Assembly: GCF_044324875.1 (NCBI RefSeq)
Contig: NZ_CP172185.1
Reading direction: 5' to 3' (one strand)
Origin: Escherichia coli
GTDB lineage: Bacteria; Pseudomonadota; Gammaproteobacteria; Enterobacterales; Enterobacteriaceae
Length of the DNA: 64,000 nucleotides
Part shown: piece after piece, positions 1 through 64,000 of the stretch
Position numbering within the stretch: the first letter of the stretch is position 1
How the letters are laid out: every line of letters starts with the position of its first letter
Made by a program: the position numbers and the translations under genes
Notes under the pieces: generated by a model
Databases searched by the model: none
Seen by the model: only the letters and a program-made list of their open reading frames with translations
What the model was told of the DNA's origin: nothing

Positions 1-775
1 ACGAGTCTGTATCATTAGCGTGATGCAGTCTCTGCAAAGGATCTTGTTGATAAAATTGGCAGAAACGTTGCCACAATGAAGGGAAACGAGGAGCAAAAAG
101 TTCTGGGGCGCTAAAGAAATATTCAGAAAGTACGGCAAAACATTCAGCAGGATCACTGGCAGCATAAGCATCAATGCTCGCCGCATTCACGCCAACTAAT
201 TCGATTTCTTCCTGAATGTTGTTCATTGCAGCATGAAGATCGTGTTCCCAGCCAGCAACCTCACGCAACGGAATAAAGGGAACTCCGCTGGCGCGATCGC
301 CGTTACGGGTGTCCAGCTTATGAGCGACTTCATGAATAATCAGGTTAAAACCAGAAGCATCAAAAGAATCTTGTATATCCAACCAGTTCAAAACGATAGG
401 CCCTTGCTGCCAGCTCTGACCTGACTGAACAATACGTTGGTTATGCACCAGACCGATATCGTCTTCCCATTCATCATCGACCACAAATGGCGCAGGATAA
501 ATTAAGACTTCATGAAAACCATCCAGCCATTCCAGTCCTAACTCCAGAACGGGAAGGCAAAATAGAAGTGCTATCCGGCAGCTTCTTAATGAATCCAGTT
601 CAAAGCCCTGTAAAGGAACAAGCCGCTTTTGCTGTAAAAAACGTTCGGCAAGAGTGACTAATTTGCTTTGTTCCTGTTCCGTCAGACACGTTAAAAGGGG
701 GATCGATAGTGCTTCCTGCCAGGGAAGGGCAGTTTGATGTGCTGATTCTTGTACTTTCCAGGGCCACTTAATCAT
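1..775 (-). CDS. mtfA: MtfA (Mlc titration factor A), N-terminal part; 3' end runs off the window start
   Basis: Minus-strand translation from the ATG at 775..773 reads [58 protein letters not shown], recalled as the MtfA N-terminus. No stop before position 1, so it is absent from the ORF track. Confidence 0.8.
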
Positions 776-868
776 CGTTTTGCTCGCAAACTCGTCACTT
801 GAACAAAATTGCACGGACAGGGACTGTTAAAATGCCAAATTTCCTGGCATCATGGCAACCATCTGAAC

Positions 869-958
869 GGAGAGATGCCGGAGCGGCTGAACGGACCGGT
901 CTCGAAAACCGGAGTGGGGGCAACTCCACCGGGGGTTCAAATCCCCCTCTCTCCGCCA
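869..958 (+). tRNA. serU: tRNA-Ser (anticodon CGA), 90 nt, long variable arm
   Basis: GGAGAGATGCCGGAGCGGCTGAACGGACCGGTCTCGAAAACCGGAGTGGGGGCAACTCCACCGGGGGTTCAAATCCCCCTCTCTCCGCCA. Anticodon stem CCGGT/ACCGG with loop CTCGAAA gives anticodon CGA. The variable arm differs from the attR copy by two compensatory changes. Confidence 0.9.
898..958 (+). repeat. attL core: 61 bp 3' portion of tRNA-Ser, directly repeated at 47168..47228 with 2 mismatches
   Basis: GGTCTCGAAAACCGGAGT[G/A]GGGGCAACTC[C/T]ACCGGGGGTTCAAATCCCCCTCTCTCCGCCA occurs at both ends of the phage-gene block. Integrase gene lies immediately inside. Confidence 0.75.
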
Positions 959-1003
959 AAATTCAATCACTTATACATCATTAAGTCAGTGACAAAAATC
1001 ACA

Positions 1004-1040
1004 CTTGGAATTACTTGGAATATTTTCTTGGAATATTTTC
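1004..1040 (+). promoter_or_regulatory. Three tandem direct repeats CTTGGAAT(A/T)TT next to attL; putative integrase arm-type binding sites
   Basis: CTTGGAATTA, CTTGGAATATTTTC, CTTGGAATATTTTC in tandem, overlapping the int stop codon. An inverted copy (TTATTCCAAG) lies near attR at about 47113..47124. Confidence 0.4.
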
Positions 1041-2036
1041 AGGTAACGGGACATCAAGTGTTGGTGAAACTTTAACCTTCCGGTCATAGATTAGCACTTG
1101 CCCTTCGGTTTTGTGACCAGAGAAAAGTTGCTTATCCCGGCTGCTTCCTTCATAGTCTGAAATTCCTTTCGCCTTCAGATCATGAAAGGTGAAGTCGGTT
1201 AAAATACCTGAAACTTTGCCTGCGCGATTTCTTGCTTCTACCCACATTTCGTTAAAGCCTTTGTACATATATCGGTTGCCGTATTGATTGCTGATCACAT
1301 AGGCGGATTTTGGTAACTGTTTTGCTTTTTCGACCGCTGCCTGTAATCGTGGACTCCATGCTTTTATCTGTTTTTTCCCTGTTTTCCCTTGCTGGATAAA
1401 GATCCCGTCGTTTCCAATCTGCTCCCATTTCAGCGATAACACATCGGAAACCCTCGCTGCACACAGATAGGCAATTTCCATTGCGATAAAAACAGGAAGG
1501 GGTGCCACGCTTAATACTGCCTGGTATTCTTTGTCGGTTACATATCGTTCGCGGTTTTTGGCCTTGAATTTACTTACTCCTGCACATGGGTTAGCCTTCA
1601 CGTACCCTCGCTCATACCCCCAACTGTAAACACGGGACATACTGCTTTTTTCATGGTTGGCTTGCGTTTTACTCTGTTCCCCTCTTTTGTCCATGTATCG
1701 ACGGATGTGTTCTGGTTTTATGGAATCCGCTGGTACCTTACCGAATACGGCAAGCAACTTTTTTTGATGTTGCAGATAATCTTTTTGTGTTCTTGGACTA
1801 AGGTCACTGTAACAGGCGCTGGCGAGGAATTTTTCCCACAAGCGACCGAATGTCATTGCACGATCGCGATTATTTACAGTTTCCTCATACTTTTTCCATA
1901 AAGCAGCTAAACCATCCTTGATGGCGGTTAGTGTTACAGATTCTCTGGATGTTGGTTTCCATACATAACTATATTTATTTGGGTATACATTTGGAGGTAA
2001 TTTTTCGTGTTCAGGATTTTTCCTTCGTCTTCCCAT
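1011..2036 (-). CDS. int: Tyrosine integrase, lambda Int family
   Basis: 341 aa ORF. N-terminus MGRRRKNPEHEKLPPNVY resembles lambda Int MGRRRSHERRDLPPNLY. Adjacent to the tRNA attachment site. Confidence 0.9.
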   Translation of the reverse strand: MGRRRKNPEHEKLPPNVYPNKYSYVWKPTSRESVTLTAIKDGLAALWKKYEETVNNRDRAMTFGRLWEKFLASACYSDLSPRTQKDYLQHQKKLLAVFGKVPADSIKPEHIRRYMDKRGEQSKTQANHEKSSMSRVYSWGYERGYVKANPCAGVSKFKAKNRERYVTDKEYQAVLSVAPLPVFIAMEIAYLCAARVSDVLSLKWEQIGNDGIFIQQGKTGKKQIKAWSPRLQAAVEKAKQLPKSAYVISNQYGNRYMYKGFNEMWVEARNRAGKVSGILTDFTFHDLKAKGISDYEGSSRDKQLFSGHKTEGQVLIYDRKVKVSPTLDVPLPENIPRKYSK

Positions 2037-2239
2037 CAGATCGCACCAAAATTCGGCTCTACCTCGCGTGGTGGTAAAGTTTTATTGCAGGTAAATAGAT
2101 CCCGGCTGACAATCGGTTTGCCACTACGATTGGTATAGAACGGAAGCCCGTTTTCCATTAACCATTTTCGCTGGTGGCTTGCATATTTGCAGCCCGTTAA
2201 TATTAGCAATTCATCTTCGGTTAAAAATAAGCTGCTCAT
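2036..2239 (-). CDS. xis: Excisionase-like protein (Xis)
   Basis: 67 aa ORF whose stop overlaps the int start. Small basic protein with a DNA-binding-like motif. Position is canonical for xis. Confidence 0.65.
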   Translation of the reverse strand: MSSLFLTEDELLILTGCKYASHQRKWLMENGLPFYTNRSGKPIVSRDLFTCNKTLPPREVEPNFGAI

Positions 2240-2255
2240 AGCTATATCTCATAAC

Positions 2256-2283
2256 CGCCGCTAACTATATGCGGTTAGCGGCG
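2256..2283. other. 10 bp perfect inverted repeat (CGCCGCTAAC...GTTAGCGGCG) between exonuclease and xis
   Basis: Stem-loop in the 58 bp gap between the two genes; no U-run, so not a simple terminator. Confidence 0.3.
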
Positions 2284-2297
2284 ATTAGGGTTGAACA

Positions 2298-4751
2298 TTA
2301 AAAATCAGCCTGATTCGGGATCAGTTTTTGTATAGTGGCTGTTACGTATTTTGCCTGGTGAAGAGCGTCATCCAGAGCATTATGGCGCACGCCTTCGAAT
2401 GGAATTACGCTTCTGGCATTGAAGTCTGTGATTTTCCCCATCTCAACGATTGTGCGTACATCACGATCGTTGCTGTAATGCCACGGACAGGGGATGTCCA
2501 GACGTTCGTATGAGGTGCGCAAAATTGCGTTATCGAACGTTGCGCCATTACCCCACACCTGAACGAATTTTTCATCAGAGTGTTCATTGACGAATTGCCG
2601 AAAACGCAAAAGGGCATCTTTCATTTTTACCTGGTCAGTTAAAATGGCAGCTCTGGCTTCGCTGGACTGCTTCAGCCACCATTCGATGGTGCCACCATCA
2701 GGAACAGCCCCTGTATTCATTGCGTCAGTCAGGCTGATAACGATATAAAATACCGGCCCGATTTCCCCTGTTTCCGGGTCGAAGAAAACCGCACCAATAA
2801 CTACTATGGGTGCATTGGTGTTGGCTCCCATTGTTTCAAGGTCGACTGACAGGTGATTCCATACTCTGCTGGTGGATGTGATTTCACGATGACCGTTCAT
2901 CTTAATTAAGGAATTTTCTGTTTCGCCAGTTTTATTATCGCTGGCGTGGCCCTGAGCGCCGCCAGTGTTCTCCTTGTGCGGATGCTCAGTGCCTTCCGTT
3001 TCCTCCGGATTTTTTTCCTGAGATTCAGCCTGATTTTCTCCATTGAATGTTTCCTGGTATGTTGCGTCACCCATTACTGAGCCACAATCAGGGCAGTTGC
3101 CGCCGCTGGTCTGACCGCAGGCGGTGCAGACTTTTTCCGGTTCCTGTTGCGCTACTGGCTCAGGTTGTTTCGTTTCTGGCTCGTTTTGTAACGCATTTTG
3201 GCTGTTTTGTTCCGCTTTCTGGTCGTTCTGTTCCGTTTCTTGCTGGTTCTGGTTCACTGAATCGCGAGTCTGGACTCCCTTAACCCATTTCAGATCATTC
3301 GGGTCGCTAATCCCTTCAACGAACTCACCACGCGAGGCCGCCAGTAATTTGTCTGCATCGACAGGATTTTTGGGCGGAATGTTTTTCCTAGCTTCATGGA
3401 GTTCTGCCCGCAGTTTCTGATATTTCGCATCAACAGAATTCACCTGCGGCTGAGCATCCAGCGGCTGCGTGTCCGGATGATGTTCAGTTGTATCCGGTTC
3501 CACTGTTTCAGTCGTTGGCTGTTCATCTGCCATTGCGCCAGACGGTTGCGGTTTTTCTTCATCATCCTGTTTTCCTTCTTCTGTTACACGCTGCGGCATT
3601 GGGGCAGAGGAACGACCGCAGGCAATATCCACGATTTCCGGATCAGGGTTGGCATGATCGGTTTCGGTCAGCACTTTATTCAAGTATTCGGTGACGCGCT
3701 GGGGCATAGCCTCTATACCAACCGGTGCTTCTTTCACGGAGGCAACCACGATGGCGCGGGAATAATCCATCCCGCCTGGCATGTTCAGAAAAGCCTTAAG
3801 GAAGACGGAGAAACAGGGATCATTTTCTGCGATAATTTCGTTAACACGTCTGGTATGTGAAGGATGCATGTTGTAAATATCCACATCCATCGAACGAGCC
3901 AGTTTTCCTGTAGCAACATCGAATGCCATTGACGCATTATCATGCACAAAACCTTCGCCGCGATCGGTAAGAATACCGCCGCCAGCGTTAGCGCCGGATG
4001 GTGTGCGACTGATGCGAGAAACACGATTTCCTTTCATCCACTCTTTTGTAAGCAGACCACGATCAGTGTAGTCAGCGTCCAGGTATGCTTCGATGAAGGA
4101 GGTCATCAGTCCCAGGTCTGAATTTACGGGGGCGGGAAAAACTTTGTCAGTGTCCCGCACCAGTTTGTACAAATCCCGAATCTCCAGCGGTTCGAGTTGC
4201 GCTGCTTTATTTGAGATGGCCAGCGCGGTAACGGCGGGAAGTTTTTCTTCCTGTGCGTTATGTAATGAGCGCAGTTCATCCCGCGAAACGTGCGTTACTG
4301 GTTTTTCGCCGCCGTGTTGCGCCAGCCAGCGAACAGGCAGAATCTGACCTGAAACCGGCAGAAGCATATTCTCCTCAATCTCAGTCATGTCTTCGCCATT
4401 AACATTGGTGTTGTCAGTGCTGGCTGGTTTGTCCTGCGCGGATGGCGGAGGCGCGATAAATATCATTGTGATGCCATCTTCGCCGCCTTTTTCATACCGG
4501 TTACAGAATTCGGTATCAAACACGCCTTCCGGTGGAAGGTCATCAACAACGGGCAAATGGACGCGAACAGGTTTTTTAAAGTCGTCTTCATCATAATCGT
4601 TATCATCCATTGCGGTAATGCAGCGGGAGATGGCAACAGATAATTTTTTTGCTGTAGTCCAGTAAAAACCACCTTTAATCCCAAGGCGTTTTCTGACTTT
4701 GTCATTTTTAGCTTCGCAATATAGCGCAAAAGTTTCTTTATCAGTGCTCAT
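2298..4751 (-). CDS. Large exonuclease with C-terminal DnaQ-like (DEDD) 3'-5' exonuclease domain; the type often annotated exodeoxyribonuclease VIII in E. coli prophages
   Basis: 817 aa ORF. C-terminal region has DLETMG...H...D motifs typical of DEDDh exonucleases. Central acidic/Gln-rich low-complexity region and an internal CxxC...CxxC zinc ribbon ([16 protein letters not shown]). Confidence 0.75.
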
Positions 4752-4870
4752 TGATAAACCTCATTGCTGTTTTAAGGTTGTGCGAATCCCTGCCATTGCT
4801 GGCATATAAGAATCGACCCTTATGTATTTATTAAGCTGAATGTCGTATTGGGTCAGTTATTTATTACAGC

Positions 4871-5092
4871 TCACCATGCCACCGCCTTTACAGGTAAACC
4901 ATCACGACCGAGGAAGACTTTAATCATGCGGTCAGTAATGCATGTTTTTGTAGTGAAATCACGGATATAAAGTTTTTGCTTTTCGATATTGTTTGCCGAG
5001 GCGATATATGTCCGGCCTTCGTAAATAACGTAATCGCCGGGAGTGACGCACTGGCGTGGTATTTCATCGGTTCCGAAGTGATGAGCAATCAT
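4871..5092 (-). CDS. Hypothetical small early protein (73 aa)
   Basis: ORF in the leftward early operon between the Rha-like gene and the exonuclease; no recognisable motif. Confidence 0.45.
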
Positions 5093-5137
5093 AATAATCT
5101 CCTTAATAATTTGTGATATGAAGGAAATTCCAGAAAA

Positions 5138-5692
5138 CTATTTAATACTCAGCAACTGCTCGACGGTCATATTTTTAATTGCGCCCCGGTTTATGAGAGT
5201 CCATCCCTGCTTTTCCAGATAAAAACGGAAAGTATCCAGAGTACAGACCAGTGCGCCATCAGGAACTGTTTCGGTGAATTTGATGTAGCCGTGTTCGTCG
5301 AAGCGGATAACCAGGGTGCGGCCATCACCCGGGATTATTTTGTCAGCGGGTGTGGTGTTATTCCGGCGCAGTTCTTCCTCCATGCGGTCGAACTCGGCAA
5401 TGTAGGCTTCCTTGAATGCAGCGGCCTTTTTGCCCGTGAAGCCCATCACAAGGAAAACGAAGCCGTTTTTGGTGATTTGGTACATTGGGAGTTTGCGTCC
5501 TGTTGAGTCGGTGTATTCGCTCGCCTTAAAATTAAGGGCAGTGAACTCAGCGGAGCAGTCCAGTAATTTTATTTTTTGGATAACATTGTCGTGACGCTTG
5601 CCAAAGAATTCCGCGATCGCAACAGACGTAGTGACAGCGCGACCATTTTCAATGGTTACGTCAGGGTGAGAAAGGGTAAGGGTAGTAGCCAT
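5138..5692 (-). CDS. Phage regulatory protein, Rha-like (185 aa from internal start)
   Basis: Track ORF 5138..5989; the ATG at 5692 is preceded by GGAGG with 8 nt spacing. Sequence from MATTLTLSHPDV...AIAEFFGKRHDNVIQKIKLL resembles the Rha family. A terminator-like hairpin sits inside the upstream extension. Confidence 0.65.
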   Translation of the reverse strand: MATTLTLSHPDVTIENGRAVTTSVAIAEFFGKRHDNVIQKIKLLDCSAEFTALNFKASEYTDSTGRKLPMYQITKNGFVFLVMGFTGKKAAAFKEAYIAEFDRMEEELRRNNTTPADKIIPGDGRTLVIRFDEHGYIKFTETVPDGALVCTLDTFRFYLEKQGWTLINRGAIKNMTVEQLLSIK

Positions 5693-5860
5693 AATGGCAG
5701 CCTCCACGTTGAGTATTGATAACTCACCACCGAGGCTTTCCACGACCATAATGGTGGTGAGACGTACAGGGGTGGAAATACCGGTCAACGTAGAACCCGG
5801 CCAGCCTTGCGGCTGCCCTGCACGCCCCACCATAATCTGAATGTGGCTGTGCTTCACGCA

Positions 5861-5884
5861 TAAAAAAACCGCCTGAGCGCGGTT
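5861..5884 (-). terminator. Rho-independent terminator-like hairpin on the minus strand
   Basis: Minus-strand AACCGC-GCTCAG-GCGGTT followed by a T-run; lies between dicF and the Rha-like gene. Confidence 0.5.
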
Positions 5885-6167
5885 GTGCGCTACGTTTGAC
5901 TTCGGGTTTCCACGCCCGGCACCCGGTTTATGAGGTGCAGGTGCACTATAATTCCACCCGTACTGGTTTTCAATAGCTACATTCAACATTTTCTCTTACC
6001 TTTCATCACCGAAGTGAACTTTGTTGATGCGGTGCCAGGTGCCTCCAGGTGACGTTAACCAGTTAACAATTAACGCCGGATACAGAGAATCCACCCATAA
6101 CTCTGTTTTTGGTTTTAACTGTTCCACGTGCGATCAGCCGCATTCACCACATCACAAAATTCACTTT

Positions 6168-6225
6168 AAAAAGGGCGGCAGAGCAGTCACGGAGTAAAAC
6201 TGATACCGCAAAACGTCACCAGAAA
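6168..6225 (-). ncRNA. dicF: DicF sRNA homolog (ftsZ-targeting sRNA of Qin-type prophages)
   Basis: Minus strand reads TTTCTGGTGACGTTTTGCGGTATCAGTTTTACTCCGTGACTGCTCTGCCGCCCTTTTT, nearly identical to the recalled K-12 DicF (one difference) and ending in its own terminator. Lies downstream of a DicA-like repressor as in Qin. Confidence 0.7.
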
Positions 6226-6480
6226 ATTGATAACAGATGGCGTTGCAGCGGGGTTGTCACTCAGGCGCATGGTCAACCTGACAACCCGGTGTCCTCAAGG
6301 GGAAGGGAACCCCGCCATGCTTACCGCCGCGCCATTTCGCGGAGTGCCACAACCGGAAGCGGACGGTCGACGAAAATTTAACGACAGGCTATATATGAAC
6401 CAGCTACCTCGCCGTGCGCTTTCGTGTTGTGTGCCTGCTTTTAACCACGTCAGGCGAGGTGGTATCCTCTGAGGGGTCTG

Positions 6481-6837
6481 TTACCCGAGAGGAAATTGGT
6501 TATGAATACAATCAAGTTTTCTTGCCCAGAATGTGGTGGCGAAGTCTTCGACACATCCTTTAAGCCGCAGGGCTCTGACAGTTTCGCGGGAGCCATCTGC
6601 AAAAATTGTGGTCACCTTGTAACTGAAGATGAGTCCTCGCAATTCGATGAGGAAATCGTTGACAATATCTTCGGTGTAATCACCGGAGCCTTTCTGAAGT
6701 AAAGGCACATACCGCTTAGTTACCGCTCTGATAATTCTTACCTGCCCGGCAATGGCGCTGATGTCAATATAAAGCGCCATTGCTGCTTCTTTGCCGATCC
6801 CGGGATGCCTTCCATTCTGATGTTTGACTTCGCCCAC
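6481..6837 (-). CDS. Hypothetical protein (118 aa) in leftward operon orientation; overlaps the antisense zinc-ribbon ORF
   Basis: GTG start at 6837 preceded by AGGA at about 7 nt; first ORF after the 7066..7096 terminator. No recognisable domain. Mutually exclusive with 6502..6702. Confidence 0.3.
   Translation of the reverse strand: MGEVKHQNGRHPGIGKEAAMALYIDISAIAGQVRIIRAVTKRYVPLLQKGSGDYTEDIVNDFLIELRGLIFSYKVTTIFADGSRETVRALRLKGCVEDFATTFWARKLDCIHNQFPLG
6502..6702 (+). CDS. Small zinc-ribbon protein (66 aa), antisense to the early-left operon
   Basis: MNTIKFSCPECGGEVFDTSFKPQGSDSFAGAICKNCGHLVTEDESSQFDEEIVDNIFGVITGAFLK has two CxxC pairs about 25 aa apart and an acidic tail. ATG at 6502 preceded by GAGAGGAAATTGGTT. 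Confidence 0.4.
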   Translation: MNTIKFSCPECGGEVFDTSFKPQGSDSFAGAICKNCGHLVTEDESSQFDEEIVDNIFGVITGAFLK

Positions 6838-7065
6838 TGAGAAATCCTCTGTTTCCCCTTAACGCCGGGGTAGCGGAACAAAAACCTGCTGCATAGTTAA
6901 AGTTAAACCCTGCCGTCATGTTCATACGCCTCGGGCTGGCTACTTAACCCCTGACCACTGCCTGGTAACTCGAAGTATTGCCCTGCGTTCTGTGGGGCGG
7001 GGTGGGTTGGTGAAATTAGTTTATACAAAAATAAACTTAACAGTCAATCTGCAACTTAACTAAAC

Positions 7066-7096
7066 AGTAAAAAATAACACTCTCTTTGAGAGTGTT
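7066..7096 (-). terminator. Rho-independent terminator downstream of the parE-like gene
   Basis: 9 bp stem AACACTCTC/GAGAGTGTT with a 3 nt loop, followed on the minus strand by ATTTTTTAC. Confidence 0.6.
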
Positions 7097-7121
7097 TAAG
7101 GCTGTGTTGATGGGCAGAGGG

Positions 7122-7406
7122 TTATGTTACAGGGAACTGTCGGCGGGTATGGACTACGTTTACTATTTCAATACTTGAGGTTGTCACGCGGTACAGAATT
7201 ATATAATTGGGGTGAGCCACAATCTCACGTAAGCCTGGCACTCTGTCGCTTGGGGGGTATAAATACGGATGTTCGGATAATGGCAGCACACACCCCCTTA
7301 ATCGCTGCCATAAGCGTTCTGCCGCATCTATGTCGAAACGAGCAATGTAACTAGTTATATCATCCAGGTCGGTATCTGCGCTTTCAGGCCATAACACAGG
7401 TAACAT
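7122..7406 (-). CDS. parE: ParE/RelE-superfamily toxin (ParE2-like) of a three-gene TA cassette
   Basis: 94 aa. N-terminal LWPESADTDLDDITSYIARFDIDAAERLWQRL and C-terminal IVAHPNYIILYRV fit the ParE pattern. Start abuts the stop of the upstream antitoxin. Confidence 0.8.
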   Translation of the reverse strand: MLPVLWPESADTDLDDITSYIARFDIDAAERLWQRLRGCVLPLSEHPYLYPPSDRVPGLREIVAHPNYIILYRVTTSSIEIVNVVHTRRQFPVT

Positions 7407-7598
7407 TTACTGTTCACTCCGTTCCTTGCGTATTTTAGCAAAGCGTTCTGCCATTCTGCGCTCAACTTCGTCATGGGGAATTGCTGGGCGCGGATCTGCA
7501 AGGCTTGCAGCTACTTTGGCTCGCAGCCATTCGTTGTAACTGTTTTCTTGTTCAATAGTTTCAAACTCAGAAACCATTGGTGAAAGGGCCGTATTCAT
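7407..7598 (-). CDS. paaA: PaaA2-like antitoxin (63 aa)
   Basis: ATG at 7598 preceded by GGAGG. MNTALSPMVSEFETIEQENSYNEWLRAKVAASLADPRPAIPHDEVERRMAERFAKIRKERSEQ resembles the recalled PaaA2 antitoxin of O157 prophage three-component systems. Confidence 0.7.
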   Translation of the reverse strand: MNTALSPMVSEFETIEQENSYNEWLRAKVAASLADPRPAIPHDEVERRMAERFAKIRKERSEQ

Positions 7599-7627
7599 GG
7601 CACACCTCCGTCTGTGTATGGTGGTCA

Positions 7628-8026
7628 TTATGCCCGATGCCCTTTCCGGGCAGCGAGCCATCTTTCAATTGTGCGATCCATTAACTCTTTTTTGTCTTTC
7701 ATCTCCTGAAGCATTTGCTCTTGATCTTCCTCTGGAAATGCCTCAAATGTTTGAAGTAGCTCCTTTTGCCTAGGAGTTATTTTTATTATATCTTGTATTC
7801 TGTCATTTTTTTCTTCATTTAACGGTAAGAAGAACCAATACTGAGGATATCCTGTTGCTTCAGATAGTTTATCTAGATTAGCTGCTGTAGGGCTTGAGAT
7901 ACCACAAACCCATCTTTGAACGGATTGTTGAGTAATGCCAATTCTGCGCGCAAGTTCTGCCTGGCTCCAGCCTGTTACCAACAAAAGCTTCCTAATTCTA
8001 AGAGCACTAATTTCGAGTACACCCAT
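7628..8026 (-). CDS. paaR: PaaR-like HTH regulator (DicA paralog); start uncertain (track ORF extends to 8101 from TTG)
   Basis: XRE-type HTH (GWSQAELARRIGITQQSVQRWVCG). C-terminal LTPRQKELLQTFEAFPEEDQEQMLQEMKDKKELM is paralogous to the C-terminus of the adjacent repressor. Sits directly upstream of the antitoxin-toxin pair. Confidence 0.6.
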   Translation of the reverse strand: MGVLEISALRIRKLLLVTGWSQAELARRIGITQQSVQRWVCGISSPTAANLDKLSEATGYPQYWFFLPLNEEKNDRIQDIIKITPRQKELLQTFEAFPEEDQEQMLQEMKDKKELMDRTIERWLAARKGHRA

Positions 8027-8060
8027 CTGATATATCTTGTTTTTAAGAGTATGCTTCCCA

Positions 8061-8432
8061 TCAGGCGCGGCGACCTTGCTGCGCCAACCAACGTGCGACA
8101 AAATCTTCCATTGCTTCTTTTTTGTTTCTTAGTTCTTTTATGATCTCTTGCTGTTCATTATCAGGAAATGCACTAAATATTTGTAGCAATTCCAGCTGGT
8201 TAGGGGTTAATGCTATAGCTCTTGATGATGGAGACTCTGTTATGTCTTCTGGCTCAATATCAAGATAACCCCCTGGCATCCCATATGTTTGTTCAATACG
8301 TCTAGCTGCTTTTTCGCCAAACGTAGCCTTACCGCTCATTAACTGAGATAAGTAACTTTTCTCTTTGGGTGGCAAAGTTCTGTCTTTGAACCACTCTTTG
8401 AGGCGTAAACGCCGAATCTCTCTTGTTTCCAT
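8061..8432 (-). CDS. dicA: Prophage immunity repressor, DicA-like (HTH_XRE)
   Basis: 123 aa. HTH (SYLSQLMSGKATFGEKAARRIEQTYG) and C-terminal LTPNQLELLQIFSAFPDNEQQEIIKELRNK resemble recalled Qin DicA. Divergent from the cro-like gene. Confidence 0.75.
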   Translation of the reverse strand: METREIRRLRLKEWFKDRTLPPKEKSYLSQLMSGKATFGEKAARRIEQTYGMPGGYLDIEPEDITESPSSRAIALTPNQLELLQIFSAFPDNEQQEIIKELRNKKEAMEDFVARWLAQQGRRA

Positions 8433-8535
8433 ACATGCATTATCTTTAGTAATTGCGAAATAAGCAAATACTTGACTGGTTTATTTAGTTACGTATAAAC
8501 TTTTGCTTGCACTAAAGTATGTTGAGATCGAAATC
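8433..8535. promoter_or_regulatory. Divergent immunity promoter/operator region between the repressor and cro-like genes
   Basis: Sigma70-like rightward promoter TTGACT (8472..8477), 16 bp spacer, TATAAA (8494..8499). Flanked by partially palindromic TTTAGTAA / ACTAAAG motifs that may be operators. Confidence 0.5.
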
Positions 8536-8823
8536 ATGACTCTAAAGGAATTCATCAAATCATTAAAAACTGGAGAAGCAAAAAAATTTGCTGCCAACCT
8601 TGGTGTGTCTCCGTCCTTCTTGTCTCAAATGGCATCTGGCAGTTCACCAGTGTCTCCTGTTCGTGCGTTAATGATAGAAGCAGAAACTGCAGGGCATGTT
8701 ACAAGAAGAGAGTTGAGGCCGAATGACTGGGATCTTATATGGCCGGAATACACCGGAATTACGCCCCCTTCAAGTCATAAATATGAGCTTAACACCAAAA
8801 AAGTTGATGGGGTTGATTCATGA
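8536..8823 (+). CDS. Cro-like regulator, YdaS/DicC-type HTH
   Basis: Internal ATG at 8536 of track ORF 8503..8823. Motif KFAANLGVSPSFLSQMASGSSPVSPVRALMIEAETAGHV resembles Rac YdaS. First rightward gene. Confidence 0.7.
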   Translation: MTLKEFIKSLKTGEAKKFAANLGVSPSFLSQMASGSSPVSPVRALMIEAETAGHVTRRELRPNDWDLIWPEYTGITPPSSHKYELNTKKVDGVDS

Positions 8824-9245
8824 AAATCAAACATGAGCACATCCGCATGGCGATGAATGCCTGGGCGCATCCGGACGGCGAAAAAGTACCGGCTGCGAAA
8901 ATTACCAAAGCGTATTTCGAACTGGGTATGACGTTCCCGGAACTGTACGACGACAGCCACCCTGAAGCCCTGGCGCGTAATACCCAGAAAATTTTCCGCT
9001 GGGTAGAGAAAGACACCCCTGATGCAGTTGAAAAAATTCAGGCGTTGTTACCAGCGATCGAAAAGGCAATGCCACCTTTGCTGGTGGCCAGAATGCGCAG
9101 CCACAGTTCAGCTTATTTTCGGGAGCTGGTGGAGATGCGGGAACGACTGGTGAGAGACGCTGATGATTTTGTCGCGGTGGCAATAGCTGGCTTCAACCAG
9201 ATCAACCGTGGTGGCCCGGCCGGAAATGCTGTGGCTGTGCATTGA
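8820..9245 (+). CDS. YdaT-like protein (proposed CII-like regulator in Rac-type prophages)
   Basis: 141 aa starting MKIKHEHI, as recalled for Rac YdaT; overlaps the cro-like stop (translational coupling). Confidence 0.7.
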   Translation: MKIKHEHIRMAMNAWAHPDGEKVPAAKITKAYFELGMTFPELYDDSHPEALARNTQKIFRWVEKDTPDAVEKIQALLPAIEKAMPPLLVARMRSHSSAYFRELVEMRERLVRDADDFVAVAIAGFNQINRGGPAGNAVAVH

Positions 9246-9316
9246 TCGGCAATATTCATACCGGATCTCTTTCGGTAATACGTGATTAAAAAGATTCGGT
9301 ATCTGAAGAGGTTAGT

Positions 9317-10387
9317 ATGGCTAATGCCTGGCTCAGATTATGGCATGACATGCCAAATGACCCCAAGTGGCGAACCATTGCCCGGGTGTCAGGTCAGCCA
9401 ATTGCAACAGTGATGGCTGTGTATATCCACCTCCTGGTGAGCGCGTCACGAAATGTCACGCGAGGTCACATTGATGTCACGACCGAGGATTTGGCAAGTG
9501 CGCTCGATGTGACAGAAGAGATGATTGATTCAATTTTGCAGACGATGCAGGGGCGGGTACTTGATGGTGATTTAATCACTGGATGGGAAAAACGCCAGGT
9601 GCTGAAAGAGGACAACGGCAATATTTCGCAAACCGCAAAATCTCCTGCAGAGCGCAAGAGGGCGCAGCGAGAGAGGGAAAGAAAGCGGGAACAAAATGGC
9701 GATTGTCACGGCGCGTCACGAAATGTCACGCACATGTCACGACGAGTCACGACAGATAAAGATACAGATAAAGATACAGATCAAGAAGATCAAAACACTA
9801 TGGTCCATGGCGTGAAAAACGCCACGAACCAGGCTGGGGATGTTCAGACCGTCAATCCTGATCAGCCCGCAGGCACGACACCGGAAGCCGATTCAGCGTA
9901 TGCGCTGAAAGCCGATTCGGGCGCTGTGCAGCAGGCGATGACCGCAGGGTCGGAGCAATCACACCAACTGCAGCAGCCTGAAGCCGATTCCGCGATTCAG
10001 CGGGAAGCCGATCGGGTAGTCCCGGAAAACACCGGGCAGCCTGTGGGACGAGTGGATTATCCGGATGTGTTCGAACAGGTCTGGCGGGAATACCCGTTGC
10101 GTGCCGGGGCAAACCCGAAGAAATCCGCTTTCAGTGCCTGGAAGGCCAGATTACGCGAGGGGGTGCCACCGCAGGTCATGCTGGATGGTGTGAGGCGTTA
10201 CGCGAGGTACCTGGCGGCGACCGGGAAAGCGGGAACGGAATTTGTTCAGCGGGCGACAACGTTTTTTGGACCTGACCGGAATTTTGAAAACCCCTGGTTG
10301 CTCCCGACTGGCGGGACGAACAACCAGCGTTGTGTGAATCATATTTCCGAACCGGATACCGAAATTCCACCAGGTTTCAGGGGGTGA
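9317..10387 (+). CDS. Replication initiator / replisome organiser (O-like, with conserved phage C-terminal domain)
   Basis: 356 aa. N-terminal MANAWLRLWHDMPNDPKWRTIA and C-terminal FEQVWREYPLRAGANPKKSAFSAWKARL are typical of phage replication initiators. Iteron clusters lie inside the gene. Confidence 0.75.
   Translation: MANAWLRLWHDMPNDPKWRTIARVSGQPIATVMAVYIHLLVSASRNVTRGHIDVTTEDLASALDVTEEMIDSILQTMQGRVLDGDLITGWEKRQVLKEDNGNISQTAKSPAERKRAQRERERKREQNGDCHGASRNVTHMSRRVTTDKDTDKDTDQEDQNTMVHGVKNATNQAGDVQTVNPDQPAGTTPEADSAYALKADSGAVQQAMTAGSEQSHQLQQPEADSAIQREADRVVPENTGQPVGRVDYPDVFEQVWREYPLRAGANPKKSAFSAWKARLREGVPPQVMLDGVRRYARYLAATGKAGTEFVQRATTFFGPDRNFENPWLLPTGGTNNQRCVNHISEPDTEIPPGFRG
9440..9795. repeat. 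Putative replication origin: two iteron clusters plus an A/T-rich tandem repeat inside the O-like gene
   Basis: TCACGAAATGTCACGC-GAGGTCACATTGATGTCACGA at about 9444..9490 and GTCACGGCGCGTCACGAAATGTCACGCACATGTCACGACGAGTCACGA at about 9700..9750 (at least 8 GTCACG-type repeats); GATAAAGATACA x2 at about 9757..9790. Confidence 0.5.
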
Positions 10388-10393
10388 AGGATT

Positions 10394-11140
10394 ATGAAAA
10401 ATATAGCGGCAGGAGGTGTTCTTGAACGTATCCGCAAGCTGGCACCACAGCATGTAACCGCGCCGTACCGGACGGCAGAAGAGTGGCGTGAGTGGCAACT
10501 TGCGGAAGGCCAGAAACGTTGCGAGGAGATCAACCGTCAGAATCGTCAGTTACGGGTGGAAAAAATTCTGAATCGCTCCGGTATCCAGCCGTTGCACCGC
10601 AAATGTTCGTTTGCGAATTACTGGGTGCAGAACGACGGCCAGCGATATGCGCTGAGCCAGGCAAAATCCATCGCGGACGTACTGAGAACCGGATGCACAA
10701 ATTTCGTGTTCAGCGGTAAGCCGGGTACCGGAAAAAATCACCTGGCAGCCGCCATCGGTAATCATCTTCTGGCGAAAGGTCGCAGCGTGATTGTGGTCAC
10801 GGTGGCTGATGTGATGCTGGCGCTACACGGCATCTACGATAACAAAAACTCAGGCGAAAAATTTTTGCAGGGTTTGTGTGACGTTGACCTGCTGGTTCTG
10901 GATGAGATTGGCATGCAGCGTGATACGCGCAACGAACAGGTCACACTGAACCAGATCGTCGATCGCAGAACAGCCGCGATGCGCAGTGTCGGGATGCTGA
11001 CGAACCTGAATCATACCGCAATGAGCACCCTGCTTGGCGGGCGCGTGATGGACCGCATGACCATGAACGGTGGGCGCTGGGTGAATTTTAACTGGGAGAG
11101 CTGGCGTGCGAATGTCGGTCAGCCAGGAATTGAAAAGTAA
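10394..11140 (+). CDS. DnaC-like helicase loader (IstB/DnaC AAA+ ATPase)
   Basis: 248 aa with Walker A FSGKPGTGKNHLAAAIG and Walker B LLVLDEIG; directly follows the initiator gene. Confidence 0.85.
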   Translation: MKNIAAGGVLERIRKLAPQHVTAPYRTAEEWREWQLAEGQKRCEEINRQNRQLRVEKILNRSGIQPLHRKCSFANYWVQNDGQRYALSQAKSIADVLRTGCTNFVFSGKPGTGKNHLAAAIGNHLLAKGRSVIVVTVADVMLALHGIYDNKNSGEKFLQGLCDVDLLVLDEIGMQRDTRNEQVTLNQIVDRRTAAMRSVGMLTNLNHTAMSTLLGGRVMDRMTMNGGRWVNFNWESWRANVGQPGIEK

Positions 11141-11163
11141 TTTTATCGGGGAGAAAAAATTTA

Positions 11164-11934
11164 ATGGAAACCGTTTTAGACGCACTGAAAGCAATGGGAA
11201 AAGCCACGTCGGTAGAATTGGCTACGCGACTTGATATCAGTCGTGAAGAAGTTCTGAACGAGCTGTGGGAACTCAAAAGAAATGGCCTCGTTGATAAAAC
11301 TGGTCACATCTGGTTTCTGGCTGGCGAAGGTGAATCCCGGGTAACCGAAGAGCGACCAGTAAAATCTGAAGCACAGGATATGCTGACCGGGGAGGTTGAA
11401 CAAAAAGTTACCGCAGACATGATGATTGAGTTTATCAGTCAGGAGGGGGCTAAAACGTGTGAGGAACTGGCGGGTAAGTTCGGTGTCAGCACTCGCAAGG
11501 TTGCTTCCACACTGGCGGTAGTAACCGCAACGGGGCGGCTGGCACGCGTTAATCGGAACGGTAAATTTAGTTACTGCATGCCGGGCGATAATTTACCGGC
11601 AGAGCCGAAAGCTGCACCGGTAACGAAAACGGCTGGTAAGGCCTTTCCTCAGCCAGCAGGTGTTGCGTTACCAGTACAGGAAGCTGCAACACAGGAAGAA
11701 ATTACAACAGATACTGTGGCGGACATTGTGCAGTCGCTGCCATCGTTTACTGAAACGCGAGCGGATGACCTGGTTTTACCATCGCTGCATATGGCAAACC
11801 GCGAATTGCGTCGGGCGAAAAATCATGTTCAGAAGTGGGAGCGAGTCTGCGCCGCGCTGCGGGAGCTGAACAAGCACCGGGATATTGTTCGACAGATTAC
11901 TGATTCTTCCCGCCGTGTTGTATCGGAAAAGTGA
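11164..11934 (+). CDS. Hypothetical phage protein with N-terminal winged-helix-like region
   Basis: 256 aa; N-terminus ELATRLDISREEVLNELWELKRNGLVDKTG is wHTH-like; Ala/Pro-rich linker. Confidence 0.55.
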   Translation: METVLDALKAMGKATSVELATRLDISREEVLNELWELKRNGLVDKTGHIWFLAGEGESRVTEERPVKSEAQDMLTGEVEQKVTADMMIEFISQEGAKTCEELAGKFGVSTRKVASTLAVVTATGRLARVNRNGKFSYCMPGDNLPAEPKAAPVTKTAGKAFPQPAGVALPVQEAATQEEITTDTVADIVQSLPSFTETRADDLVLPSLHMANRELRRAKNHVQKWERVCAALRELNKHRDIVRQITDSSRRVVSEK

Positions 11935-12344
11935 TTGCCGGAGGCGCTTATGGCAAAAGTATTTACACAAGAAGAGCGGGAAAAATTAAAGGGCAGGTTG
12001 TCGAACTCGTGCGACAGAGCGGGCGCGAGACGTTACGACAACTGGAAGCGAAAACAGGTGCGACAAGATATCTGCTGAGCGTTCTTGCCAGAGAGCTGGT
12101 TGCCAGTGGTGATGTATACAATTCAGGCTACGGATTATTCCCGTCTGAGCAGGCGCGTAAAGACTGGCAAAACGCCCGCAAAAAACTATCAAGGGAAAAG
12201 GTGAAAAAACCGGTTGTGGTTGATCCTGACCTTATCTGGTCATTACCAGACGGAGAAATACGCCGCTACGACAGGCGCCTGAATATAATCTGTCGCGAGT
12301 GCCGGAAGAGCGAAGCTATGCAGCGTGTACTGGCATTTTATTAA
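11931..12344 (+). CDS. Hypothetical phage protein (137 aa), wHTH-like
   Basis: GTG start overlapping the upstream stop (GTGA). ETLRQLEAKTGATRYLLSVLARELVASGDV resembles a winged helix. Confidence 0.5.
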   Translation: MIAGGAYGKSIYTRRAGKIKGQVVELVRQSGRETLRQLEAKTGATRYLLSVLARELVASGDVYNSGYGLFPSEQARKDWQNARKKLSREKVKKPVVVDPDLIWSLPDGEIRRYDRRLNIICRECRKSEAMQRVLAFY

Positions 12345-12549
12345 GGAAATGTTAGGTATTTTAGACGTTACTAGATTAAAGAGCATTAGTTCAGATGTGA
12401 ATTGACATTTTCATGGCGCAGGGTAGAGCTAGTGTGGTTGTCCGCTTTGCGTCAAAACCAGATATTACCAGATTTAGACATATATTCCCGATAGCCCTGC
12501 TCTGATGCTACACTCTGTGCTATTTTCATGACCCCCAATAAAAATATTT

Positions 12550-13215
12550 ATGACTATTGCTGATTTCAAACGGCCTAAATTGGAGCTCCCGAACGGGGCA
12601 AACAAACTACTACTGCACTCTTGCTGTGCTCCATGTTCCGGTGAAGTGATGGAGGCGCTTCAGGCCTCGGGAATCGACTACACCATCTTTTTCTACAACC
12701 CGAACATTCATCCTCAGAAAGAGTATTTAATTCGTAAGGATGAAAATATTCGCTTTGCTGAACAACACGGCGTGCCGTTTATCGATGCTGATTACGACAC
12801 CGACAACTGGTTTGAACGTGCCAAAGGAATGGAATGGGAGCCTGAGAGGGGGATCCGTTGTACCATGTGTTTTGACATGCGTTTTGAGCGGACAGCGTTG
12901 TACGCTGCTGAAAATGGTTTCAGTGTGATCAGCAGTTCACTGGGCATTTCACGCTGGAAAAATATGCAGCAGGTTAACGAGTGTGGGCGGCGAGCTGTTG
13001 CGCATTATCCGGGTATGGTGTACTGGGATTATAACTGGCGCAAGCAGGGCGGCTCGTCCCGTATGATTGAAATCAGCAAGCGCGAAAAATTCTATCAGCA
13101 GGAATATTGTGGCTGTGTGTATTCTCTGCGCGATACCAATCTACACCGCAAATCTCAGGGACGCCCTCTTATAAAAATTGGCCAACTCCACTACGGAAAA
13201 GAAGAGAAGGAGTGA
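12550..13215 (+). CDS. queH: QueH-like protein (DUF208; putative cobalamin-independent epoxyqueuosine reductase)
   Basis: 221 aa with N-terminal [10 protein letters not shown] motif, FYNPNIHP...EY, and C-terminal EYCGCVYS cysteines, matching my recollection of DUF208/QueH. Preceded by about 200 bp non-coding with a TTGACA-like element. Confidence 0.6.
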
Positions 13216-13451
13216 TTTTATGGATCACCTTTCTGATTGATTTCATATTGGCGAGGTGACGGGAGTTAAGTAGAATTGCTGCGGGTGCTTGAGGCTATCT
13301 GCCTCGGGCATGAACACCAACGGCAGATAGAGAAAAGCCCCAGTTAACATTATGCGTCCTGCAAGACGCTTAACATTAATCTGAGGCAGAATCTATGTCT
13401 AGCAAATGTAGGTTAGCCTCTTACGTGCCGAAAGGCAAGGAGAAGCAGGCT

Positions 13452-13607
13452 ATGAAGCAGCAAAAGGCGATGTTAGTCGCCCTGATCGTCATCTGTATTA
13501 CCGTCATTGTGACGGCACTGGTAACGAGGAAAGACCTCTGCGAGGTACGAATCCGAACCGGCCAGACGGAGGTCGCTGTCTTCACAGCTTACGAACCTGA
13601 GGAGTAA
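13452..13607 (+). CDS. hok: Hok/Gef-family membrane toxin (type I toxin-antitoxin)
   Basis: MKQQKAMLVALIVICITVIVTALVTRKDLCEVRIRTGQTEVAVFTAYEPEE (51 aa) closely resembles HokD/RelF. Track ORF 13395..13607 carries an in-frame upstream extension. Upstream leader has inverted repeats. Confidence 0.8.
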   Translation: MKQQKAMLVALIVICITVIVTALVTRKDLCEVRIRTGQTEVAVFTAYEPEE

Positions 13608-13711
13608 GAGACCAGGCGAGGGAGAAATCCCTCGCCACCTCTGATGTGTCAGGCATTCTCAACGCACCCGCACTTAACCCGCTTCGGCTGTTCCTTAGTT
13701 TGTCCTGATTT

Positions 13712-14065
13712 TTATTTATTACTAATACATGATTTAATTCCTTGAATCCTCTTGTTTTTTCCATTGGTAGGATCTAACACACCTCGAAGAGAATAAAAAT
13801 CAATAGTGGTAGAGCCGTCTGCTGACTTATAAATGTCGGCATTATCTGCAACTGCTAATACACTGTAATATTTACCAATTTTTTGAGAAGTGATAGTATA
13901 CAAGAGAGGTACACGTTGCCACTCACTGAGAATGCATTCTTGTATTTCTTGTGGTGGAGAATTTGTTTTAAATGAAATGATAATATCCTGCTCTTCTCTA
14001 TAATTATAAGGGTTTACGCATCCAGAAATTGCGAAAGAAAACAGAAGAATAATGATCCTGTTCAT
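13712..14065 (-). CDS. Predicted lipoprotein (about 117 aa from internal Met), AT-rich
   Basis: Internal start MNRIIILLFSFAISGC gives a signal peptide plus lipobox. Gene is markedly AT-rich compared with neighbours. No known family. Confidence 0.55.
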   Translation of the reverse strand: MNRIIILLFSFAISGCVNPYNYREEQDIIISFKTNSPPQEIQECILSEWQRVPLLYTITSQKIGKYYSVLAVADNADIYKSADGSTTIDFYSLRGVLDPTNGKNKRIQGIKSCISNK

Positions 14066-14127
14066 TTTTTTGCCTCTTTTGAAAATATTACTCAATTATT
14101 TTAGTTGCGGTGTGTTATAAGCATTAA

Positions 14128-14427
14128 CTATAAAATATTAGATTCATAATTTTGTCCGCCGTGGTAAACGCCAGCGATAAAGACTTTATTGCCATCAACG
14201 GCAAAAGCAATAATCGTTCTGTGTCGGAAATGAGTTACCCGCATCCCCTGGCGAATATCATCGCGTTTATTGCCCCGATGCGGGAATGTAGAAAACCCAT
14301 CAAGATAATCAAGAAGCGCATTGGCATAATTGTCAGCAATGACGCTTCTTGCTTTCTCCGTTATATATCTGTGCAGGTTTATTATCTGCTGTTCGGCCTC
14401 GGGGGTAATGATGACTTCATATGTCAT
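14128..14427 (-). CDS. parE: ParE-family toxin (type II TA)
   Basis: 99 aa; MTYEVIITPEAEQQIINLHRYI...FRHRTIIAFAVDGNKVFIAGVYHGGQNYE fits ParE/RelE. Immediately downstream of the ParD-like gene. Confidence 0.8.
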   Translation of the reverse strand: MTYEVIITPEAEQQIINLHRYITEKARSVIADNYANALLDYLDGFSTFPHRGNKRDDIRQGMRVTHFRHRTIIAFAVDGNKVFIAGVYHGGQNYESNIL

Positions 14428-14432
14428 GCAGA

Positions 14433-14690
14433 TTACTTCCCGGATCGAATCGCGGCGCGAACCTGTGAAATGGAGCGTCCGTTGTTTGGATTTTCGCGGA
14501 TAGAATCAAGAGAGGGGGCGGCTGAATGCGTTAACCACGCTTCGATTGCTTTATCGCGCTCATTCAGTGCACGAAGCCCTTCACGAATGACCTCGCTTTC
14601 TGAAGCATAGGCACCGGAAGCCACACGGGCGCGCACCATGTCAGCCATCTCGTTAGTTAATGTAATGCTGAATTGTTGGGTTGTACGCAT
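14433..14690 (-). CDS. parD: ParD-family antitoxin (RHH)
   Basis: Internal ATG at 14690 with upstream GAGG. MRTTQQFSITLTNEMADMVRARVASGAYASESEVIREGLRAL is the typical ParD N-terminus. Confidence 0.75.
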   Translation of the reverse strand: MRTTQQFSITLTNEMADMVRARVASGAYASESEVIREGLRALNERDKAIEAWLTHSAAPSLDSIRENPNNGRSISQVRAAIRSGK

Positions 14691-14825
14691 GGTAAACCTC
14701 ACGGAGTAGGATAGAACACTATTCGATGATAGCACGCTGCCTGTTGACGACAACAGAAATCAGAGACAATATTGCCGCACGCCAGCCTGAACAACTGGCA
14801 CCTGCTGCGCCAGCAGAGAAAACAA

Positions 14826-15098
14826 ATGGCGCACAATACCAAAAATCACAATTCTGATGCCGTTCGTGCCAGCAGGCATGGGCGGCGTTCGCGCGTATTT
14901 AAAACCGACTGGTACCAACACCCTCCATGCACTGAAGAACAGGCCGAATGGCTGATTCAGTGTTACCGCAGACACGGATACGAGATTAAGAAAGCCCTCA
15001 GCCTCGATTATCGTCACTGGATAATCTCCGTCAGGCTTCCTTACTCAGAACGCCCACCGCGTCCGTCCCGCACATACCAGCAACGTATCTGGAGGTAA
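14826..15098 (+). CDS. Hypothetical phage protein (about 90 aa)
   Basis: Internal ATG of track ORF 14772..15098; basic N-terminus; stop overlaps the RBS of the next gene. Confidence 0.45.
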   Translation: MAHNTKNHNSDAVRASRHGRRSRVFKTDWYQHPPCTEEQAEWLIQCYRRHGYEIKKALSLDYRHWIISVRLPYSERPPRPSRTYQQRIWR

Positions 15099-15099
15099 C

Positions 15100-16158
15100 G
15101 TGCGGGTATTACTTCGACCTGTTCTGGTACCGGAACTCGGGCTGGTGGTCCTTAAGCCCGGTCGTGAATCCATGCCGGTATTTCACAATCCTCGAGTGCT
15201 GGTGGAGCCGGAACCGAAAAGTATGTGCGGCCTGCCATCCGGAGTCGTCCCTGCCGTTCGCCAGCCGCTGGCGGAGGATAAATCATTACTGCCATTTTTC
15301 AGCGATGATCGGGTGATTCGTGCTGTTGGCGGCGCTGGGGCACTGTCTGACTGGCTGTTGCGTCATGTCAAATCCTGCCAGTGGCCTCATGGTGACTATC
15401 ATCACAGTGAAATCGTCATACATCGTTACGGTACCGGCGCGATGGTGTTGTGCTGGCACTGCGACAACCAGCTGCGTGACCAGACATCCGAATCACTCGA
15501 GCAACTTGCTCATCAAAACCTGTCAGCATGGATGATTGACGTCATCGGTCACGCAATAAGCGGTACGCAGGAGCGTGAATTATCTCTGGCTGAATTATCC
15601 TGGTGGGCGGTCCGCAATCAGGTGGCGGACGCGCTTCCGGAGGCAGTATTACGTCGTTCTCTGGGGTTACGTGCGGAAAAAATCCGCTCCTTGTACCGCG
15701 AAAGCGACATCGTACCGGGAGAGCAGACCGTCACCAGCATACTGAAGCAGCGCACAAAAAATATTGCGCTACCGCCTCTCGTCCACCAGCAACAGAACCC
15801 ACCACAGGAAGAGACGGTGGTCAGCATTGCCGTTGATCCGGAGTCACCGGCTCAGTATCTCCAGCGCCAGAAACCACAACGGGAAGAGATGCCTGTATAC
15901 ACGCGCTGGGTAAAAACGCAGAAATGCATGACGTGCGGTAATCAGGCAGATGATCCGCATCACATCATTGGTCATGGACTGGGAGGGATGGGAACAAAGG
16001 CTGATGATTTGTTTGTTATTCCGCTGTGCCGTAAATGTCATAACGAACTGCACGCCGGGGTAAAAGATTTTGAAGAAAAACACGGCAGCCAGCTGTTGTT
16101 GCTGATTCGTTTTTTAATGCACGCGAGAAATTCAGGTGTCCTGAAGTGGAAAGCATAA
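15100..16158 (+). CDS. DUF968-like phage protein with C-terminal Cys/His (HNH-like) motif
   Basis: 352 aa; GTG start preceded by GGAGG. C-terminal CMTCGNQADDPHHIIGHGLGG...LCRKCHNELH. Position before rusA/Q. Confidence 0.6.
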   Translation: MRVLLRPVLVPELGLVVLKPGRESMPVFHNPRVLVEPEPKSMCGLPSGVVPAVRQPLAEDKSLLPFFSDDRVIRAVGGAGALSDWLLRHVKSCQWPHGDYHHSEIVIHRYGTGAMVLCWHCDNQLRDQTSESLEQLAHQNLSAWMIDVIGHAISGTQERELSLAELSWWAVRNQVADALPEAVLRRSLGLRAEKIRSLYRESDIVPGEQTVTSILKQRTKNIALPPLVHQQQNPPQEETVVSIAVDPESPAQYLQRQKPQREEMPVYTRWVKTQKCMTCGNQADDPHHIIGHGLGGMGTKADDLFVIPLCRKCHNELHAGVKDFEEKHGSQLLLLIRFLMHARNSGVLKWKA

Positions 16159-16524
16159 ATGACTGAAAGCATAGAATTTGTTTTGCCTTACCCGCCAACG
16201 GTGAACACCTACTGGCGACGTCGTGGCAGCACATATTTTGTATCAAAAGCCGGTGAGCGTTATCGCCGTGATGTGGCGCTCATTGTTCGCCAGCAGCGGC
16301 TGAAGTTAAACCTGTCCGGACGGCTGGCGATAAAGATTATTGCAGAGCCACCGGATAAACGTCGTCGTGACCTGGACAATATCCTGAAAGCACCACTGGA
16401 TGCGCTGACGCATGCCGGACTTCTCATAGACGACGAGCAGTTTGATGAAATCAATATTGTGCGCGGTCAGCGCGTTCCTGGGGGGCGGCTGGGCGTGAAG
16501 ATTTACAAAATTGAGAGTGAGTGA
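16159..16524 (+). CDS. rusA: Holliday junction resolvase RusA
   Basis: 121 aa; PPTVNTYWRRRGSTYFVSKAGERYRRDVA...DKRRRDLDNILKAPLDALTHAGLLIDDEQ matches the RusA family. Confidence 0.85.
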   Translation: MTESIEFVLPYPPTVNTYWRRRGSTYFVSKAGERYRRDVALIVRQQRLKLNLSGRLAIKIIAEPPDKRRRDLDNILKAPLDALTHAGLLIDDEQFDEINIVRGQRVPGGRLGVKIYKIESE

Positions 16525-17111
16525 TCGTAAATATGATATACCCGGAAATTACAGGCAAAAGCGGCGAGCATTTACGTCTAAAAACGCTGGAAGCCGTCTG
16601 GATCCAGGGGAAATTACGGATGTGGGGGCGTTGGTCGTATATCAGTGGAGGGACTAGCGGTAACATGTTTAACCAACTGCTTGTATCCAGCAAAATTACC
16701 AAAACTGCAATCAACGATGCGCTGCGCCGTATGAAAAAGTCAGGCATTACGAAACCAGAGCTCGAAGCTTATTTGCGCGAAATACTCAACAGTAAAAACA
16801 AAAGTAGTCTGGCGTTTTGCTCGGACGATGAAGGCCTGAAGATTGACGGTGTGATCGCCTCGGTGCTGATGAATAATGATTACCGTTCTCTATACGGTGT
16901 GATTGTTGGCCGGTATCGTCTGCGTAAGAGCAAGTTGCAAATGGCCAATGAGCTTCATATTAAACATCCTGACTGGGCGCTCATTACCTGTCGCCGCCGA
17001 GTTGACACATGGATAAGTTTGGCCGAATCGCTCCTGTACGTTCCACTATGTGATGCGTTTGGCACAAATAGCGACAGATTTAAATTGCAAAGTGAGCAAG
17101 AAAGTGCTTGA
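16521..17111 (+). CDS. Late-gene antiterminator Q-like protein
   Basis: 196 aa directly upstream of the tR'-like terminator and lysis genes. LEAVWIQGKLRMWGRW resembles the conserved N-terminal motif of phage 82/DLP12-type Q proteins. Family assignment is tentative. Confidence 0.6.
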   Translation: MIVNMIYPEITGKSGEHLRLKTLEAVWIQGKLRMWGRWSYISGGTSGNMFNQLLVSSKITKTAINDALRRMKKSGITKPELEAYLREILNSKNKSSLAFCSDDEGLKIDGVIASVLMNNDYRSLYGVIVGRYRLRKSKLQMANELHIKHPDWALITCRRRVDTWISLAESLLYVPLCDAFGTNSDRFKLQSEQESA

Positions 17112-17160
17112 ATTGTGATAAGCTCGGGACGAAAAGCGAACTGAGCAACATAATAGTAAG

Positions 17161-17186
17161 AACCCGCCATTGTGCGGGTTTTTTTG
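17161..17186 (+). terminator. Rho-independent terminator (tR'-like) about 50 nt after Q
   Basis: AACCCGC-CATTGTG-CGGGTT followed by TTTTTTT. Confidence 0.6.
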
Positions 17187-17510
17187 TCTGCACAACAGGT
17201 AAGAGCACTGAACCCGCAGACCTCGCGGAACTGGTGAAAGGTGCCGCGCAGTGCTCTTATCGTTGTGGTGAAGCTCAATGGCGAGCTAGCAGATAGGCGA
17301 CAGTGAAAATACTAGTCATGTATCTGACCGCCGCGCGTACTGCAATCGGCAGCGCACCGATGGAAGCCGGTTCGATTCCGGCCGCCACAACCCAAACTGA
17401 GCCGTAGCCACTGGCTGTCCTGAACTCCTCAGTGATAGTTACGCTGCGGCCTTCTTTTTCCCCTTCCTAATACAAGAACTACGCAATCCGTTACTGGCGG
17501 AGGCGTTGCT

Positions 17511-17726
17511 ATGAAATCCATGGATAAGATAACAACGGGTGTCGCCTATGGCACCTCGGCAGGCAGTGCCGGGTACTGGTTTTTACAGTGGCTTGATCAG
17601 GTTAGTCCGTCACAGTGGGCTGCTATTGGTGTGCTGGGGAGTCTGGCACTGGGCTTTCTGACTTATCTGACGAATCTGTATTTCAAAATTAAAGATGATC
17701 GGCGCAAAGTGGCGCGGGGAGAGTAG
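17511..17726 (+). CDS. S: Holin, phage 21 S21 pinholin type
   Basis: 71 aa; [71 protein letters not shown] is near-identical to recalled S21. GGAGG RBS. Confidence 0.9.
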
Positions 17727-17729
17727 GCG

Positions 17730-18041
17730 ATGAATAAAAAATACGAACTGGTTATTAAAGGGATAAGTAGTCACCCGGATAAGGTTGTGGTTACTGTGGC
17801 GCTGGAGAGCGACGGCTATCCGACGCTGTTTTCGCCGCATGTGGTGATTAAGCTTGATCGTGTTGACGGCGCAGCGCTGGAGCTTTATGAAGCAGAGGCG
17901 AAAAAACGAGCGAAGAAGATTTTTATGGATGCTGCTGCCGGGTTATGTGAAGCGTGGTCGTTGCCGGAAAAGCGCCTCCATTCAGAGGCGCGGTATACCA
18001 TAAAAATTAACGGTTCAGATAACTCAATTGCTGGTTTTTAA
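17730..18041 (+). CDS. Hypothetical protein (103 aa) inserted between holin and endolysin
   Basis: Starts 4 nt after the holin stop with GGAGAG upstream; no known motif. Confidence 0.5.
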   Translation: MNKKYELVIKGISSHPDKVVVTVALESDGYPTLFSPHVVIKLDRVDGAALELYEAEAKKRAKKIFMDAAAGLCEAWSLPEKRLHSEARYTIKINGSDNSIAGF

Positions 18042-18277
18042 CCTTTTGTCTCAGTTGGCTTTCCAATATCTTTCATTGGTAGCAGCATTTCGATATTGCT
18101 TTTGATATATGGATTATCTGCATGTTCTGTTAATTGATAAATGATAGCATTTTTTTCATTCTGGTCTAATACAGAAAACATAACTGCAATCATATATTTA
18201 AGAGCCTCAATTTCTCCTGTTGTTGAGTTGGGGGATGAACAGTCCGCTGTAACATTAATAAAAGTTTCTTTTTTCAT
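18038..18277 (-). CDS. Hypothetical AT-rich ORF (79 aa), opposite strand, inside the lysis cassette
   Basis: Convergent with 17730..18041; markedly AT-rich compared with flanks, suggesting a horizontally acquired insert. Confidence 0.4.
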   Translation of the reverse strand: MKKETFINVTADCSSPNSTTGEIEALKYMIAVMFSVLDQNEKNAIIYQLTEHADNPYIKSNIEMLLPMKDIGKPTETKG

Positions 18278-18401
18278 ATCAGATCCTTAGATGGGGTAGC
18301 TCAGCCAACCACCCGAGCCTTAACCGGAACGCCAGTGCCCACTACACTACTGGCGGGCTGAGGCTTTAACATATCCAGGGTTCAGAAAACGATAAATATC
18401 C

Positions 18402-18935
18402 ATGAGCACAAAAATCAGATACGGCCTGTCGGCTGCCGTTCTGGCGTTGATTGCTGCAGGTGCATCCGCTCCCGTCATTCTTGACCAGTTTCTGGACGAA
18501 AAAGAAGGTAATCACACTACGGCATACCGTGATGGCTCCGGTATATGGACCATCTGTCGGGGTGCCACGATGGTGGATGGAAAACCCGTTTTTCCCGGTA
18601 TGAAACTGTCGAAGGAAAAATGCGACCAGGTCAACGCCATCGAACGGGATAAGGCGCTGGCATGGGTGGAGCGCAATATTAAAGTTCCACTGACCGAAGC
18701 ACAGAAAGCGGGTATTGCGTCATTCTGTCCCTATAACATTGGCCCCGGTAAGTGTTTCCCGTCGACGTTTTATAAGCGGCTGAATGCCGGTGATCGTAAG
18801 GGCGCATGCGAGGCGATTCGCTGGTGGATAAAAGATGGTGGGCGCGATTGCCGCATACGTTCAAATAACTGCTATGGACAGGTTATTCGTCGTGACCAGG
18901 AAAGCGCATTAGCCTGTTGGGGAATAGATCAGTGA
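18402..18935 (+). CDS. R: SAR endolysin (lysozyme, R21-like)
   Basis: 177 aa. N-terminal hydrophobic signal-anchor-release segment [21 protein letters not shown] followed by a lysozyme domain ([20 protein letters not shown]). Confidence 0.9.
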
Positions 18936-19399
18936 GCAGAGTCGCCGCGATTATTTATGCTCTGGTTATCTGCACTATCGTCTGCCTGTCGTGGGCGGTC
19001 AATCATTACCGTGATAACGCCATAGCCTACAAAGAACAGCGTGATAAAAAAGTCAGTGAGCTGAAGCAGGCGATCGCCACCATCGCTGACATGCAGCAGC
19101 GTCAGCGTGATGTTGCTGCGCTCGATGCAAAGTACTCGAGAGAATTAGCCAATGCGAAAGCTGAAAATGAAACTCTGCGCGCTGATGTTGCCGCTGGTCG
19201 TAAGCGCCTGCGGGTCAATGTCAGTTGCTCCGAAGCCGTGCGTGAAGCCACCGGACCCACCAGCGTGGATAATGCAACCAGCCCCCGACTGGCAGACACC
19301 GCTGAACGGGATTATTTCACCCTCAGAGAACGGTTGATGACGATGCAGAAGCAACTGGAAGGGGCACAGGAGTATATCCGCACTCAGTGCATTAAGTAG
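18932..19399 (+). CDS. Rz: i-spanin Rz
   Basis: GTG start overlapping the endolysin stop. [40 protein letters not shown] resembles lambda Rz. Confidence 0.85.
19152..19337 (+). CDS. Rz1: o-spanin Rz1, embedded in Rz in another frame
   Basis: 61 aa lipoprotein [20 protein letters not shown] with Pro-rich [27 protein letters not shown], like lambda Rz1. Confidence 0.8.
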
Positions 19400-19441
19400 C
19401 CTTTTTATCGTGGTAAACATTTCGCAGGGTATGAGGTATTT

Positions 19442-19792
19442 ATGCCATCACGAATCCCACGCGCCTGCCGTAAGCGTGGATGTGCAGGTACAACCACAGA
19501 CAGTTCTGGTTACTGCGATAAACATCGTGGCGAAGGATGGGTACAGCATCAACGCGGACTGAGCCGCCACCAGCGTGGCTATGGCTCGAAATGGGATGCC
19601 ATACGTGCGCGCATACTGAAGCGTGATAATCATCTGTGTCAGAACTGCCTGTGCAATGGGAGAGCTGTTGAAGCCAGAACTGTGGACCACATCATTCCGA
19701 AAGCTCATGGTGGCACGGATGCAGACAGTAACCTGCAGAGTCTGTGCTGGCCCTGTCATAAAGCAAAAACAGCGCGCGAACGCATCAATTGA
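19442..19792 (+). CDS. HNH endonuclease (terminase-associated)
   Basis: 116 aa with Cys clusters and HIIPKAHGGTDADSNLQSLCWPCH motif; located just upstream of terS/terL as in HK97-like phages. Confidence 0.8.
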   Translation: MPSRIPRACRKRGCAGTTTDSSGYCDKHRGEGWVQHQRGLSRHQRGYGSKWDAIRARILKRDNHLCQNCLCNGRAVEARTVDHIIPKAHGGTDADSNLQSLCWPCHKAKTARERIN

Positions 19793-19939
19793 TAACAGCT
19801 CCCATCTGCAGGGGAGGGGCGGGTCAAATCTCTGCAACCCAGGCTGCTCAGTACCGCCGCCTTGCCTTTCCTCGCATCGCCGCAGGTTCGAAAACTTTTT
19901 TTTGGAAAGTTATTAAATGATTGATAGGTAAAACCGATT

Positions 19940-20422
19940 ATGTCAGGACCCCCGAAAACCCCGCCACGCCTGCATTTGATACGAGGCAACCCCTCAAAGC
20001 GCCCCGTTAAAGACCCAAAAAAAACCGCTAAAAAGGATGAAAAAGGTCTCCCTAAAATTCCGCAACATTTAGGGTCGCAGGGGAAGTACTGGTTCAGGCG
20101 AATGGCGGAAGAACTGAATGCGGAAGGGATCATTTCTCAGCTTGATGCGCGTGCACTCGAGTTACTGGTGGAAGCCTACACCGAATACCGGCATTACTGC
20201 GAAACACTCGATGTTGAGGGGTATACCTACCGCACGGAAACGCAGAACGGTGATGTGCTGATTAAGGCACACCCGGCTGCTGCGATGAAAGCGGATGCCT
20301 GGAAGCGGATCCGGGCGATGCTTGCAGAATTTGGTATGTCACCGGCAAGCCGGGCGAAAGTAAATACCGCCGGACCGGATGATGTTGATCCGCTGGCGGA
20401 GCTTTTAAAAGCGAGAGACTGA
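19940..20422 (+). CDS. terS: Terminase small subunit
   Basis: 160 aa, basic N-terminus; stop overlaps the terL start. Confidence 0.7.
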   Translation: MSGPPKTPPRLHLIRGNPSKRPVKDPKKTAKKDEKGLPKIPQHLGSQGKYWFRRMAEELNAEGIISQLDARALELLVEAYTEYRHYCETLDVEGYTYRTETQNGDVLIKAHPAAAMKADAWKRIRAMLAEFGMSPASRAKVNTAGPDDVDPLAELLKARD

Positions 20423-22179
20423 TGGCAAAAGTGGCTGACGGGATCCGCTACGCCGAACGTGTTGTTGCAGGAGAAATTGTTGCTGGCGAATTTGTCCGCC
20501 TAGCCTGCCAGCGTTTTCTTGATGATCTGAAGTACGGCGAAGAGCGGGGGATTTATTTCAGTGAACCCCGTGCGCAGCACATCCTGAATTTCTACAAATT
20601 TGTGCCCCATGTGAAAGGGGCGCTGGCAGGCCAGCCCATTGAGTTGATGGACTGGCATGTATTTATCCTCATTAATATTTTTGGTTTTGTCATTCCGCTG
20701 GTGAATGAAGAGACCGGGGAAGTTGTCATGCGCAGCGATGGCAGCGGACGCCCGGTGATGGTGCGCCGGTTCCGGACGGCGTACAACGAAGTCGCCCGTA
20801 AAAACGCAAAATCAACCCTGTCATCGGGTATCGGCCTGTATATGACGGGGGCAGATGGTGAAGGCGGTGCTGAGGTTTATTCAGCCGCAACCACGCGTGA
20901 TCAGGCCAGAATTGTGTTTGAAGACGCCAAAAATATGGTCAGAAAAGCCCGGTCGACACTCGGGCGGTTGTTTGATTTCAACAAGCTGGCGATTTACCAG
21001 GAGCAGAGCGCATCAAAATTTGAGCCGCTTTCCTCGGATGCAAACAATCTGGACGGTCTGAACATCCACTGCGCCATTATTGATGAGCTGCATGCACATA
21101 AAACCCGTGACGTGTGGGACGTTCTGGAAACGGCAACCGGTGCCCGTCTGCAGTCCCTTTTATTTGGTATCACCACGGCAGGGTTTAACAAGGAAGGGAT
21201 TTGTTACGAGCAGCGTGATTACGCCATCAAGGTATTGCGTGGCTATAACAGCGACGTGGAGGGCGCGGTAAAAGACGACTCCTACTTTGCGATTATTTAC
21301 ACCCTCGATGAGGGAGATGATCCGTTTGATGAAACGGTCTGGCAGAAAGCGAATCCCGGCCTGGGCATCTGTAAACGCTGGGATGATCTGCGTCGCCTGG
21401 CGAAAAAAGCGAAAGAACAGGTCTCTGCGCGGGTGAATTTTTTTACCAAACACATGAATGTGTGGGTCACTGCCGAATCAGCCTGGATGGACATGATTAA
21501 GTGGGAGAAGTGCGAATATATTGCTCCACGACATGAGCTGAAAACATATCCCATGTGGGTCGGCGTTGACCTTGCTCATAAGATTGATATCTGTGCAGCG
21601 GCAAAACTCTGGCGAACGGATAACGGGCATGTTCATGCCGATTTTAAATTCTGGCTTCCGGAAGGACGGCTGGAACGATGCTCGCGGCAGCAGGCAGAAC
21701 TTTACCGGAAGTGGGCGGAGATGGATAAGCTGATTCTGACGGATGGTGATGTTATCGATCATGGCCAGATAAAAAGTGACTTACTGGAATGGACTGGTGG
21801 TGAAAACCTCAGGGAACTGGGATTTGACCCGTGGAGCGCGATGCAGTTCAGCCTGGCACTGGCTGAAGAAGGGATACCGCTGGTGGAGGTTCCGCAGACG
21901 GTTCGCAATCTGTCAGAGGCCATGAAGGAAACGGAATCACTGGTCTATGCCGGGCGTTTCCATCACAGCAATCACCCGGTCATGAACTGGATGATGTCTA
22001 ACGTTACGGTGAAACCGGACAAAAACGACAATATCTTCCCGAATAAATGCACGCCGGAAGCCAAAATCGACGGCCCTGTTGCGCTTTTTACAGCCATGAG
22101 CCGCCTTCTGGTAAATGGCGGGGACGTGAATGACTTTCTGTCCACGCTTGATCCTGATGAGGACCTGTTAATTCTGTGA
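20422..22179 (+). CDS. terL: Terminase large subunit
   Basis: 585 aa with ATPase motifs and acidic nuclease residues, recognised as HK97-type TerL. Confidence 0.9.
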   Translation: MAKVADGIRYAERVVAGEIVAGEFVRLACQRFLDDLKYGEERGIYFSEPRAQHILNFYKFVPHVKGALAGQPIELMDWHVFILINIFGFVIPLVNEETGEVVMRSDGSGRPVMVRRFRTAYNEVARKNAKSTLSSGIGLYMTGADGEGGAEVYSAATTRDQARIVFEDAKNMVRKARSTLGRLFDFNKLAIYQEQSASKFEPLSSDANNLDGLNIHCAIIDELHAHKTRDVWDVLETATGARLQSLLFGITTAGFNKEGICYEQRDYAIKVLRGYNSDVEGAVKDDSYFAIIYTLDEGDDPFDETVWQKANPGLGICKRWDDLRRLAKKAKEQVSARVNFFTKHMNVWVTAESAWMDMIKWEKCEYIAPRHELKTYPMWVGVDLAHKIDICAAAKLWRTDNGHVHADFKFWLPEGRLERCSRQQAELYRKWAEMDKLILTDGDVIDHGQIKSDLLEWTGGENLRELGFDPWSAMQFSLALAEEGIPLVEVPQTVRNLSEAMKETESLVYAGRFHHSNHPVMNWMMSNVTVKPDKNDNIFPNKCTPEAKIDGPVALFTAMSRLLVNGGDVNDFLSTLDPDEDLLIL

Positions 22180-22337
22180 AACAGCTTATTACTGATATGA
22201 CCGGGCTGATCGGTTTCGGTCTGCTCACTGCTGGCGTTTATCTGTATGCAGGTCTGCCAGCGTCTCTGATCCTGTCCGGCTGTTTGTTACTGCTTTATGC
22301 ACTGGTGGTGTCCATGAGGAGAAAACATGCTTCTTGA
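22176..22337 (+). CDS. Possible small membrane protein (about 53 aa) between terL and portal
   Basis: GTG overlapping the terL stop. VKQLITDMTGLIGFGLLTAGVYLYAGLPASLILSGCLLLLYALVVSMRRKHAS has two hydrophobic segments. Below the track's 60 aa cutoff. Confidence 0.35.
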   Translation: MKQLITDMTGLIGFGLLTAGVYLYAGLPASLILSGCLLLLYALVVSMRRKHAS

Positions 22338-23553
22338 TGCTCTGTTTCGCAGTGAACCTCTGGAAAATCCCTCGGTTCCGGTAACCGGAGAGACAGCTGA
22401 GACGGATAATATTTTTGCCCGGGATGTGTATGTCAGTCCGGAAACATCCATGAAGCTGGCTGCTGTCTATGCCTGTATTTATGTTATTTCATCCAGTGTG
22501 GCTCAGATGCCCCTGCATGTGATGCGAAAAACGGATGACCAGGTTCATCCGGCACGCGATCACCCGTTGTTCTGGCTCGTTCATGATGAACCGAATGCCT
22601 GGCAGACCAGCTATAAGTGGCGGGAACTGAAGCAGCGTCATGTGCTGGGGTGGGGCAATGGTTATACGTGGGTAAAACGTAATCGTCGTGGCGAGGTTAC
22701 CAGTCTTGAATGCTGTATGCCATGGGAAACCACGTTACTTAACACCGGTGGGCGTCATACCTACGGGGTGTATAACGAAGAGGGCGCATTTGCGGTAAGT
22801 CCGGACGACATGATCCATATCAGGGCACTGGGAAACAATCAGAAAATGGGACTGAGTCCGATCATGCAGCATGCTGAAACCATTGGCATGGGGATGAGCG
22901 GCCAGCAGTATACCAGTGCCTTTTTTAATGGTAACGCGCGTCCTGCCGGTATTATTTCTGTGAAAAATGAACTGAACGAACAGAGCTGGAGCAGGCTTAA
23001 AAATATGTGGCAGCGGGCGGTGACAGGGCTTCGCAGTCAGGAAAATAAAACTATGCTCCTGCCCGCGCAACTGGATTACCGTGCTCTGACAGTTTCACCG
23101 GTGGATGCTCAGATCATTGATATGACCAAACTGAACAGGTCGATGATTGCCGGGATTTTTAATGTCCCGGCGCACATGATTAATGACCTGGAAAAAGCCA
23201 CGTTTTCGAATATTACACAGCAGGCGATTCAGTTTGTTCGCTACACGATGATGCCCTGGGTTGCGAACTGGGAGCAGGAGCTTAACCGCCGCCTGTTTAC
23301 CCGTACAGAACGGGCTGCCGGGTATTACGTTCGTTTCAACCTCACGGGGTTGCTCCGTGGGACCCCACAGGAGCGTGCGCAGTTCTATCACTTTGCCATT
23401 ACAGATGGCTGGATGAGCCGGAATGAAGCCAGGGCATTTGAGGACATGAACCCGGTTGACGGTCTGGATGAAATGCTGGTCAGCGTAAATGCAGCAAATC
23501 CGTTGAATAACTTTAAAGATACGAAAGGCAAAGAGGAAAAGGACGATGAATGA
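22327..23553 (+). CDS. Portal protein (HK97 family)
   Basis: 408 aa ORF after terL; recognised as HK97-type portal by sequence and position. Confidence 0.85.
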   Translation: MLLDALFRSEPLENPSVPVTGETAETDNIFARDVYVSPETSMKLAAVYACIYVISSSVAQMPLHVMRKTDDQVHPARDHPLFWLVHDEPNAWQTSYKWRELKQRHVLGWGNGYTWVKRNRRGEVTSLECCMPWETTLLNTGGRHTYGVYNEEGAFAVSPDDMIHIRALGNNQKMGLSPIMQHAETIGMGMSGQQYTSAFFNGNARPAGIISVKNELNEQSWSRLKNMWQRAVTGLRSQENKTMLLPAQLDYRALTVSPVDAQIIDMTKLNRSMIAGIFNVPAHMINDLEKATFSNITQQAIQFVRYTMMPWVANWEQELNRRLFTRTERAAGYYVRFNLTGLLRGTPQERAQFYHFAITDGWMSRNEARAFEDMNPVDGLDEMLVSVNAANPLNNFKDTKGKEEKDDE

Positions 23554-24148
23554 CCGTGAAATCCGTTGTTACAGCGGTGAGGTGCGTGCTGAGAAGCATG
23601 ACGATAACCCGGCGCACATTATCGGTTATGGATCGGTGTTTGACAGTCGTTCTGAGCTGATATTCGGTTCATTCCGCGAAATCATCCGGCCCGGCGCTTT
23701 TGACGATGTGCTTGGTGATGATGTACGCGCACTGTTTAACCACGATCCTAATTTTATTCTTGGGCGTAGTGCAGCAGGCACGCTGAATCTTTCAGTTGAT
23801 GAACGTGGATTGCGCTATGACATCCAGGCTCCGGAGACACAGACCATTCGTGACCTGGTGCTGACCCCGATGCAACGCGGAGATATTAACCAGTCATCTT
23901 TCGCTTTCCGTGTCGCCCGTGACGGCGAGGAGTGGTATCAGGATGAGGACGGGGTTGTTATTCGCGAGATAACCCGCTTTTCCCGCCTGTTTGATGTCAG
24001 CCCGGTGACATATGCGGCCTATCAGGAGGCAGAATCTGGCGTTCGCTCGATGAAAGCCTGGCAGGAAGCGCGGGCGAGTGGTGCGCTGAAGAAAGCTGTT
24101 AATGAACGAATGGCGCGTGAGCGCCTTTTGACCCTTCTTAATGCATAA
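23546..24148 (+). CDS. Prohead protease (HK97 family)
   Basis: 200 aa between portal and capsid genes; overlaps the portal stop. Confidence 0.8.
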   Translation: MNDREIRCYSGEVRAEKHDDNPAHIIGYGSVFDSRSELIFGSFREIIRPGAFDDVLGDDVRALFNHDPNFILGRSAAGTLNLSVDERGLRYDIQAPETQTIRDLVLTPMQRGDINQSSFAFRVARDGEEWYQDEDGVVIREITRFSRLFDVSPVTYAAYQEAESGVRSMKAWQEARASGALKKAVNERMARERLLTLLNA

Positions 24149-24162
24149 GGATACTACTGACG

Positions 24163-25380
24163 ATGAAACTTCATGAGATGAGGCAAAAACGAAACACCAT
24201 TGCAAAGGATATGCGTGCACTGCATGAAAAAATTGGTGATAACGCATGGACTGATGAGCAACGGGCAGAGTGGAACAGGGCGAAAGCTGAGCTGGATGCG
24301 CTGGATGAGCAAATCGCCCGTGAAGAAGAGTTGCGCCGTCAGGATCAGGCATATGTGGATGAGTCCGGGCCGGAAGAGCGCCAGAATAATGAGGCGGAGA
24401 ACGGGAAAAAGGCGGTGGAAGAGAAGCGTGCTGCGGCATTTAACCGTTTTCTGCGTGCCGGATTTGCAGAACTGAATGCTGAAGAGCGTAATCTGATGCG
24501 TGAACTGCGGGCTCAGGGTGTAACAACGGATTCTCAGGGCGGATATACGGTGCCCACGCAGATGCGTAACAAAATCATTGACGCCATGAAGGCTTATGGC
24601 GGGATTGCCGGTGTGGCACAACTTCTGACCACATCAACCGGGCAGGATATCACCTGGTCAACGTCTGACGGCACGACTGAAGAGGGCGAACTGCTGGCGG
24701 AAAATACAGCCGCAACGGAGCAGGATGTGACGTTCGGGACTGCTATTCTGGGGGCTAAAAAGCTGTCATCAAAAATAATTCGTGTGTCCAATGAGCTGCT
24801 CCAGGACAGTGGGGTGGATATTGAATCTTATCTGGCAAACCGTATTGCCCAGCGTATTGGTCGTGGAGAGGCAAAATATCTGGTTCAGGGGACCGGAACG
24901 GGATCACCGTTACAGCCAAAAGGGCTGGCAGCGTCGGTGACGGGAACCATCCAGACTGCAGCTTCTGCCGCTTTCACCTGGAAAGAAATGAATGCCCTGA
25001 AACATGCCATTGATCCGGCATATCGTGGTGGGCCGAAATACCGCTGGGCATTCAATGATGCCACATTGCAGACTATTGAACAGATGGAGGATGGACAGAA
25101 ACGCCCGTTATGGCTTCCGGATATTGCAGGCGGTACGCCAGCTACTGTGCTGGGGATCCCTTATGTTATTGATCAGGCTATTGACGGGATTGGTACCGGG
25201 AAAAAATTCATTTTCCTGGGGGATTTCAACCGCTTTATCATTCGCCGCGTTACTTATATGGAGCTGAAACGTCTGGTTGAGCGTTATGCTGAGTTTGATC
25301 AGGTAGCATTTCTTGCTTTCCATCGTTTTGACTGTGTGCTGGAAGATGTGGCAGCCATCAAGGCGCTCACTGGCAAATAA
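24163..25380 (+). CDS. Major capsid protein (HK97 fold) with N-terminal delta/scaffold domain
   Basis: 405 aa; coiled-coil-like charged N-terminal 100 aa followed by a capsid domain. Confidence 0.9.
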   Translation: MKLHEMRQKRNTIAKDMRALHEKIGDNAWTDEQRAEWNRAKAELDALDEQIAREEELRRQDQAYVDESGPEERQNNEAENGKKAVEEKRAAAFNRFLRAGFAELNAEERNLMRELRAQGVTTDSQGGYTVPTQMRNKIIDAMKAYGGIAGVAQLLTTSTGQDITWSTSDGTTEEGELLAENTAATEQDVTFGTAILGAKKLSSKIIRVSNELLQDSGVDIESYLANRIAQRIGRGEAKYLVQGTGTGSPLQPKGLAASVTGTIQTAASAAFTWKEMNALKHAIDPAYRGGPKYRWAFNDATLQTIEQMEDGQKRPLWLPDIAGGTPATVLGIPYVIDQAIDGIGTGKKFIFLGDFNRFIIRRVTYMELKRLVERYAEFDQVAFLAFHRFDCVLEDVAAIKALTGK

Positions 25381-25401
25381 CCACACGTTGTTCAGTTACA
25401 G

Positions 25402-25423
25402 ACCGCGCCGACGCGGTTTTTTT
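25402..25423 (+). terminator. Terminator-like hairpin after the major capsid gene
   Basis: ACCGCG-CCGA-CGCGGT followed by TTTTTTT. Confidence 0.5.
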
Positions 25424-25456
25424 ATGCCCGCACAGTGTTGCGGGCAGGAGTTTCTG

Positions 25457-25774
25457 ATGGCAGCAATAGTGGAAAAACTCAGGACGCAGTGCCGTATTGA
25501 TACAGATGATGCAACTGATGATGAGTTACTGATGCTGTATTTCCGGGCTGCCTGTCGTAAGGCAGAAAACTTTATCAACCGTAAGCTCTATGAGGAGACG
25601 GTGCCGGAGGATGATCCTGAAGGGGTGCTTATTGCTGATGATGTTTTGCTGGCGCTCATGTTGCTGGTCGGGCACTGGTACGAAAACCGGGAAAATTCCT
25701 CAGATGTCAGCAAGGCTCCCATACCGTTTGGTTTTTCCTCTCTTCTGGAGCCTTATCGTTTTATTCCTTTGTAG
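25457..25774 (+). CDS. Head-tail connector (gp6-like)
   Basis: Internal ATG at 25457 preceded by GCAGGAG; 106 aa product MAAIVEKLRTQCRIDTDDATDDELLMLY. Confidence 0.7.
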   Translation: MAAIVEKLRTQCRIDTDDATDDELLMLYFRAACRKAENFINRKLYEETVPEDDPEGVLIADDVLLALMLLVGHWYENRENSSDVSKAPIPFGFSSLLEPYRFIPL

Positions 25775-25782
25775 GAGGAGCC

Positions 25783-26121
25783 ATGCAGGCGGGAAGATTA
25801 CGCGATCGTGTGGTTATTCTGAATGCCACCACCGTTCGCTCTCCGTCAGGGCACCCGGTGGAGACGATGACGGAGGGAGCCACCGTATGGGCAGAGGTTA
25901 AAGGGATCAGTGGACGGGAACGTATATCGGGCGGTGCGGAAACCGCTCAGGCTACCGTGAGAGTCTGGATGAGATTCCGGCGCGATGTGACAGCAACTTC
26001 ATGTCTGAAAGTGCTGACTGGTGCATTCAAAGGAGCGATTCTGAGTATAGACGGTCCGCCGATACCGGATGCACGTGCCACCCGGATTGAAATACTCTGC
26101 TCTCAGAAGGGGAATGTGTGA
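25783..26121 (+). CDS. Head closure / head-tail adaptor protein
   Basis: 112 aa ORF in canonical HK97 module order. Confidence 0.65.
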   Translation: MQAGRLRDRVVILNATTVRSPSGHPVETMTEGATVWAEVKGISGRERISGGAETAQATVRVWMRFRRDVTATSCLKVLTGAFKGAILSIDGPPIPDARATRIEILCSQKGNV

Positions 26122-26567
26122 TGGATTTCAGTCTTGATTTTTCCGGCCTGGCAGATATTGCACGGGATCTGGAGACGCTCAGCAGGGCAGAAAACAATAA
26201 GGTACTGCGCGATGCCACCCGTGCCGGTGCTGAAATTATGCGGGATGCGGTTGTTGAACGTGCGCCGGAGCAAACCGGGAAACTGAAGAAAAATGTGGTT
26301 GTTCTCACTCAGCGTTCAAAGCGTCGGGGGGAAATTATCTCGGGTGTCCACATTCGCGGACGGAACCTGCGAACCGGAAACAGTGATAACAGCATGAAAG
26401 CCAGCGATCCCCGGAATGCGTTTTACTGGCGCTTTGTCGAACTGGGCACGGTAAATATGCCCGCACATCCGTTCATTCGTCCGGCGTTTGATACGACTGA
26501 GGAACTGGCGGCACGGGTTGCCATACAGAGAATGAATCAGGCTATTGATGAGGTATTAAGTAAATGA
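26118..26567 (+). CDS. HK97 gp10-like tail-neck protein
   Basis: 149 aa with overlapping start/stop codons in the morphogenesis operon. Confidence 0.65.
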   Translation: MMDFSLDFSGLADIARDLETLSRAENNKVLRDATRAGAEIMRDAVVERAPEQTGKLKKNVVVLTQRSKRRGEIISGVHIRGRNLRTGNSDNSMKASDPRNAFYWRFVELGTVNMPAHPFIRPAFDTTEELAARVAIQRMNQAIDEVLSK

Positions 26568-26908
26568 GGGAGGCCGCACTGTATTCCCGGCTCTCTGAGC
26601 TGGCCGGAGGACAGGTTTACCCTTATGTGGTCCCGCTGACGGAGGGAAAGCCTGCGGTATCTCCGCCGTGGCTGGTGTTTTCTGTGGTGTCTGATACCGC
26701 ATCTGATGTGCTTGATGGTCAGGCTGAATCCAGAATTACCGTGCAGATCGATGTCTGGGCAAGGATACCTGATGACGCAGATAATATCCGTGAGCAGGCG
26801 CTTGATGCGGTAAGGCAACTTGCACCCTCCGTTATTTCTAAAACGCAGGGTTATGATCCTGATTCCCGTCTGAGCAGAGCCACGCTTGAATTTCAGGTAA
26901 TAGCCTGA
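26564..26908 (+). CDS. Tail completion protein (gp11-like)
   Basis: 114 aa, position-based with family-like sequence. Confidence 0.6.
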   Translation: MREAALYSRLSELAGGQVYPYVVPLTEGKPAVSPPWLVFSVVSDTASDVLDGQAESRITVQIDVWARIPDDADNIREQALDAVRQLAPSVISKTQGYDPDSRLSRATLEFQVIA

Positions 26909-26929
26909 GGTCGTTAATGATTTTACCCA

Positions 26930-26950
26930 CCCGCCGCTGGCGGGTTTTTT
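26930..26950 (+). terminator. Strong hairpin plus T-run between tail-completion and major tail genes
   Basis: CCCGCC-GCT-GGCGGG followed by TTTTTT. Confidence 0.5.
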
Positions 26951-26967
26951 ATTTTCAGGAGACGAGT

Positions 26968-27672
26968 ATGCCCTCGAATTTTGAACGTTCGCAACTGACG
27001 AAAATTATGATTTCGTCCGTACCGGTAAGGAAAGAAACACTGGATTCTGCCAGTTTTCTTGAACTGAGCTGTACGATTAAAGAGGTTCAGTTTACCGCCG
27101 GGCAGAAACAGGACATTGACGTCACCACGCTGTGTTCTGTTGAGCAGGAGAATATCAACGGTCTTGGGGCTGCTTCAGAGATTTCCATGTCAGGAAATTT
27201 TTATGTCAATGCTGCCCAGAACGCGTTGCGCAGTGCCTATGACAATGACGCCACGTATGGCTTTAAAGTTATTTTTCCGTCAGGCAACGGATTTACCTTT
27301 ATGGCAGAGGTGCGTCAGCATACCTGGTCTGCAGGTACTAACGGCGTGGTGGCTGCCACATTTTCCCTTCGCCTGAAAGGTAAGCCTGTGCTGACCACAC
27401 AGTTGCTGAAAGTTAAGCTTGACTTAAAAAGTACGCTGAAAGTCTCTACCGGCAATAAACTGGAAATGGTGGTTGAGGCTGCCGGTGGTGTGCCGCCTTA
27501 TTCTTATGTCTGGAAGAAAGGTGGTTCTCCTGTTGCCGGACAGACGGCGGCAACGTTCAGTAAGGCATCCGCAGTATCCGGTGATGCCGGTGCGTATACC
27601 TGCGAGATTTCTGATTCAGCAAGCCCTGTTAACAAGGTGACCTCCACTTCCTGCACTGTTACCGTCAGTTAA
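26968..27672 (+). CDS. Major tail protein with C-terminal Ig-like domain
   Basis: Internal ATG at 26968 with GGAG RBS. C-terminal 90 aa (KVSTGNKLEMVVEAAGGVPPYSYVWKKGGSPVAG...YTCEISD) is Ig-like. Confidence 0.8.
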   Translation: MPSNFERSQLTKIMISSVPVRKETLDSASFLELSCTIKEVQFTAGQKQDIDVTTLCSVEQENINGLGAASEISMSGNFYVNAAQNALRSAYDNDATYGFKVIFPSGNGFTFMAEVRQHTWSAGTNGVVAATFSLRLKGKPVLTTQLLKVKLDLKSTLKVSTGNKLEMVVEAAGGVPPYSYVWKKGGSPVAGQTAATFSKASAVSGDAGAYTCEISDSASPVNKVTSTSCTVTVS

Positions 27673-28058
27673 TGAGGATAGATGTGATGACTAAAAATAT
27701 CCGTAATCTGGCACTGGCAACGATGTCGGGGTTTCGCCATAAAACTGTTGATGTGCCTGAATGGGAAGGGGCAACGGTTGTGTTACGGGAACCTTCTGCA
27801 GAAGCCTGGTTGCGCTGGCAGGAGATCGTTAAAGCAAAAGATGATGAGACACCGTTATCCGTTGCGGAGCGCGCCCGCCGAAATCTGAAAGCGGATGTTG
27901 AACTGTTCATCGATGTTCTGTGTGATACCGGACTGCAACCTGTATTTTCAGAGGATGATCGTGAACAGGTGATTGCCGTGTATGGCCCGGTGCATGCGCG
28001 GCTTCTTCGTCAGTCACTGGAACTGATCAGTGATGCCGGAGAGGTTAAAAAAAAGTAG
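27672..28058 (+). CDS. Tail assembly chaperone (lambda gpG analog)
   Basis: 128 aa ending at a slippery A AAA AAG site. Confidence 0.8.
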   Translation: MRIDVMTKNIRNLALATMSGFRHKTVDVPEWEGATVVLREPSAEAWLRWQEIVKAKDDETPLSVAERARRNLKADVELFIDVLCDTGLQPVFSEDDREQVIAVYGPVHARLLRQSLELISDAGEVKKK

Positions 28059-28360
28059 CGCTTCCGGGGATGCGTTTTCTGATGATGCTGGCGCTCAGGA
28101 TGGGGCGCACATTGTCAGAATTACGCCGGGAAATGTCCGCATCAGAAATCATGATGTGGGCAGAATTTGACAGGTTCAGCCCGCTGGGGGACGAACGGGC
28201 TGATATCCGGGCTGCCCAGATAGTTTCTGCGGTTTACGGTGCGCAGGGTGTCAAAGTACCACTGAATGACGCGCTTCTTCAGTGGGAACAAGAGCTGACA
28301 GAAGGCGCCTCAGATCCATTTGCCGGACTGGAAAACGCGCTTTTAACCGTGTCTCAGTGA
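27672..28360 (+). CDS. Tail assembly chaperone G-T fusion made by programmed -1 frameshift
   Basis: A -1 slip at A AAA AAG (28049..28055) reads through into the frame of ORF 28070..28360 (MRFLMMLALRMGR...), the conserved G/GT arrangement of long-tailed phages. Confidence 0.65.
28049..28055 (+). promoter_or_regulatory. -1 programmed ribosomal frameshift slippery heptamer A AAA AAG
   Basis: Heptamer is in the zero frame of the chaperone gene, 1 codon before its stop; the -1 frame is open into the next ORF. Confidence 0.7.
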
Positions 28361-28368
28361 GTCAACAT

Positions 28369-28390
28369 AACCGCTTCGGCGGTTTTTTTT
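28369..28390 (+). terminator. Hairpin with TTCG tetraloop plus T8, just upstream of the tape measure gene
   Basis: AACCGC-TTCG-GCGG followed by TTTTTTTT. Confidence 0.5.
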
Positions 28391-28400
28391 CGTCCGGAGA

Positions 28401-31400
28401 GTGAGTGTGGCGACATTACGTGAACTGATTATTAAAATCTCGGCAAATTCCCGGTCATTCCAGTCAGAGATCTCCCGGGCTTCGCGTATGGGGCAGGATT
28501 ACTACCGTACCATGCAGAACGGAGGCCGACAGTCCGCTGCTGTATCCCATGAAATGCGGCGTGCACTGGCAGAAGTGACGGATCAGATAAATACAGCTAA
28601 ATCTTCGGCACTGAACATGGCGGGGGCATTTGCCGGGGCTTTTGCTACCGGTCATCTTATTTCTCTCGCCGATGAGTGGAATTCAGTAAATGCCCGTCTG
28701 AAGCAGGCCTCACAGTCCAGTGATGATTTTCAGTCATCACAGCGTGAATTAATGGCGATCAGCCAGAGAACGGGGACGGCTTTTTCTGATAACGCCAGCC
28801 TTTTTGCCCGCTCTGCAGCTTCCATGCGGGAGTATGGTTACAGTTCTGAGGAGGTACTGAAAGTCACCGAGGCGATCTCCACGGGCCTGAAATTATCCGG
28901 TGCCAGTACAGCAGAAGCCAGTTCGGTGATCACGCAGTTCAGTCAGGCTCTGGCGCAGGGAGTGCTGCGCGGTGAAGAGTTTAACTCGGTGAATGAGAGT
29001 GGCGATCGTGTTATTCGTGCTCTGGCTGCGGGAATGGGAGTTGCCCGTAAGGATCTGAAGGCCATGGCGGATAACGGAAAGTTGACCGCCGATAAGGTTG
29101 TTCCTGCACTGATTAGTCAGCTTGGGGCATTACGTGATGAATATGCGGCAATGCCTGATACGGTTTCATCCTCTGCAACCAAAGTTGAAAACGCCTTTAT
29201 GGCCTGGGTTGGTGGTGCGAACGAGGCAAGCGGAGTGACGAAGACGCTCTCCGGTGTGCTGAATGGTATTGCAGGCAATATTGACACCGTGGCAACCGCT
29301 GCCGGTGCTCTGGTTGCCGTCGGGGTAGCCCGATATTTTGGCAATATGGCGTCGTCTGCTGGATCTGCAACTGCCGGATTAATTACTGCAGCCAGAAACG
29401 AAGTGGCTCTTGCTGAAGTGCAACTTCGGGGGACACAGATAGCAACCGCCAGGGCGCGTGCGGCGGTTTATCGTGCGCAACAGGCGGTTGTTGCTGCTCG
29501 CGGTACCGAAAGGCAGGCCGCAGCAGAAGCGAAGCTGACAGCTGCCCAGGCGTCACTTACCCGTAATATTGCGGCCAGAACAGCGGCACAGACAACGCTG
29601 AATAATGTTACGTCAGTGGGGAGTCGTTTATTAAGTGGCGCGCTGGGGCTGGTTGGTGGTGTGCCGGGGCTTGTCATGCTGGGGGCTGCGGCCTGGTACA
29701 CGATGTATCAGAATCAGGAGCAGGCCAGAGAATCTGCACGCCAGTATGCCGCAACAATCGACGAAATTCGCCAGAAAACGTCGGCAATGTCGCTTCCTGA
29801 AGCGTCAGATAATGAGGAAAAGACGCGACAGGCACTGAAGGAGCAAAACAGGTTAATTGACGAGCAGAAAAGTAAGATTAAATCCTTACAGGAAAAAATT
29901 GCTGGCTATCAGTATGTGCTGGCAAATCCGGGTTGGACAACCGATAACGGTTTTATGATTAACCACATGACGTCGGTAAAAACTGTCACAGAAGGGCTTG
30001 CAGAAGCAACAAATCAACTGGCAGTTGAACAGTCTCGCCTCACTCAAATGCAGGGCAAAGCGCAATCCATTCAGGATGTGCTTGCCGGGCTGGAGGAGCG
30101 ACGGGTGGCGTTGATCCGTCAACAGGCAGCGGAACAAAACAAAGCGTATCAGTCCCTGTTGATCATGAATGGGCAGCATACCGAGTTTAATCGCCTTCTC
30201 GGGCTCGGTAATGAATTACTTCAGCAGCGACAGGGGCTGGTGAATGTACCGTTACGGCTACCACAGGCAACCCTGGATGATAAACAGCAGACCGCACTGA
30301 ATAACAGCGAGCGCGAACTGGCTCTGTCCCGCCTGAAGGGGGAAGCCCGTGAGCGTGCCCGCCTGGGTTATGCTGCGGATGATCTCGGCTTTGTGGGAGA
30401 GGCGTATCAGACAGCAAGACTGAATTATATAAATAACTCACTGGATGCATGGCGAAATAACCAGGCAAATAAACCCAAAGCGCATAAAAAGACCGAAGCG
30501 GAAAAAACAGAAGATACTTATAAGCGACTGATTAAACAGCAAAAAGAGCAAATAGCACTGGCAGGGCAGAATACTGAACTGGCTAAGATGAAATATCAGG
30601 TCAGCAAGGGCGAATTATCAACCCTGTCAGAAGCGCAGAAAAAAACGCTTTTGCAGAATGCAGCACTCATCGACCAGAAAAAGATTCGTGAGCAGCTTGC
30701 TGCGTATGAGAGCAGTCTGGCGGACAGTAATGCCAGTGTCAGAGCATCAAATGAGGCTCAGTTACTGGGATATGGTGAAGGCTCACGGATGCGTGAACGA
30801 CTTCAGGAAATGTGGAGCATCCGGCAGGAGTTTGAGCAGAAAAATAACGAGCTACTGAGACAGTATCAGGCCGGAGAAATTGAAGAAGCCCTGTGGAAAC
30901 AGGAAAAATCTCTGAATGAAAAATATCTGGAAGAGCGTCTCAGCGATCAGCAGGATTATTATGCAAAGGCTGATGCTTTACGCAGTAACTGGAATGCCGG
31001 ACTCCAGGAGGGACTGACGAACTGGGCAGACAGTGCCACCGATTATGCTTCGCAGGCGGCAGATGCTGTCGTTTCCACTATGGACGGGCTGGTATCAAAT
31101 ATTTCCGATGCACTGGCCGGAAATGTTGTGGACTGGAGAAACTGGGGGAGTTCAATTCTCCAGGAAGTTTCAAAAATTCTGATGAACGCTGCCATCGTTA
31201 ACGGGCTGAAGTCACTTTCCAAAAGCATGTCCGGTGCCGGAGGATGGCTTGGTACAGTCGGCGACTGGCTTTCCGGTGCAGTGGCAAACGCAAAAGGTGG
31301 TGTTTATACATCGGCAAATCTGAGTGCTTACAGTAACACCATTGTGGATACCCCGACGTATTTTGCTTTTGCGAAAGGTGCCGGGCTGATGGGCGAGGCC

Positions 31401-31646
31401 GGGCCTGAAGCTATCATGCCACTGACTCGGGCAGCGGACGGCTCTCTTGGAGTCAGAGCCATTGGCAATGTGAATGGTGGCGGTGGATTTGTTTATTCTC
31501 CCGTGTATCACATCAGCATTCAGAATCAGGGGAGCAATGGCGAGATAGATGCGCGCTCAGCCAGGGGACTGGTGGATCTGATCGACAGCAGGGTTGTGTC
31601 AGTTATGCAGTCATCGCGTCGGGATGGAGGATTGTTGAGTGGGTGA
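28401..31646 (+). CDS. Tail tape measure protein
   Basis: 1081 aa, Ala/Gln-rich coiled-coil-like, canonical position. Confidence 0.9.
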   Translation: MSVATLRELIIKISANSRSFQSEISRASRMGQDYYRTMQNGGRQSAAVSHEMRRALAEVTDQINTAKSSALNMAGAFAGAFATGHLISLADEWNSVNARLKQASQSSDDFQSSQRELMAISQRTGTAFSDNASLFARSAASMREYGYSSEEVLKVTEAISTGLKLSGASTAEASSVITQFSQALAQGVLRGEEFNSVNESGDRVIRALAAGMGVARKDLKAMADNGKLTADKVVPALISQLGALRDEYAAMPDTVSSSATKVENAFMAWVGGANEASGVTKTLSGVLNGIAGNIDTVATAAGALVAVGVARYFGNMASSAGSATAGLITAARNEVALAEVQLRGTQIATARARAAVYRAQQAVVAARGTERQAAAEAKLTAAQASLTRNIAARTAAQTTLNNVTSVGSRLLSGALGLVGGVPGLVMLGAAAWYTMYQNQEQARESARQYAATIDEIRQKTSAMSLPEASDNEEKTRQALKEQNRLIDEQKSKIKSLQEKIAGYQYVLANPGWTTDNGFMINHMTSVKTVTEGLAEATNQLAVEQSRLTQMQGKAQSIQDVLAGLEERRVALIRQQAAEQNKAYQSLLIMNGQHTEFNRLLGLGNELLQQRQGLVNVPLRLPQATLDDKQQTALNNSERELALSRLKGEARERARLGYAADDLGFVGEAYQTARLNYINNSLDAWRNNQANKPKAHKKTEAEKTEDTYKRLIKQQKEQIALAGQNTELAKMKYQVSKGELSTLSEAQKKTLLQNAALIDQKKIREQLAAYESSLADSNASVRASNEAQLLGYGEGSRMRERLQEMWSIRQEFEQKNNELLRQYQAGEIEEALWKQEKSLNEKYLEERLSDQQDYYAKADALRSNWNAGLQEGLTNWADSATDYASQAADAVVSTMDGLVSNISDALAGNVVDWRNWGSSILQEVSKILMNAAIVNGLKSLSKSMSGAGGWLGTVGDWLSGAVANAKGGVYTSANLSAYSNTIVDTPTYFAFAKGAGLMGEAGPEAIMPLTRAADGSLGVRAIGNVNGGGGFVYSPVYHISIQNQGSNGEIDARSARGLVDLIDSRVVSVMQSSRRDGGLLSG

Positions 31647-31980
31647 ACTTAAAATTTTTAGGTGGCTCCCCAGGGAGGGGATGGAGACGACACGAAAGCC
31701 ATCTGTTATTACGGTAAAGTTCGGTGACGGATATGAACAGCGAAGGGCGGGTGGTCTGAATGCAGATCTGAAAACGTTTAAACCGGTATTTCGTGTCACA
31801 GATGAATATTCCCGCGCAGCACTGGACAGTTTTTTATCCCGTCATGCCGGGGTTCGTGCTTTTTTATGGCGACCACCAAAATACAACAGAACTGTCCGGG
31901 TTGTCTGCAGGGAGTGGAGTATTTCGGATAATGCCATGTATACCGATTTTAGCTGTACCTTTGAAGAGGTTACTCACTGA
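31639..31980 (+). CDS. M: Minor tail protein M
   Basis: 113 aa; RFGDGYEQRRAGGLNADLKTF...FLWRPP resembles lambda gpM. Confidence 0.85.
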   Translation: MGELKIFRWLPREGMETTRKPSVITVKFGDGYEQRRAGGLNADLKTFKPVFRVTDEYSRAALDSFLSRHAGVRAFLWRPPKYNRTVRVVCREWSISDNAMYTDFSCTFEEVTH

Positions 31981-32678
31981 TGCAGGATCTACAGCCGCAA
32001 ACACTTAATGAGTGTACAAAATCGCAGCAATCCGCACTGGTCGTGCTCTGGGAAATCGATCTGACAGAGGTCGGTGGAGAACGTTATTTTTTCTGTAATG
32101 AGCAGAACGAAAAAGGTGAGGCGGTCACCTGGCAGGAGCGGCAGTATCAGCCGTATCCCATTCAGGGGAGCGGATTTGAGATGAACGGCAAAGGAGCCAG
32201 TGCCAGACCAACACTGAAAGTCTCTAATCTGCACGGTATGGTCACCGGTATGGTGGAAGATATGCAGAGTCTGGTCGGCGGAACGGTGGTCAGGCGTAAG
32301 GTTTACGCCCGTTTTCTGGATGCGGTGAACTTCGTCAACGGAAACAGCGACGCCGATCCGGAGCAGGAGGTGATCAGCCGCTGGCGCATCGAGCAGTGCA
32401 GCGAACTGAGCGCGGTGAGTGCCTCCTTTGTACTGGCCACGCCGACGGAAACGGACGGCGCTGTTTTTCCGGGACGTATCATGCTGGCCAACACCTGCAC
32501 CTGGACCTATCGCGGCGATGAGTGCGGTTATAGCGGTCCGGCGGTCGCGGATGAATATGATCAGCCGACGTCCGATATCACGAAGGATAAATGCAGCAAA
32601 TGCCTGAGCGGCTGTAAGTTTCGCAATAACGTCGGCAACTTTGGCGGTTTTCTTTCCATTCACAAACTTTCGCAGTAA
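31980..32678 (+). CDS. L: Minor tail protein L
   Basis: 232 aa; resembles lambda gpL, with C-terminal Cys cluster CSKCLSGC. Confidence 0.85.
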   Translation: MQDLQPQTLNECTKSQQSALVVLWEIDLTEVGGERYFFCNEQNEKGEAVTWQERQYQPYPIQGSGFEMNGKGASARPTLKVSNLHGMVTGMVEDMQSLVGGTVVRRKVYARFLDAVNFVNGNSDADPEQEVISRWRIEQCSELSAVSASFVLATPTETDGAVFPGRIMLANTCTWTYRGDECGYSGPAVADEYDQPTSDITKDKCSKCLSGCKFRNNVGNFGGFLSIHKLSQ

Positions 32679-32682
32679 TTCC

Positions 32683-33426
32683 ATGACAGAGACAGAATCA
32701 GCGATTCTGGCGCACGCCCGGCGATGTGCGCCAGCGGAGTCGTGCGGCTTCGTGGTGAGAACGCCGGAGGGGGAAAGATATTTTCCCTGCGTGAATATCT
32801 CCGGTGAGCCGGAGGATTATTTCCGGATGGCTCCGGAGGACTGGCTGCGGGCAGAAATGCAGGGTGAGATTGTGGCGCTGGTCCACAGCCACCCCGGTGG
32901 TCTGCCCTGGCTGAGTGAGGCCGACCGGCGGCTGCAGGTGCAGAGTGATTTGCCGTGGTGGCTGGTTTGCCGGGGGACGATTCATAAGTTCCGCTGTGTG
33001 CCGCATCTCACCGGGCGGCGTTTTGAGCACGGGGTGACGGACTGTTACACGCTGTTCCGCGATGCCTATCATCTTGCAGGTATCGATTTGCCGGATTTTT
33101 ACCGACATGATGACTGGTGGAAATCAGGTCAGAATCTCTATCTTGACAATATGGAGGCGACTGGTTTTTACCGTGTCGCACTGACAGAGGCGCAGCCCGG
33201 CGACGTGCTGCTGTGCTGTTTTGGTTCATCGGTGCCGAATCATGCCGCCATTTACTGCGGCGACGGCGGGCTGCTGCACCATATTCCTGAACAACTGAGC
33301 AAACGAGAGAGGTATACCGACAAATGGCAGCGACGCACACACTCCCTCTGGCGTCACCGGGCATGGCACGCATCTGCCTTTACGGGGATTTGCAACGATT
33401 TGGCCGCCGCATCGACCTTCGTGTGA
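32683..33426 (+). CDS. K: Tail assembly protein K (NlpC/P60 plus MPN-like)
   Basis: Internal ATG at 32683 of track ORF 32641..33426; lambda gpK-like sequence (HSHPGG...). Confidence 0.8.
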   Translation: MTETESAILAHARRCAPAESCGFVVRTPEGERYFPCVNISGEPEDYFRMAPEDWLRAEMQGEIVALVHSHPGGLPWLSEADRRLQVQSDLPWWLVCRGTIHKFRCVPHLTGRRFEHGVTDCYTLFRDAYHLAGIDLPDFYRHDDWWKSGQNLYLDNMEATGFYRVALTEAQPGDVLLCCFGSSVPNHAAIYCGDGGLLHHIPEQLSKRERYTDKWQRRTHSLWRHRAWHASAFTGICNDLAAASTFV

Positions 33427-33971
33427 AAACGGGAGCCGAAGCCATCCGGGCGCTGGCCACGCAGCTCCCTGCGTTTCGTCAGAAACTGAGCGACGGCTGG
33501 TATCAGGTGCGTATTGCCGGGCGTGATACAGGCGAAAACGAATTATCAGCCCGTCTTAATGAACCGCTGGCAAATGGTGCCGTGATCCACATCGTGCCGC
33601 GTCTGGCGGGAGCCAAACGTGGTGGTGTGTTTCAGGCAGTGCTGGGCGCGGCGCTGATTGCGGTGGCATGGTGGAACCCTGCAGGCTGGCTGGGGGCTGC
33701 GGCTTTATCGGGCATGTATGCGGCAGGGGCCAGTATGGTGCTCGGTGGTGTGGCGCAGATGCTGGCACCGAAAGCCAGAATGCCCGGAGTATCAGCCACG
33801 GATAACGGCAAACAGAACACCTATTTCTCCTCACTGGATAACATGGTTGCCCAGGGGAATGCTCTGCCCGTTCTGTACGGTGAAATGCGCGTGGGGTCAC
33901 GGGTAATTTCGCAGGAGATCAGCACAGCGGATGAGGGGGATGGCGTCCGGGTTGTGGTGATTGGTCGCTGA
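33324..33971 (+). CDS. I: Tail assembly protein I
   Basis: 215 aa starting MAATHTLPLASPGMARICLYGDLQRFGRR; lambda gpI-like. Confidence 0.8.
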   Translation: MAATHTLPLASPGMARICLYGDLQRFGRRIDLRVKTGAEAIRALATQLPAFRQKLSDGWYQVRIAGRDTGENELSARLNEPLANGAVIHIVPRLAGAKRGGVFQAVLGAALIAVAWWNPAGWLGAAALSGMYAAGASMVLGGVAQMLAPKARMPGVSATDNGKQNTYFSSLDNMVAQGNALPVLYGEMRVGSRVISQEISTADEGDGVRVVVIGR

Positions 33972-34031
33972 TGAAAAACGTTTTATGTGAAACCGCCTCC
34001 GGGCGGTTTTGTCGTTTATGGAGCGTGAGGA

Positions 34032-35474
34032 ATGGGTAAAGGCAGCAGTAAGGGGCATACCCCGCGCGAAGCGAAGGACAACCTGAAGTCCACGCAGTTG
34101 CTGAGTGTGATCGATGTCATCAGCGAAGGGCCGATACAAGGACCGGTGGATGGATTAAAAAGCGTGCTGCTGAACGGTACGCCGGTGCTGGACAGTGAGG
34201 GGAATACCAATATATCCGGCGTCACGGTGGTATTCCGGGCCGGTGAGCAGGAGCAGACGCCGCCGGAGGGATTTGAATCCTCCGGCTCCGAGACGGTGCT
34301 GGGTACGGAAGTGAAGTACGACACGCCGATTACCCGGACCATCACGTCGGCAAACATCGACCGTCTGCGCCTGACCTTCGGTGTGCAGGCACTGGTGGAA
34401 ACCACCTCAAAGGGGGACCGGAATCCGTCGGAAGTCCGCCTGCTGGTTCAGATACAGCGTAACGGTCGCTGGTTAACGGAAAAAGACATCACCATTAAGG
34501 GCAAAACCACCTCGCAGTATCTGGCCTCGGTGGTGGTGGGTAACCTGCCGCCGCGCCCGTTCAGTATCCGGATGCGCAGGATGACGCCGGACAGCACCAC
34601 AGACCAGCTGCAGAACAAAACGCTCTGGTCGTCATACACCGAAATCATCGATGTGAAACAGTGCTACCCGAACACGGCACTGGTCGGTGTGCAGGTGGAT
34701 TCGGAGCAGTTCGGCAGCCAGCAGGTGAGCCGTAATTATCATCTTCGCGGGCGCATTCTGCAGGTGCCGTCGAACTATAACCCGCAGACGCGGCAATACA
34801 GCGGTATCTGGGACGGAACGTTTAAACCGGCATACAGCAACAACCCGGCCTGGTGTCTGTGGGATATGCTGACCCATCCGCGCTACGGCATGGGGAAACG
34901 TGTTGGCGCAGCGGATGTGGATAAATGGGCGCTGTATGTCATCGGCCAGTACTGCGACCAGTCAGTGCCGGACGGCTCTGGTGGCACGGAGCCGCGCATC
35001 ACCTGTAATGCCTGGCTGACCACACAGCGTAAGGCGTGGGATGTGCTCAGTGATTTCTGCTCGGCGATGCGCTGTATGCCGGTATGGAACGGGCAGACGC
35101 TGACGTTCGTGCAGGACCGACCGTCGGATAAGGTGTGGACCTATAACCGCAGTAATGTGGTGATGCCGGATGATGGCGCGCCGTTCCGCTACAGCTTCAG
35201 CGCCCTGAAGGACCGCCATAATGCCGTTGAGGTGAACTGGAGTGACCCGGATAACGGCCAGGAGACGGCGACAGAGCTTGTGGAGGACACGCAGGCCATT
35301 GCCCGTTACGGTCGTAACGTCACGAAGATGGATGCCTTTGGCTGTACCAGCCGGGGGCAGGCACACCGCGCCGGGCTGTGGCTGATTAAAACAGAACTGC
35401 TGGAGACGCAGACCGTGGATTTCAGCGTGGGTGCTGAAGGGCTTCGCCATGTACCGGTGCAAAATGGCATCTGA
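34032..35474 (+). pseudogene. J: Host specificity protein J, N-terminal fragment (interrupted by IS21-family insertion at about 35458)
   Basis: MGKGSSKGHTPREAKDNLKSTQLLSVIDVISEGPIQGPVDGLKSVLLNGTPVLD matches lambda J. The reading frame runs into the IS and stops at 35474. Confidence 0.85.
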
Positions 35475-35659
35475 ATCGATCGCAGTTTGGCATTCGAATC
35501 GATCATGATTTGGCATCCATCTCCGATCACAGTTTGGCATCACAATCGATCACGATTTGGCATGCTTCCGATCATTGATTGGCATCCTGCCAGTCACTCC
35601 GGGAATTAACTCTTTTCACCACAGTCTCCATTGCCGTGTTTAAACCAGTGGAGACGTCA

Positions 35660-37225
35660 ATGTCCAGAAAGAGAAAATCCAGGAGCACTATGGAAACCTG
35701 TTTTAAGATCCTTCAGCTCAAGTTCGACAAGAAGCTGACTAACCGTTGTATCGGACTGACGTTACACATCAGCGCCTCAACCGTTTTTGAGGTTCTTGCC
35801 CGCTTCAAAGCCTCTTCTCTGTCATGGCCATTACCTGCTGATATATCCCATGACACGCTGGAGAAACTCATTTTTCCGCCCAAAGACACCTTTGCATCAG
35901 AGCTTGTAATGCCTGACATGTTGTACTTCGATACGGAAATGAGAAAACCAGGTGTGACGCGGCAACTGTTGTGGATGGAATACAAGGCACAGGCGGGTAA
36001 CAAAGCGATGGGATACTCGCACTTCTGCCGTTGCTACCGGGAGTGGAAAAAAACGCGACGTCTCTCCATGCGCCAGGAGCATCGTGCCGGCGAAAAGCTT
36101 TTTATCGACTTCTGTGGTCCTACGGTTCCTGTTATTAATCCGGACACCGGTGAGATACGCCGCGTGGCAATCTTCGTGGCCGTAATGGGGGCGTCCAACT
36201 ATACCTACGTTGAAGCGTGCGAAGGTCAGGACATGATGTCATGGTTAAATGCCCACAGCCGTTGCCTGACCTTCCTGGGCGGCGTACCGAAGCTGCTCAT
36301 CCCCGATAACCTCAGAAGCGCAGTGAAAAAGGCCGATCGATATGAGCCTGTCATCAACGACAGTTATCAGGCACTGGCTGAGCACTATGGCACGGTTATC
36401 ATCCCGGCCCGACCACGCAAACCTAAAGATAAACCAAAAGCAGAAAACGGCGTCCTCATCGTTGAACGATGGCTTCTTGCCCGCATCCGTAATGAAACCT
36501 TCCACACGCTCAGGGCGCTGAATGCGCGCCTTAGGGAGTTACTGACAGACATGAATAACCGGCCAATGAAGGGGTACGGCAATCAAACCCGTGCAGAACG
36601 CTTCCGCATACTGGATGCGCCAGCACTCTCTCCGCTGCCTCTGGCACCTTATGAATACACGGAATACAAAGCTGTGAAGGTTGGCCCTGACTACCACGTT
36701 GAATATGCCCGTCACTGGTACTCCGTTCCACACGAACTGGTCGGTCAGCGTCTGTCACTGAAGGCGGGGCAGTCGGTGGTACAGCTCTGGCACAAGGGGC
36801 AGTGTGTGGCGCAACATCCGCGCAGCACACATGAATATAAACACACAACCAATCCGCTTCACATGCCAGAGCGCCACCGGCAGCACGGGACATGGACACC
36901 GGAACGCCTGATCGAGCAGGGAAAACGTACGGGCCCGTCCACAGGCCGGGTGGTTGAATCCATGCTGAAGGCAAAACCCCATCCGGAACTGGCTTATCGT
37001 GCAGTTCTGGGGCTGCTGGCACTTCAGAAAAAATACGGCCCGGAACGGCTGGAAAAGGCCTGTTACGTTGCCCTGCACTATAACGCCCCTGACAGACGCT
37101 TTATCGACAATCTGCTGCGTCACCATCGGGAGAACCTGGAGCTTCCATTATCCCGCCAGGGCGAACAACATCCGGCATATGCTTCAGAGCATGAAAACCT
37201 GCGTGGTCCGGGCTACTACCACTGA
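35660..37225 (+). CDS. istA: IS21-family transposase IstA
   Basis: Internal ATG at 35660 with GGAG RBS; about 521 aa with N-terminal HTH and DDE-type core. Confidence 0.85.
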   Translation: MSRKRKSRSTMETCFKILQLKFDKKLTNRCIGLTLHISASTVFEVLARFKASSLSWPLPADISHDTLEKLIFPPKDTFASELVMPDMLYFDTEMRKPGVTRQLLWMEYKAQAGNKAMGYSHFCRCYREWKKTRRLSMRQEHRAGEKLFIDFCGPTVPVINPDTGEIRRVAIFVAVMGASNYTYVEACEGQDMMSWLNAHSRCLTFLGGVPKLLIPDNLRSAVKKADRYEPVINDSYQALAEHYGTVIIPARPRKPKDKPKAENGVLIVERWLLARIRNETFHTLRALNARLRELLTDMNNRPMKGYGNQTRAERFRILDAPALSPLPLAPYEYTEYKAVKVGPDYHVEYARHWYSVPHELVGQRLSLKAGQSVVQLWHKGQCVAQHPRSTHEYKHTTNPLHMPERHRQHGTWTPERLIEQGKRTGPSTGRVVESMLKAKPHPELAYRAVLGLLALQKKYGPERLEKACYVALHYNAPDRRFIDNLLRHHRENLELPLSRQGEQHPAYASEHENLRGPGYYH

Positions 37226-37241
37226 CAGAAGGAACAACAGT

Positions 37242-37997
37242 ATGAGTGATAACCTGTTAAACAAACTGACCCAACTGAAACTCCCGGCGATGGCCGGGAG
37301 CCTGATACGGCAGCGGGAAACGCCTCAGACCTACGACGAACTGTCGTTCGAGGAAAGGCTGACGCTGCTGGTTGATGACGAGCTTCTGAGCAGGGAAAAC
37401 AGCCGTGTGGCACGGTTGAGAAAAAATGCCGGCCTGAAATACCAGGCAACACCGGAAGGGCTGCGCTATCCGGCCTCAAGAGGTCTGCGGGCTGAACAGA
37501 TGAGAGAACTGCTGAACGGCCACTACATAACCCACAGGAAAAACCTGCTGATAACCGGTCCGACAGGATGTGGCAAGAGCTGGATAGCCAATGCGCTGGG
37601 CGAACAGGCATGTCGACAGAAACACAGCGTCCGGTACTGTAGAACCGGGCGATTACTGGAACAACTGGCTCAGGGACGTGTTGATGGCAGCTGGCTGAAA
37701 TATCTGAAACAGTTGCAAAAAATACAGGTTCTAATCCTGGACGATCTGGGGCTGGAACAGTTAAGTAACGCCCAGTGTAATGACCTTCTGGAGCTCATAG
37801 AGGATCGTTACGGACAAAGCAGCACGATAGTGGTAAGCCAGTTCCCGGTAGATAAATGGCATGGTCTGATGGAGAACCCAACAACAGCAGATGCCATCCT
37901 GGACAGACTGGTACATAACTCACACCGAGTGGTCCTTCAGGGAGAGTCACTGAGGAAAAATCCCCCGGTAGTGGAAAGCAGCGAAAAAACGCGTTAA
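37242..37997 (+). CDS. istB: IS21-family ATP-binding helper IstB
   Basis: MSDNLLNKLTQLKLPAMAGSL...LITGPTGCGKSWIANALG (Walker A)...LILDDLG (Walker B). Confidence 0.85.
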   Translation: MSDNLLNKLTQLKLPAMAGSLIRQRETPQTYDELSFEERLTLLVDDELLSRENSRVARLRKNAGLKYQATPEGLRYPASRGLRAEQMRELLNGHYITHRKNLLITGPTGCGKSWIANALGEQACRQKHSVRYCRTGRLLEQLAQGRVDGSWLKYLKQLQKIQVLILDDLGLEQLSNAQCNDLLELIEDRYGQSSTIVVSQFPVDKWHGLMENPTTADAILDRLVHNSHRVVLQGESLRKNPPVVESSEKTR

Positions 37998-38096
37998 AAA
38001 GCGGTAGAAAAAGTTAAGTTCCCGGTTGATCGAATGGATGCGAATCGCTGATCGGACTTCGATGCCAATCCGTGATCGAATAGAGCGGAATACGCA

Positions 38097-40219
38097 TACC
38101 GGGCGATGTCATTGAAATCTGTGATGATGACTATGCCGGTATCAGCACCGGTGGTCGTGTGCTGGCGGTGAACAGCCAGACCCGGACGCTGACGCTCGAC
38201 CGTGAAATCACGCTGCCATCCTCCGGTACCACGCTGATAAGCCTGGTTGACGGAAGTGGCAATCCGGTCAGCGTGGAGGTTCAGTCCGTCACCGACGGCG
38301 TGAAGGTAAAAGTGAGCCGGGTTCCTGACGGCGTTGCCGAGTACAGCGTGTGGGGGCTGAAGCTGCCGACGCTGCGCCAGCGCCTGTTCCGCTGCGTGAG
38401 TATCCGTGAGAACGACGACGGCACGTATGCCATCACTGCCGTGCAGCATGTACCGGAAAAAGAGGGCATCGTGGATAACGGGGCACACTTTGACGGTGAC
38501 CAGAGCGGCACGGTGAATGGTGTCACGCCGCCAGCAGTGCAGCACCTGACTGTCGAAGTCACCGCAGACAGCGGGGAGTATCAGGTACTGGCCCGCTGGG
38601 ACACGCCGAAGGTGGTGAAAGGCGTGAGTTTCATGCTTCGCCTGACCGTGGCAGCGGATGACGGCAGTGAGCGGCTGGTCAGCACGGCCCGGACGACGGA
38701 AACCACATACCGCTTCAGGCAGCTGGCGCCGGGGAACTACAGGCTGACAGTCCGGGCAGTAAATGCCCGGGGGCAGCAGGGAGACCCGGCGTCGGTATCG
38801 TTCCGGATTGCCGCACCGGCAGCGCCGTCGCGGATTGAGCTGACGCCGGGCTATTTTCAGATAACCGCCACGCCGCATCTTGCCGTTTATGATCCGACGG
38901 TGCAGTTTGAGTTCTGGTTCTCGGAAAAGCGGATTACCGATATCAGGCAGGTTGAAACCACAGCCCGTTATCTTGGTACCGGAAGTCAGTGGCTTGTCTC
39001 CGGCCAGAATATTAAACCTGGCCATGATTATTACTTTTATATCCGCAGTGTTAACACTGTCGGTAAATCGGCATTCGTGGAGGCAGTCGGTCGGGCGAGT
39101 AATGATCCTGCCGGTTACCTTAATTTTTTCAGGGGGGCGATAAATAAAACGCATCTGGGACGGGAGATCAATGAACGCATTGATGCCTCTGCACGGCGCA
39201 CTGAAGTTGAGCAACTGGAGAATGCGATTAACCGCGAAATGACGCAGCTGGAGAATGCGATTAACCGCGAAATGACGCAGCTGGAGAAAGATGTGAGGCA
39301 GCGTGCGGAGCGTGATATCGCAGAGGTGACGAAAAAAATCACGGCGTCTGAAAACAGCATAACGGAACTGGTGGCGAAAAAGAGCGGTGAACAGTCGCTG
39401 GCCATTGCGAAAGTCGACAGGAAAGTTGACAGCGTGAGCAGTGAAATCCGGCAGACAGTAAGCAGGAGCACGGAGGAGAACAGCCGACAGATAGCGCAGG
39501 TCAGGCAGTATGTTGATGATAAAAGTGCGCAAATAAGTACTGTTGTGGCGAAAAAGAGCGGTGAACAGTCAATGGCCATTGCGGAAGTTGACAGAAAAGT
39601 TGACAGGATGGGCAGCGAAATCCGGCAGACAGTAAGCAGGAGCACGGAGGAGAACAGCCGACAGATAGCGCAGATCAGACAGTATGTTGATGATAAGGGA
39701 AGTCAGATCAAACAGAGCACGGATAAAAAACTGGGATCCTGGAATGCCAGCATTGAGCAGATACAGAAAGTTCAGGAGGACACGCGCCGGAACCTGAACA
39801 GCATGTGGGCTGTGAAGCTGCAGCAGACACGGGATGGACGTCTCTATATTGCAGGTATTGGTGCCGGAATCGAAAATACGTCTGACGGAATTCAGAGTCA
39901 GATCCTGATGCAGGCAGATCGTATTGCGATGATTAACCCGGAAAATGGCAATACAACACCTTTGTTTGTGGCTCAGGGTGATCAGCTGTTCATGAATGAT
40001 GTTTTCATGAAAAAACTGACCGTGGATTTTGCCAGAGTGACGGGAGATATCCGGTCAGATAATTTTCATTCCGGTAGTCCGGGGTGGCGTTTATCAAGAA
40101 ACGGCAGCCTTGAAATTAACTCAGGAAGGCCCGGCGCAGGCCGCCTGTTTTTCAATGGCGAGCGAATCGACGTATATGACGATAACAATGTGTTAAGAGT
40201 ACGACTGGGGAGACTGTAA
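38097..40219 (+). pseudogene. J: Host specificity protein J, C-terminal fragment (distal tip diverges from lambda and carries tandem duplications)
   Basis: Continues the lambda-J-like sequence [43 protein letters not shown]. Track ORF 38159..40219. Confidence 0.85.
39214..39718 (+). repeat. Tandem duplications inside the J distal region: 2 x 33 bp and 2 x about 174 bp
   Basis: CTGGAGAATGCGATTAACCGCGAAATGACGCAG twice ([11 protein letters not shown] x2). A larger unit starting GTGGCGAAAAAGAGCGGTGAACAGTC repeats at about 39371 and 39545 with about 90 percent identity. Confidence 0.7.
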
Positions 40220-40479
40220 TGTTCGGAGTCCGGGTATGGCGCAAAGGGCGCCTTGTGACACATGAAATAAACCCAACAGGGGTGCTGGATGTGATCACTG
40301 AAGGGACGGGGCAGCGTTCTTATACTCCTTTGCAGGGCTGGCGTCTGGAAGTCTGTTCACCGGCCATTCTGATTAACGGTCAGGGAAGTCATACCAGTGC
40401 CAGTGTATCCGGCTGGACAGTGCACTATGCCAACACAAGCTGGCTAAGACCCGTGCTGGTCATGATAAGGGGGATCTGA
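40219..40479 (+). CDS. Hypothetical protein (86 aa), translationally coupled to J
   Basis: Start overlaps the J stop (TAATG); no known motif. Confidence 0.5.
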   Translation: MFGVRVWRKGRLVTHEINPTGVLDVITEGTGQRSYTPLQGWRLEVCSPAILINGQGSHTSASVSGWTVHYANTSWLRPVLVMIRGI

Positions 40480-41141
40480 TGTTTGCACTTAAATTAACTG
40501 ATGAGCGGGGGAGAGAATGGATATCACCTGTTGCGCCGCCACTGAACCTTGTGCGCCGTTTTCATTTCACACTGAGTGCGCGTGATGCGGTGATGCAGTT
40601 TATCGACACCGGGGTGCCGACGAATTATCGTTGCGTGATTTTTATTAAACAGATAAGCGGTAATCAGTCCTTCCATGGTGAAATGGTTCAGCTTAACGGT
40701 ACCTGGCAGTATGACATTTTCAGCGCTGGTACAGGGCAGGAGCCGGGCATGGAACAGGACAGCACATATGTTGTTTATGTTTTTGCCAACATGGTGAATG
40801 TATGGCCGCAATGGGGAATACAGTTGTGCGACAGTCATGGCAGGGTGGTCTGGAACACGGAAATGCTGCCACTGGAAGTAAAAATGACGCGAATATGGGA
40901 AAAGGATGTACCGATCAGTGTGGGACATGATGTGGCCGTAATGCCGGGGTGTACCCAGTGGACGACAGTTCAGGAAGGGGAGAGTTATTACTGGTATACC
41001 GCCAGTTTTAATGCCAGAAACTCACAGTTATGGCGTCAGTCAACTTTTGCTGAAGATAACGTAGCGGCGCCCAATGATAATTCAGGTGTTGTTAATAACC
41101 TCTGTTATTACATAAATGCAGAAATTTATGATGCGTACTGA
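40479..41141 (+). CDS. Hypothetical protein (220 aa) downstream of J
   Basis: Start overlaps the previous stop (TGATG); Trp/Tyr-rich; no family recognised. Confidence 0.5.
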   Translation: MFALKLTDERGREWISPVAPPLNLVRRFHFTLSARDAVMQFIDTGVPTNYRCVIFIKQISGNQSFHGEMVQLNGTWQYDIFSAGTGQEPGMEQDSTYVVYVFANMVNVWPQWGIQLCDSHGRVVWNTEMLPLEVKMTRIWEKDVPISVGHDVAVMPGCTQWTTVQEGESYYWYTASFNARNSQLWRQSTFAEDNVAAPNDNSGVVNNLCYYINAEIYDAY

Positions 41142-41162
41142 TAGTTATGTTGAGGGCATGTA

Positions 41163-41408
41163 ATGAAAATAATCGTCTGCACTTTTTTGCTGTTTCTTGT
41201 ATCAGGTTGCGCGGGGTACCGTTCCGTTACGGAGAGAGTCCGGTGCACCGGTGTGCTGAGTCCCGGGGTTTTACAGCGAGCTTATACGGTAGATCTTACA
41301 GGGAAAATAGAAACGAAAAGCGGCACTGTGTATAAAGTATCAGCTCCGAGATTTTATGGTCAGTGGGTGAGTGAAGATATGTTTACGAAAGTTTCGTGCG
41401 TGAAGTAA
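41163..41408 (+). CDS. Small predicted lipoprotein (81 aa); possible Cor-like superinfection-exclusion protein
   Basis: MKIIVCTFLLFLVSGC lipobox; located between J and the side tail fibre, where cor-type genes sit in some lambdoid phages. Function is inferred from position only. Confidence 0.5.
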   Translation: MKIIVCTFLLFLVSGCAGYRSVTERVRCTGVLSPGVLQRAYTVDLTGKIETKSGTVYKVSAPRFYGQWVSEDMFTKVSCVK

Positions 41409-41483
41409 TCATAAAAACACCCGATTGTAAATGAATGACGACGCCCGCAATTTTGCGGGATTATTTTTATTTGTGGAGCGAGT

Positions 41484-42812
41484 ATGGCGGCTGTAAAAAT
41501 TTCAGGCGTGCTCAGGGACGGAACCGGAAAACCGGTACCGGGATGCATTATTGAGCTGAAAGCGAAGAGAACCAGCGAGACAGTCATCGCCACGACAGTG
41601 GCTTATGGCATGCCGGAAGAGACGGGGAGTTACAGTATGGATGTGGAGCCAGGAATATACAGGGTGACACTCAATACAGAAGGTTACCGTCCTTCGTATG
41701 TGGGAGATATCGTGGTCAGGGAGGATTCTTCACCGGGAACACTGAATAAATTTCTGATGGAGATGGAAGATGCTCCTTATTATCCGAAGGCGTTGTCAGA
41801 GCTGGAGGCTGTGGTGCAGTCCATACTGCACAGAGCAGAGTCCGCGGCATCTGAGGCGGAGGAAGCCCGGAAGCGAGCAGCATCTGCCCGGGGACCACGA
41901 GGAGAGAAAGGGGATACCGGCGCTCGTGGTGAAAGAGGCATTACCGGGCCACAGGGGCCAAAAGGTGAAACAGGAGCACGTGGCCCGGCAGGACCACAGG
42001 GACCAAAAGGTGAAACAGGTGAACGCGGTCCGGCAGGTCCACAGGGACCAAAGGGCGATACAGGTGAACGCGGCCCGGCAGGTCCACAGGGACCAAAAGG
42101 TGAAACAGGTGCACGTGGTCCGGAAGGTCCACAGGGAGCAAAAGGTGAAACAGGTGAACGCGGCCCGGCAGGTCCACAGGGAGCAAAGGGCGAAACAGGT
42201 GCACGTGGTCCGGAAGGCCCTCAGGGTCTGAAGGGAGAAAAGGGTGAGCGAGGAGAAAAAGGCCCTAAGGGGGATAAAGGAGATCCGGGAGGTCCACAGG
42301 GACCAAAAGGTGAAACAGGTGAACGTGGCCCGGCAGGTCCACAGGGACCAAAAGGTGAAACAGGTGAACGTGGCCCGGCAGGTCCACAGGGACCAAAGGG
42401 CGATACAGGTGAACGCGGTCCGGCAGGTCCACAGGGGCCAAGAGGGTATACAGGTGAACGCGGGCCGACAGGTCTACAGGGGCCAAGAGGGTATACAGGT
42501 GAACGCGGGCCGGCAGGTCCACAGGGGCCAAGAGGAGAAGCGGGGCGGCCAGCGAGCGTCGGAAGTGTTTATTCCGTGGGGTCTTATGTTCTGGGGATCA
42601 TAGAACGAAATCATGAGATAACAAATACCCGTCAAATACCCGGGTATCGTATCAGACAGGCCGTTATTGTGTCGTCGTCATCGGATAAACTTACAGATAT
42701 CCGCTTTTTATTTGGCAATCCTATGCTTGGTACATGGATGTTATGCACAACTAACATGGCGGTGAATAATATCAGTGGGACGATTTGGGGCCTGTTTCAG
42801 AGAATACTGTGA
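41484..42812 (+). CDS. stf: Side tail fibre protein with collagen-like Gly-X-Y repeats
   Basis: N-terminal tail-fibre domain ([63 protein letters not shown]) followed by about 70 G-X-Y triplets. Confidence 0.85.
41884..42546 (+). repeat. Collagen-like triplet repeat array (tandem about 45 bp units) within the tail fibre gene
   Basis: Repeated GGTCCACAGGGACCAAAAGGTGAAACAGGTGAACGCGGCCCGGCA-type units encoding [15 protein letters not shown]; explains the many antisense ORFs in the track here. Confidence 0.8.
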
Positions 42813-42827
42813 CAGGGGGAGAAATGA

Positions 42828-42950
42828 ATGAAGGTCGATAAAATCACGTCACCAGTGTGGGCTGACAGGGGTCATACGACCATAAACTGTATAGTGAAGT
42901 TTTCAGACGCGGAAACAGAATGTGTATTTACAGCAAGTGCGGATGATCCG
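42828..42950 (+). pseudogene. tfa: Tail fibre assembly protein, N-terminal 41 codons (interrupted by IS66-family insertion)
   Basis: ATG at 42828 with GGGGGAG RBS; MKVDKITSPVWADRGHTTINCIVKFSDAETECVFTASADDP then a stop inside the IS end. Confidence 0.6.
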
Positions 42951-43032
42951 TAACCGGCTCATTTAAACCGTCTGGTCTGTTTCCTCCGGCTCTACAAAAA
43001 TAATGTCCATCATTTTTAATGGACACTATCGT

Positions 43033-43680
43033 ATGAAACACCGGACCTGGATCACTGAAGCTTTACGTCTTCACTTTGAAGAACATTTACCCCGGGTTGT
43101 GGCCGGGCGTCGCCTGGGTGTACCAAAATCAACAGTTTGTAGTATGTTCGTGCGCTTTCGGAGAGCTGGCCTTTCGTGGCCTTTGCCCGCAGGCATGTCG
43201 GAGCAGGAACTTGATGCCTGCCTTTACGGACAATTTTCCACGGTACCAGTCGTACGTCCTGAAAGCACCGTTATATCCGAAGCCCCCGTGGTAAAAAAAC
43301 GTCCCCGGCGGCCCAACTTCCCTTATGAGTTTAAAATCGCCTTAGTGGAGCAGTCACTGCAGCCCGGAGCCTGTGTGGCGCAGATCGCCCGGGAAAACGG
43401 AATCAACGATAACCTGCTCTTCAACTGGCGCCATCAATACCGGAAAGGTGGCCTGCTGCCTTCCGGAAAAAATATGCCGGCACTGCTTCCCGTGACGTTA
43501 ACGCCGGAGCCGGATAATAAAATCCCGGCCCCCGCACAGGAACCAGAGCAGATAAATACACCGTCCGACAGTCTGTGTTGTGAGCTGGTTCTGCCGGCCG
43601 GAACTCTCAGGCTTAAAGGTAAACTGACGCCGGCGTTATTACAGACACTTATCCGCGAAATAAAAGGGAGCAGCCACTGA
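43033..43680 (+). CDS. tnpA: IS66-family accessory protein TnpA (orf1)
   Basis: Internal Met of track ORF 43003..43680; HTH-like N-terminus. Confidence 0.7.
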   Translation: MKHRTWITEALRLHFEEHLPRVVAGRRLGVPKSTVCSMFVRFRRAGLSWPLPAGMSEQELDACLYGQFSTVPVVRPESTVISEAPVVKKRPRRPNFPYEFKIALVEQSLQPGACVAQIARENGINDNLLFNWRHQYRKGGLLPSGKNMPALLPVTLTPEPDNKIPAPAQEPEQINTPSDSLCCELVLPAGTLRLKGKLTPALLQTLIREIKGSSH

Positions 43681-44027
43681 TGATATCTCTCCCTGCAGGT
43701 TCGCGTATCTGGCTGGTTGCAGGTATCACCGATATGCGAAATGGCTTTAACGGCCTGGCATCAAAAGTTCAGAACGTCCTGAAGGATGACCCGTTCTCCG
43801 GACACCTGTTCATCTTCCGCGGACGCCGGGGTGACCAGATAAAAGTGTTGTGGGCTGACAGTGACGGACTGTGCCTCTTCACCAAACGCCTGGAGCGGGG
43901 CCGCTTCGTCTGGCCAGTCACCCGTGACGGCAAGGTGCACCTTACTCCGGCTCAGTTATCCATGCTTCTTGAAGGTATCAACTGGAAGCACCCGAAACGA
44001 ACGGAACGCGCTGGAATCCGCATATAA
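43680..44027 (+). CDS. tnpB: IS66-family TnpB (orf2)
   Basis: 115 aa; MISLPAGSRIWLVAGITDMRNGFNGLASKVQNVLKDDPFSGHLFIFRGRRGDQIKVLWAD is the typical IS66 Orf2. Confidence 0.85.
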   Translation: MISLPAGSRIWLVAGITDMRNGFNGLASKVQNVLKDDPFSGHLFIFRGRRGDQIKVLWADSDGLCLFTKRLERGRFVWPVTRDGKVHLTPAQLSMLLEGINWKHPKRTERAGIRI

Positions 44028-44046
44028 CCCGTTGTAAAGTGAGGAT

Positions 44047-45618
44047 ATGGACACCTCACTTGCTCATGAGAACGCCCGCCTGCGGGCACTGTTGCAGACG
44101 CAACAGGACACCATCCGCCAGATGGCTGAATACAACCGCCTGCTCTCACAGCGGGTGGCGGCTTATGCTTCCGAAATCAACCGGCTGAAGGCGCTGGTTG
44201 CGAAACTGCAACGTATGCAGTTCGGTAAAAGCTCAGAAAAACTTCGTGCAAAAACCGAACGGCAGATACAGGAAGCACAGGAGCGAATCAGCGCACTTCA
44301 GGAAGAAATGGCGGAAACGCTGGGTGAGCAATATGACCCGGTACTGCCATCCGCCCTGCGCCAGTCTTCAGCCCGTAAACCGTTACCGGCCTCACTTCCC
44401 CGTGAAACCCGGGTTATCCGGCCGGAAGAGGAATGCTGTCCTGCCTGTGGTGGTGAACTCAGTTCTCTGGGATGTGATGTGTCAGAGCAACTGGAGCTTA
44501 TCAGCAGCGCCTTTAAGGTTATCGAAACACAACGTCCGAAACAGGCCTGTTGCCGGTGCGACCATATCGTGCAGGCACCAGTACCTTCAAAACCCATTGC
44601 ACGCAGTTATGCCGGAGCGGGGCTTCTGGCCCATGTTGTCACCGGGAAATATGCAGACCATCTGCCGTTATACCGCCAGTCAGAAATATACCGTCGTCAG
44701 GGAGTGGAGCTGAGCCGTGCCACACTGGGGCGCTGGACAGGTGCTGTTGCTGAACTGCTGGAGCCGCTGTATGACGTCCTGCGCCAGTATGTGCTGATGC
44801 CCGGTAAAGTCCATGCTGATGATATCCCCGTCCCGGTCCAGGAGCCGGGCAGCGGTAAAACCCGGACAGCCCGGCTGTGGGTCTACGTCCGTGATGACCG
44901 TAACGCCGGTTCACAGATGCCCCCGGCGGTCTGGTTCGCGTACAGTCCGGACCGGAAAGGTATCCATCCACAAAATCACCTGGCCGGTTACAGCGGTGTG
45001 CTTCAGGCCGATGCTTACGGTGGTTACCGGGCGTTATACGAATCCGGCAGAATAACGGAAGCCGCGTGTATGGCTCATGCCCGGAGAAAAATCCACGATG
45101 TGCATGCAAGAGCGCCCACCTACATCACCACGGAAGCCCTGCAGCGTATCGGTGAACTGTATGCCATCGAGGCAGAGGTCCGGGGCTGTTCAGCAGAACA
45201 GCGTCTGGCGGCAAGAAAAGCCAGAGCCGCGCCACTGATGCAGTCACTGTATGACTGGATACAGCAACAGATGAAAACACTGTCGCGTCACTCAGATACG
45301 GCAAAAGCGTTCGCATACCTGCTGAAACAGTGGGATGCACTGAACGTGTACTGCAGTAATGGCTGGGTGGAAATCGACAACAACATCGCAGAGAACGCCT
45401 TACGGGGAGTGGCCGTAGGCCGGAAAAACTGGATGTTCGCGGGTTCCGACAGCGGTGGTGAACATGCGGCGGTGTTGTACTCGCTGATCGGCACATGCCG
45501 TCTGAACAATGTGGAGCCAGAAAAGTGGCTGCGTTACGTCATTGAACATATCCAGGACTGGCCGGCAAACCGGGTACGCGATCTGTTGCCCTGGAAAGTT
45601 GATCTGAGCTCTCAGTAA
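44047..45618 (+). CDS. tnpC: IS66-family transposase TnpC (orf3)
   Basis: 523 aa with N-terminal coiled coil, Cys cluster CPACGG...CCRCDH, and DDE-type core. Confidence 0.85.
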
Positions 45619-45648
45619 ATATCAATACGGTTCTGACGAGTCGCTTAC

Positions 45649-46110
45649 GATGATCCTGAGTCTTACGGTCGTGAAATATTTGAAGCCTGCATAAGAGGTG
45701 ATGCAGGGCCGGTAGGTGAGTACCGGGCAAATGATGATATGGCTGTGGAAGAAGCACGCAGGATGAAAAACGCGGAGATAAATGCCTGGCGTGATGCGAT
45801 GGAGGCGTCAGGGTATGTTTTTGAGCACAGAGGACGGAAATGGGATTATGGAAAGGAAACCATGACACGTCTTGGAATGTCGGCATCAGCGGCCAGAGGC
45901 GGTGTGTTGCCGGAAGGATTTTTCTGGACGGACGCAGAGAATAATGATGTACCGATGACGGCAGATGAACTGATATCCCTGAGTGATGCTGCTGGTAAAG
46001 CGATGTTCAGGAAAGGCCTTGAAATACATATAAGGCAAAGGGAGATGAAAAAGGCAATAGCAGAACTGAGTGACAGTGAAACCATTCTGGCGTACAGGGT
46101 TGGATGGTGA
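45649..46110 (+). pseudogene. tfa: Tail fibre assembly protein, C-terminal fragment
   Basis: In frame with the N-terminal fragment once the IS and one TSD copy are removed (..ADDPESYGREIFEACIRGDAGPVGEY..); track ORF 45739..46110. Confidence 0.6.
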
Positions 46111-46127
46111 AACTGATAAAAAAACCC

Positions 46128-46160
46128 CTCTGAAAATTCTGTCAGAGGGGGGCAAGGATC
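46128..46160. terminator. 9 bp perfect hairpin CCCCTCTGA/TCAGAGGGG with flanking A-run (T-run on minus strand)
   Basis: Located just after tfa; geometry favours minus-strand termination. Confidence 0.4.
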
Positions 46161-46336
46161 TATATTTATTATGCGGTAATGCTTTCACTCCGGTAATTAA
46201 TTTCAGTGATTAACTGCTTTCGATCAATAAAGGAATTGCAAAAAGGTGATCTTGTTCACGACATTGTGGATGATAATATGCCTGATGTCTGAATCCGGAA
46301 ACAGTGATCTGGCGGGTTTCATGTGAAGTTGACGGA

Positions 46337-46368
46337 TAAAAAATCCGCACGACCAGACAGACGTGCGG
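46337..46368 (-). terminator. Rho-independent terminator downstream of the ykgJ-like gene
   Basis: CCGCACG-loop-CGTGCGG hairpin, followed on the minus strand by a T-run. Confidence 0.5.
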
Positions 46369-46475
46369 TTTACGAAATTCGTAACAAGAGGCTTTTCTAG
46401 GGATCACGTGGTGCGTGCCACGTGAAATTTTTGTAGCGCAAAATGTGTAATGTGTAAATACAAGGAAGGAAAAAG

Positions 46476-46805
46476 TTAAATCGGTGGAAGTCCATACCGG
46501 GAACGTGCACGGTTACATGCTTCGTTTTCAATACCATTTTCACCAGACATGGCAAATTCCCGGCACGTTGATGAACGGTTTTCGTAGATGGTACAGCTCG
46601 CTTCTTTACCTGGTGTTCCTGCAAGGGCAATACATCTGGGGTTTTTCTGGTTTGTACCGATCATGCATCGGTGCAAAGGCGATACTTGTTCAGTAAGTCT
46701 GGCTGGAATGGTGCCGCCAGCATCGTCGGCTTCGGCCCAGTAAAAAGAGACGCGGAAAAATGCACAACAGGCACCACACGTTATGCATGGATTTGGATTG
46801 CTCAT
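46476..46805 (-). CDS. YkgJ-family (UPF0153) Cys-rich putative metal-binding protein; cargo gene at the prophage right end
   Basis: [31 protein letters not shown]...[16 protein letters not shown] closely resembles recalled E. coli YkgJ (CxxCGxCC motif). Confidence 0.75.
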
Positions 46806-47167
46806 AATTCACCACAGCTATAAATTATAAAGAAAACCGCAGCATGTCGTATGCAAGAACGTGCTGCAGCTGGCTGGTTAACTTTCGATAGTGCGAGTAT
46901 TGAATGATTTCCAGCCGTTACCGATTTTATATAACTGCAGTGGAATTATTCAACACAGGCAAAACGGAATAAGCTGAGAAAAAAGCGTACTTTCCCAATC
47001 TGGGGCAAATCACGTCTGAATGACACCTGACAACAGATGGTGGCCTCAAGAAGGCTTGGAATATTCTTCTTTAATGTTATGTAAATTATTGATTTTTCGT
47101 GTACGATTTTAAGACATTTATTCCAAGAAAAATTTTTAACTCTTTGATTTTTCGACTCTGTATCATC

Positions 47168-47228
47168 GGTCTCGAAAACCGGAGTAGGGGCAACTCTACC
47201 GGGGGTTCAAATCCCCCTCTCTCCGCCA
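47168..47228 (+). repeat. attR: partial 3' copy of tRNA-Ser with the host-type variable arm
   Basis: GGTCTCGAAAACCGGAGTAGGGGCAACTCTACCGGGGGTTCAAATCCCCCTCTCTCCGCCA; lacks the tRNA 5' half. Confidence 0.75.
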
Positions 47229-47775
47229 CTTTATCAATGACTTATCTCCCGACTTCCCGCCTTGCTTTTCCTAAACAGAACAATCGTAGAATATTCTTGA
47301 AGGGTTAGATCGTCACTGTTTTCTGTTCGATACTGTGACATTCAGCACTTGATTCGCTATGGATCTGACAGGAAGGTTTCGAGCGAAAATCTGCAATTAT
47401 TCAGTCGTTTTCTTATCGGTCACCATTATTCTTTTAGACATTGATCCTACAAAGCTGCCGCAAAGTTGGTGGTGGGAACTGAAGTTGCGTAGAGAAGTGG
47501 TCAATAATTGAGCAAAAAAAGGAACGCGGCCGTCAGATTAAAGCCGCGGGACAAAGTCCATAATTTCCAAGAGTTGTTGAATTTCCCAGCTTTTTTGAAA
47601 GCCTTCGTATCATACTAACAAGTAAAAAAGGTTTAAATACCAAAATTAACCTATATTTCTGGTTAGCTTTACCATGACAGATGACTTGCTCCTGGAGACA
47701 TTGGCGCAGCCAGTCTGTATTGGTGAGTTGTGTATTTATTGTTCGCCGTTTTCTCAGTTTTTTCTACAGACATAA

Positions 47776-47815
47776 TAAAAAAGACACGTCTCAAGCATGA
47801 GCGTGTCTGAGTTTG
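47776..47815 (-). terminator. Rho-independent terminator downstream of zinT
   Basis: AGACACG...CGTGTCT hairpin, followed on the minus strand by TTTTTTATT. Confidence 0.5.
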
Positions 47816-47895
47816 TCTTATTTATTTGTCTTGGTAAATTATTGTCGTTACTACCAGGCACTGTTCTGTTAAATAATTGAATCAGCGAAAAAAAA

Positions 47896-48546
47896 TCAAT
47901 GAGACATCATTTCCTCGACCACTTCTTCGCTACTCAACTGATAGGGATAATACGTTGGCCAGTTTTCCATTTCATTTAATAAAGATTGCTGTGAATCATT
48001 ACCCATAAAAATGTGAAAATGAGATGATTTTCGTGGTGCAATTATATGATCGCTAAATTGAATATATTTAGGGGCTTTGCTTTCAGGATCTTTACATTCG
48101 AATAAATAACGAACGCCTTTCTTACCTGATTTATAGGTGAGTATTTTGTATCCATCGTAATCATATTTACAGGATGTTGTTTCATTATTTCTATGGAATT
48201 CAACAATGCCGTCCTCAATGCCAATCATCTCGATATCTGTCACATAACCTTTGCGATAATAATCTTTAATTTCAGCAAATGTTTTGGTTTTATCTGCATC
48301 CGCTTTCTTCTGAAAGACGGGGTCAAGTTTGCCACTTTGCAGTAAAGGATAAACGGATTGCCATACTCCATCCCAGTCACTTAGCGTTCGGTTTTGTACA
48401 TTGGCATCATCAAAAACACCATTAGCAGCTTTTTGTTCGACCTCTGTTAAGGGTTTGCCGTGTGAGTGATGACCATGCGAAAAGGCAGGAGCGCTAACAA
48501 TAAAGACACCTAAAGCAACAGCCAGTTTATGAAGACGAATCGCCAA
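47896..48546 (-). CDS. zinT: Zinc/cadmium-binding periplasmic protein ZinT (YodA)
   Basis: 216 aa with signal peptide and His-rich [12 protein letters not shown]; recognised as ZinT. Confidence 0.9.
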
Positions 48547-48802
48547 AACAGTTTCCTCCAGAGTTAATGTATATAATGTGTAATGTTATATTGTAACATA
48601 TAACAAAATGCAACAACTCTTAGGAAACGAGTGCAAAGTTACCTCAGGTATATTTTCCTATCTTATTGAAATGACATAAATTATGTCGATGATTTGAGGT
48701 TGATGACAAACGAAACATAACCTGATGTGATCTGCGTAGGCCGGATAGGGCGCTCGCGCCGCATCCGGCAGGGATAACGCGTACTTTGTCGGTAATATGA
48801 AG

Positions 48803-49438
48803 TTATAGAGATAATTTGTTGTGAACCTGCTTGCGTAACCGGTTGAAAAGGGAAAGCAACTTCTTATACCGTAAGGCTAAAAGCAGTACCGCCAGCCCAG
48901 CGTAGATGAGTGGCTGCGGTGAAATAATCTTCACTGACCACAGATAATGTATTGGGGCCAGGATCGCGACAAGATAGACGAAATTATGCAACTGTTGCCA
49001 GTGCTTGCCGAGTTTTCGCTGCATCGCCTGGGTTGAAGTAAACGCTAAAGCAAGCAAAATAACCCAGCTGATAATTCCTAACGTTAAATAAGGCCGGGTA
49101 ATTAACTCCTTACCTAATAACGCCAGATTATTCACGCCCAGCTCCAGTAATGCGTAACTGGTTAAATGCAGTGTCGCCCAGGCAAAGCACCATAAGCCTA
49201 ACAGGCGGCGAGTGCGTATCAATAACGGCTGTTTTGCGTAGCGTGCCAGAGGTGTGATTAACAAGGTCGCCAGCAAAAATTTCAGTGCAGTGCGACCAGT
49301 AAAATGCTGAATATCTTTCACTGGATCGGCACCCAGTCCACCGTGATTGATCGCCCAGACCAGCCAGAGAAACGGCAACAATCCGGCAAGATGCAGGCAA
49401 ACTTTCATCCATGTCACCTGTTTTGCTGTCAGACGCAT
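48803..49438 (-). CDS. msrQ: Methionine sulfoxide reductase haem-binding subunit MsrQ (YedZ)
   Basis: 211 aa polytopic membrane protein immediately downstream of msrP. Confidence 0.9.
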
Positions 49439-50449
<1,011 letters not shown>

Positions 50450-50551
50450 TCACACTTTTTTGTCGTTAGCCAGCAAGAGCCGTTTACTGTTAATCTGTCA
50501 GGGAGTGTCCTCCCTAACAGTAGCAGAGATCTGCTTTTACATATTTATGCA

Positions 50552-50965
50552 TTAACTGCCACGATAGGTTGAATACCCATATTGGCTAAGTAATAAAGGC
50601 ACATGATAATGCTCGTTCACTTTATTAATATGAAATTCAACGGGGATCTCAGGGAAGAAACTTTCAAGATTTTGTTTCTTGAAATAGTCCCCGGTTTTAA
50701 ATACGACACGGTAATCGCCCGTAGTTGCAGTTTGCTCGGGCCACAGTGCCTTAATTCGTCCATCCTTATCTGTTTTGGCGGTATTAAGTTGTAACCAGCC
50801 GTTGTCCGCTTTCTTTTCAAGAGTGACTGTCACGTCGGCAGCGGGTTTTCCTGTTTGCTGGTTCAAAATGTGCACGCTAAGAATGTTTTGTTGTGCAGCA
50901 TAGACCAAAGAAGGTAATGAAAATGCAGCCGTTACTACGGAGAGTACTAAATAACGCTTTAACAT
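50552..50965 (-). CDS. hiuH: 5-hydroxyisourate hydrolase (transthyretin-like) HiuH
   Basis: 137 aa with signal peptide and C-terminal YRGS motif. Confidence 0.85.
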
Positions 50966-51097
50966 GTTTATATCCTTGTCATGTGAATGAGTTTTGAGGA
51001 TAGCGAAAAAGCGTCCAGGGTAACCTTACAGCAGCATTACAATTTTGTAATGAACCAGGCTGTTTCTATAACATATGATTTATGGCATATTATTTTC

Positions 51098-51769
51098 ATG
51101 AAGATTTTACTTATTGAAGATAATCAAAGGACCCAGGAGTGGGTAACGCAGGGGCTTTCCGAAGCGGGTTATGTCATTGATGCCGTTTCTGATGGCAGAG
51201 ATGGGCTTTATCTTGCGCTGAAGGATGATTATGCATTGATCATTCTGGATATTATGCTTCCGGGTATGGATGGCTGGCAGATCTTACAAACGTTAAGAAC
51301 AGCAAAGCAAACCCCTGTTATTTGCCTTACTGCAAGGGATTCTGTCGATGACAGAGTCAGAGGGCTGGACAGTGGAGCAAATGATTATCTGGTAAAACCT
51401 TTTTCATTTTCTGAGTTGCTGGCAAGGGTTCGGGCACAATTAAGGCAACATCATGCTTTGAATTCAACATTAGAAATCAGTGGCTTAAGAATGGACTCTG
51501 TTAGTCAAAGTGTGAGCAGGGACAATATCAGTATTACACTGACGCGCAAGGAGTTTCAGTTACTTTGGCTACTGGCCTCCAGAGCTGGCGAAATTATACC
51601 CAGAACGGTTATTGCGAGTGAAATTTGGGGAATCAACTTTGATAGTGATACCAATACGGTGGACGTCGCCATTCGCAGGCTCCGCGCAAAAGTTGATGAT
51701 CCTTTTCCTGAAAAGCTAATCGCCACAATCCGGGGGATGGGCTATTCATTCGTAGCGGTAAAAAAATAA
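51098..51769 (+). CDS. hprR: Two-component response regulator HprR (YedW), OmpR family
   Basis: Internal ATG at 51098 (MKILLIEDNQRTQEW) of track ORF 50987..51769; receiver plus winged-helix domains. Confidence 0.85.
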   Translation: MKILLIEDNQRTQEWVTQGLSEAGYVIDAVSDGRDGLYLALKDDYALIILDIMLPGMDGWQILQTLRTAKQTPVICLTARDSVDDRVRGLDSGANDYLVKPFSFSELLARVRAQLRQHHALNSTLEISGLRMDSVSQSVSRDNISITLTRKEFQLLWLLASRAGEIIPRTVIASEIWGINFDSDTNTVDVAIRRLRAKVDDPFPEKLIATIRGMGYSFVAVKK

Positions 51770-53127
51770 TGAAAAGATTATCTATAACCGTCCGTTTAAC
51801 CTTGCTTTTTATATTGGTGCTGTCTGTTGCTGGCGCTGGAATTGTCTGGACTCTCTATAATGGCCTGGCAAGTGAGTTGAAATGGCGCGATGATACAACA
51901 CTCATTAACCGGACAGCGCAGATCAAGCAGTTGTTAATTGATGGGGTAAATCCAGATACGTTACCTGTGTACTTTAACCGGATGATGGATGTTAGTCAGG
52001 ATATCTTGATCATTCATGGTGATAGCATCAACAAAATTGTTAACCGGACGAATGTCAGTGATGACATGTTAAATAACATACCTGCTACTGAGACAATCAG
52101 CGCAGCTGGCATTTACAGAAGCATTATTAATGATACAGAGATAGATGCTTTACGAATTAATATTGATGAAGTTTCGCCATCATTAACGGTTACTGTGGCT
52201 AAATTGGCTTCAGCCAGACATAACATGCTTGAACAGTATAAAATTAATAGCATTATAATTTGCATTGTCGCCATTATACTTTGTTCAGTATTAAGTCCGC
52301 TGTTAATCAGAACGGGGTTACGAGAGATCAAAAAGTTGAGTGGTGTAACGGAAGCGCTGAATTATAACGATAACCGGGAGCCTGTTGAGGTTAGCGCATT
52401 ACCGAGAGAACTAAAACCTCTTGGGCAGGCGTTGAATAAAATGCACCAAGCCTTAGTCAAAGATTTTGAACGCCTAAGTCAATTTGCTGACGATCTCGCT
52501 CATGAACTTAGAACGCCAATTAATGCATTACTGGGTCAGAATCAGGTTACGCTCAGTCAAACCAGAAGTATCGCTGAATATCAAAAAACAATTGCCGGAA
52601 ACATTGAAGAGCTGGAAAATATTTCGCGGTTAACAGAGAACATACTGTTTCTTGCCAGGGCAGATAAAAATAATGTTTTGGTGAAACTGGACTCGCTTTC
52701 TCTCAATAAGGAAGTCGAAAATTTGTTGGACTATCTTGAATACCTTTCAGACGAGAAAGAGATTTGCTTTAAGGTCGAGTGCAATCAGCAAATCTTTGCG
52801 GATAAAATTTTACTACAACGAATGTTATCGAATCTTATTGTTAACGCTATTCGATATTCGCCAGAAAAATCGCGCATTCTTATAACCAGTTTTCTTGATA
52901 CCAACGGCTCTCTTAATATTGATATCGCCAGCCCTGGTACGAAAATTAATGAGCATGAAAAACTCTTCCGTAGATTTTGGCGCGGAGATAATTCGCGTCA
53001 TTCCGTAGGTCAGGGACTTGGTCTTTCTTTAGTCAAAGCGATTGCCGAATTGCATGGGGGAAGTGCTACGTATCACTATCTCAATAAGCTTAATGTGTTC
53101 CGGATTACGTTACCGCAAAGAAATTAA
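51769..53127 (+). CDS. hprS: Sensor histidine kinase HprS (YedV)
   Basis: 452 aa with two TM segments, H-box (LAHELRTPINAL) and ATPase motifs. Confidence 0.9.
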   Translation: MKRLSITVRLTLLFILVLSVAGAGIVWTLYNGLASELKWRDDTTLINRTAQIKQLLIDGVNPDTLPVYFNRMMDVSQDILIIHGDSINKIVNRTNVSDDMLNNIPATETISAAGIYRSIINDTEIDALRINIDEVSPSLTVTVAKLASARHNMLEQYKINSIIICIVAIILCSVLSPLLIRTGLREIKKLSGVTEALNYNDNREPVEVSALPRELKPLGQALNKMHQALVKDFERLSQFADDLAHELRTPINALLGQNQVTLSQTRSIAEYQKTIAGNIEELENISRLTENILFLARADKNNVLVKLDSLSLNKEVENLLDYLEYLSDEKEICFKVECNQQIFADKILLQRMLSNLIVNAIRYSPEKSRILITSFLDTNGSLNIDIASPGTKINEHEKLFRRFWRGDNSRHSVGQGLGLSLVKAIAELHGGSATYHYLNKLNVFRITLPQRN

Positions 53128-53233
53128 CATAGGGCTTCAGTACGCCATAAATTAACCGTGAAAAACGCAGCCACGTCGTGAGTATTAACGTGGCTGCGAT
53201 TGATTATGCGCTTACATTACAATGTAACAGGGA

Positions 53234-54085
53234 TTAACTCGAGTAAGCGGCCAGCATTTCCTGCGCCGCCAGTTTACCCAACGCATTCGCTGCGAAAGGA
53301 CTGTCGCCGGTGAGAACTTTACGGTCCTTATGTACTCGCCCGGTGATGTCGTCATTAATAATGTTCATGCCCATTTTCTTCAGCTCTTCGCCGAAGTACC
53401 AGGTGAGATGACCCGGCATATAGCCTATCTCTGGCGTTTGTTTGTCTGCGGCGTCTGGGAATGCGCAAATGGAATAACCATTCAGTGGGTTATCGCCGTG
53501 GCGAAGTGCCAGAAAAGCCGCCGGACCGTGGCAAAGGGATATAACAAAACGGTCATTTTTGATTGCCCACTGTAAAGCGGCAGCCACGTCCTGGCTTTCT
53601 GGTAAACCAATAAGTGCGCCATGACCACCAGGAACAAAGATTGCTGCATATTCGCTGTCAGCGTTGAGGCTGGCGACAACATCCGCGAGTTTATTCGGAT
53701 TGCGGAACAACGATTTATGCTGCTCAAAGAATGGCATTACTTTTTCATCTTTGTGTGGCATAGCCCAGTATTCAAACTTGGTCATCAGACCGGAAATGGT
53801 CGCCACTTCGAATTCGAAACCTGCAGCATGGAGATGATACAACGGCAGCAACGTTTCAATCGGATGGTTACCGGTCGAAAACAGTTTGCCGTTATCGGTC
53901 GGCAAATAACGTTCGTCCGCGGCGATCACCAGAATTTTATGTTTACCACGATAAGGTTTTGGGTAGTCCACGCCATCAAGATCAGAGACAGGACTAGTAT
54001 ATTGGCTAAGCGAATATTCTGAAGGGAAGAATGCATTATCTTCAGCAATATCGACCTGCGGATTTTTACTTGTTTGAACAGTCAT
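53234..54085 (-). CDS. hchA: Hsp31 chaperone / glyoxalase III HchA
   Basis: 283 aa; MTVQTSKNPQVDIAEDNAFFPSEYSLSQYTSPVSDLDGVDYPKPYRGKHKILVIAADERYL recognised as HchA. Confidence 0.9.
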   Translation of the reverse strand: MTVQTSKNPQVDIAEDNAFFPSEYSLSQYTSPVSDLDGVDYPKPYRGKHKILVIAADERYLPTDNGKLFSTGNHPIETLLPLYHLHAAGFEFEVATISGLMTKFEYWAMPHKDEKVMPFFEQHKSLFRNPNKLADVVASLNADSEYAAIFVPGGHGALIGLPESQDVAAALQWAIKNDRFVISLCHGPAAFLALRHGDNPLNGYSICAFPDAADKQTPEIGYMPGHLTWYFGEELKKMGMNIINDDITGRVHKDRKVLTGDSPFAANALGKLAAQEMLAAYSS

Positions 54086-54676
54086 AGTGTATTCCTTATT
54101 GTTGCTTAGTTAGGGTAGTCACTATATTTGCGACTGAGCTGGTCGCTATTTTTAACCAGGCTGGAAAATTGAGTCAATATATCGAAAGCGGTAGTCGGCG
54201 GGTGTAAGTATGTAATGATGATGCTGCACTGGTGTTGAATATTATTCACGCCAAATTTTCCTTATTGAGCAACGTCGTCGCAAGTGGCCTCAATGATTTT
54301 AGACCATTATCAGAGGTCCGGGGCGGCAGGGAGAGATTTAGTGCTGTGGAATATTGTGGTGCTGATGAATATTTATATCCCGGATTGGTAGAGAAAAAGC
54401 TTTTTCCATGCACTTTTTTTGCAAATATTTCTGTATGGGAGGCGGTTTTGTTGCAGATTAATTCATAAAGAAATGCATTTGGGTGTTGGCTGGAAGAGTC
54501 GCGGGTAGATGTTATTGTGCCAGCAGGGGCAGGGTAAGGTACTGTATCGATATGCTTTGGCAATTGCATGTGCCGCAGAGGGAGATGAAATGCCAATAAA
54601 AAAGCCTGAGTTCGATGAGGGACGAACTCAGGCTAGTGTTAACTTTTACAGTAACACGCCGCGGCGCGTTGGCTGA

Positions 54677-55870
54677 TTAGAACTGGTAGACTAAGCCCAC
54701 AGCAACGATATCATCGGTAGCGATGCCGTTTGCTTTGTAGAAGTCGTCGTCGTTGTCCAGCAGGTTGATTTTGTAATCAACGTAGGTGGACATGTTTTTG
54801 TTGAAGTAGTAAGTCGCACCAATATCAACGTATTTAACCAGATCTTTATTGGTGTAACGTGGGTCGCCGTTGCCGTCATGAGCCCAACCACCTAAATCCT
54901 TACCTTTAGATTGCAGGTAAGCGATGGACGGGCGTAGGCCGAAGTCGAACTGATACTGAGCAACAACTTCAAAGTTTTGGGTTTTGTTCGCAATACCACC
55001 TCTGTCAATGTCGTTATTGTCTTTTCCGCTGCCATATGCAGTCATATTACGTGTTTCTGCATACATTGCCGCTAAATAGACATTATTCGCATCATATTTA
55101 GCACCGACTGTCCATGCTTCAGCTGTTTCACCACCAGCATATTTATTCGAGCGTTGCTCACCTAAACCAGTAGCACGTTGGTTATCAGTACGGTCAGAGT
55201 TTGAATATGCAGCCCCGAGGCTTAACCCGAAGTCAAAGTCATAGGAAGTGGACATACCGAAACCGTCACCATTTTCTTTAGACAGTTTACGATTATTACC
55301 ATTACCAGAACCTTCTTGATCCCAAAGCCCACCCGATCCTTCATTATTACCCTGATATTGCAGAGCAAAGTTCAGGCCATCGACCTGACCAAAGAAGCCA
55401 TTGTTACGGTAGGTTGCAACACCATTAGCACGACCGTTCAGGAAGTTGTCGGCACCAGCATAGGTATCGCCACCAAATTCTGGCAGCATATCGGTCCATG
55501 CTTCGATGTCATATACGACACCGTAGTTACGACCATAGTCGAAAGTACCATTCTGACCAAAGCCTAAACCTGCAAATGCCAGACGCGTTGCGGTATTACC
55601 TTTGTCGCTTTCAGGACCGTTTGCGCCAATGTTAAATTCCCACTGACCATAACCAGTGAATTGGTCAGCGATCTGAGTTTCACCTTTGAAACCGATACGG
55701 GCATATGACATGTCGCCATCGCTGCCAGCATCATCAGAGAAGTAGTGCAGGCCCGCTACTTTTCCGTACAAATCCAGTTTATTACCATCTTTATTATAGA
55801 CTTCAGCCGCATTTGCTGCGCCAGCAACTAATAACGCCGGGACCAGCATTGCCAGAACTTTTCTTTTCAT
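54677..55870 (-). CDS. yedS: OmpC-family outer membrane porin YedS, apparently intact
   Basis: Internal start [37 protein letters not shown] (signal peptide) of track ORF 54677..55900; C-terminal porin motif ending F. Confidence 0.8.
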
Positions 55871-56498
55871 TATGTATTCCCTTGTGATTATAATCTTCAT
55901 GAATATATCAATAAGTGCCGTTATCCAAAAAAAAGCACATTTGGATACTATTCTATGAAGTTCATTTTATTTTAAAGATTACATGTAACAAATATATTTA
56001 AAAGATTTCAAAATGTTTCTAATCTATTTAATATAATTCAGAATTATGAATTCTAAATATAAATATTCATGAAAATTATAAATGTATATCAATATGTTAT
56101 GAGTTGAGCGGAAACATAGGGGGTATCAATGATTGTTGCGCCAAACGGCTGGTGTGATCACGCGCACATTAATGAAGGCATAAAAAAAGCCGGCATCATG
56201 CCGGCCCAAAAAAAATAAACAAGACGATAAAAGGCTAATAACGGAAGCATCATGACACAGAATAATAAAAAGGTATAATTGTAATCAGTGCTAATATATT
56301 GATTGAATGAATTAATAAAGCCGATATCAAAGATAAATAAAATCGCTCAAAACGATTTTTCCTGTATTCACTGCCGTTGCGCAAAAATTATCTATTTGTT
56401 CAAAAAATGATTGAGTCTTGACTGGCTCATCCAATGTGGAAAAATGTGACTTTTATCACATAATAGTACTAAGTCTGAATTTTCCGGGTTATCTCAAA

Positions 56499-56801
56499 AT
56501 GGAATACGGTTCGACAAAGATGGAAGAGAGACTCTCTCGCAGCCCTGGCGGCAAATTGGCTTTGTGGGCTTTCTATACATGGTGTGGCTATTTCGTCTGG
56601 GCAATGGCGCGTTACATCTGGGTGATGAGCCGGATCCCTGATGCCCCGGTGTCGGGATTTGAAAGCGATTTAGGCTCTACCGCGGGAAAGTGGTTAGGGG
56701 CACTGGTTGGCTTTTTATTTATGGCTCTGGTCGGGGCATTGTTAGGCAGCATTGCCTGGTACACCCGACCTCGTCCCGCACGTAGCAGACGCTATGAATA
56801 A
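56499..56801 (+). CDS. yedR: Inner membrane protein YedR
   Basis: Internal ATG (MEYGSTKMEERL...) of track ORF 56418..56801; two hydrophobic segments. Start is uncertain. Confidence 0.6.
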   Translation: MEYGSTKMEERLSRSPGGKLALWAFYTWCGYFVWAMARYIWVMSRIPDAPVSGFESDLGSTAGKWLGALVGFLFMALVGALLGSIAWYTRPRPARSRRYE

Positions 56802-56840
56802 AAACTGCTAAGGTTGCGATTCTTTGGCAACGGAGCGCGT

Positions 56841-57535
56841 ATGGACTTACAACACTGGCAGGCACAGTTCGAAAACTGGTTGAAAAACCATCATCAGCAC
56901 CAGGACGCGGCCCATGACGTATGTCATTTTCGCCGCGTCTGGGCTACGGCACAGAAGCTGGCGGCAGATGACGATGTCGATTGCTGGTGATTTTAACCGC
57001 CTGTTATTTTCACGATATTGTGAGCCTGGCGAAAAATCATCCGCAACGGCAGCGTTCTTCAATCCTGGCGGCAGAAGAGACGCGTCGCCTGCTCCGTGAA
57101 GAGTTCGTGCAATTTCCGGCGGAGAAAATTGAGGCCGTTTGTCATGCCATTGCCGCGCACAGTTTCAGCGCGCAAATCGCCCCCTTAACAACGGAAGCTA
57201 AAATCGTCCAGGATGCGGATCGGCTGGAAGCCCTGGGGGCGATTGGCCTGGCGCGCGTGTTTGCCGTTTCAGGGGCATTGGGCGTGGCGCTGTTTGATGG
57301 TGAAGATCCGTTCGCACAGCATCGCCCGCTTGATGATAAACGCTACGCGCTGGATCATTTCCAGACTAAGTTGCTGAAGCTACCGCAAACCATGCAAACC
57401 GCAAGAGGCAAGCAGCTGGCGCAGCACAACGCGCAATTTTTAGTCGAGTTTATGGCGAAGCTCAGTGCCGAACTGGCGGGGGAGAATGAAGGTGTCGATC
57501 ACAAGGTGATAGATGCGTTTTCACCCGCGGGCTGA
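56841..57535 (+). pseudogene. yedJ: HD-domain phosphohydrolase YedJ with apparent frameshift near 56980
   Basis: ATG at 56841 encodes the HD motif ([47 protein letters not shown]) then hits TGA at 56988. The rest of the HD domain continues in the +2 frame (track ORF 56981..57535). Frames overlap by 1 nt, consistent with a single-base deletion or sequencing error. Confidence 0.65.
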
Positions 57536-57601
57536 GCGCGTGGCCCTAAATGGCTGTAATTATGTTAACCTGTCGGCCATCTCAGATGGCCGGTTAAATC
57601 T

Positions 57602-59020
57602 ATGCAGGAAAATATATCAGTAACCGATTCATACAGCACCGGGAATGCCGCACAGGCAATGCTGGAGAAACTGCTGCAAATTTATGATGTTAAAACGCTG
57701 GTGGCGCAGCTTAATGGTGTGGGTGAGAATCACTGGAGCGCGGCAATTTTAAAACGTGCACTGGCGAATGACTCGGCATGGCACCGTTTAAGTGAGAAAG
57801 AGTTCGCCCATCTGCAAACGTTGTTACCCAAACCACCGGCACATCATCCGCATTATGCGTTTCGCTTTATCGATCTATTCGCCGGAATTGGCGGCATTCG
57901 TCGCGGTTTTGAATCGATTGGCGGACAGTGCGTCTTTACCAGCGAATGGAACAAACATGCGGTTCGCACTTATAAAGCCAACCATTATTGCGATCCGGCG
58001 ACGCATCATTTTAATGAAGATATCCGCGACATCACCCTCAGCCATAAAGAAGGCGTGAGTGATGAGGCGGCGGCGGAACATATTCGTCAACACATTCCTG
58101 AACACGATGTATTACTGGCGGGTTTTCCTTGTCAGCCATTTTCGCTGGCTGGCGTATCGAAAAAGAACTCGCTCGGGCGGGCGCACGGTTTTGCCTGCGA
58201 TACCCAGGGCACGCTGTTCTTTGATGTGGTGCGCATTATCGACGCGCGTCGTCCGGCGATGTTTGTGCTCGAAAACGTCAAAAACCTGAAAAGTCACGAT
58301 AAAGGAAAAACGTTCCGCATCATCATGCAGACGCTGGAGGAACTGGGCTATGACGTGGCTGATGCAGAAGATAACGGGCCGGACGATCCGAAAATCATCG
58401 ATGGTAAACATTTCCTGCCGCAGCACCGTGAACGCATCGTGCTGGTGGGGTTTCGTCGCGATCTGAATCTGAAAGCCGATTTTACTCTGCGTGATATCAG
58501 CAAATGTTTCCCTGCACAGCGAGTGACGCTGGCGCAGCTGCTGGACCCGATGGTCGAGGCGAAATATATCCTGACGCCGGTGCTGTGGAAGTACCTCTAT
58601 CGTTATGCGAAAAAACATCAGGCACGCGGTAACGGCTTCGGTTATGGAATGGTTTATCCGAACAATCCGCAAAGCGTCACGCGTACGCTGTCTGCTCGTT
58701 ATTACAAAGATGGCGCGGAAATTTTAATCGATCGCGGTTGGGATATGGCCACGGGTGAGAAAGACTTTGACGATCCGCTGAATCAGCAACATCGTCCACG
58801 TCGGTTAACGCCTCGGGAATGCGCGCGCTTAATGGGTTTTGAAGCGCCGGGAGAAGCGAAATTCCGCATTCCGGTTTCGGACACTCAGGCCTATCGCCAG
58901 TTCGGTAACTCGGTGGTCGTACCGGTCTTTGCCGCGGTGGCAAAACTGCTTGAGCCAAAAATCAAACAGGCGGTGGCGTTGCGTCAGCAAGAGGCACAAC
59001 ATGGCCGACGTTCACGATAA
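57602..59020 (+). CDS. dcm: DNA-cytosine methyltransferase Dcm
   Basis: 472 aa with C5-MTase motifs FAGIGG and [11 protein letters not shown]. Confidence 0.9.
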
Positions 59021-59471
59021 GGCCACTCGCAGCAAAAATATGCGCGCGATTGCCACGCGTGATACGGCGATTGAGAAGCGCCTCGCCAGTCTGTTAACCG
59101 GGCTGGGCCTGGCGTTTCGCGTTCAGGACGCCAGTCTGCCCGGACGCCCGGATTTTGTCGTTGATGAATATCGCTGCGTGATATTTACCCACGGCTGCTT
59201 CTGGCACCATCATCACTGCTATTTGTTTAAAGTGCCTGCGACTCGAACCGAGTTCTGGCTGGAGAAGATAGGTAAAAATGTTGAACGCGATCGCCGCGAT
59301 ATCAGTCGCTTGCAGGAACTCGGCTGGCGCGTATTGATTGTCTGGGAGTGTGCGTTACGTGGGCGCGAGAAGCTGACGGATGAAGCGCTTAGCGAGCGTC
59401 TGGAAGAGTGGATCTGCGGCGAAGGTGCCAGCGCGCAGATCGACACGCAGGGGATTCATTTACTCGCTTGA
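59001..59471 (+). CDS. vsr: Very-short-patch repair endonuclease Vsr
   Basis: ATG at 59001 overlapping the dcm 3' end; [32 protein letters not shown]...[12 protein letters not shown]. Confidence 0.9.
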
Positions 59472-60380
59472 TGCGTCCTGAATAACGGGCGCAACTACGG
59501 GTTTTGCCGGGAAGAGATATTTTCCCAACGTGACCAGTAACACCGCGAAGACAATCACGCCGAGCGCCAGCCATTCAATCTTCGACAGCGTCTCTCCGCC
59601 CAGTCCCGTACCCAGCAAGACCGCGACCACCGGGTTAACGTAGGCGTAGCTGGTGGCGAGAGCCGGACTGACGTTGCGGATTAAATACATATAAGCGTTA
59701 ATGGCGATAATTGAACCAAACAGCGCCAGATAGCCGACCGCAAGGAAGCCTGAAAGGGAAGGGAGCGCCGTCAGTTTTTCACCCGCAATCATCGACGCGA
59801 TCATTAACACCACGCCTGCTGCCAGCATCTCAATCGCACCCGCCATCATCCCTACAGGTAAGGTAATGCGCGAGCCATAAACCGAGCCAAACGCCCAGCT
59901 AATCGAGCCGATTAAAATCAGAATCGCGCCCCACGGATTGCCGCTTAAATTTCCACCGCTATAGAGCATGATGATTCCGGCAAGCCCAATGGCGATACCC
60001 ACCCATTCCAGTTTGCGCGTTTTAATGCCAAACAGGCGGCTGAAGCACAGGGTAAAGAGGGGCACGGTTGCAACCACTACGGCGGCGATGCCGGAAGGAA
60101 CATTTTGATGTTCGGCAACCGTCACCATGCCATTACCGACAGCCAGCAATAACAGGCCAATCAGCGCGGCATTGAGCAGCGGACGTAGCGGGGGGAGTTT
60201 GTGTCCGCGCAGTAGCAAAAATGCCAGCAATAAAATACCGGCTGCCAGGAATCGAACGCCCGCCATCATTAACGGCGGCCAGCTTTCCACGCCAATCCGA
60301 ATGACAAAATAGGTTGAGCCCCAAATGATATACAACGCAAACAACGCGCCAAAAAGCGGTAACAACTGGCGGAAACGCAT
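59460..60380 (-). CDS. yedA: EamA/DMT-family transporter YedA
   Basis: 306 aa polytopic membrane protein with the duplicated EamA pattern. Confidence 0.85.
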   Translation of the reverse strand: MRFRQLLPLFGALFALYIIWGSTYFVIRIGVESWPPLMMAGVRFLAAGILLLAFLLLRGHKLPPLRPLLNAALIGLLLLAVGNGMVTVAEHQNVPSGIAAVVVATVPLFTLCFSRLFGIKTRKLEWVGIAIGLAGIIMLYSGGNLSGNPWGAILILIGSISWAFGSVYGSRITLPVGMMAGAIEMLAAGVVLMIASMIAGEKLTALPSLSGFLAVGYLALFGSIIAINAYMYLIRNVSPALATSYAYVNPVVAVLLGTGLGGETLSKIEWLALGVIVFAVLLVTLGKYLFPAKPVVAPVIQDASSE

Positions 60381-60552
60381 AATCCCTCACGGTGGAAATA
60401 AAAAGGTGGTTCATAGTAAACGTGAAAATCATTCTGCTGGCGAGAGATATAATTGCACTTGATTGTTAAAAAAATGTTGACCTGTGAAGCAAGTATCAGA
60501 GCTACCGTTTTTGCTTCATACTTACACCCTTCAACAATAAAAATGAGAGGGA

Positions 60553-61470
60553 ATGCTTTTGGCCGGGAGTAGTTTACTGACGTTGCTCGATGATATCGCC
60601 ACACTGCTGGACGATATCTCCGTGATGGGCAAACTGGCGGCGAAGAAAACCGCCGGTGTATTAGGGGATGACTTATCGCTCAATGCGCAACAAGTTTCAG
60701 GCGTGCGGGCCAACCGGGAACTTCCCGTGGTCTGGGGCGTGGCGAAAGGATCGCTGATCAATAAAGTGATTCTGGTGCCGCTGGCGCTGATCATCAGTGC
60801 GTTTATCCCGTGGGCGATTACGCCACTGTTGATGATTGGCGGCGCGTTTCTCTGCTTTGAAGGGGTAGAGAAAGTGCTGCATATGCTGGAGGCGCGTAAA
60901 CATAAAGAAGATCCGGCGCAGAGTCAGCAGCGTCTGGAGAAGCTGGCGGCGCAGGATCCGCTGAAGTTTGAAAAAGACAAAATAAAAGGGGCGATTCGTA
61001 CCGATTTTATATTGTCTGCGGAAATCGTCGCCATCACGCTGGGGATTGTGGCAGAAGCGCCGTTGCTTAATCAGGTGCTGGTGCTTTCAGGCATCGCGCT
61101 GGTAGTGACCGTGGGCGTCTATGGTCTGGTAGGGGTTATCGTTAAGATTGATGACCTGGGGTATTGGCTGGCGGAAAAATCCAGCGCGCTGATGCAGGCA
61201 TTAGGTAAAGGGTTATTGATCATTGCGCCCTGGTTGATGAAGGCGTTATCGATTGTCGGCACGCTGGCGATGTTCCTCGTCGGCGGCGGGATTGTGGTAC
61301 ATGGTATTGCGCCGCTGCATCACGCCATTGAACATTTCGCCGGGCAGCAAAGTGCAGTGGTGGCGATGATATTACCGACTGTTTTAAATCTGATTCTTGG
61401 TTTTATCATCGGCGGCATCGTGGTGCTGGGAGTGAAAGCCGTAGCGAAAATGCGCGGTCAGGCACATTAA
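60553..61470 (+). CDS. yedI: DUF808 inner membrane protein YedI
   Basis: 305 aa membrane protein; start is an alternative codon per track. Confidence 0.8.
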
Positions 61471-61548
61471 TACTCGCACTGGCTATTATGCAAAATTCGC
61501 CATCTTAAACTAAGGTGAACAAGTTTCACTCGAAAAAAGGAGGCGAGT

Positions 61549-61731
61549 ATGAGCTTTATGGTTAGTGAGGAAGTTACGGTTAAAGAGGGCGGCCCGCGGA
61601 TGATTGTCACCGGATACTCCAGCGGTATGGTTGAGTGTCGTTGGTATGACGGTTACGGGGTCAAGCGGGAAGCTTTTCATGAAACCGAGCTTGTTCCAGG
61701 GGAGGGGAGTCGTCCTGCGGAAGAAGTTTGA
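61549..61731 (+). CDS. yodC: Small protein YodC
   Basis: 60 aa; GGAGG RBS upstream; MSFMVSEEVTVKEGGPRMIVTGYSSGMVECRWYDGYGVKREAFHETELV. Confidence 0.7.
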   Translation: MSFMVSEEVTVKEGGPRMIVTGYSSGMVECRWYDGYGVKREAFHETELVPGEGSRPAEEV

Positions 61732-61901
61732 AAGGGTATCATTAACACCAGGCCGGATCACATCCGGCCTGGTGTGCCAATGCCTGCAATGAATGATAGT
61801 CGCGTCTTATCATGCCACCATTATAAAATTATCGCTGTTTTGCGGTACGTTATCGCCGGGTTATGCCAGAATCATAAAAAAGCAGGTTGGGAGTCGTCAG
61901 G

Positions 61902-64000
<2,099 letters not shown>

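Follow-up and report, generated by a model that had tools for sequence, protein, structure and literature searches.

A probable HK97-type cos region between the HNH endonuclease and small terminase genes of an Escherichia coli prophage

The non-coding gap between the HNH endonuclease and small terminase (terS) genes of an Escherichia coli prophage is very probably the cos region of a lambdoid prophage with an HK97-type head and packaging module. We analyzed it within a window of 64,000 nucleotides, the whole stretch of DNA under study; coordinates count from the first letter of the window, and signed positions are relative to the predicted top-strand nick. This cos is an unannotated new instance of an already known kind of element, and as such it is ordinary and expected. 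The only thread that is mildly novel is the combination of a conserved G-rich box (G-box) at a fixed distance from the cohesive end and a junction between packaging modules exactly at that end.

In HK97-like phages, cos is known to lie between the HNH and terS genes. The original prediction of a 147-bp HNH–terS gap with a G-rich segment was borne out by the open reading frames, the Pfam matches and the coordinates. The non-coding gap spans exactly 19793–19939 and contains the G-rich run CTGCAGGGGAGGGGCGGG at 19806–19823. The gene order is HNH–gap–terS–TerL–portal–protease–capsid, with the following features.

19442–19792, + strand: HNH endonuclease, 116 aa (PF01844 HNH, E 2.4e-15), a gp74-like accessory nuclease of the packaging machine
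19940–20422, + strand: small terminase (terS) of the P27 family, 160 aa (PF05119 Terminase_4, E 2.2e-25)
20422–22179, + strand: large terminase (TerL), ATPase and nuclease (PF03354 and PF20441)
22327–23553: portal (Pfam)
23546–24148: S78 prohead protease (Pfam)
24163–25380: HK97-type major capsid protein (Pfam)

The HNH protein is 37% identical to HK97 gp74 over 70 aa (E 2e-11) and 72–90% identical to the HNH proteins of phiP27, SfI, SfV and mEp235. TerL shares 28% identity with HK97 gp2 over 466 aa (E 1e-40) and 37% identity with the TerL of phiP27. For terS, the identity is 56% to the protein of Klebsiella phage 1 LV-2017 and about 23% to that of phiP27, and BLASTP detected no similarity to HK97 gp1. 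The prophage as a whole is a complete lambdoid element that extends from an integrase beside tRNA-Ser through the tail fibres. The tRNA-Ser(cga) gene (869–958) adjoins the gene for a 341-aa tyrosine integrase (1011–2036) and is likely the attachment site of the prophage.

We compared the gap with phages whose genome ends are known. Megablast of the region matched 13 phage records. Under the match, the record of phiP27 carries a 10-bp misc_feature named 'cos-site', which reads CGCCCGCCCC. The 10-nt end of SfI, TGCCCGCCCC, comes from run-off sequencing of virion DNA from both sides: compared with the prophage, a gap of 10 nt remained between the reads (PMC3636060), as would be expected of 3' overhangs. 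The overhangs of HK97 are 10 nt long and 3' (PMC9410871). The numbering used for HK97 in PMC11331095 (T16, G:C at 21, then the A-tract) matches the first bases of the HK97 GenBank record. That record should therefore start at +1, with its last 10 nt (CGCCGCCAAA) as the overhang. The four sequences compare as follows.

HK97: GGGCAGGGGGGGGGATCAAATC-N22-GACCGCCGCCAAA, cut, GTTTGAATTT (end of the record, then its start)
SfI: GGGGAGGGGCGGGTCAAATC-N22-GACTGCCCGCCCC, cut (end of the record)
phiP27: GGGGAGGGGCGGGTCAAATC-N22-GACCGCCCGCCCC, cut, GTCAAATTTT (annotated cos-site CGCCCGCCCC)
Window: GGGGAGGGGCGGGTCAAATC-N22-TACCGCCGCCTTG, predicted cut, CCTTTCCTCG (spacing identical to HK97, SfI and phiP27)

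From −54 to −4, the gap aligns without gaps with the ends of the HK97 record, the mapped end of SfI and the cos-site of phiP27. Counting from the T of TCAAATC, the end is reached after 41 nt in HK97, SfI, phiP27, mEp235, the Klebsiella and Morganella phages and the window. The comparison with HK97-like cohesive ends, which the original prediction had named as its check, thus works with identical spacing. The column-for-column agreement with the ends of HK97, SfI and phiP27 supports the proposal that the gap is a cos or packaging site. Phage records of the window's own cos type (phi467 and the vB_Eco series) are not linearised at cos.

Phage Evi (L091, LR597642.1, about 12770–13050) was unusable as a further end-defined relative, having an inverted terS fragment instead of the cos core. 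Its HNH 3' part and cos left half are replaced by the inverted 5' region of terS, a rearrangement that probably arose in assembly, at the physical end of the genome.

By homology with these ends, we predict nicks at 19864/19865 on the top strand and at 19854/19855 on the bottom strand. The elements of the predicted cos region are listed from left to right.

19811–19830, + strand: G-rich box GGGGAGGGGCGGG (19811–19823) and TCAAATC (19824–19830), −54 to −35 from the top-strand nick
19831–19850, + strand: variable spacer of fixed length, −34 to −15, with low information content and no length variation
19851–19861, + strand: nick-proximal box GTACCGCCGCC, −14 to −4, family consensus GGACCGCCGCC
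19855–19864, + strand: predicted 10-nt 3' cohesive end CGCCGCCTTG, in columns shared with the last 10 nt of HK97, the mapped SfI end and the phiP27 cos-site
19875–19903, + strand: candidate terS-binding site (cosB-like) CATCGCCGCAGGTTCGAAAACTTTTTTTT, +11 to +39
19914–19926, − strand: sequence TATCAATCATTTA, which matches the IHF core consensus WATCAANNNNTTR exactly and lies after the T-tract and before the terS ribosome-binding site

To profile conservation, we selected 80 IMG/VR loci by HNH protein homology alone (74–99% identity) and pooled them with HK97, phiP27, mEp235 and the Klebsiella and Morganella phages. In the anchored alignment of 74 unique relatives, the columns of the G-box and TCAAATC are among the most conserved. 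The family G-box, GGGGAGGG(G)CGGG at −54 to −42, is nearly invariant and is followed by a partly conserved TCAAA(TC). The nick-proximal box is also nearly invariant in the 74 unique sequences and recurs at the right end of HK97, the SfI end and the phiP27 cos-site. No base is fixed at −3 to −1 (variants TAA, TGA, TCA, CCC, CAA, CTC, TTA and AAA, and TTG only in the window). The G-box, the fixed spacer and the nick box together make up the left half of cos, which appears to be common to all phages with homologous HNH and TerL proteins.

The composite motif, a G-rich 14-mer at a fixed distance upstream of ACYGCC, was present in 76 of the 80 IMG/VR loci, downstream of the HNH gene and adjoining terS, and never on the reverse strand in these 80 loci. 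A second, unrelated plus-strand match lies about 1.3 kb downstream, inside the terminase genes, in 12 loci. Among the four loci that lack the motif, two are on contigs whose sequence ends just past the HNH gene, the G-run of a third is shorter, and the fourth is locus L045. The motif remains beside terS in loci whose HNH and terS genes are separated by 300–800 bp of extra genes.

The loose form of the motif (at least 9 G in 14 nt, 29–43 nt upstream of ACYGCC) was rejected as evidence on its own: it is too permissive, with at least one match in 59 of 500 shuffles of the window, and was therefore replaced by a matrix test and an anchor-independent spacing test. The weight matrix, made from 51 unique cos left halves less than 80% identical to the window, scored 58.0 bits at 19805–19864. 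The next best site on both strands of the 64-kb window scored −9.1, and the best score over 200 shuffles was 7.8. The spacing test was anchored only on ACYGCC[CG][GC]C followed by a terS-sized ORF, and the most G-rich 13-mer was sought in the 100 nt upstream. This 13-mer (8–12 G) ended 26–30 nt before the A of the anchor (ACCGCC) in 74/74 unique sequences. The constant spacing of the G-box is not an artefact of alignment anchoring.

Some relatives carry additional DNA near cos. Loci L038–L062 and others have 300–800 bp of extra genes between HNH and cos, among them a small Cys-rich ORF that starts with MSYTRCTYCGS and later contains a GHNSSACP motif (zinc-knuckle-like). In HK97 this interval likewise measures about 320 bp. 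In phage PhiR49_2 (PV340570.1, 17701–19484), our 1,051-bp query spans 1,784 bp, which corresponds to an insertion of about 730 bp separating the HNH side from cos or terS.

We located the cos type of the window at 906 places in 855 of 5,426 complete E. coli genomes (about 16%). The CCTTG ending of this copy is rare. The last two overhang bases (19863–19864) are TG in the window and GA in nearly all close relatives. A 45-nt probe centred on the CCTTG variant, a design in which megablast can seed only if the variant is present, matched one of the 5,426 complete genomes (TUM1886). The same probe with CCTGA matched 633 genomes. The TG copy could therefore be a mutated, less efficient cos site.

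The tail-tip gene J of this prophage is also interrupted. A 2.6-kb insertion (35458–38098) splits it into 34032–35474 and 38159–40219 and is absent from the 99.3%-identical TUM1886 prophage. The insertion encodes ORFs at 35579–37225 (rve and Mu-transposase C; istA) and 36999–37997 (IstB_IS21; istB), identifying it as an IS21-family element. The prophage of the window is probably tail-defective, and with J split in this way virion ends may not be mappable from the window strain.

A decayed, non-functional cos relic in a defective prophage would account for the rare TG at −2/−1 (one genome against 633 for GA), and the IS21-family element in J points the same way, as does the homologous integrase of the nearly identical TUM1886 prophage, which is annotated as frameshifted. 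We nevertheless consider a relic unlikely. All conserved cos columns are intact, including the G-box, TCAAATC, ACCGCCGCC and the right half of the type called A below, and HNH, terS and TerL are full length and match phage phi467. Positions −3 to −1 are naturally variable across the family, so the TG change in the overhang is probably tolerated. Moreover, both genome ends come from one cos, and a change in the overhang would therefore stay self-complementary.

The run CTGCAGGGGAGGGGCGGG is the most striking sequence of the gap and is strongly conserved. The cosN of lambda is G/C-rich and partly symmetric, and the run could by this likeness be the cleavage site and cohesive end itself, a palindromic cosN-like nicking site. 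The ends of the relatives make this very improbable: in HK97 and SfI they are 41 nt past the T of TCAAATC, outside the G-run, and the cos-site feature of phiP27 is also downstream of it. The G-run moreover lacks dyad symmetry. The comparison instead places it as a conserved box 42–54 nt upstream of the top-strand nick, distinct from the cohesive end.

Of the 'G-rich palindromic segment' in the original prediction, the G-richness stands and the palindrome does not. We found no inverted repeats in 19760–19960 (seed 6). As folded single-stranded DNA, the gap did not exceed its shuffles in stability (z = +0.56; 137 of 200 shuffles folded as well or better). On these two results we rejected a palindrome or hairpin in the gap; the predicted 'partially symmetric flanks' were not confirmed. 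The sole symmetry consists of CTGCAG itself and a 5-bp GGCGG/CCGCC pair (19818–19822 / 19854–19858). We also rejected a conserved dyad that would pair the G-box with the C-rich nick box, as GGCGG/CCGCC is all that the window offers and HK97 lacks it. A G-quadruplex seems unlikely, the box of the window having only three G-runs.

Scans for a promoter, a terminator or an RNA element gave nothing relevant: the gap contains no terminator-like sites, no plus-strand promoters (one weak promoter-like match is on the minus strand) and no Rfam families at E ≤ 1. The AGG ribosome-binding site about 11 nt before the terS ATG and a T8 run that could pass for a terminator tail might suggest a spacer that serves only transcription or translation, with a terminator, promoter or RNA element beside the ribosome-binding site of terS and no packaging role. 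This is scarcely conceivable against these scans, the fold z of +0.56 and boxes that keep a fixed distance to the mapped ends of relatives whatever gene lies upstream.

To the right of the predicted nick, the cos sequences fall into discrete types.

Type A (window): CCYTTYYTCRCAYCGCCGCAGGTTMGAAAMCTTTTTT
Type B (SfV, SfI, phiP27): RTCNNWTTTTTAYACCCGCGAAA...
Type HK97 (HK97): GTTTGAATTTAACGCTAACCCGATTTTTTT

These types follow the terS gene. The CGCCGCAGGTT block is present in 49/49 loci whose terS is 57–100% identical to that of the window. It is absent from 28/28 loci with SfV/P27-type terS, which have ACCCGCGAAA in its place. The right-half type matches the terS type in 77/77 loci that carry a recognised right-half type, and the two terS clades (window type and SfV/P27) are only about 22% identical to each other. 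The cos region appears to be modular, its right half changing together with terS. The site bound by HK97 terS, +15 to +29, consists of a GC core with an A-tract after it (PMC11331095). Since the right half tracks the terS type and the HK97 biochemistry fits, we assign 19875–19903 as the probable terS-binding site. The +15 to +29 geometry is carried over from HK97 only by analogy, because the terS of the window has no detectable similarity to HK97 gp1.

The IHF match at 19914–19926 is, as a bending site, speculative. It was noticed post hoc and is one of seven matches to the consensus in the window, where 2.85 are expected. Of the 44 unique type-A relatives, 21 retain the match, at +49 to +52; in the Klebsiella and Morganella relatives it is not preserved.

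Two independent pairs of loci are mosaic at cos. To the left of the nick, L050 and L053 share 99–100% identity over at least 97 nt, and from −2 or −1 rightward their sequences are unrelated; the same is true of phiP27 (L001/L027) and L034. The terS type switches with the right half at these junctions (−2/−1). Because the junctions are abrupt in both pairs, we interpret the cohesive end as the junction between the HNH-side and terS-side modules, and it appears to serve as a module-exchange point between phages. Judged from these alignments, and independently of the mapped ends, the mosaic junction identifies this same coordinate as a functional boundary. Such junctions could arise by homologous recombination within the invariant GACCGCCGCC, or by annealing of the near-identical cohesive ends of two co-infecting phages.

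Our model of packaging is based on HK97, in which the gp74 HNH protein stimulates cos cleavage (PMC9410871), terS recognises a downstream site, TerL makes the cut, and a downstream cos occupied by terS stalls the motor (PMC9410871, PMC10359639, PMC11331095). In the prophage of the window, excision and concatemer formation would be followed by binding of the terS ring to its type-specific site at about 19875–19903 and, by homology, recruitment of TerL. Aided by the HNH protein from the gene immediately upstream, TerL would nick the two strands 10 bp apart (top 19864/19865, bottom 19854/19855), leaving the 10-nt 3' cohesive ends CGCCGCCTTG. Packaging would then proceed rightward, with the terS gene first, and stop at the next cos. 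The G-rich box and the GACCGCCGCC box would be the last DNA into the head. The G-box would thereby be the last conserved element to reach the motor, and our guess is that it acts on TerL/HNH positioning or on termination.

By its position the G-box is cosQ-like, making it a candidate upstream cos subsite. As a guess from the position of cosQ in lambda, it most likely positions the TerL/HNH nuclease or signals termination. A broader proposal, which we hold tentatively and rate slightly below an even chance, is that the G-box with TCAAA (19811–19830), 41 nt from the top-strand nick, is an undescribed essential cos subsite, either for TerL–HNH docking or positioning or as a cosQ-like termination signal. 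It would be common to HK97, SfV/SfI, phiP27 and hundreds of enterobacterial prophages, and the cohesive end would be the preferred swap point of the left (HNH) and right (terS) packaging modules. No mention of the G-box was found in the HK97 packaging literature searched (PMC11331095, PMC9410871, PMC10359639) or by searches with motif strings.

The conceptual gain is small because the HNH–terS placement of cos was already known in HK97-like phages. In practical terms, the analysis gives probable genome ends for a prophage type present in about 16% of complete E. coli genomes. This can be used in annotation, in PhageTerm-style end calling and in recognising cos-dependent mobilisation of satellites or plasmids. 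A modest added value lies in the comparative anatomy: a universal left half with a G-box at fixed distance, a terS-specific right half, and module exchange exactly at the cohesive end. The G-box is also a concrete element to mutate in the HK97 in vitro packaging system.

Among known systems, lambda (cosQ–cosN–cosB) resembles the window in its three-part layout, with one element upstream, then the nick site and then the terS-binding region beside terS, and in the possible IHF site in the downstream part. Lambda differs in having 12-nt 5' overhangs at a symmetric cosN and no HNH protein, and its cos sequences are unrelated to those of the window. The lambda cosN GGGCGGCGACCT has no exact match in the 64-kb window; matches with one mismatch, at 8065 and 12985, are in the early region and well away from the terminase genes. 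A lambda-type cos was rejected, as the cosN sequence was not found beside the terminase genes. Headful (pac) packaging was rejected too, TerL being closest to those of the cos phages HK97 and phiP27 and the conserved end motif being present.

HK97 shares the placement of cos upstream of terS and downstream of an HNH gene, the G-run followed by TCAAATC, the 41 nt to the top-strand nick and GACCGCCGCC at the nick, and its HNH protein (37%) and TerL (28%) are homologous. Its overhang is CGCCGCCAAA, compared with CGCCGCCTTG in the window, and to the right of the nick the two sequences are unrelated. The terS of the window belongs to the P27 family (PF05119), whereas Pfam has no match for HK97 gp1. 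The distance from the HNH gene to the nick is about 320 bp in HK97 and 72 bp in the window.

The differences from phiP27, SfV and SfI are concentrated at the overhang and to its right. These phages have C/TGCCCGCCCC where the window has CGCCGCCTTG, their right half is of the ACCCGCGAAA type and that of the window of the CGCCGCAGGTT type, and their terS, a member of the same Pfam family, is only about 23% identical to that of the window. On the left, the HNH proteins are 74–90% identical, and this half of cos hardly differs, with GGGGAGGGGCGGGTCAAATC at equal spacing.

What the first reader, a model, noticed from the sequence alone, without database searches (positions are those of the whole stretch)
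22176..22337. Unannotated small two-TM ORF between terminase and portal
A 53-codon ORF with two hydrophobic helices is translationally coupled to terL (GTGA overlap) and overlaps the portal start. It is below the track's 60 aa cutoff.
Basis: seen in the sequence. Interest (0 to 1): 0.3.

Follow-up and report, generated by a model that had tools for sequence, protein, structure and literature searches.

The report
Conserved tiny membrane gene before portal
The 53-codon reading frame between the phage DNA-packaging enzyme gene and the portal gene is a real, widely conserved gene for a two-helix membrane protein. It is already in public catalogues as a protein of unknown function, and nobody has shown what it does.

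Summary
A GTG-initiated 53-codon ORF (22176..22337, +) overlaps the terL stop by 4 nt (GTGA) and the portal ATG (22327) by 11 nt, and it encodes two hydrophobic helices.

It is a real gene:
- It is kept at 53 codons with the same two overlaps in 159 related loci.
- dN/dS is 0.05-0.36 in its own frame and 0.47-2.5 in the other two frames.
- Its profile finds 148 clusters of 45-80-aa proteins. Nine of the ten sampled for context lie directly upstream of a PF04860 portal gene.

It is not unannotated in public data. RefSeq calls it a hypothetical protein (WP_045147211.1), and it belongs to PHROG 7105 (unknown function). Relatives are labelled "membrane protein" in phages phiE125 and SfII.

Its divergence follows the portal (rho 0.88), not terL. 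It occurs with both contractile and lambda-like tails. It has no promoter or terminator of its own. HK97 itself and its close portal relatives lack it.

The function is untested. My best inference (about 0.3) is a low-abundance inner-membrane hairpin that helps portal or prohead assembly at the membrane, as T4 gp40 does. Lysis, exclusion and virion roles are weaker rivals. The finding is sound but ordinary in kind, and of modest interest.

The parts
22176..22337 (+). Small gene 'X': 53 codons plus stop, GTG start; predicted two-helix membrane hairpin; member of PHROG 7105
   Evidence: ORF; PHROG 7105, E 2.7e-19, profile positions 1-52 of 52; purifying selection in this frame; AF2: two helices
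22176..22179 (+). GTGA: X start codon overlapping the terL stop codon (a termination-reinitiation arrangement)
   Evidence: The same 4-nt overlap (ATGA or GTGA) is present in all 81 distinct junction sequences
22159..22163 (+). Weak, distant Shine-Dalgarno-like GAGGA, 12 nt before the X start; not conserved in relatives
   Evidence: Only 14 of 81 distinct junctions have an SD-like core upstream of X
22197..22250 (+). Codons 8-25: first hydrophobic helix (family motif G13, G20, Y22-L23), preceded by conserved D7
   Evidence: Family column statistics (G13 98%, G20 98%, D7 83% D / 88% acidic, Y22 68%, L23 80%); AF2 helix 2-25
22251..22259 (+). Codons 26-28 (G-L-P): tight turn between the helices; G26 is 94% conserved
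22260..22313 (+). Codons 29-46: second hydrophobic helix (L31 86%, invariant G35)
22316..22321 (+). GAGGAG: Shine-Dalgarno sequence of the portal gene, 5 nt before its ATG. The same bases cover the end of X codon 47 (Met), all of codon 48 (Arg) and most of codon 49 (Arg), the start of its basic C-terminal tail
   Evidence: An SD-like core (AGGAG or AGGGGG) sits at this place in 81 of 81 distinct junctions
22327..22337 (+). 11-nt overlap of the X 3' end with the portal 5' end
   Evidence: the same 11-nt overlap in 159 loci
20422..22179 (+). terL (PF03354 + PF20441), upstream neighbour
22327..23553 (+). Portal (PF04860), downstream neighbour and the gene X is co-inherited with

Best explanation
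Shown: 22176..22337 is a real late gene of the head and packaging module of an SfV-like/lambdoid E. coli prophage. It encodes a 53-aa helical hairpin of two hydrophobic helices. It belongs to a widespread family of 45-80-aa phage proteins (PHROG 7105; related PHROGs 502 and 4810). Nine of the ten family members sampled for context lie immediately upstream of a PF04860 portal gene.

Inferred from the sequence arrangement: X has no reliable Shine-Dalgarno sequence and starts on the terL stop codon. It is therefore probably made by ribosomes that reinitiate after finishing terL, and so in small amounts. The portal gene has its own strong Shine-Dalgarno sequence, written inside the codons for X's basic tail. 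By the positive-inside rule, both short ends (MKxLIxD and the R/K tail) face the cytoplasm.

Inferred function (about 0.3 on its own): X inserts in the inner membrane and acts in head morphogenesis there. Most plausibly it helps to nucleate or hold the portal ring, or the early prohead, at the membrane. This is the role that phage T4 gp40 plays for the gp20 portal. X is an accessory of one large branch of HK97-type head modules, not a universal requirement.
For: Real gene:
- dN/dS is 0.05-0.36 in frame against 0.47-2.5 out of frame.
- Codon-position entropy runs 3 > 1 > 2.
- 160/160 loci of two portal clades keep it, 159 of them with identical geometry.
- The profile finds 148 clusters at E <= 1e-3 among 1.84 billion representatives, nearly all 45-80 aa.
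- There are four near-invariant glycines and an acidic residue at position 7.

Membrane hairpin: GRAVY +1.04; AF2 gives two helices, pLDDT 84.7.

Linked to the portal and head module:
- 9 of 10 distant members sampled lie directly before a PF04860 portal. One of them follows a different terL type, Terminase_6C.
- Over 110 unique terL/X/portal triples, X identity follows portal identity (Spearman 0.88) rather than terL identity (0.55). In pairs where terL and portal disagree, X against terL is about 0 and X against portal is 0.74.
- X is present with a Mu-like contractile tail in SfV and with a lambda-like tail here.

Not a moron: no + strand promoter-like site between 19300 and 24128 and no terminator after X; GC is 0.494 against 0.506-0.516 in the neighbours.

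Coupling.

Breadth:
- A homologous small ORF sits before the portal in Bacillus prophages (76 of 79 loci; hhalign 91%).
- Small ORFs that match the X profile also sit there in phiE125 (gp3), SfII (SfII_03) and phages of Vibrio, Pseudomonas and Ralstonia.

Precedent for a membrane-bound portal initiator: T4 gp20 depends on gp40 and contacts YidC (PMC9958956, read).
Against: - No experiment bears on the function, and the papers searched say nothing about it.
- HK97 and 80/80 loci with HK97-type portals assemble heads without it. So do Serratia Bonzee, Clostridium CWou-2020b and Streptomyces TG1. It is therefore not needed for this fold of portal in general.
- Only about 14 residues are predicted to face the cytoplasm, little surface for binding a soluble portal. 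The best-conserved residues lie inside the membrane helices, which would equally fit self-association or binding to a host membrane protein.
- No sequence similarity to T4 gp40 was tested or is claimed.
- Co-inheritance with the portal could simply reflect where recombination breakpoints fall.
- One weak family member (P0083) lies in a satellite-like element without an adjacent portal.
Confidence: 0.4

Rival explanations
1. X is a lysis-timing protein: a second holin, an antiholin or another membrane-permeabilising factor made late, which acts on the inner membrane independently of head assembly.
For: - Its predicted architecture is that of class II holins: two membrane helices, both ends predicted to face the cytoplasm, a basic C-terminal tail.
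- 6 of 133 family members give sub-threshold Pfam matches to Phage_holin_3_6 (best E 0.0014).
- The best-conserved positions are glycines inside the helices, as expected for self-associating membrane peptides.
- It is in the late operon, just downstream of the lysis cassette in this prophage.
Against: - The prophage already has a full cassette: S21-type holin (PF04971), lysozyme and Rz.
- The X profile shows no similarity to that holin (hhalign probability 0.3%).
- In 9 of the 10 distant members sampled, and in every portal-clade locus checked, X sits next to the portal gene and follows its divergence, whereas holins sit next to endolysins.
- No member reaches a Pfam holin threshold.
- X is found with very different hosts and lysis systems, including Bacillus.
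Confidence: 0.12
2. X is a small hydrophobic component of the virion, or is carried in with the DNA. It would be stored at or near the portal and inserted into the recipient's inner membrane during genome delivery.
For: It is genetically tied to the portal and head module and is hydrophobic enough to enter a membrane. A 5.6-kDa hydrophobic peptide is easily missed in virion proteomics (general knowledge).
Against: A two-helix hydrophobic peptide made in the cytoplasm is expected to insert into the producer cell's membrane, not to be packaged (general knowledge). Translation by reinitiation after terL predicts low amounts. No structure or proteome reports such a component (no PDB relative; literature searches negative).
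Confidence: 0.08
3. X is a moron-type protective membrane protein (superinfection exclusion or another host-directed function) that only happens to lie in the head operon.
For: The related PHROG 502 is filed under 'moron, auxiliary metabolic gene and host takeover: membrane protein'. Membrane-protein morons inside structural operons exist, for example HK97 gp15 (from memory, not tested here).
Against: - No promoter-like site and no terminator of its own.
- No compositional difference from its neighbours.
- It overlaps both neighbouring genes.
- It is a stable, syntenic part of the module across Proteobacteria and Bacillus, whereas morons are sporadic.
- No PADLOC match.
Confidence: 0.06
4. The peptide has no function of its own. 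The ORF exists only to carry ribosomes from terL to the portal start, or to hold the portal Shine-Dalgarno sequence.
For: It overlaps on both sides, and the portal SD is embedded in its last codons in 81 of 81 distinct junctions. HK97-type modules join terL and portal directly.
Against: A spacer would not keep its amino-acid sequence. dN/dS is 0.05-0.36 only in this frame. There is a conserved motif (D7, G13, G20, Y22, G26, L31, G35) across 133 representatives that are only 26-60% identical to the query. The profile relationship extends to Bacillus proteins.
Confidence: 0.03

Closest known systems
PHROG 7105 (phage protein family, function unknown), with related PHROGs 502 ('membrane protein') and 4810
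   Same: X matches over its full length (E 2.7e-19, profile positions 1-52 of 52). All 133 family representatives match PHROG 7105, 47 also match 502 and 36 match 4810. Size is the same. In every phage record I checked, the position is between terL and portal.
   Different: None; this is the family X belongs to. The family has no assigned function. The 'moron' category of PHROG 502 is not supported by the gene's context here.
RefSeq WP_045147211.1 (hypothetical protein, E. coli); phiE125 gp3 and SfII_03 (annotated 'membrane protein')
   Same: WP_045147211.1 is annotated at the same coordinates in a junction that is 99.9% identical over 701 nt. phiE125 gp3 (61 aa) and SfII_03 (60 aa) are two-helix ORFs between terL and portal that match the X family profile (33.7 and 25.2 bits).
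   Different: phiE125 gp3 and SfII_03 are distant: their portals are 29-35% identical to this one. SfII_03 does not overlap its neighbours in the same way.
Pfam DUF1056 (PF06341), e.g. Streptococcus phage Sfi21 orf59
   Same: It has the same position (between terL orf623 and portal orf384), a similar size (59 aa) and the same two-helix hydrophobic layout. Its function is also unknown.
   Different: No detectable sequence relationship. X gives no Pfam hit at E <= 10. hhalign of the X family against orf59 gives probability 1.1%. The Bacillus relatives reach DUF1056 only below threshold (E 0.04-0.17).
Phage T4 gp40, the membrane-associated factor needed to assemble the gp20 portal initiator on the inner membrane
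   Same: This is a proposed functional analogy only: a small phage-encoded protein that would link portal assembly to the inner membrane (PMC9958956).
   Different: No homology is claimed or was tested, and the phage lineage and portal family differ. X's role is untested.
Class II holins (phage 21 S, PF04971)
   Same: Two membrane helices, both ends predicted to face the cytoplasm, a charged C-terminal tail, and late expression.
   Different: No sequence relationship. X is not next to an endolysin, and the prophage carries its own S21-type holin at 17511..17726.
Lambda gpW (small gene between terminase A and portal B)
   Same: It is also a small gene placed between the large terminase and portal genes (from memory of the lambda map).
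   Different: gpW is a soluble head-tail joining protein (from memory), whereas X is strongly hydrophobic. No similarity was found in any library.

Membership tests
PHROG 7105 | Significant full-length match to the family profile | tested here: met
   E 2.7e-19, 69.7 bits, residues 1-52 on profile positions 1-52 of 52; 133 of 133 relatives also match
PHROG 7105 | Small size (about 50 aa) and two hydrophobic helices | tested here: met
   53 aa; AF2 helices 2-25 and 27-52; GRAVY +1.04
   Window. Relatives: (9 of 10 sampled distant members, 160 of 160 clade loci)
Pfam DUF1056 (PF06341) | Match to the Pfam model above the gathering score (22.2 bits) | tested here: not met
   No Pfam family at E <= 10; none among 133 relatives at E <= 0.1; hhalign against Sfi21 orf59 gives 1.1%
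Pfam DUF1056 (PF06341) | Small two-helix protein encoded between terL and portal of an HK97-type head module | tested here: met
   Sfi21 orf59 context and sequence compared with the window
Class II holin (phage 21 S type) | Sequence or profile similarity to a holin family | tested here: not met
   hhalign against the window's own S21 holin gives probability 0.3%; only sub-threshold Phage_holin_3_6 hits in 6 of 133 relatives
Class II holin (phage 21 S type) | Gene adjacent to the endolysin in the lysis cassette | tested here: not met
   Lysis genes are at 17511..19399. X lies about 2.8 kb downstream, separated from them by the HNH, terS and terL genes, and follows the portal in relatives
Class II holin (phage 21 S type) | Triggers membrane permeabilisation or complements a holin defect | not testable with these tools
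   Needs a lambda Sam7 complementation or induction experiment
Moron / superinfection-exclusion membrane protein | Own promoter and terminator, independent of the late operon | tested here: not met
   No + strand promoter-like site between 19300 and 24128 and no terminator after X; overlaps both neighbours
Moron / superinfection-exclusion membrane protein | Composition different from the flanking genes; sporadic distribution | tested here: not met
   GC 0.494 against 0.506-0.516; present in 160 of 160 loci of two portal clades
Moron / superinfection-exclusion membrane protein | Expressed from the repressed prophage and protects against other phages | not testable with these tools
   Needs transcript or protein data and plating assays. 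No PADLOC match
T4 gp40-like portal assembly factor (functional class) | Membrane association | tested here: inconclusive
   Predicted only, from hydrophobicity and the AF2 hairpin
T4 gp40-like portal assembly factor (functional class) | Required for portal ring formation or incorporation; physical contact with the portal | not testable with these tools
   Only genetic linkage to the portal is shown

The most novel reading that the evidence does not exclude
X and its relatives form one ancient family of membrane-anchored portal or prohead assembly factors. The family would take in the Bacillus proteins found here and perhaps DUF1056 of Sfi21-like phages. If so, head assembly in a large share of HK97-type phages of both Gram-negative and Gram-positive bacteria would start at the cytoplasmic membrane, as it does in T4, and not free in the cytoplasm.
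Probability: 0.2. Interest if true: 0.6.

Novelty: already known. Interest (0 to 1): 0.3.

Why it matters
The gene lies in about 17% of complete E. coli genomes (928 of 5426). Its family is a fixed part of the head module in many phages of Proteobacteria and Bacillus, yet it has no Pfam family, no solved structure and no paper on its function.

It is easy to lose. In the SfV reference genome, a portal start called too far upstream hides it.

If it does tie portal or prohead assembly to the membrane, the standard HK97-type assembly pathway would gain a step, and the protein would be a cheap target for genetics. If it does not, it is still a clean example of a small membrane protein whose basic tail and the next gene's ribosome-binding site are written in the same bases.

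Tried and rejected
- Pfam, NCBIfam and PADLOC scans of X gave nothing usable. Rfam found no RNA family on the junction. The PDB sequence search gave only chance-level membrane-helix hits.
- My recollection that this might be DUF1056 was tested and not met for X. It is true for Sfi21 orf59.
- The search for related loci with the 133-sequence family alignment failed because it had no sufficiently conserved stretch. I used portal proteins as seeds instead.
- tblastn of two distant family members against the phage collection found nothing, probably because of the low-complexity filter.
- Eight full-text searches returned holin descriptions and unrelated insertions between terminase and portal in actinophages. 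The Neisseria 'holin' NGO0488 looked promising but lies beside rusA, not between terL and portal.
- I looked for an N-terminal portal motif specific to X-bearing phages. A short hydrophobic start (MLLDALFR-like) also occurs in portals without X, so it does not discriminate.
- I did not run an AlphaFold fusion of X with the portal. The tool returns no inter-residue error or coordinates, so an interface could not be judged.

Full report
**1. The observation**

The window has an ORF at 22176..22337 on the + strand. It starts with GTG and encodes 53 aa: MKQLITDMTGLIGFGLLTAGVYLYAGLPASLILSGCLLLLYALVVSMRRKHAS.

The upstream ORF, 20422..22179, is a large terminase (PF03354 + PF20441). The downstream ORF, 22327..23553, is a portal (PF04860). 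The GTG at 22176-22178 overlaps the terL TGA at 22177-22179, giving GTGA. The X stop at 22335-22337 lies 11 nt inside the portal gene.

The protein is strongly hydrophobic. GRAVY is +1.04, and only 4 of 323 ORFs of 40-80 aa in the window's six frames reach that value. AlphaFold2 with a 133-sequence alignment gives helix 2-25, a break at G26 and helix 27-52, with mean pLDDT 84.7.

**2. It is a gene, not a chance frame**

- Using the portal protein as seed, I fetched 80 viral contigs. Two groups appeared, with 97-100% and 87-88% portal identity. All keep a 53-codon frame with the same overlaps, with GTG in one group and ATG in the other.
- A second seed portal, taken from a metagenomic relative, gave 80 more loci whose portals are 74-75% identical to that seed. 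All of them have X.
- In 159 loci where both neighbours could be read, the overlaps are 4 nt with terL and 11 nt with the portal.
- Nei-Gojobori dN/dS over codons 3-48, where no other gene's coding sequence overlaps, is 0.05 and 0.19 within groups and 0.36 between them. The other two frames give 0.47-2.5.
- Across 78 distinct 162-nt sequences, entropy by codon position is 0.82 / 0.44 / 1.23.
- No Rfam family matches the junction.

**3. It is already annotated and catalogued**

The junction occurs in 928 of 5426 complete E. coli genomes. In strain TUM1886, which is 99.9% identical here over 701 nt, RefSeq annotates these coordinates as hypothetical protein WP_045147211.1. Many GenBank phage records carry a 'hypothetical protein' there too.

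X matches PHROG 7105 (unknown function) over its full length at E 2.7e-19. It matches PHROG 502 ('membrane protein') and PHROG 4810 more weakly. It has no hit in Pfam or PADLOC, only chance-level matches in NCBIfam, and only chance-level PDB matches.

**4. The family**

A profile of six diverse members, searched against 1.84 billion representatives, found 148 clusters at E <= 1e-3. Nearly all are 45-80 aa.

The alignment shows this layout:
- a basic residue at position 2;
- an acidic residue at 7 (88%);
- G13 (98%), G20 (98%), Y22-L23, an aromatic residue at 25, G26 (94%), L31 (86%) and invariant G35;
- an R/K-rich tail.

All 133 retained representatives hit PHROG 7105.

I looked up the genomic context of ten distant members. 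Nine lie directly upstream of a PF04860 portal, usually after terL. One of these follows a Terminase_6C-type terL. The tenth, a weak hit, is in a satellite-like element.

**5. Distribution among HK97-type head modules**

HK97 itself joins terL and portal directly, and 0 of 80 loci with HK97-gp3-type portals have X. The window's portal is 28% identical to gp3.

I sampled cultured phages spread down the portal similarity ranking (contexts):
- A small two-helix ORF that matches the X profile lies between terL and portal in Ralstonia YO192_1, Vibrio K334 and VaK, Burkholderia phiE125 (gp3, 'membrane protein'), Shigella SfII (SfII_03, 'membrane protein'), Bacillus yong1 and Pseudomonas D14C.
- There is no such ORF in Serratia Bonzee, Clostridium CWou-2020b or Streptomyces TG1.
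- A Streptococcus suis phage has a hydrophilic 114-aa ORF there instead.

In the Bacillus group, 76 of 79 loci have such an ORF, and its profile aligns with the X family at 91% hhalign probability. Sfi21 orf59 (DUF1056) has the same place, size and layout, but no detectable similarity.

**6. Which module does X belong to?**

Over 110 unique terL / X / portal triples, X identity tracks portal identity (Spearman 0.88) much better than terL identity (0.55). Among 1576 pairs in which terL and portal identities disagree by more than 0.12, the correlation of X with terL is about 0 and with the portal is 0.74. These pairs are not phylogenetically independent, but the direction is clear: terL has been exchanged while X stayed with the portal.

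X also occurs with a Mu-like contractile tail in SfV and with a lambda-like tail here. It is therefore not tied to the tail or to the injection apparatus.

**7. Expression logic (inferred)**

All 81 distinct junctions have an ATGA or GTGA overlap at the terL stop, while only 14 have an SD-like core upstream of X. All 81 have AGGAG or AGGGGG 4-8 nt before the portal start, inside X codons 47-50. In the window, GAGGAG at 22316-22321 spans the last base of codon 47 (Met), codon 48 (Arg) and the first two bases of codon 49 (Arg).

X is therefore probably made by reinitiation after terL, at a low level, while the portal is translated from its own site. There is no promoter-like site on the + strand between 19300 and 24128 and no terminator after X. 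GC content equals that of the neighbours. X is not a moron.

**8. Function**

Nothing is known experimentally, and eight literature searches found no study.

The data favour a role in the head module at the inner membrane. The only precedent I can cite is T4, where the gp20 portal initiator is assembled on the membrane with the help of gp40 and contacts YidC (PMC9958956). I put about 0.3 on that specific reading.

The counter-arguments are these:
- Whole clades of the same portal family do without X.
- Only about 14 residues would face the cytoplasm.
- Conservation is concentrated within the membrane helices, which would also fit self-association or binding to a host membrane protein.

The rivals are less likely:
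- A lysis role is weakened by the complete S21 holin / lysozyme / Rz cassette at 17511..19399, by the lack of similarity to that holin and by the constant position next to the portal.
- An exclusion or moron role is weakened by the missing promoter and terminator and by the stable synteny.
- A virion role is possible but unsupported.
- A pure spacer is excluded by selection on the amino-acid sequence.

**9. Verdict**

The finding is a true, well-conserved small gene whose existence is already recorded in public databases. What remains open is its function. The most useful results of this check are three: the gene travels with the portal, it spans Gram-negative and Bacillus phages, and length cut-offs or mis-called portal starts (SfV) make it easy to miss.

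Noticed in passing
L083 (phage SfV, NC_003444) 2289..2450: The SfV reference genome has the 53-aa X homologue (ATGA overlap with terL), but it is not annotated. The portal CDS was started at GTG 2392, whereas homologous portals start at the GTG at 2440 (VLLDALFRS).
   Followed up: yes
window 17511..18935: The S21-type holin (17511..17726, PF04971) and the lysozyme (18402..18935) are separated by two extra ORFs: DUF1327 (17730..18041, +) and a 79-aa ORF with no Pfam match on the opposite strand (18038..18277). E. coli TUM1886, 99.9% identical at the terL-portal junction, has a DNA methyltransferase and a holin there instead, so the lysis region is mosaic.
   Followed up: partly
L260 5001..5237 (metagenome contig; protein P0083): A weak X-family hit (E 5e-5, 78 aa) lies in a satellite-like gene row: AlpA, Zn_Ribbon_Prim primase, AAA_25, the X-like gene, a 99-aa ORF and a 487-aa Phage_capsid protein. 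No portal is adjacent. It is either a false positive or a divergent use of the hairpin.
   Followed up: partly
L092 185..364 and L093 601..780 (protein P0120): This X homologue sits between a Terminase_6C-type large terminase and a PF04860 portal. The hairpin therefore stays with the portal when the terminase type changes.
   Followed up: partly
L271 (Pseudomonas phage vB_PaeS-D14C, BK061477) 1197..2616: Product names in this record are shifted by one gene. The 54-aa membrane ORF is called 'Phage portal protein' and the portal is called 'head-tail preconnector protease C'.
   Followed up: no
L275-L354 (Bacillus Spizizenvirus-like prophages), ORF ending at the portal start: 76 of 79 loci carry a 56-76-aa two-helix ORF (consensus MKKxxxxLLxLNDxLFxxGAAFILxAAYRxNTNIGLxLTGVFFMFYAxLLSKKR) before the portal. 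hhalign to the X family gives 91%. Matches to Pfam DUF1056 are sub-threshold (E 0.04-0.17).
   Followed up: partly
L406 (phage Sfi21) 2424..2603: orf59, a DUF1056 protein, is a 59-aa two-helix hydrophobic protein between terL and portal. It is a positional and architectural counterpart of X without detectable sequence similarity, and no paper in the library mentions DUF1056.
   Followed up: partly
window 22327..22350 and the portal starts of L082-L094, L264-L274: Most PF04860 portals, with or without X, begin with a short hydrophobic motif (MLLDALFR, MFFSGLFQR, MGLLDLLGR). HK97 gp3 does not (MEEPKYTI).
   Followed up: no
window 22196..22384, frame +1 relative to the portal: A second frame across the junction is open for 63 codons (YDRADRF...), but it has no start codon in a good context. 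Its substitution pattern is that of a non-coding frame (dN/dS 0.47-0.93).
   Followed up: yes

Follow-up and report, generated by a model that had tools for sequence, protein, structure and literature searches.

Phage lambda offers the closest described precedent for a translational frameshift within a tail operon. Its late genes run in the order major tail, G, T and tape measure, T lies in the -1 frame relative to G without a convincing start of its own, and a slippery heptamer, G_GGA_AAG, falls in the short overlap between the two genes (Levin, Hendrix & Casjens 1993; Xu, Hendrix & Duda 2004, 2013, 2014; all as cited in PMC5009743). Phage HK97 (GenBank AF069529; Juhala et al. 2000) has a -1 frameshift annotated for gp14 (genes 13/14), and its record places terminator features after gene 5, which encodes the capsid protein (5192-5213), before the major tail gene 12 (6692-6719) and before the tape measure gene H (8398-8422). 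The records of phages HK633 and HK446 likewise mark terminators at these three junctions. Between T and the last of its terminators HK97 carries gene 15, whose product, a small membrane protein, is an example of superinfection exclusion. This gene, sited between the chaperone and tape measure genes, is a moron, the name given to a unit of promoter, gene and terminator lying between two late genes (PMC3594210). A further point of reference is the dnaX gene of Escherichia coli, in which the heptamer A_AAA_AAG, decoded by a single tRNA-Lys, is flanked by two stimulators, a Shine-Dalgarno (SD)-like element 10 nt 5' of it and, a few nucleotides to its 3' side, a stem-loop. In lambdoid phages, RNA polymerase modified by the antiterminator Q reads through intrinsic terminators.

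The stretch of E. coli DNA analysed here (the window, 64,000 nucleotides) holds a lambdoid prophage whose head is of the HK97 type and whose tail is of the lambda/HK97 type, and shares about 66% DNA identity with HK97 across the region of interest, where junction sequences were aligned between the two. As in lambda, the major tail gene is followed by G, T and the tape measure gene (Table 1). The locus probably combines a -1 frameshift with conserved Rho-independent terminator hairpins at the module boundaries of an HK97-like late operon. Upstream lies a gene for a Q-like late antiterminator (Phage_antitermQ score 34.8 bits, against a cut-off of 26), whose product is predicted to allow the polymerase to read through the hairpins downstream. 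Annotation coordinates from TUM1886 were unusable upstream of ~18.4 kb, because the window differs from the TUM1886 genome there.

Table 1. Features of the prophage late region, in window coordinates.
Feature	Coordinates	Strand	Basis or remark
Q-like late antiterminator gene	16521..17111	+	Pfam DUF1133 E = 1.6e-90; Phage_antitermQ E = 1.8e-8
Hairpin AACCCGC / GCGGGTT with T7, ~50 nt 3' of the Q-like gene	17161..17187	+	strict scan
Major capsid protein gene (HK97 fold family)	24163..25380	+	Pfam Phage_capsid E = 3e-70; PGAP
Post-capsid hairpin ACCGCG-ccga-CGCGGT with T7	25402..25424	+	scans; HK97 putative terminator at the same junction
Second, stronger hairpin without T-run	25425..25446	+	-18.0 kcal/mol, z = -5.9
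Tail terminator / tail completion gene	26564..26908	+	Tail_completion_gp17 E = 9.5e-12; PHROG 347 tail terminator
Hairpin 1, intrinsic-terminator-type stem-loop with T5-A-T4	26929..26955	+	scans, folding, HK97 positional homologue
Major tail (tube) protein gene	26968..27672	+	PHROG 158 E = 1e-103; PGAP start 26968
Gene G, tail assembly chaperone, zero frame, 123 aa	27687..28058	+	Pfam Phage_TAC_1 E = 3.1e-58, full length
Slippery heptamer A_AAA_AAG, X_XXY_YYZ phase	28049..28055	+	
T segment, -1 frame continuation (predicted G-T fusion 224 aa in total)	28055..28360	+	
Hairpin 2, intrinsic-terminator-type stem-loop with T-run	28369..28390	+	scans, folding, HK97 positional homologue
Tape measure protein gene	28407..31646	+	Phage_HK97_TLTM E = 2e-93; TMP_3; Tape_meas_lam_C (Pfam)

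The product of the gene at 26564-26908 is HK97 gp11-like (DUF3168). The major tail gene has its SD sequence, GGAG, at 26958-26961, and the protein ends in an Ig-like domain (Pfam Ig_2 E = 6e-7). A longer reading frame from the ATG at 26917, which would render hairpin 1 coding, was rejected: PGAP places the start at 26968, residue 1 of the short form is where the PHROG alignment begins, and relatives keep the hairpin-bearing gap. For the tape measure gene, PGAP chooses the GTG at 28407, which is better spaced from the SD sequence GGAG (28396-28399) than the alternative GTG at 28401.

The frameshift between G and T is well supported. Gene G ends in the zero-frame codons GTT AAA AAA AAG TAG, the stop occupying 28056-28058, and its heptamer forms part of a run of eight A residues (28047-28054). 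In the -1 frame a TAA (28046-28048) precedes a frame that is open from 28049 to a TGA at 28358-28360; since this frame is closed just upstream, G and T can be joined only by a -1 slip on the heptamer, at which the frame overlap of only 10 nt begins. The predicted fusion, of about 25 kDa with the junction peptide EVKKKVALPGMR, matches Pfam Phage_tail_T (E = 1.3e-18) and PHROG 14766, the latter over 1-221 of its 224 positions. None of the in-frame ATG codons of T (28070, 28082 and 28085) has a properly spaced SD sequence, and a T-frame peptide, KKVA.P..RFLM.LALR.GRT, is conserved across lineages from the shift site onwards, ahead of any ATG. The first-pass annotation, which had the chaperone gene end in A AAA AAG and fuse to the next reading frame by a -1 slip, agrees with the sequence.

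Its description of the arrangement as textbook is borne out by the gene order, by the Phage_TAC_1 and Phage_tail_T matches and by the comparison of lineages. In the window and 11 other lineages the distance between the ends of T and G is 2 modulo 3, i.e. the shift is -1 in 12/12, and nine of these 12 have a canonical in-phase heptamer. A_AAA_AAG recurs in the same phase in Stx2a_WGPS6, Morganella, Serratia OS31, phi1026b and Bcep176, and G_GGA_AAG takes its place in SP-016 and mEp390; HK97/SaltyDalty and a Klebsiella phage have an A_AAG-type slip site only, so that HK97, unlike the window, lacks a canonical in-phase heptamer. The homologous gene pair is annotated as a frameshift fusion in the records of HK97, HK446, HK022 and Bcep176, and a note in the HK97 record spells out the -1 direction. 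The likeness to lambda extends to a homologous T domain (Pfam Phage_tail_T) as well as to the frame of T, the apparent lack of a convincing T start and the heptamer in a short overlap. The differences are that the window carries the heptamer of dnaX and IS911, that its zero-frame stop directly follows the heptamer, that its G is of the Phage_TAC_1 (HK97 gp13) type, and that a 46-nt gap with a hairpin lies where, in lambda, T overlaps the start of H.

Most ribosomes would translate G and stop at the TAG, while a minority would slip by -1 on A_AAA_AAG, the single E. coli tRNA-Lys re-pairing from AAG to AAA, and read the T frame to 28360. The outcome would be an excess of G with a little G-T, and by homology with lambda the two would act as chaperones of the tape measure protein and bring in the major tail protein. 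Both the fusion protein and the G:G-T ratio are predicted from these sequence features and homologies. The dnaX-type arrangement of stimulators is absent from the window: an SD-like GGAGAGG lies 4-7 nt upstream of the heptamer, ending 4 nt from it, against a stimulatory spacing of 10-14 nt, and no conserved structure was found 5-9 nt 3' of the slip site when 60 nt were folded in 9 lineages (z-scores inconsistent). A frameshift efficiency that is low and lambda-like, and not about 50%, is therefore expected. The SD-like purine tract occurs upstream of the slip site in ~6/9 lineages, a count that is confounded by conserved acidic codons and goes with short spacing. A recurrent hairpin further downstream was considered as a stimulator and rejected, as it starts ~35 nt from the slip site, on codons for the conserved LALR.GR.

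The same fusion could in principle arise, partly or wholly, from transcriptional slippage that adds one A to the A8 run, and an A9 mRNA would, from the sequence, encode the identical protein (...EVKKKVALPG...). The run is even longer, with 10 A residues, in a Halomonas relative. The run of eight in the window falls short of the nine or more on which E. coli RNA polymerase mainly slips efficiently. Relatives with G_GGA_AAG (SP-016, mEp390) or an A_AAG-type site have no long homopolymer and keep the -1 arrangement, and A_AAA_AAG is among the sites most prone to ribosomal shifting in E. coli, as described together with the G:GT mechanism in PMC5009743. Slippage as the source of G-T is accordingly very improbable, and the locus is best read as a ribosomal G-T frameshift.

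The hairpins flanking these genes stand out clearly from background. A strict scan (perfect stem of >=5 bp with >=4 G-C pairs, loop of 3-6 nt and >=6 T in the next 8 positions) returned five + strand sites over the whole 64 kb (17161, 25402, 26929, 28369 and 41444), all of them within the prophage late region. In 100 dinucleotide shuffles of 16.5-41.5 kb the mean expectation was 0.04 and the maximum 1, and a chance origin was rejected on this comparison; a looser scan was less discriminating (32 found, 19.3 +/- 4.7 expected). A search of 16-32 kb against Rfam (E <= 1) gave no match within 25-29 kb. The hairpin 3' of the Q-like gene (-13.3 kcal/mol, z = -3.9) may have a tR'-like role, an assignment that is putative. 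That after the capsid gene, whose stem-loop spans 25402-25417, folds with -11.2 kcal/mol (z = -3.2) and was not listed in the first-pass annotation; the stronger hairpin next to it abuts the SD sequence of the head-tail adaptor gene. The terminator-like nature proposed for the hairpins agrees with the 'putative terminator' features at the same junctions in the records of HK97, HK633 and HK446.

Hairpin 1 sits in the 59-nt gap before the major tail gene. Its stem, ACCCGCC/GGCGGGT, pairs 26929-26935 with 26939-26945 (7 bp, 6 of them G-C) around the loop GCT, and its tail, TTTTTATT, consists of T5 (T6 with the last stem base), A and T4, ending at 26955. Folded alone it reaches -12.6 kcal/mol (z = -2.7). 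The distance of 18 bp to the major tail gene given earlier holds when counting starts at 26950, the last base of the T6 run, and stops at the ATG (26968). Related loci sought with G by itself were all prophages of 99% identity, which say little about covariation, and an alignment led by a Halomonas sequence was used instead. The hairpin and T-run were then found in 68 of 71 distinct junctions (171 loci), including those of Halomonas and Burkholderia phages; the homologues have seven different top-5-bp stems, all Watson-Crick, with compensatory changes at 3/5 positions, and 60 of the 68 place the stem 20-25 nt from the start codon. An inserted gene upstream of hairpin 1 was never found among the junctions compared. 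The positional homologue in HK97 is the 'putative terminator' at 6692-6719.

Hairpin 2 has the stem AACCGC/GCGGTT, in which 28369-28374 pairs with 28379-28384 (6 bp, 4 of them G-C), a TTCG loop and a T8 run at 28383-28390 that leaves T6 after the stem. It begins 8 nt past the T stop codon and ends 16 nt before the tape measure start. The loop and T8 are as first reported, and the 11 bp then given as the distance to the tape measure gene counts to the first GTG, at 28401. Folded alone the hairpin reaches -8.5 kcal/mol (z = -3.5); with longer flanks the predicted minimum-energy fold is an alternative structure, so the terminator fold is not the sole predicted one. In 56 of 72 distinct junctions a hairpin lies no more than 45 nt from the tape measure start, and in 52 of the 72 more than 150 nt separate the T stop from that start. 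Of these gapped junctions, 41 have the hairpin, with 276-982 nt of extra DNA between it and the T stop.

The positional homologue of hairpin 2 in HK97, the terminator at 8398-8422, closes the gene-15 moron. As in morons, the chaperone-tape measure junction of the window has a terminator on its 3' side, and in contrast to them it has neither promoter nor inserted gene: the 46-nt gap holds no open reading frame and hence no extra gene of the kind that makes a moron. HK97 also has an extra hairpin after gene 12 that is missing here. In the window, the site that gene 15 occupies in HK97 is thus empty but for the hairpin. An E. coli prophage of 94% identity has a zinc-ribbon gene, AT-rich at 38% GC, inserted exactly 5' of an identical hairpin; a simple scan called no sigma-70 promoter upstream of the inserted gene in the relative L098. 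Homology between occupied and empty sites starts exactly at the 5' edge of hairpin 2. Sequence comparison suggests a hairpin resident at the junction, with inserts arriving on its 5' side.

Hairpin 2 could instead be a scar, the terminator of a moron since deleted, and functionless in this phage. AACCGC-TTCG-GCGGTT does end the zinc-ribbon insert in the close relatives L012 and L098, as well as in Salmonella phage SP-016 and at some loci with HK97-like G proteins, and most junctions (52/72) contain inserted DNA. Empty sites with the hairpin nevertheless occur in at least four sequence-distinct lineages (the window, Stx phages, mEp390 and Serratia OS31), and in them the T stop precedes it by 0-8 nt and the tape measure start follows it by 16-24 nt, a tight packing that would rarely come from random deletions. 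Together with the homology boundary at the 5' edge of the hairpin, this makes a scar improbable.

On the reading that is probably right, conserved terminators would punctuate the late operon at three module boundaries, one behind the capsid gene and the others ahead of the major tail and tape measure genes. Where a Q-like antiterminator is not at work, in a lysogen or early in infection, the hairpins would stop transcription arising upstream, and in many relatives the stopped transcripts would include those of moron genes immediately 5' of the hairpin 2 homologue. During lytic growth Q-modified polymerase would largely read through them, and the effect on late protein ratios would then amount to modest attenuation at most, or to stabilisation of 3' ends. 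For this phage and its relatives, we infer termination and read-through as well as the efficiency of frameshifting. A literature search on transcript mapping of HK97-like late operons, including Term-seq and in vitro transcription, found nothing relevant, and a paper on small RNAs of EHEC prophages (PMC4104026) concerns the region after PR', which differs from the present locus. Against this reading stands hairpin 1, since an insulating role leaves its near-universal presence, with no insert upstream, unexplained. In the Burkholderia phage Bcep176, which keeps hairpin 1, Pfam detected no Q among 10 proteins upstream of the terminase, although Q families are diverse; should phages of this kind do without antitermination, so strong a terminator ahead of the major tail gene would call for another explanation.

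The proposal of the first-pass annotation that the hairpins set tail-protein stoichiometry survives in part. It suits hairpin 2, as the tape measure protein is needed in few copies relative to the major tail protein and G, and it fails at hairpin 1, where the direction is wrong: the major tail protein is the most abundant, and the genes upstream make connectors of 6-12 copies, whose mRNA would be favoured over its own. A broader version, in which the hairpins cut a fixed fraction of late transcripts even in lytic growth and so set the ratios of structural proteins, can point to the canonical terminator shape of the hairpins, to their position exactly at module boundaries, to a hairpin with T-run directly after the major tail gene in mEp390 and to steps after the capsid gene and after V-G-T that go in the expected direction, the copy numbers required of capsid and tube proteins being far above those of connector and tape measure proteins. 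Besides the problem at hairpin 1, the phage encodes a Q-like antiterminator, and Q-modified polymerase would ignore such terminators. Sampson and colleagues, in 1988, reportedly attributed the ratios of lambda late proteins mainly to translation initiation. Such attenuation is therefore unlikely.

The hairpins may also be thought of as RNA elements that block 3'-to-5' exonucleases, protecting the capsid and V-G-T segments, with hairpin 1 raising expression of the major tail gene: hairpin and U-tract would stabilise the mRNA in the manner of a 5' cap, enhance translation through the binding of S1 to U-rich sequence, and isolate the ribosome site of the gene. This accords with the place of hairpin 1 immediately 5' of the SD sequence of the tail gene in highest demand, in 68/71 junctions and at near-fixed spacing, with the bracketing of V-G-T by hairpins 1 and 2, and with a lambda hairpin with T7 ~20 nt upstream of the major capsid gene E and another just after it; terminators have also been studied as enhancers of upstream mRNA stability (PMC11696848). 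On the other side, a stabiliser needs no conserved T-run right after the stem and an S1 enhancer needs no stem, so that stem and T-run together are the signature of termination, and hairpin 2 precedes a low-copy protein. For both hairpins, a role of this kind has little likelihood. Slightly more credit, still well short of an even chance, goes to a joint scheme in which hairpin 1 is a leader that boosts major tail synthesis and hairpin 2 a resident 'docking' terminator. Hairpin 1 may be a 5' mRNA stabiliser, an S1-binding enhancer or both, given its near-universal presence from enterobacterial to Burkholderia and Halomonas phages and its fixed spacing from the start codon. If the joint scheme holds, the junction of T and the tape measure gene would offer a safe harbour to accessory genes that bring a promoter with them, their insertion leaving the late operon undisturbed, and the HK97 'moron terminator' would be part of the phage backbone instead of the moron.

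The G-T frameshift and the terminator hairpins are real but ordinary, and of kinds described before, and the practical value of the analysis lies mostly in correct annotation. Public records of this sequence and of its closest relatives leave G and T unjoined and the hairpins unmarked: PGAP gives T as a separate CDS from 28082, and the record of phage Evi has two separate chaperone CDSs and a major tail gene that starts at the upstream ATG, its CDS running through the hairpin. Without altering current understanding, the comparison of junctions shows that few non-coding features of HK97-like tail modules are as conserved as the hairpin ahead of the major tail gene, and that the one ahead of the tape measure gene forms the 3' limit of a site where genes for small membrane proteins insert very actively.

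The region is part of a lambdoid prophage of E. coli, and the two hairpins and the frameshift site that the first-pass annotation had picked out in it were all found as described. Positions 26500-28500 match E. coli TUM1886 (NZ_CP128970.1) at 100% identity and induced phages, phi467 and Evi among them, at 93-95%; of 5426 complete E. coli genomes, 902 contain a match. The gene order comes from the PGAP annotation of the identical genome together with Pfam and PHROG scans, which agree. The window is unlike TUM1886 over positions 1-18400 (boundary at ~18.4 kb) and identical to it in the late region, so the TUM1886 record is readable for the late region only. The early and regulatory differences, in tRNA-Ser position, the Q gene and the lysis genes, show these otherwise near-identical prophages to be mosaic. 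The Ig-like domain of the major tail protein (27430-27669, residues about 155-233; Pfam Ig_2, Ig_3 and I-set) belongs to a form common to HK97 and Stx phages; in SP-016, mEp390 and the Burkholderia phages the major tail protein is short and lacks the domain.

Features of the prophage, in window coordinates, and example inserts in relatives, in the coordinates of each relative locus
Feature	Position	Source
Q-like antiterminator gene	16521-17111	
Major capsid protein	24163-25380	PGAP + Pfam/PHROG
Head-tail connector genes	between major capsid and tail terminator genes	PGAP + Pfam/PHROG
Tail terminator (HK97 gp11-like)	26564-26908	PGAP + Pfam/PHROG
Hairpin 1 (before the major tail gene)	26929-26945	
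Major tail protein, C-terminal Ig-like domain	26968-27672	PGAP + Pfam/PHROG
Tail assembly chaperone G	27687-28058	PGAP + Pfam/PHROG
Slip heptamer	28049-28055	
T (-1 frame continuation of G)	between G and tape measure	PGAP + Pfam/PHROG
Hairpin 2 (before the tape measure gene)	28369-28384	
Tape measure protein	28407-31646	PGAP + Pfam/PHROG
Example T-tape measure inserts	L098 3362-3808; L005 4561-5079; L006 4916-5282	

Hairpin 1 has the form ACCCGCC-gct-GGCGGGT and is followed by TTTTT-A-TTTT, a GGAG and the ATG at 26968, while hairpin 2, AACCGC-ttcg-GCGGTT, is followed by a T-run to 28390, a GGAG and a GTG at 28401 or 28407. Folded alone, they reach -12.6 kcal/mol (z = -2.7) and -8.5 kcal/mol (z = -3.5), respectively; a rival predicted fold competes with hairpin 2 once the flanks are longer. 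The gaps that hold them measure 59 and 46 nt, and elsewhere in the operon genes abut or overlap. A strict terminator scan of the + strand of the whole 64-kb window returned only five sites (17161, 25402, 26929, 28369 and 41444), all in the late region, against 0.04 expected from dinucleotide shuffles; a looser scan discriminates less (32 observed vs 19 expected). Judged by sequence, both hairpins carry every feature of intrinsic terminators.

Other structures were seen along the prophage. Downstream of the major capsid gene, a 76-nt gap contains two further hairpins (25402-25446), the first terminator-like with a T7 run, at a junction where HK97 annotates a putative terminator, and the second stronger (-18 kcal/mol), without a T-run and adjoining the SD of the adaptor gene. 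A terminator-like hairpin at 17161-17187, ~50 nt 3′ of the Q-like gene, could be tR'-like. About 150 nt past it lies a weak tmRNA-like fragment (17335-17393; Rfam RF00023, 20 bits, under the gathering score) with the T-arm motif GGTTCGATTCC, which may mark a mosaic joint or be what is left of an ssrA-type attachment sequence.

The G-T frameshift is secure at the sequence level. G ends in GAG GTT AAA AAA AAG TAG, with the heptamer A_AAA_AAG in X_XXY_YYZ phase; the -1 frame has a TAA at 28046-28048 and is open thereafter to 28360, so the 10-nt overlap starts exactly at the heptamer. Conceptually fused, the 224-aa product matches Pfam Phage_TAC_1 at residues 1-123 and Phage_tail_T at residues 151-220; PHROG 14766, a family of fused proteins 224 positions long, is matched from position 1 to 221. 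In all 12 lineages compared, from phages of E. coli, Salmonella, Klebsiella, Morganella, Serratia, Halomonas and Burkholderia, T lies in the -1 frame; the slip site is A_AAA_AAG in six, lambda's G_GGA_AAG in two and an A10 run in Halomonas, and HK97/SaltyDalty and a Klebsiella phage have an A_AAG-type site only. The T-frame peptide KKVA.P..RFLM.LALR.GRT is kept from the shift site on, before the first ATG. A frameshift fusion is annotated for the homologous pair in the HK97, HK446, HK022 and Bcep176 records, the HK97 note spelling out the -1 direction, and a review (PMC5009743) covers G and G-T biology as well as how readily A_AAA_AAG shifts in E. coli. A conserved frameshift stimulator was sought around the heptamer and not found; an SD-like GGAGAGG lies only 4-7 nt upstream, and the sole recurrent downstream hairpin lies ~35 nt away, within conserved coding sequence. 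Because the slip site sits in an A8 run, transcriptional slippage may contribute as well, and an A9 mRNA would yield the same fusion protein.

Public records treat these intervals inconsistently: PGAP treats T as a CDS of its own, begun at an internal ATG, and leaves the frameshift unannotated (28070-28084), and in the phage Evi record the major tail CDS begins at an upstream ATG and spans the hairpin (26917-26967).

To follow both junctions among relatives, 171 loci were gathered, each with a tail terminator gene and G. A strict hairpin with a T-run is present in 68 of 71 distinct pre-major-tail junctions, its stem ending 20-25 nt before the start codon in 60 of the 68, and none of the 71 contains an inserted gene. 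The stems (CCGCC, CCCGC, ACCGC, CCACC, GCTGC, GCCGC and CCGAC) are each exactly complemented, with compensatory changes at three of five positions. The exceptions are phi1026b (a G-U pair in the stem), one locus with a decayed stem bearing two mismatches (L031) and Serratia phage vB_SspS_OS31 (L092), whose hairpin is split by IS150. This element (742-2242) lies within the loop, between CAGCCGCC TCCG and GGCGG TTTTTTT, in what is reported as a complete genome. A close relative, L054, has a ~45-nt tandem duplication over the end of the tail terminator gene and the hairpin (~3176-3290).

The T-tape measure junction is an insertion hot spot (L002-L178), of which the window is the empty form. In 56 of 72 distinct junctions the tape measure start has a hairpin no more than 45 nt away; the junction has none in the Burkholderia phages, Morganella phage IME1369_02 and HK022. 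The distance from the T stop to the tape measure start exceeds 150 nt in 52 of the 72; 41 of these 52 have the hairpin, with 276-982 nt of extra DNA before it. The inserts include YebO-like (HK97 gp15 type) and zinc-ribbon membrane proteins; most encode small membrane-type proteins, several without a Pfam match. In L098, an E. coli prophage that shares 94% identity with the window, the zinc-ribbon insert is AT-rich (38% vs 51-54% GC), and homology restarts exactly at the 5′ edge of an identical hairpin.

The stems are maintained by selection and, since the hairpins also carry all intrinsic-terminator features, termination is most likely the selected activity. Lambdoid late transcription is Q-dependent and the prophage encodes a Q-like antiterminator, so we infer that the hairpins act mainly without Q: in a lysogen they would halt transcription that is stray or comes from a moron, a moron being a promoter, gene and terminator inserted between late genes, and during lytic growth polymerase would largely read through. 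In relatives such as HK97, the pre-tape-measure hairpin would close moron transcripts (PMC3594210); it may be part of the phage backbone or have come with the morons. The earlier suggestion that the hairpins set tail-protein stoichiometry is possible for the pre-tape-measure hairpin and runs in the wrong direction for the pre-major-tail one. For the latter, a putative role at the RNA level, either stabilising the 5′ end or serving as a U-rich translational leader, is a credible alternative to termination and would suit its near-universal presence and fixed spacing.

The HK97 record marks a 'putative terminator' at four sites, before and after gene 12 (major tail), before H (tape measure), where it follows the gene-15 moron, and after gene 5; the HK633 and HK446 records have these features too, and both window hairpins are therefore positional homologues of annotated family elements. 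Lambda lacks a hairpin at U-V and at T-H; it has one with a T7 ~20 nt upstream of major capsid gene E and another directly after it (L179; 6101-6122 and 7164-7187). At the sequence level, the locus fits both the G-T frameshift of lambda/HK97 and the terminators of the HK97 late operon; having no inserted gene, it is not a moron, and it is not a dnaX-type stimulated cassette either. The arrangement is ordinary and already described.

Follow-up and report, generated by a model that had tools for sequence, protein, structure and literature searches.

The gene J of a lambdoid prophage in Escherichia coli was found to be split by an insertion sequence (IS), and we are highly confident that a complete, apparently transposition-competent ISSso4-like element of the IS21 family inserted at codon 475/476. 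The element occupies 35458..38096 (+ strand) of the window, which is the whole 64,000-nucleotide stretch of DNA analyzed here. It is 2639 bp long, begins with TG (35458-59) and ends with CA (38095-96), and the same ends were present in seven other copies. On each side lies the 6-bp sequence TACCGG (35452..35457 and 38097..38102), and the boundaries read GCCATG-TACCGG/TGCAAAATGGCAT ... GCGGAATACGCA/TACCGG-GCGATG. Target duplications of the IS21 family are usually 4-8 bp long, and the chance probability of matching 6-bp flanks is about 1/4096. The first-pass annotation had proposed a 2.64-kb istA-istB element of this family with TG...CA termini and a TACCGG target duplication at 35452-38102. All of this was borne out, no observation spoke against the proposed structure, and the span equals the element plus both duplications exactly.

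The 5′ part of J (34032..35457, + strand) holds codons 1-475 and the first base of codon 476. Its reading frame enters the IS, adds the five IS-encoded residues VQNGI and stops at 35474. The 3′ part (38102..40219, + strand) holds codons 476-1180 plus the stop, has no start of its own, and contains tandem coiled-coil repeats at 39211-39288 and 39371-39696. When the IS and one TACCGG were taken out, the J frame was continuous, and translation of the rejoined segments (34032-35457 and 38103-40219) gave 1180 aa with zero stops. The junction reads ...GLRHVP, after which J resumes. In the alignment with lambda gpJ (PDB 8iyk_J), the junction lies between residues numbered 475 and 476 in both proteins, in agreement with the earlier proposal that J matches lambda up to GLRHVP and resumes precisely behind the element.

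Restored J was compared with lambda gpJ (PDB 8IYK, 8XCI). In phmmer, it matched 8iyk_J with 1902 bits over residues 1-838, which aligned without gaps to residues 1-838 of lambda gpJ, and residues 1024-1122 aligned further to lambda 842-941. It differed from lambda gpJ in an extra coiled-coil repeat segment of about 185 aa after residue 838 and in its C-terminal receptor-binding end, which was unlike the LamB-binding domain of lambda. The protein was thus collinear with gpJ through the hub and the fibronectin type III (FNIII) domains. The gene position was that of a lambda-type tail tip protein as well, with the upstream ORFs belonging to PHROG minor tail and tail assembly families, the counterparts of lambda M, L, K and I. 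In this lambdoid prophage, J encodes the protein that forms the tail-tip hub and the central fibre and determines host specificity.

An uninterrupted J was found in other E. coli genomes. Among complete E. coli genomes, the left J flank matched in 4566, and every match ended exactly at 35457. The rebuilt empty site matched continuously in 4411 genomes, with a best DNA identity of 99.5%. This best match, from E. coli AR_0085, is an intact, annotated gpJ that carries one TACCGG at the site; when both flanks from the window were aligned to it, they overlapped in that single TACCGG only. The AR_0085 gene is the same allele in intact form. The restored 1180-aa J was 92% identical to its product overall, and the difference came almost wholly from a further 58-aa repeat unit that AR_0085 carries (three units, compared with two in restored J). 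The boundaries of the IS are fixed by three independent observations, namely full-length IS matches with unrelated flanks, the stop of the flank matches at 35457, and the continuity of the rebuilt empty site. The J::IS junction itself was absent from 5426 complete E. coli genomes, in which matches ended at the IS boundary, and the exact 480-aa truncated J had no record in an index of 153 billion genes. Accordingly, the insertion is known from this one sequence alone.

Terminal inverted repeats (TIRs) of the IS21 family consist of multiple direct repeats (PMC10122671), and the ends of this element were built in the same way. The left terminal region (35458..35586, + strand) consists of the terminal unit TGCAAAATGGCAT and, behind it, five direct repeats of about 23 bp that share the 17-nt unit CGATC-N5-TTGGCAT. 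The right terminal region (38027..38096, - strand) carries two inverted repeats, CGATCACGGATTGGCAT at 38062-78 and CGATCAGCGATTCGCAT at 38038-54, and the terminal unit ...GCGGAATACGCA. The 17-nt unit occurred five times at the left end (+) and twice, inverted, at the right end, and nowhere else in the window; these seven copies compare with 0.54 expected, and none of 100 shuffles reached seven. The shorter motif TTTGGCAT had four copies within 80 bp of the left end, but was not significant by itself across the window (7 matches compared with 4.5 expected). The multiple repeats noted in the first-pass annotation are thus upheld by the longer unit. The end repeats are presumed to be IstA binding sites.

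The istA gene (35660..37225, + strand) encodes a DDE transposase of 521 aa from the ATG at 35660; RefSeq places the start in identical copies at 35690, which gives 511 aa. IstA scored 284.6 bits against NF033546 (IS21 family transposase; cut-off 160) and could be aligned to IstA of IS5376 (PDB 8q4d/8b4h). The Pfam domains rve and Mu-transpos_C_2 were detected, in keeping with the family layout of IstA (N-terminal helix-turn-helix, DDE/rve core and C-terminal beta-barrel). D, D and E fell in aligned columns (FIDF, IPDN, KAEN), and, from the usual DDE pattern, they are the putative catalytic triad. Downstream on the same strand, 37242..37997 encodes IstB, an AAA+ helper ATPase of 251 aa, whose start at 37242 follows the istA stop at 37225. 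IstB scored 257.8 bits against NF038214 (cut-off 200) and matched PF01695 at 1.2e-60; its Walker A (GPTGCGKS) and Walker B (LILDDLG) motifs both aligned with those of IS5376 IstB (PDB 8q3w). Neither gene had a frameshift or stop relative to identical copies annotated as intact, and the IS copy is apparently complete and transposition-competent.

The element is not new; it is well known, and its insertion here is a real but ordinary event. Copies that are 100% identical (positions 1-2639) with unrelated flanks are carried by many E. coli chromosomes and plasmids, and some strains have the same IS at as many as 23 sites in one genome. The identical copies on so many chromosomes and plasmids indicate, indirectly, that this ISSso4-like element is currently active and spreading in E. 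coli. The target duplications of other copies were 4-7 bp long (CCCGG, GTCAAT, CGCAGAC, AGGA, TTACCTG and GTAAA, and CTCAGGC in Shigella sonnei). RefSeq labels the proteins "IS21 family transposase" (IstA, a generic name) and "IS21-like element ISSso4 family helper ATPase IstB". At the DNA level, the element had 96.3% identity with plasmid copies from S. sonnei that RefSeq assigns to the ISSso4 family; the name comes from the annotation of these 96%-identical copies and not from the ISfinder reference, and isoform level is about 95% DNA identity or more. Compared with the S. sonnei copies, IstA was identical at 499 of 511 residues (97.7%) and IstB at 244 of 250 (97.6%). The terminal sequences and the layout of the end repeats were identical over the outermost 118 bp or so on the left and 40 bp or so on the right, whereas the DNA diverged by about 4%. 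In the literature found, neither length nor end structure was given for ISSso4, which is listed merely as a plasmid or Shigella IS.

The element shared with IS21 and IS5376 the istA-istB operon, the DDE transposase with a beta-barrel, the AAA+ helper, the terminal CA, the repeat-built TIRs and the short target duplication. It was different from IS5376 in its larger size (2.64 kb) and longer IstA (511-521 aa, compared with roughly 400 residues in IS5376; PMC10122671). Furthermore, IS5376 has only L1-L2 and R1-R2, whereas the present element has about six end repeats on the left and about three on the right. The similarity to the IS5376 proteins was distant, with E values of about 1e-13 for IstA and 1e-24 for IstB.

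The prophage that bears J is full-length, about 46 kb, and lambdoid, with HK97-type head genes and lambda-type tail genes, and is integrated in the E. coli chromosome at tRNA-Ser(CGA). Its left boundary is attL (898..958, + strand), the 3′ part of the tRNA gene, which is repeated at attR (47168..47228, + strand) as a 61-bp copy with 2 mismatches and 31 bp exact, marking the right boundary. Full-length PHROG matches were obtained for the regulators, replication genes, Q, the lysis cassette, terminase, portal, protease, capsid and connectors, and likewise for the major tail protein, assembly chaperones, tape measure and four minor tail or tail-assembly proteins before J. A second intact IS, of the IS66 family (42950-45648), lies within a gene for a DUF4376 protein that follows the side tail fibre gene, and has the 8-bp duplication GATGATCC. 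Besides the two IS, no other obvious breaks were seen in the prophage modules; some small ORFs may hold subtle defects.

The second IS bears on the question of whether the prophage had decayed before the J insertion, in which case the break in J would be only one of many lesions and would not explain the defect. The broken DUF4376 gene would fit such a history; however, the prophage has kept its integrase and the two att sites, and the modules from regulators to tail are full-length. The restored J was free of stops and its rebuilt site matched an intact allele at 99.5%, the DUF4376 product restored by removal of the IS66-family element was 100% identical to an intact protein, and the duplications were perfect at both IS copies. 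Such duplications indicate that both elements entered a phage that was still functional, and did so recently. Prior decay is therefore improbable, and the description of the prophage as a remnant in the first-pass annotation did not hold, as attL, attR, the integrase and the genes for regulation, replication, lysis, head and tail are all in place. The two IS are intact and independent, and both hit the part of the prophage that serves adsorption and host range, while the rest is complete. It is very improbable that this is more than a coincidence and reflects target preference or host-level selection for disarming the virion while keeping other prophage genes, or that the orphaned J C-terminal fragment is expressed as a receptor-masking factor.

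An assembly artefact, in which IS reads were misjoined because of the repeat, has an almost negligible probability. Misassembly typically arises at IS copies, this IS reaches up to 23 sites per genome in some strains, and the junction is in no other record; nevertheless, a misjoin would not give a perfect 6-bp duplication of bases that are single at the empty site. Moreover, both flanks continue the J frame, and 6 bp is within the 4-7 bp range of the other copies. The split gene could also be functional in itself, for instance with the C-terminal receptor-binding fragment, made through read-through or from an outward promoter, acting as a receptor-masking or exclusion factor. An in-frame ORF of 686 aa does start from the GTG at 38159, and the IS and J are co-oriented, so that late transcription could read through the IS. 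However, the scan of 35300-38300 returned no sigma-70-like promoter that would drive the orphaned 3′ part of J or istA, no sign of a selected start or ribosome-binding site was seen, and a configuration seen once gives no sign of conservation or selection. A functional split J is scarcely probable.

The IS21-family mechanism involves TIRs of multiple repeats, a terminal CA and an IstA tetramer (PMC10122671), and IstB decamers bend the target, in which the cuts are staggered (PMC11208146). By analogy with the family, insertion of the ISSso4-like element into J would have begun with IstA binding the repeated units of both ends and exposing the 3′-OH of the terminal CA. IstB would have assembled on the target DNA, bent it, and recruited and activated IstA. 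Strand transfer staggered by 6 bp, followed by gap repair, would then have given the TACCGG duplication. The insertion was probably recent.

Translation of J would now end five codons into the IS and give a 480-aa fragment (residues 1-475 plus five IS-encoded residues), and the remaining 705 codons at the 3′ side would lack a start of their own. From the domain order of gpJ (PMC11101478), the truncated product would be without part of the hub domains, all FNIII domains, the shaft, the central fibre and the receptor-binding domain. Thus, the tails would almost certainly be disabled by the IS in J. Tail-less heads are expected because tails of the lambda type are built up from a tip complex that contains J. 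The induced prophage would still excise, replicate, package and lyse, and the released heads would be tail-less and non-infective; a compatible tail or J from another lambdoid prophage would rescue infectivity. The proposal of the first-pass annotation that J is inactivated, and that the particles would infect only with tails provided in trans, is therefore reasonable.

In annotation, both fragments of J belong together as one IS-disrupted pseudogene. In prophage scoring, the element should be classed as "complete but tail-defective", neither intact nor remnant. In addition, the locus is a clean textbook example of IS21-family ends, with multi-repeat TIRs and a duplication length that varies from copy to copy.

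The inserted segment (35458..38096, 2639 bp) began with TG and ended with CA, and copies of TACCGG (35452-57 and 38097-102) directly abutted both of its ends. The left junction read ...GGG CTT CGC CAT GTA CCG G, followed by the IS start TGCAAAATGGCATC..., and the right junction passed from the IS end ...GCGGAATACGCA through TACCGG into GCGATGTCATT.... With the left-junction query, J, the prophage tail-tip gene homologous to lambda gpJ, was matched in 4566 genomes, and all matches ended at query position 558, corresponding to window 35457. The rebuilt empty site, with 500 bp on each side and a single TACCGG, was matched without a break in 4411 genomes, and the best match (99.5%) was to an intact gpJ annotated in E. 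coli AR_0085. When aligned on this gpJ, the window flanks shared only six bases, TACCGG. The boundaries and the duplication, which the first-pass annotation had proposed together with TG...CA termini, were thus confirmed by the junction, empty-site and AR_0085 alignments, and the termini were read at the element's ends. The J::IS junction appeared unique among the data searched, and its significance is at the strain level only.

The interrupted J ORF (34032..) ran five codons into the IS (VQNGI) and met a stop at 35474. Joining 34032-35457 to 38103-40219 gave a single open frame of 1180 codons that read through the join; the flanks therefore form a continuous J, and the observation stands. The restored J aligned without gaps to residues 1-838 of lambda gpJ (PDB 8iyk_J, 1902 bits), so that, in lambda numbering, residues 475 and 476 flank the break; its residues 1024-1122 aligned with lambda gpJ 842-941. 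It differed from lambda gpJ by a coiled-coil repeat region between the aligned segments and at the extreme C-terminus. Tandem coiled-coil repeats were located in the C-terminal shaft region, encoded by the 3' part of J, at 39211-39288 and 39371-39696 (a 33-bp unit, 2.4 copies, and a 174-bp unit, 1.9 copies). The AR_0085 J was the same allele, intact and otherwise near-identical, but carried the 58-aa repeat three times against two in the window J, indicating that repeat copy number differs between J alleles.

The element carried istA (35660-37225) as its first ORF, for which RefSeq used a start at 35690 in identical copies, giving 511 aa. The second ORF, istB (37242-37997, 251 aa), started 16 bp downstream of istA. 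IstA scored 284.6 bits against NCBIfam NF033546, 'IS21 family transposase' (cut-off 160), and contained the Pfam domains rve and Mu-transpos_C_2. It was aligned with the IstA of IS5376, an IS21-family member with solved IstA and IstB structures, and D, D and E fell in aligned columns (FIDF, IPDN, KAEN); from the usual DDE pattern, these are presumably the catalytic triad. IstB scored 257.8 bits against NF038214, 'IS21-like element helper ATPase IstB' (cut-off 200), and 1e-60 against PF01695, and both Walker motifs, A as GPTGCGKS and B as LILDDLG, lined up with IS5376 IstB. With both proteins above their cut-offs, the earlier assignment to an istA-istB element of the IS21 family held.

The left end consisted of a terminal unit, TGCAAAATGGCAT, and then five CGATC-N5-TTGGCAT units spaced 22-24 bp apart, and the right end of a terminal unit and two inverted CGATC-N5-TTGGCAT units. 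Within the 64-kb window, this 17-nt motif was confined to the IS ends (7 found against 0.54 expected), and no shuffle reached 7. The repeat originally singled out, TTTGGCAT, did occur in four copies in the left end, but it was not in itself unusual window-wide. A terminal CA and multiple repeats inside the terminal inverted repeats are features of the IS21 family (PMC10122671). All defining features of the family that are testable in silico were found.

By megablast, the 2639-bp segment was present in full (query 1-2639) and at 100% identity on many chromosomes and plasmids, in unrelated sequence surroundings. Among 5426 complete E. coli genomes, 1778 had some megablast match and 225 a near-full-length one; in the plasmid collection, 506 records matched. 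Two of six E. coli copies examined with their flanks were base-for-base the window copy, with istA and istB annotated as intact by RefSeq, which labelled IstB of these E. coli copies 'ISSso4 family'. S. sonnei plasmid copies, with the ISSso4 label on both proteins, were 96.3% identical to the window copy in DNA, 499/511 in IstA and 244/250 in IstB, and their ends were the same over the outermost ~118 bp (left) and ~40 bp (right). On these labels and identities, the element is called ISSso4-like. It has already been annotated hundreds of times in RefSeq; the papers found on ISSso4 do no more than list it with other IS elements of Shigella and of plasmids. The six E. coli copies had the target duplications CCCGG, GTCAAT, CGCAGAC, AGGA, TTACCTG and GTAAA, and an S. 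sonnei copy had CTCAGGC. The duplication of this element is therefore variable (4-7 bp), and 6 bp in J is typical. In E. coli ESDR8, where the IS lay at at least 12 chromosomal places, a stand-alone 2636-bp record (NZ_JBXSPU010000008.1) was the IS alone (positions 1-2636, 100% identity). Such a record could have arisen in assembly from a high-copy repeat, or could represent the IS in a free or tandem-junction form.

By analogy with the family, IstA tetramers would bring the two repeat-carrying ends together and act through the 3'-OH of the terminal CA (PMC10122671), and IstB decamers would bend the target DNA, bringing in and activating IstA, which would make two staggered cuts (PMC11208146). 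Filling of a 6-nt stagger by repair would then yield the TACCGG duplication.

The J-bearing prophage (~46.3 kb, of which ~5.3 kb is IS DNA) lay between attL (898-958), in the 3' part of tRNA-Ser(CGA), and attR (47168-47228), a 61-bp repeat of that part with 2 mismatches; the integrase gene was at 1011-2036 (minus strand). Full-length PHROG matches covered integrase, exonuclease, repressor/Cro/CII-like regulators, replication initiator, DnaC-like loader, RusA and Q; holin, endolysin and Rz; small and large terminase, portal, protease and HK97-type capsid; connector proteins, major tail protein and tape measure; two tail assembly chaperone ORFs at the lambda G and T positions; and minor tail and tail assembly proteins at the M, L, K and I positions. 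The prophage is therefore complete except for IS damage, and the whole mosaic was absent from the complete-genome collection. The host flank (zinT, msrQP, hiuH, hprRS, hchA, ompC) found its best match among complete genomes at 99.5% identity, and by its sequence the chromosome is that of E. coli. An rseX Hfq-binding sRNA match (56182-56271, minus strand, 95.1 bits) adjoined the ompC-like porin gene in this flank.

A second intact IS, of the IS66 family (ISCro1-like; 42950-45648, 2699 bp; tnpA, tnpB, tnpC), began GTAACCGG..., ended ...CGCTTAC and was flanked by an 8-bp target duplication, GATGATCC, at 42942-42949 and 45649-45656. It interrupted a DUF4376 gene, whose rebuilt 191-aa product was 100% identical to the intact AR_0085 protein; this gene closely follows the side tail fibre gene (41484-42812). 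The latter encoded a long collagen-like Gly-X-Y region, with 45/90/135-bp tandem repeats spanning 41949-42539. Between it and J, a small lipoprotein-like ORF (41163-41408, plus strand) scored 28.4 bits against the phage exclusion lipoprotein Cor (NF047972), below the cut-off of 31. In the prophage early region, a sok antitoxin RNA match (Rfam, 13283-13457, plus strand, 114.9 bits, gathering score 59) is suggestive of a toxin-antitoxin locus of the hok/sok type. Three further RNA matches fell within 5750-5938 and 6173-6224 (both minus strand): C4 antisense RNA (78.6 bits) and isrK (67.1 bits), which overlapped a Rha/anti-repressor-like gene (5138-5989) in its 5' part, and a DicF sRNA (67.3 bits) just upstream. 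Such RNAs are typical of lambdoid or P1-like immunity regions. Two adjoining, slightly overlapping ORFs (7628-8432, minus strand; 157 and 123 aa) both matched the phrog_5736 regulator family (133 positions), and may represent either tandem paralogues or a repressor that has been duplicated or split.

Insertion of IS elements in prophage structural genes is common. The interruption of J is real and was correctly interpreted in the first-pass annotation. From N- to C-terminus, gpJ comprises hub domains, two FNIII domains, an alpha-helical shaft, a central straight fibre and a receptor-binding domain (PMC11101478), so that the truncated 480-aa J is missing part of the hub and all that follows it. 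From established lambda biology, no tail initiator complex would form without J, and induction should therefore give DNA-filled heads without tails. The median number of J-homologous loci per E. coli genome was 3; supply by a helper is thus plausible, as co-resident lambdoid prophages could provide tails or recombinational repair.

Follow-up and report, generated by a model that had tools for sequence, protein, structure and literature searches.

Tandem in-frame repeats of variable number in the predicted helical shaft of a lambda-like J protein from Escherichia coli

The distal part of a lambda-type J gene in Escherichia coli carries two sets of tandem repeats, which raises the question of what such repeats do to the central tail fibre and whether their number differs between strains. 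The gene lies in a stretch of 64,000 nucleotides (assembly GCF_044324875.1, contig NZ_CP172185.1), referred to here as the window. An earlier note, made from the sequence alone, had described a 33-bp unit and a unit of about 174 bp, each duplicated in tandem and in frame, and had proposed that changes in their number could vary either fibre length or receptor specificity. We investigated the repeats, their context within the protein and their counterparts in other genomes. The explanation that we favour, with a probability of about 0.78, is that both arrays are in-frame tandem duplications that lengthen a helical, trimeric shaft of J and were produced by slippage or unequal crossing-over.

The J gene and the insertion that divides it

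J is present in the window as two fragments separated by an insertion sequence (Table 1). When joined, the fragments comprise 3543 nt without internal stops, giving an ORF of 1180 aa that equals the TUM1886 gpJ in length, and the N-terminal fragment is collinear with the intact TUM1886 J as far as position 35457. The insertion is flanked by a 6-bp target duplication, TACCGG, at 35452-35457 and 38097-38102 (junctions read against intact J), and has 23-bp terminal multi-repeats. Other E. coli sequences contain copies with 100% identity, which bear the annotation IS21 family and whose IstB is named ISSso4 family. Because this element interrupts the gene, upstream of the repeats, the window copy of J is a pseudogene, and therefore no repeat phenotype can follow in this genome; the repeats seen here are inherited features of a now-dead allele. 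The junction between J and the element was found in no complete E. coli genome of our collection.

The domain content of J is that of a lambda-type tail tip protein. Pfam detected the TipJ hub domains, FNIII-A and two Ig/FNIII domains, and NCBIfam lambda_TipJ matched in two stretches; the C-terminal fragment, the only one scored, reached 828 bits against a whole-protein cut-off of 1950 bits. The region matching PF09327 corresponds to residues 842-941 of lambda gpJ (phmmer), and a model of the C-terminal part of J matched the lambda central-fibre structures 8xcj, 8xci, 8xck and 8jvm (Foldseek). The lambda-type receptor-binding domain PF12421 (Ig_GpJ_C) was absent from the window J in a Pfam scan. 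The short end that the protein has aligns with T1 gp33 (9l9p_S) to residue 1168 of 1172, and also with J proteins of SSU5-like phages.

Table 1. Coordinates of J, its parts and the inserted element in the window.
Feature	Position	Strand	Details
J N-terminal fragment (central tail fibre / tip attachment protein)	34032-35457	+	codons 1-475 and first base of codon 476; Pfam FNIII-A_GpJ, Phage-tail_3
IS21-family insertion sequence (ISSso4-like), 2639 bp	35458-38096	+	Pfam rve / Mu-transpos_C_2, IstB_IS21; TG...CA ends
istA (DDE transposase)	35579-37225	+	part of the IS21-family element
istB (AAA+ helper)	36999-37997	+	part of the IS21-family element
J C-terminal fragment	38103-40219	+	remainder of codon 476 to stop; Pfam Ig_J, Ig_J_second, Phage_Tail_Tip
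Predicted alpha-helical shaft of J	39113-39796	+	J residues 813-1040, 228 aa; between lambda-homologous stretches
Recent 33-bp (11-aa) hendecad duplication	39212-39277 (39212-39244 and 39245-39277)	+	J residues 846-867; copies identical
Third hendecad, older and diverged	39278-39310	+	J residues 868-878; from PhiR40_1 J alignment and the 2.4 copies of Tandem Repeats Finder
174-bp (58-aa) unit, copy 1	39371-39544	+	J residues 899-956; two 29-residue sub-repeats
174-bp (58-aa) unit, copy 2	39545-39718	+	J residues 957-1014
Phage_Tail_Tip (PF09327), beta-prism "central straight fibre" part	39752-40129	+	Pfam E=1.1e-34
Short distal end of J, ...RVRLGRL then stop	40130-40219	+	30 residues past the Pfam PF09327 match

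Other features of the neighbourhood were recorded as well. The stf gene, 1.3 kb downstream of J, encodes 442 aa, one 15-aa unit short of the 457 aa encoded in TUM1886, and an IS66-family element interrupts the tail-fibre assembly gene of the window. For an ORF of 220 aa after J, the matches were PHROG 425 ("membrane associated protein", moron) and, with 26% identity, a region of Stx2 phages that is unannotated. The opposite-strand ORFs at 37994-39532(-), which crosses the IS boundary, and 39115-39645(-) matched no Pfam family, and no Rfam family was found within 33000-47000.

Two tandem arrays in a predicted helical shaft

Tandem Repeats Finder placed the 33-bp array at 39211-39288 (2.4 copies, 97% matches) and the 174-bp array at 39371-39696 (1.9 copies, 92% matches), both free of indels, and a second repeat-finding program returned the same two arrays. 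Each period is divisible by 3, and both arrays follow the reading frame of J. As a chance control, we shuffled the codons of the J C-terminal fragment 1000 times and scored the best tandem match in frame; the observed matches were 33/33 and 141/152, whereas the best shuffled sequences reached 26/33 and 73/152. The two in-frame duplications were thus borne out, and the span first assigned to them, 39214-39718, proved right to within 3 bases. They also lie, as the earlier note had it, in a part of J that diverges from lambda J, within a segment of about 185 aa that lambda lacks.

The alignment with J of phage PhiR40_1 retained exactly one 11-aa gap after the recent hendecad copy had been removed. 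The two 58-aa units differ at 11 positions in their first 152 nt, affecting 5 synonymous and 6 non-synonymous codons; the resulting residue changes are few and conservative. The last 22 nt of copy 2 also differ from copy 1. An older 29-residue repeat was detected in the shaft by autocorrelation (z=6.3, one-copy sequence).

Several features of the shaft point to a helix. It has no prolines in 228 aa, and its hydrophobic residues recur in a hendecad-like 3-4-4 spacing with a period of 3.63-3.65 residues, a period reached by none of 500 shuffles. The phase at a period of 3.636 stayed within 133-178 degrees over shaft residues 33-187 (about 150 residues), across every repeat junction. AlphaFold2 predicted a single helix of 171 residues, J residues 826-996 (query residues 24-194), in a monomer model from a 37-sequence alignment with a pTM of 0.31. 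Mean pLDDT per 10-residue block was 83-97 over J 832-971 and dropped towards 50 at the C-terminal end; it was below 50 for the last 18 residues of the second 58-aa unit and the lambda-homologous segment that follows, with J 987-1040 of low confidence. Taken together, these results indicate a continuous amphipathic helix resembling the alpha-helical shaft (AHS) of lambda gpJ, which by analogy with lambda gpJ and the F-pyocin central fibre is probably trimeric. Because periodicity, phase and AlphaFold2 all suggest that the repeats form part of one continuous helix, fibre length, the first of the two properties named in the earlier note, is the plausible variable.

The lengths of the units are compatible with such a helix. 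Eleven residues come close to 3 complete helical turns and 58 residues to 16, so that the hydrophobic seam would stay in register. When compared with other hypothetical duplication lengths, 11 and 58 aa were local optima for keeping the periodicity, in a weak test that roughly every third or fourth length would satisfy.

Copy-number variation among J alleles

The shaft family is rare: among complete E. coli genomes, 22 of 5426 have it, and among phage records, 2 of 50,697. Against the phage collection, the repeat region gave no match with megablast, and sensitive blastn and tblastn recovered PhiR40_1 and PhiR49_2 only. A comparison across homologous J genes, proposed earlier as a check, revealed that repeat number varies, with 1 or 2 recent hendecads and 2 or 3 of the 58-aa units in complete genomes. 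Writing these as (hendecads, 58-aa units), the complete E. coli genomes have the alleles (1,2), (2,2) and (2,3), to which draft data add (1,1), (1,3) and (1,2) with an additional 29 aa; the one-unit alleles were seen only in short-read draft contigs (for instance in assembly GCA_025524575.1) and may be assembly collapses. The J proteins of the complete genomes come in lengths of 1169 aa (LH50-c, B771), 1180 aa (TUM1886) and 1238 aa (AR_0085, ECCNB12-2), which differ solely by these units. The 33-bp unit is double in 4 and single in 18 of the 22 complete genomes with the shaft. The ancestral state with a single unit was found in phage PhiR40_1 and in P0026, P0027, P0034 and P0122. Among more distant J-like proteins, the length of this spacer varies between 40 and over 1260 aa, and there it has repeats of its own, of 32, 84, 190 and 399 aa.

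One would expect repeats to be fragile in assemblies in general, and this is the sole argument for regarding the arrays as an artefact of the window. They are not an assembly artefact because independent complete genomes have them too: the window arrangement is found unchanged in two TUM1886 prophages and in isolate F1022, and variants with one 33-bp unit or three 174-bp units are present in other complete genomes. We consider an artefact hardly conceivable.

The sequences of the variant alleles are informative about how they may have arisen. L003 and L004 have a third 174-bp unit that agrees with unit 1 at every diagnostic position, and its sequence is the same as that of unit 1 of the window. 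In P0005, the middle unit is a 2/1 hybrid, and the one-unit allele L013 is the reciprocal 1/2 hybrid; in both cases the switch falls inside a 57-nt identical core. P0001 carries a separate duplication of 29 aa. In alleles with one copy, the 33-bp unit is bounded by CA[A/G]CTGGAGAA repeats located 33 bp apart, which are direct repeats of 9-10 bp. Replication slippage between these direct repeats is the most likely origin of the 33-bp step, and unequal homologous crossing-over between units that of the 174-bp steps.

A stepwise growth of the shaft can be proposed from these observations. In this J lineage the shaft is built of a 29-residue repeat (about 8 turns) with hendecad-like spacing. The hendecads would have increased from one to two in an old event, whose copies are now diverged, and then to three in a recent one, with identical copies. 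The 58-aa double module may similarly have gone from one to two (old, with about 7% core divergence) and in some strains to three (recent, identical copies). Each event would change the length of the shaft by about 1.6 nm (11 aa) or 8.7 nm (58 aa), and a longer shaft would place the distal receptor-binding end farther from the tail tip.

Alternatively, the duplications may be neutral products of slippage in a prophage gene undergoing decay, of no significance for structure or function. The J gene of the window is indeed split by an insertion sequence, as is the nearby tail-fibre assembly gene, and the rarity of the shaft family would fit such a view. However, all variants examined in intact alleles preserve both the frame and the helical phase, and the ratio of synonymous to non-synonymous changes between the 58-aa units corresponds to a dN/dS that, as a rough estimate, is well below 1. 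Furthermore, the intact J genes encoding 1169-1238 aa lie within otherwise complete tail modules, and a related shaft is borne by PhiR40_1, an isolated phage. Neutral decay is for these reasons improbable.

The second property named in the earlier note, receptor specificity, fared less well than fibre length. The repeats do fall within the distal third of J, which diverges from lambda and is the part usually tied to host range, but within it they occupy the helical shaft, which precedes the beta-prism and any receptor-binding domain, and the 58-aa units differ from one another by few conservative residues. Moreover, one and the same (1,2) shaft allele is followed in some J proteins by the short ...GRL end and in others by a lambda-like receptor-binding domain (PF12421), a domain that the sister alleles L011 and P0010 carry. 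A role of repeat number in receptor specificity is unsupported because the same shaft occurs with two different, unrelated distal modules, and we regard it as very improbable.

Relation to known tail fibres and a possible fold switch

The AHS of lambda gpJ (residues ~809-861; PDB 8XCK, 8XCI, 8JVM) has the same position as the shaft, with FNIII-2 ahead of it and the beta-prism behind. Both flanks show homology, lambda residues 803-838 and 842-941 bracketing the additional segment. The distance between the GYL and NAMW motifs is about 47 residues in lambda but 228 in the window J, whose shaft is about 180 aa longer, and unlike this shaft the AHS has no tandem repeats. Lambda J also runs on into a C-terminal receptor-binding domain. 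The lambda AHS forms a bundle of three helices, which clamps the trimer of FNIII-2 and is remodelled when LamB is bound (PMC11101478).

The architecture of J also resembles that of T1 gp33 and the F-pyocin central fibres. T1 gp33 (PDB 9L9P chain S, in which 821-1172 are unresolved) was the best full-length match to the shaft and distal end (E=5.8e-19, query 47-378 against 853-1168), although the identity of the shaft is too low for it to be detected alone. For the C-terminal part of gp33, the prediction is a long alpha/beta fibre, which at ~37 nm exceeds that of lambda (PMC11945409). T1 differs in being virulent, and repeat polymorphism is not described for gp33. In the F-type pyocin central fibre (F7 CFP residues 921-1083; PAO1 PA0641 907-1084), a long trimeric coiled coil follows FNIII and precedes ~140 distal residues, a layout shared with the window J, whose trimeric state would be analogous. 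The distal parts are detectably homologous (F2-pyocin fibre 25vf_A, E=6.5e-8), and small genes lie directly downstream of the fibre gene in both systems.

In the F7 pyocin, the coiled coil of 163 residues between FNIII-2 and a distal part of 139 residues turns into a beta-prism, and a similar change is predicted in 21 of 24 siphophage central fibres, including those of HK639 and mEp390 (PMC12874032). The shaft of J might accordingly be metastable, its coiled coil changing into a beta-prism when the receptor is bound, with the repeats tuning stored energy or stroke instead of, or besides, resting length. We consider this possible but unlikely. J has the layout of a fold-switching fibre, in which a long predicted coiled coil is followed by a beta-prism seed and about 140 pyocin-homologous distal residues, and the matches to the F2-pyocin fibre and T1 gp33 given above point in the same direction, as do the two small genes after J, compared with PyoF11 and PyoF12 after the pyocin fibre gene. 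In lambda, AHS residues 841-861 turn into beta-strands in the open state (PMC11101478), and it is exactly at the segment homologous to these residues that AlphaFold2 confidence was lost. However, AlphaFold2 yielded helix only, and lambda does not undergo the extensive switch according to He et al. (2026). The shaft period of ~3.63 departs from the canonical heptads described for the PAO1 F-pyocin shaft, and the pattern SxSxxMxxLxS reported there was not enriched in the shaft of J (strict, 2 compared with 2.3 expected; loose, 4-of-5, 29 compared with 25 expected; both orientations, with residue classes that approximate the published ones). The shaft alone had no significant match among PDB sequences (best, 9cuy, E=0.61). 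A combined version, in which 29-residue modules form a spring-like metastable coiled coil and the allelic series of 1, 2 or 3 units (with 1 or 2 recent hendecads) tunes both the reach of the tip and the energy released when collapse to a beta-prism opens the tail tip, would be rather unlikely.

Two further parallels with F-type pyocins were considered and rejected. The two small ORFs after J were tried as PyoF11/PyoF12-like adhesins, and gave no PDB, Pfam or NCBIfam match, leaving synteny only. Pyocin side fibres dock on the shaft, which would make the repeats candidate docking sites for extra side fibres; the Stf of the window instead has a PF08400 N-domain, which in Ur-lambda makes up a collar where gpV meets gpM and not on J. 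Side tail fibres of prophages offer a different parallel, as their collagen-like Gly-X-Y repeats are likewise in-frame tandem units that vary in number between strains; the stf gene of the window, with its missing 15-aa unit, is an instance. These form a collagen triple helix, in contrast to the predicted alpha-helical coiled coil of J, and their unit sizes also differ.

Lengthening of the shaft by in-frame duplication remains the reading that we prefer, and a change in repeat number, though real, is a rather ordinary route to a different fibre length. For annotation, differences of 33 or 174 bp in the length of J should be treated as genuine alleles, which short-read assemblies may collapse, and the J of the window should be recorded as an IS-disrupted pseudogene. 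In lambda, the J segment between the FNIII domains and the beta-prism couples receptor binding to opening of the tail tip, and the corresponding segment of F-type pyocins appears to be an energy store for membrane puncture. The alleles described here are natural and near-isogenic, differing only by 11, 29 or 58 residues of shaft, and some have a lambda-type receptor-binding domain. They may therefore be used to probe how shaft length affects adsorption through O-antigen and capsule layers and the triggering of DNA ejection.

Tandem duplications within an interrupted J gene

The earlier note placed tandem in-frame duplications at 39214-39718 in J, the prophage gene for a lambda gpJ-like central tail fibre, and repeat finders, reading frame and a shuffle control confirmed them there. 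Tandem Repeats Finder reported 2.4 copies of the 33-bp unit (97% matches) and 1.9 copies of the 174-bp unit (92%), both without indels, and a second, separate repeat search recovered both arrays. Within one long open reading frame, the 33-bp unit encodes two copies of an identical 11-aa peptide, directly followed by a third, diverged hendecad, and the 174-bp unit encodes two 58-residue blocks. In-frame tandem matches were 33/33 and 141/152, respectively, against best values of 26/33 and 73/152 in 1000 codon shuffles of the J gene fragment. Elsewhere in the 64-kb window, tandem arrays are confined to insertion-sequence terminal repeats and the side-tail-fibre collagen repeats.

The window holds an E. 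coli lambdoid prophage, with the integrase gene and a tRNA-Ser at the left end, then terminase, tape measure and tail-tip genes, and host genes from about 47.9 kb. The tRNA-Ser directly adjoins the integrase gene and is likely the attachment site. J, which starts downstream of the tail-assembly protein I gene, is interrupted at codon 476, a disruption missed in the earlier note: Pfam identified IS21-type istA and istB with the remainder of J downstream, and comparison of the junctions with intact gpJ from E. coli strain TUM1886 delimited an ISSso4-like element of 2639 bp, bounded by TG...CA and flanked by a 6-bp target duplication (TACCGG). Once the element is excised with a single copy of the duplication, an unbroken 1180-residue J is recovered, and window J is therefore a recent pseudogene; the insertion is recent because 100% identical copies of the element, annotated as IS21 family with IstB of the ISSso4 family, occur elsewhere in E. 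coli. The J::IS21 junction itself was absent from the complete E. coli genomes in the collection. Two antisense ORFs (512 and 176 aa) over the C-terminal fragment of J had no family match and the longer spans the IS boundary; as genes, they are most likely spurious.

Features of the J region and its surroundings (positions in the window)
Feature	Position	Strand
tRNA-Ser (anticodon CGA)	869-958	
Prophage integrase gene	1011-2036	-
J, start	34032	
IS21-family element	35458-38096	
Target duplication, two copies	35452-35457; 38097-38102	
istA and istB	35579-37997	
Antisense ORF, 512 aa	37994-39532	-
ORF holding both arrays	38159-40219	+
Shaft	39113-39796	
Antisense ORF, 176 aa	39115-39645	-
33-bp array	39211-39288	
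Two identical 11-aa copies	39212-39277	+
174-bp array	39371-39696	
58-residue block 1	39371-39544	+
58-residue block 2	39545-39718	+
86-aa ORF	40219-40479	
220-aa ORF	40479-41141	
stf (45-bp collagen units)	41484-42812 (repeats 41949-42539)	
IS66-family element	about 42950-45648	
tnpA; tnpB; tnpC	43003-43680; 43680-44027; 44047-45618	

The repeats and the helical shaft

In J, the repeats follow the Ig_J and Ig_J_second domains and precede Phage_Tail_Tip (PF09327). In a search against solved structures, their flanks aligned to lambda gpJ 803-838 and 842-941, and the claimed departure from lambda J held for this region, about 185 residues of window J standing where lambda has about 4. In lambda, the corresponding place holds the alpha-helical shaft (AHS), a three-helix bundle under FNIII-2 that serves as a clamp on the FNIII trimer; when LamB binds, the bundle flips and its residues 841-861 become beta-strands (PMC11101478). 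The 228-residue shaft of window J (GYLNFF to RRNL) contains no proline and has a hydrophobic period of 3.63-3.65 residues with 3-4-4 spacing, reached by 0 of 500 shuffles, and its phase is steady (133-178 degrees) across about 150 residues, including every repeat junction. AlphaFold2, run on a monomer with a 37-sequence alignment, modelled J residues 826-996 as a single helix (10-residue-block mean pLDDT 83-97 for residues 832-971, dropping towards 50 near the C-terminal end). Confidence was low only in residues 987-1040, after which beta-structure follows, and Foldseek matched this beta part to lambda central-fibre structures. Together, the position in J, the lack of proline, the periodicity, its phase, the modelled helix and the Foldseek match indicate that the repeats represent an expansion of the central-fibre helical shaft.

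Even without the recent duplications, the shaft retains strong self-similarity at 29 residues (z=6.3) and, more weakly, at 11 and 58; consecutive 29-residue rows start with DIAEV, AIAKV, QIAQV, AIAEV, QIAQI and SIEQI. At 3.625 residues per turn, 11, 29 and 58 residues make three, eight and sixteen turns. When hypothetical lengths of duplication were compared, 11 and 58 proved local optima for keeping the periodicity, a weak test with a consistent result.

Alternatively, the shaft may be a metastable coiled coil that switches to a beta-prism, as in the F7 pyocin, where a 163-residue coiled coil at the equivalent place does so on cell contact, driving tape-measure ejection; comparable switches are predicted in many siphophage central fibres (PMC12874032), and according to a second preprint the PAO1 pyocin shaft is a metastable coiled coil of heptads. 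The distal part of window J resembles T1 gp33 (9l9p_S, E=5.8e-19) and the F2-pyocin fibre (25vf_A, E=6.5e-8), and the layout of FNIII-2, long shaft, 140 distal residues, two small genes and side fibre gene is shared with the pyocin. However, the window shaft is non-heptad in periodicity, is not enriched in the published SxSxxMxxLxS pattern and is helical in the AlphaFold2 monomer prediction, and we consider such a switch improbable. If it did occur, its size would also be set by repeat number.

Allelic variation in shaft length

The expanded helical shaft was carried by 22 of 5426 complete E. coli genomes, and only 2 of 50,697 phage records held a recognisable relative. As the earlier note had proposed checking, copy number varies among homologous J genes, with 1-2 recent hendecads and 2-3 58-aa units in complete genomes (counts given in that order): (1,2) in LH50-c and B771 (J of 1169 aa), (2,2) in the reconstructed window J, two TUM1886 prophages and isolate F1022 (1180 aa), and (2,3) in AR_0085 and ECCNB12-2 (1238 aa). 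Two copies of the 33-bp unit occur in 4 complete genomes and one in 18. From a large protein collection came a (1,3) allele with a 2/1 hybrid as its middle unit (P0005), one bearing a distinct 29-aa duplication (P0001), and (1,1) alleles (P0007, P0017-P0019). The (1,1) allele is an exact 1/2 hybrid, switching within a 57-nt identical core on a 2.3-kb short-read contig; it may have arisen as the reciprocal product of an unequal crossing-over event, or reflect a collapsed assembly.

Units 1 and 2 have diverged at 11 of 152 core positions (codon changes: 5 synonymous, 6 non-synonymous). In AR_0085 and ECCNB12-2, the third unit agrees with unit 1 at every diagnostic position, its sequence being identical to that of window unit 1. 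In one-copy alleles, CA[A/G]CTGGAGAA repeats flank the 33-bp unit. On the best-supported view, the 33-bp step would have arisen through replication slippage and the 174-bp steps through unequal homologous crossing-over, survival in a coiled-coil shaft presumably being limited to in-frame products that preserve register. With each helical residue contributing about 0.15 nm, one such step would lengthen or shorten the shaft by about 1.6 or 8.7 nm, respectively, and the whole window shaft would measure about 34 nm versus about 7 nm in lambda. An effect of copy number on receptor specificity, also proposed earlier, is unlikely because the (1,2) shaft joins either a short ...GRL end or a lambda-like PF12421 receptor-binding domain.

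The shaft of phage PhiR40_1 has a single hendecad and a single 58-aa unit; it is 60% identical to the reduced window shaft, the alignment needing exactly one 11-residue gap. This single-unit state, also found in P0026, P0027, P0034 and P0122, appears to be ancestral. Shafts span 47 aa in lambda J, 75 in NCTC8623-type J, 148 in PhiR40_1, and 159 (drafts only), 217, 228 (window), 246, 275 and 286 in the window lineage. In distant J-like proteins the spacer ranges from 40 to >1260 residues with private repeats of 32, 84, 190 or 399 residues; variable length is therefore a general property of the shaft module, and the window lineage is a recent, polymorphic example. Six distant proteins (P0154, P0181, P0182, P0200, P0237, P0269) reach 2000-4200 residues, with hundreds to thousands of Ala/Ser/Thr-rich tandem-repeat residues between FNIII and PF09327 and, in some, inserted globular modules.

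The fibre module and its significance

Insertion sequences and recombination repeatedly affect J of the window lineage. In one locus (NZ_CP158426.1) J is cut short by IS1414; in another (NZ_AP027520.1) the expanded shaft is fused to a lambda-like receptor-binding C-terminus in a 1226-aa CDS that starts directly after a head-decoration gene, which means that this prophage carries a large deletion. The window fibre module bears a second insertion, an IS66-family element within the DUF4376/tail-fibre-assembly gene downstream of stf, with an 8-bp target duplication indicated by comparison with TUM1886.

The two small ORFs directly 3' of J occupy the place of lom in lambda and had no match in Pfam, NCBIfam or PDB; the 220-aa ORF matches PHROG 425 ('membrane associated protein'). 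They mirror, in position only, PyoF11/PyoF12, which lie 3' of the F-type pyocin central fibre gene and presumably act as its receptor-binding attachments. For the side tail fibre, stf encodes a PF08400 N-domain and collagen Gly-X-Y repeats, a second repeat-number polymorphism of the module: its product has 442 aa in the window and 457 aa in TUM1886, one 15-aa unit more, and in other strains the homologous gene has an annotated length of 1806-1815 nt (about 601-604 aa).

Repeat-number variation in fibrous phage proteins is a well-known phenomenon, of which the J shaft repeats, like the adjacent stf, are a case. J alleles of this lineage can already be found, generically named, in public genomes, and our literature search found no paper describing these shaft repeats. 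Although the window copy itself is dead, the allelic series is a resource for studying the shaft.
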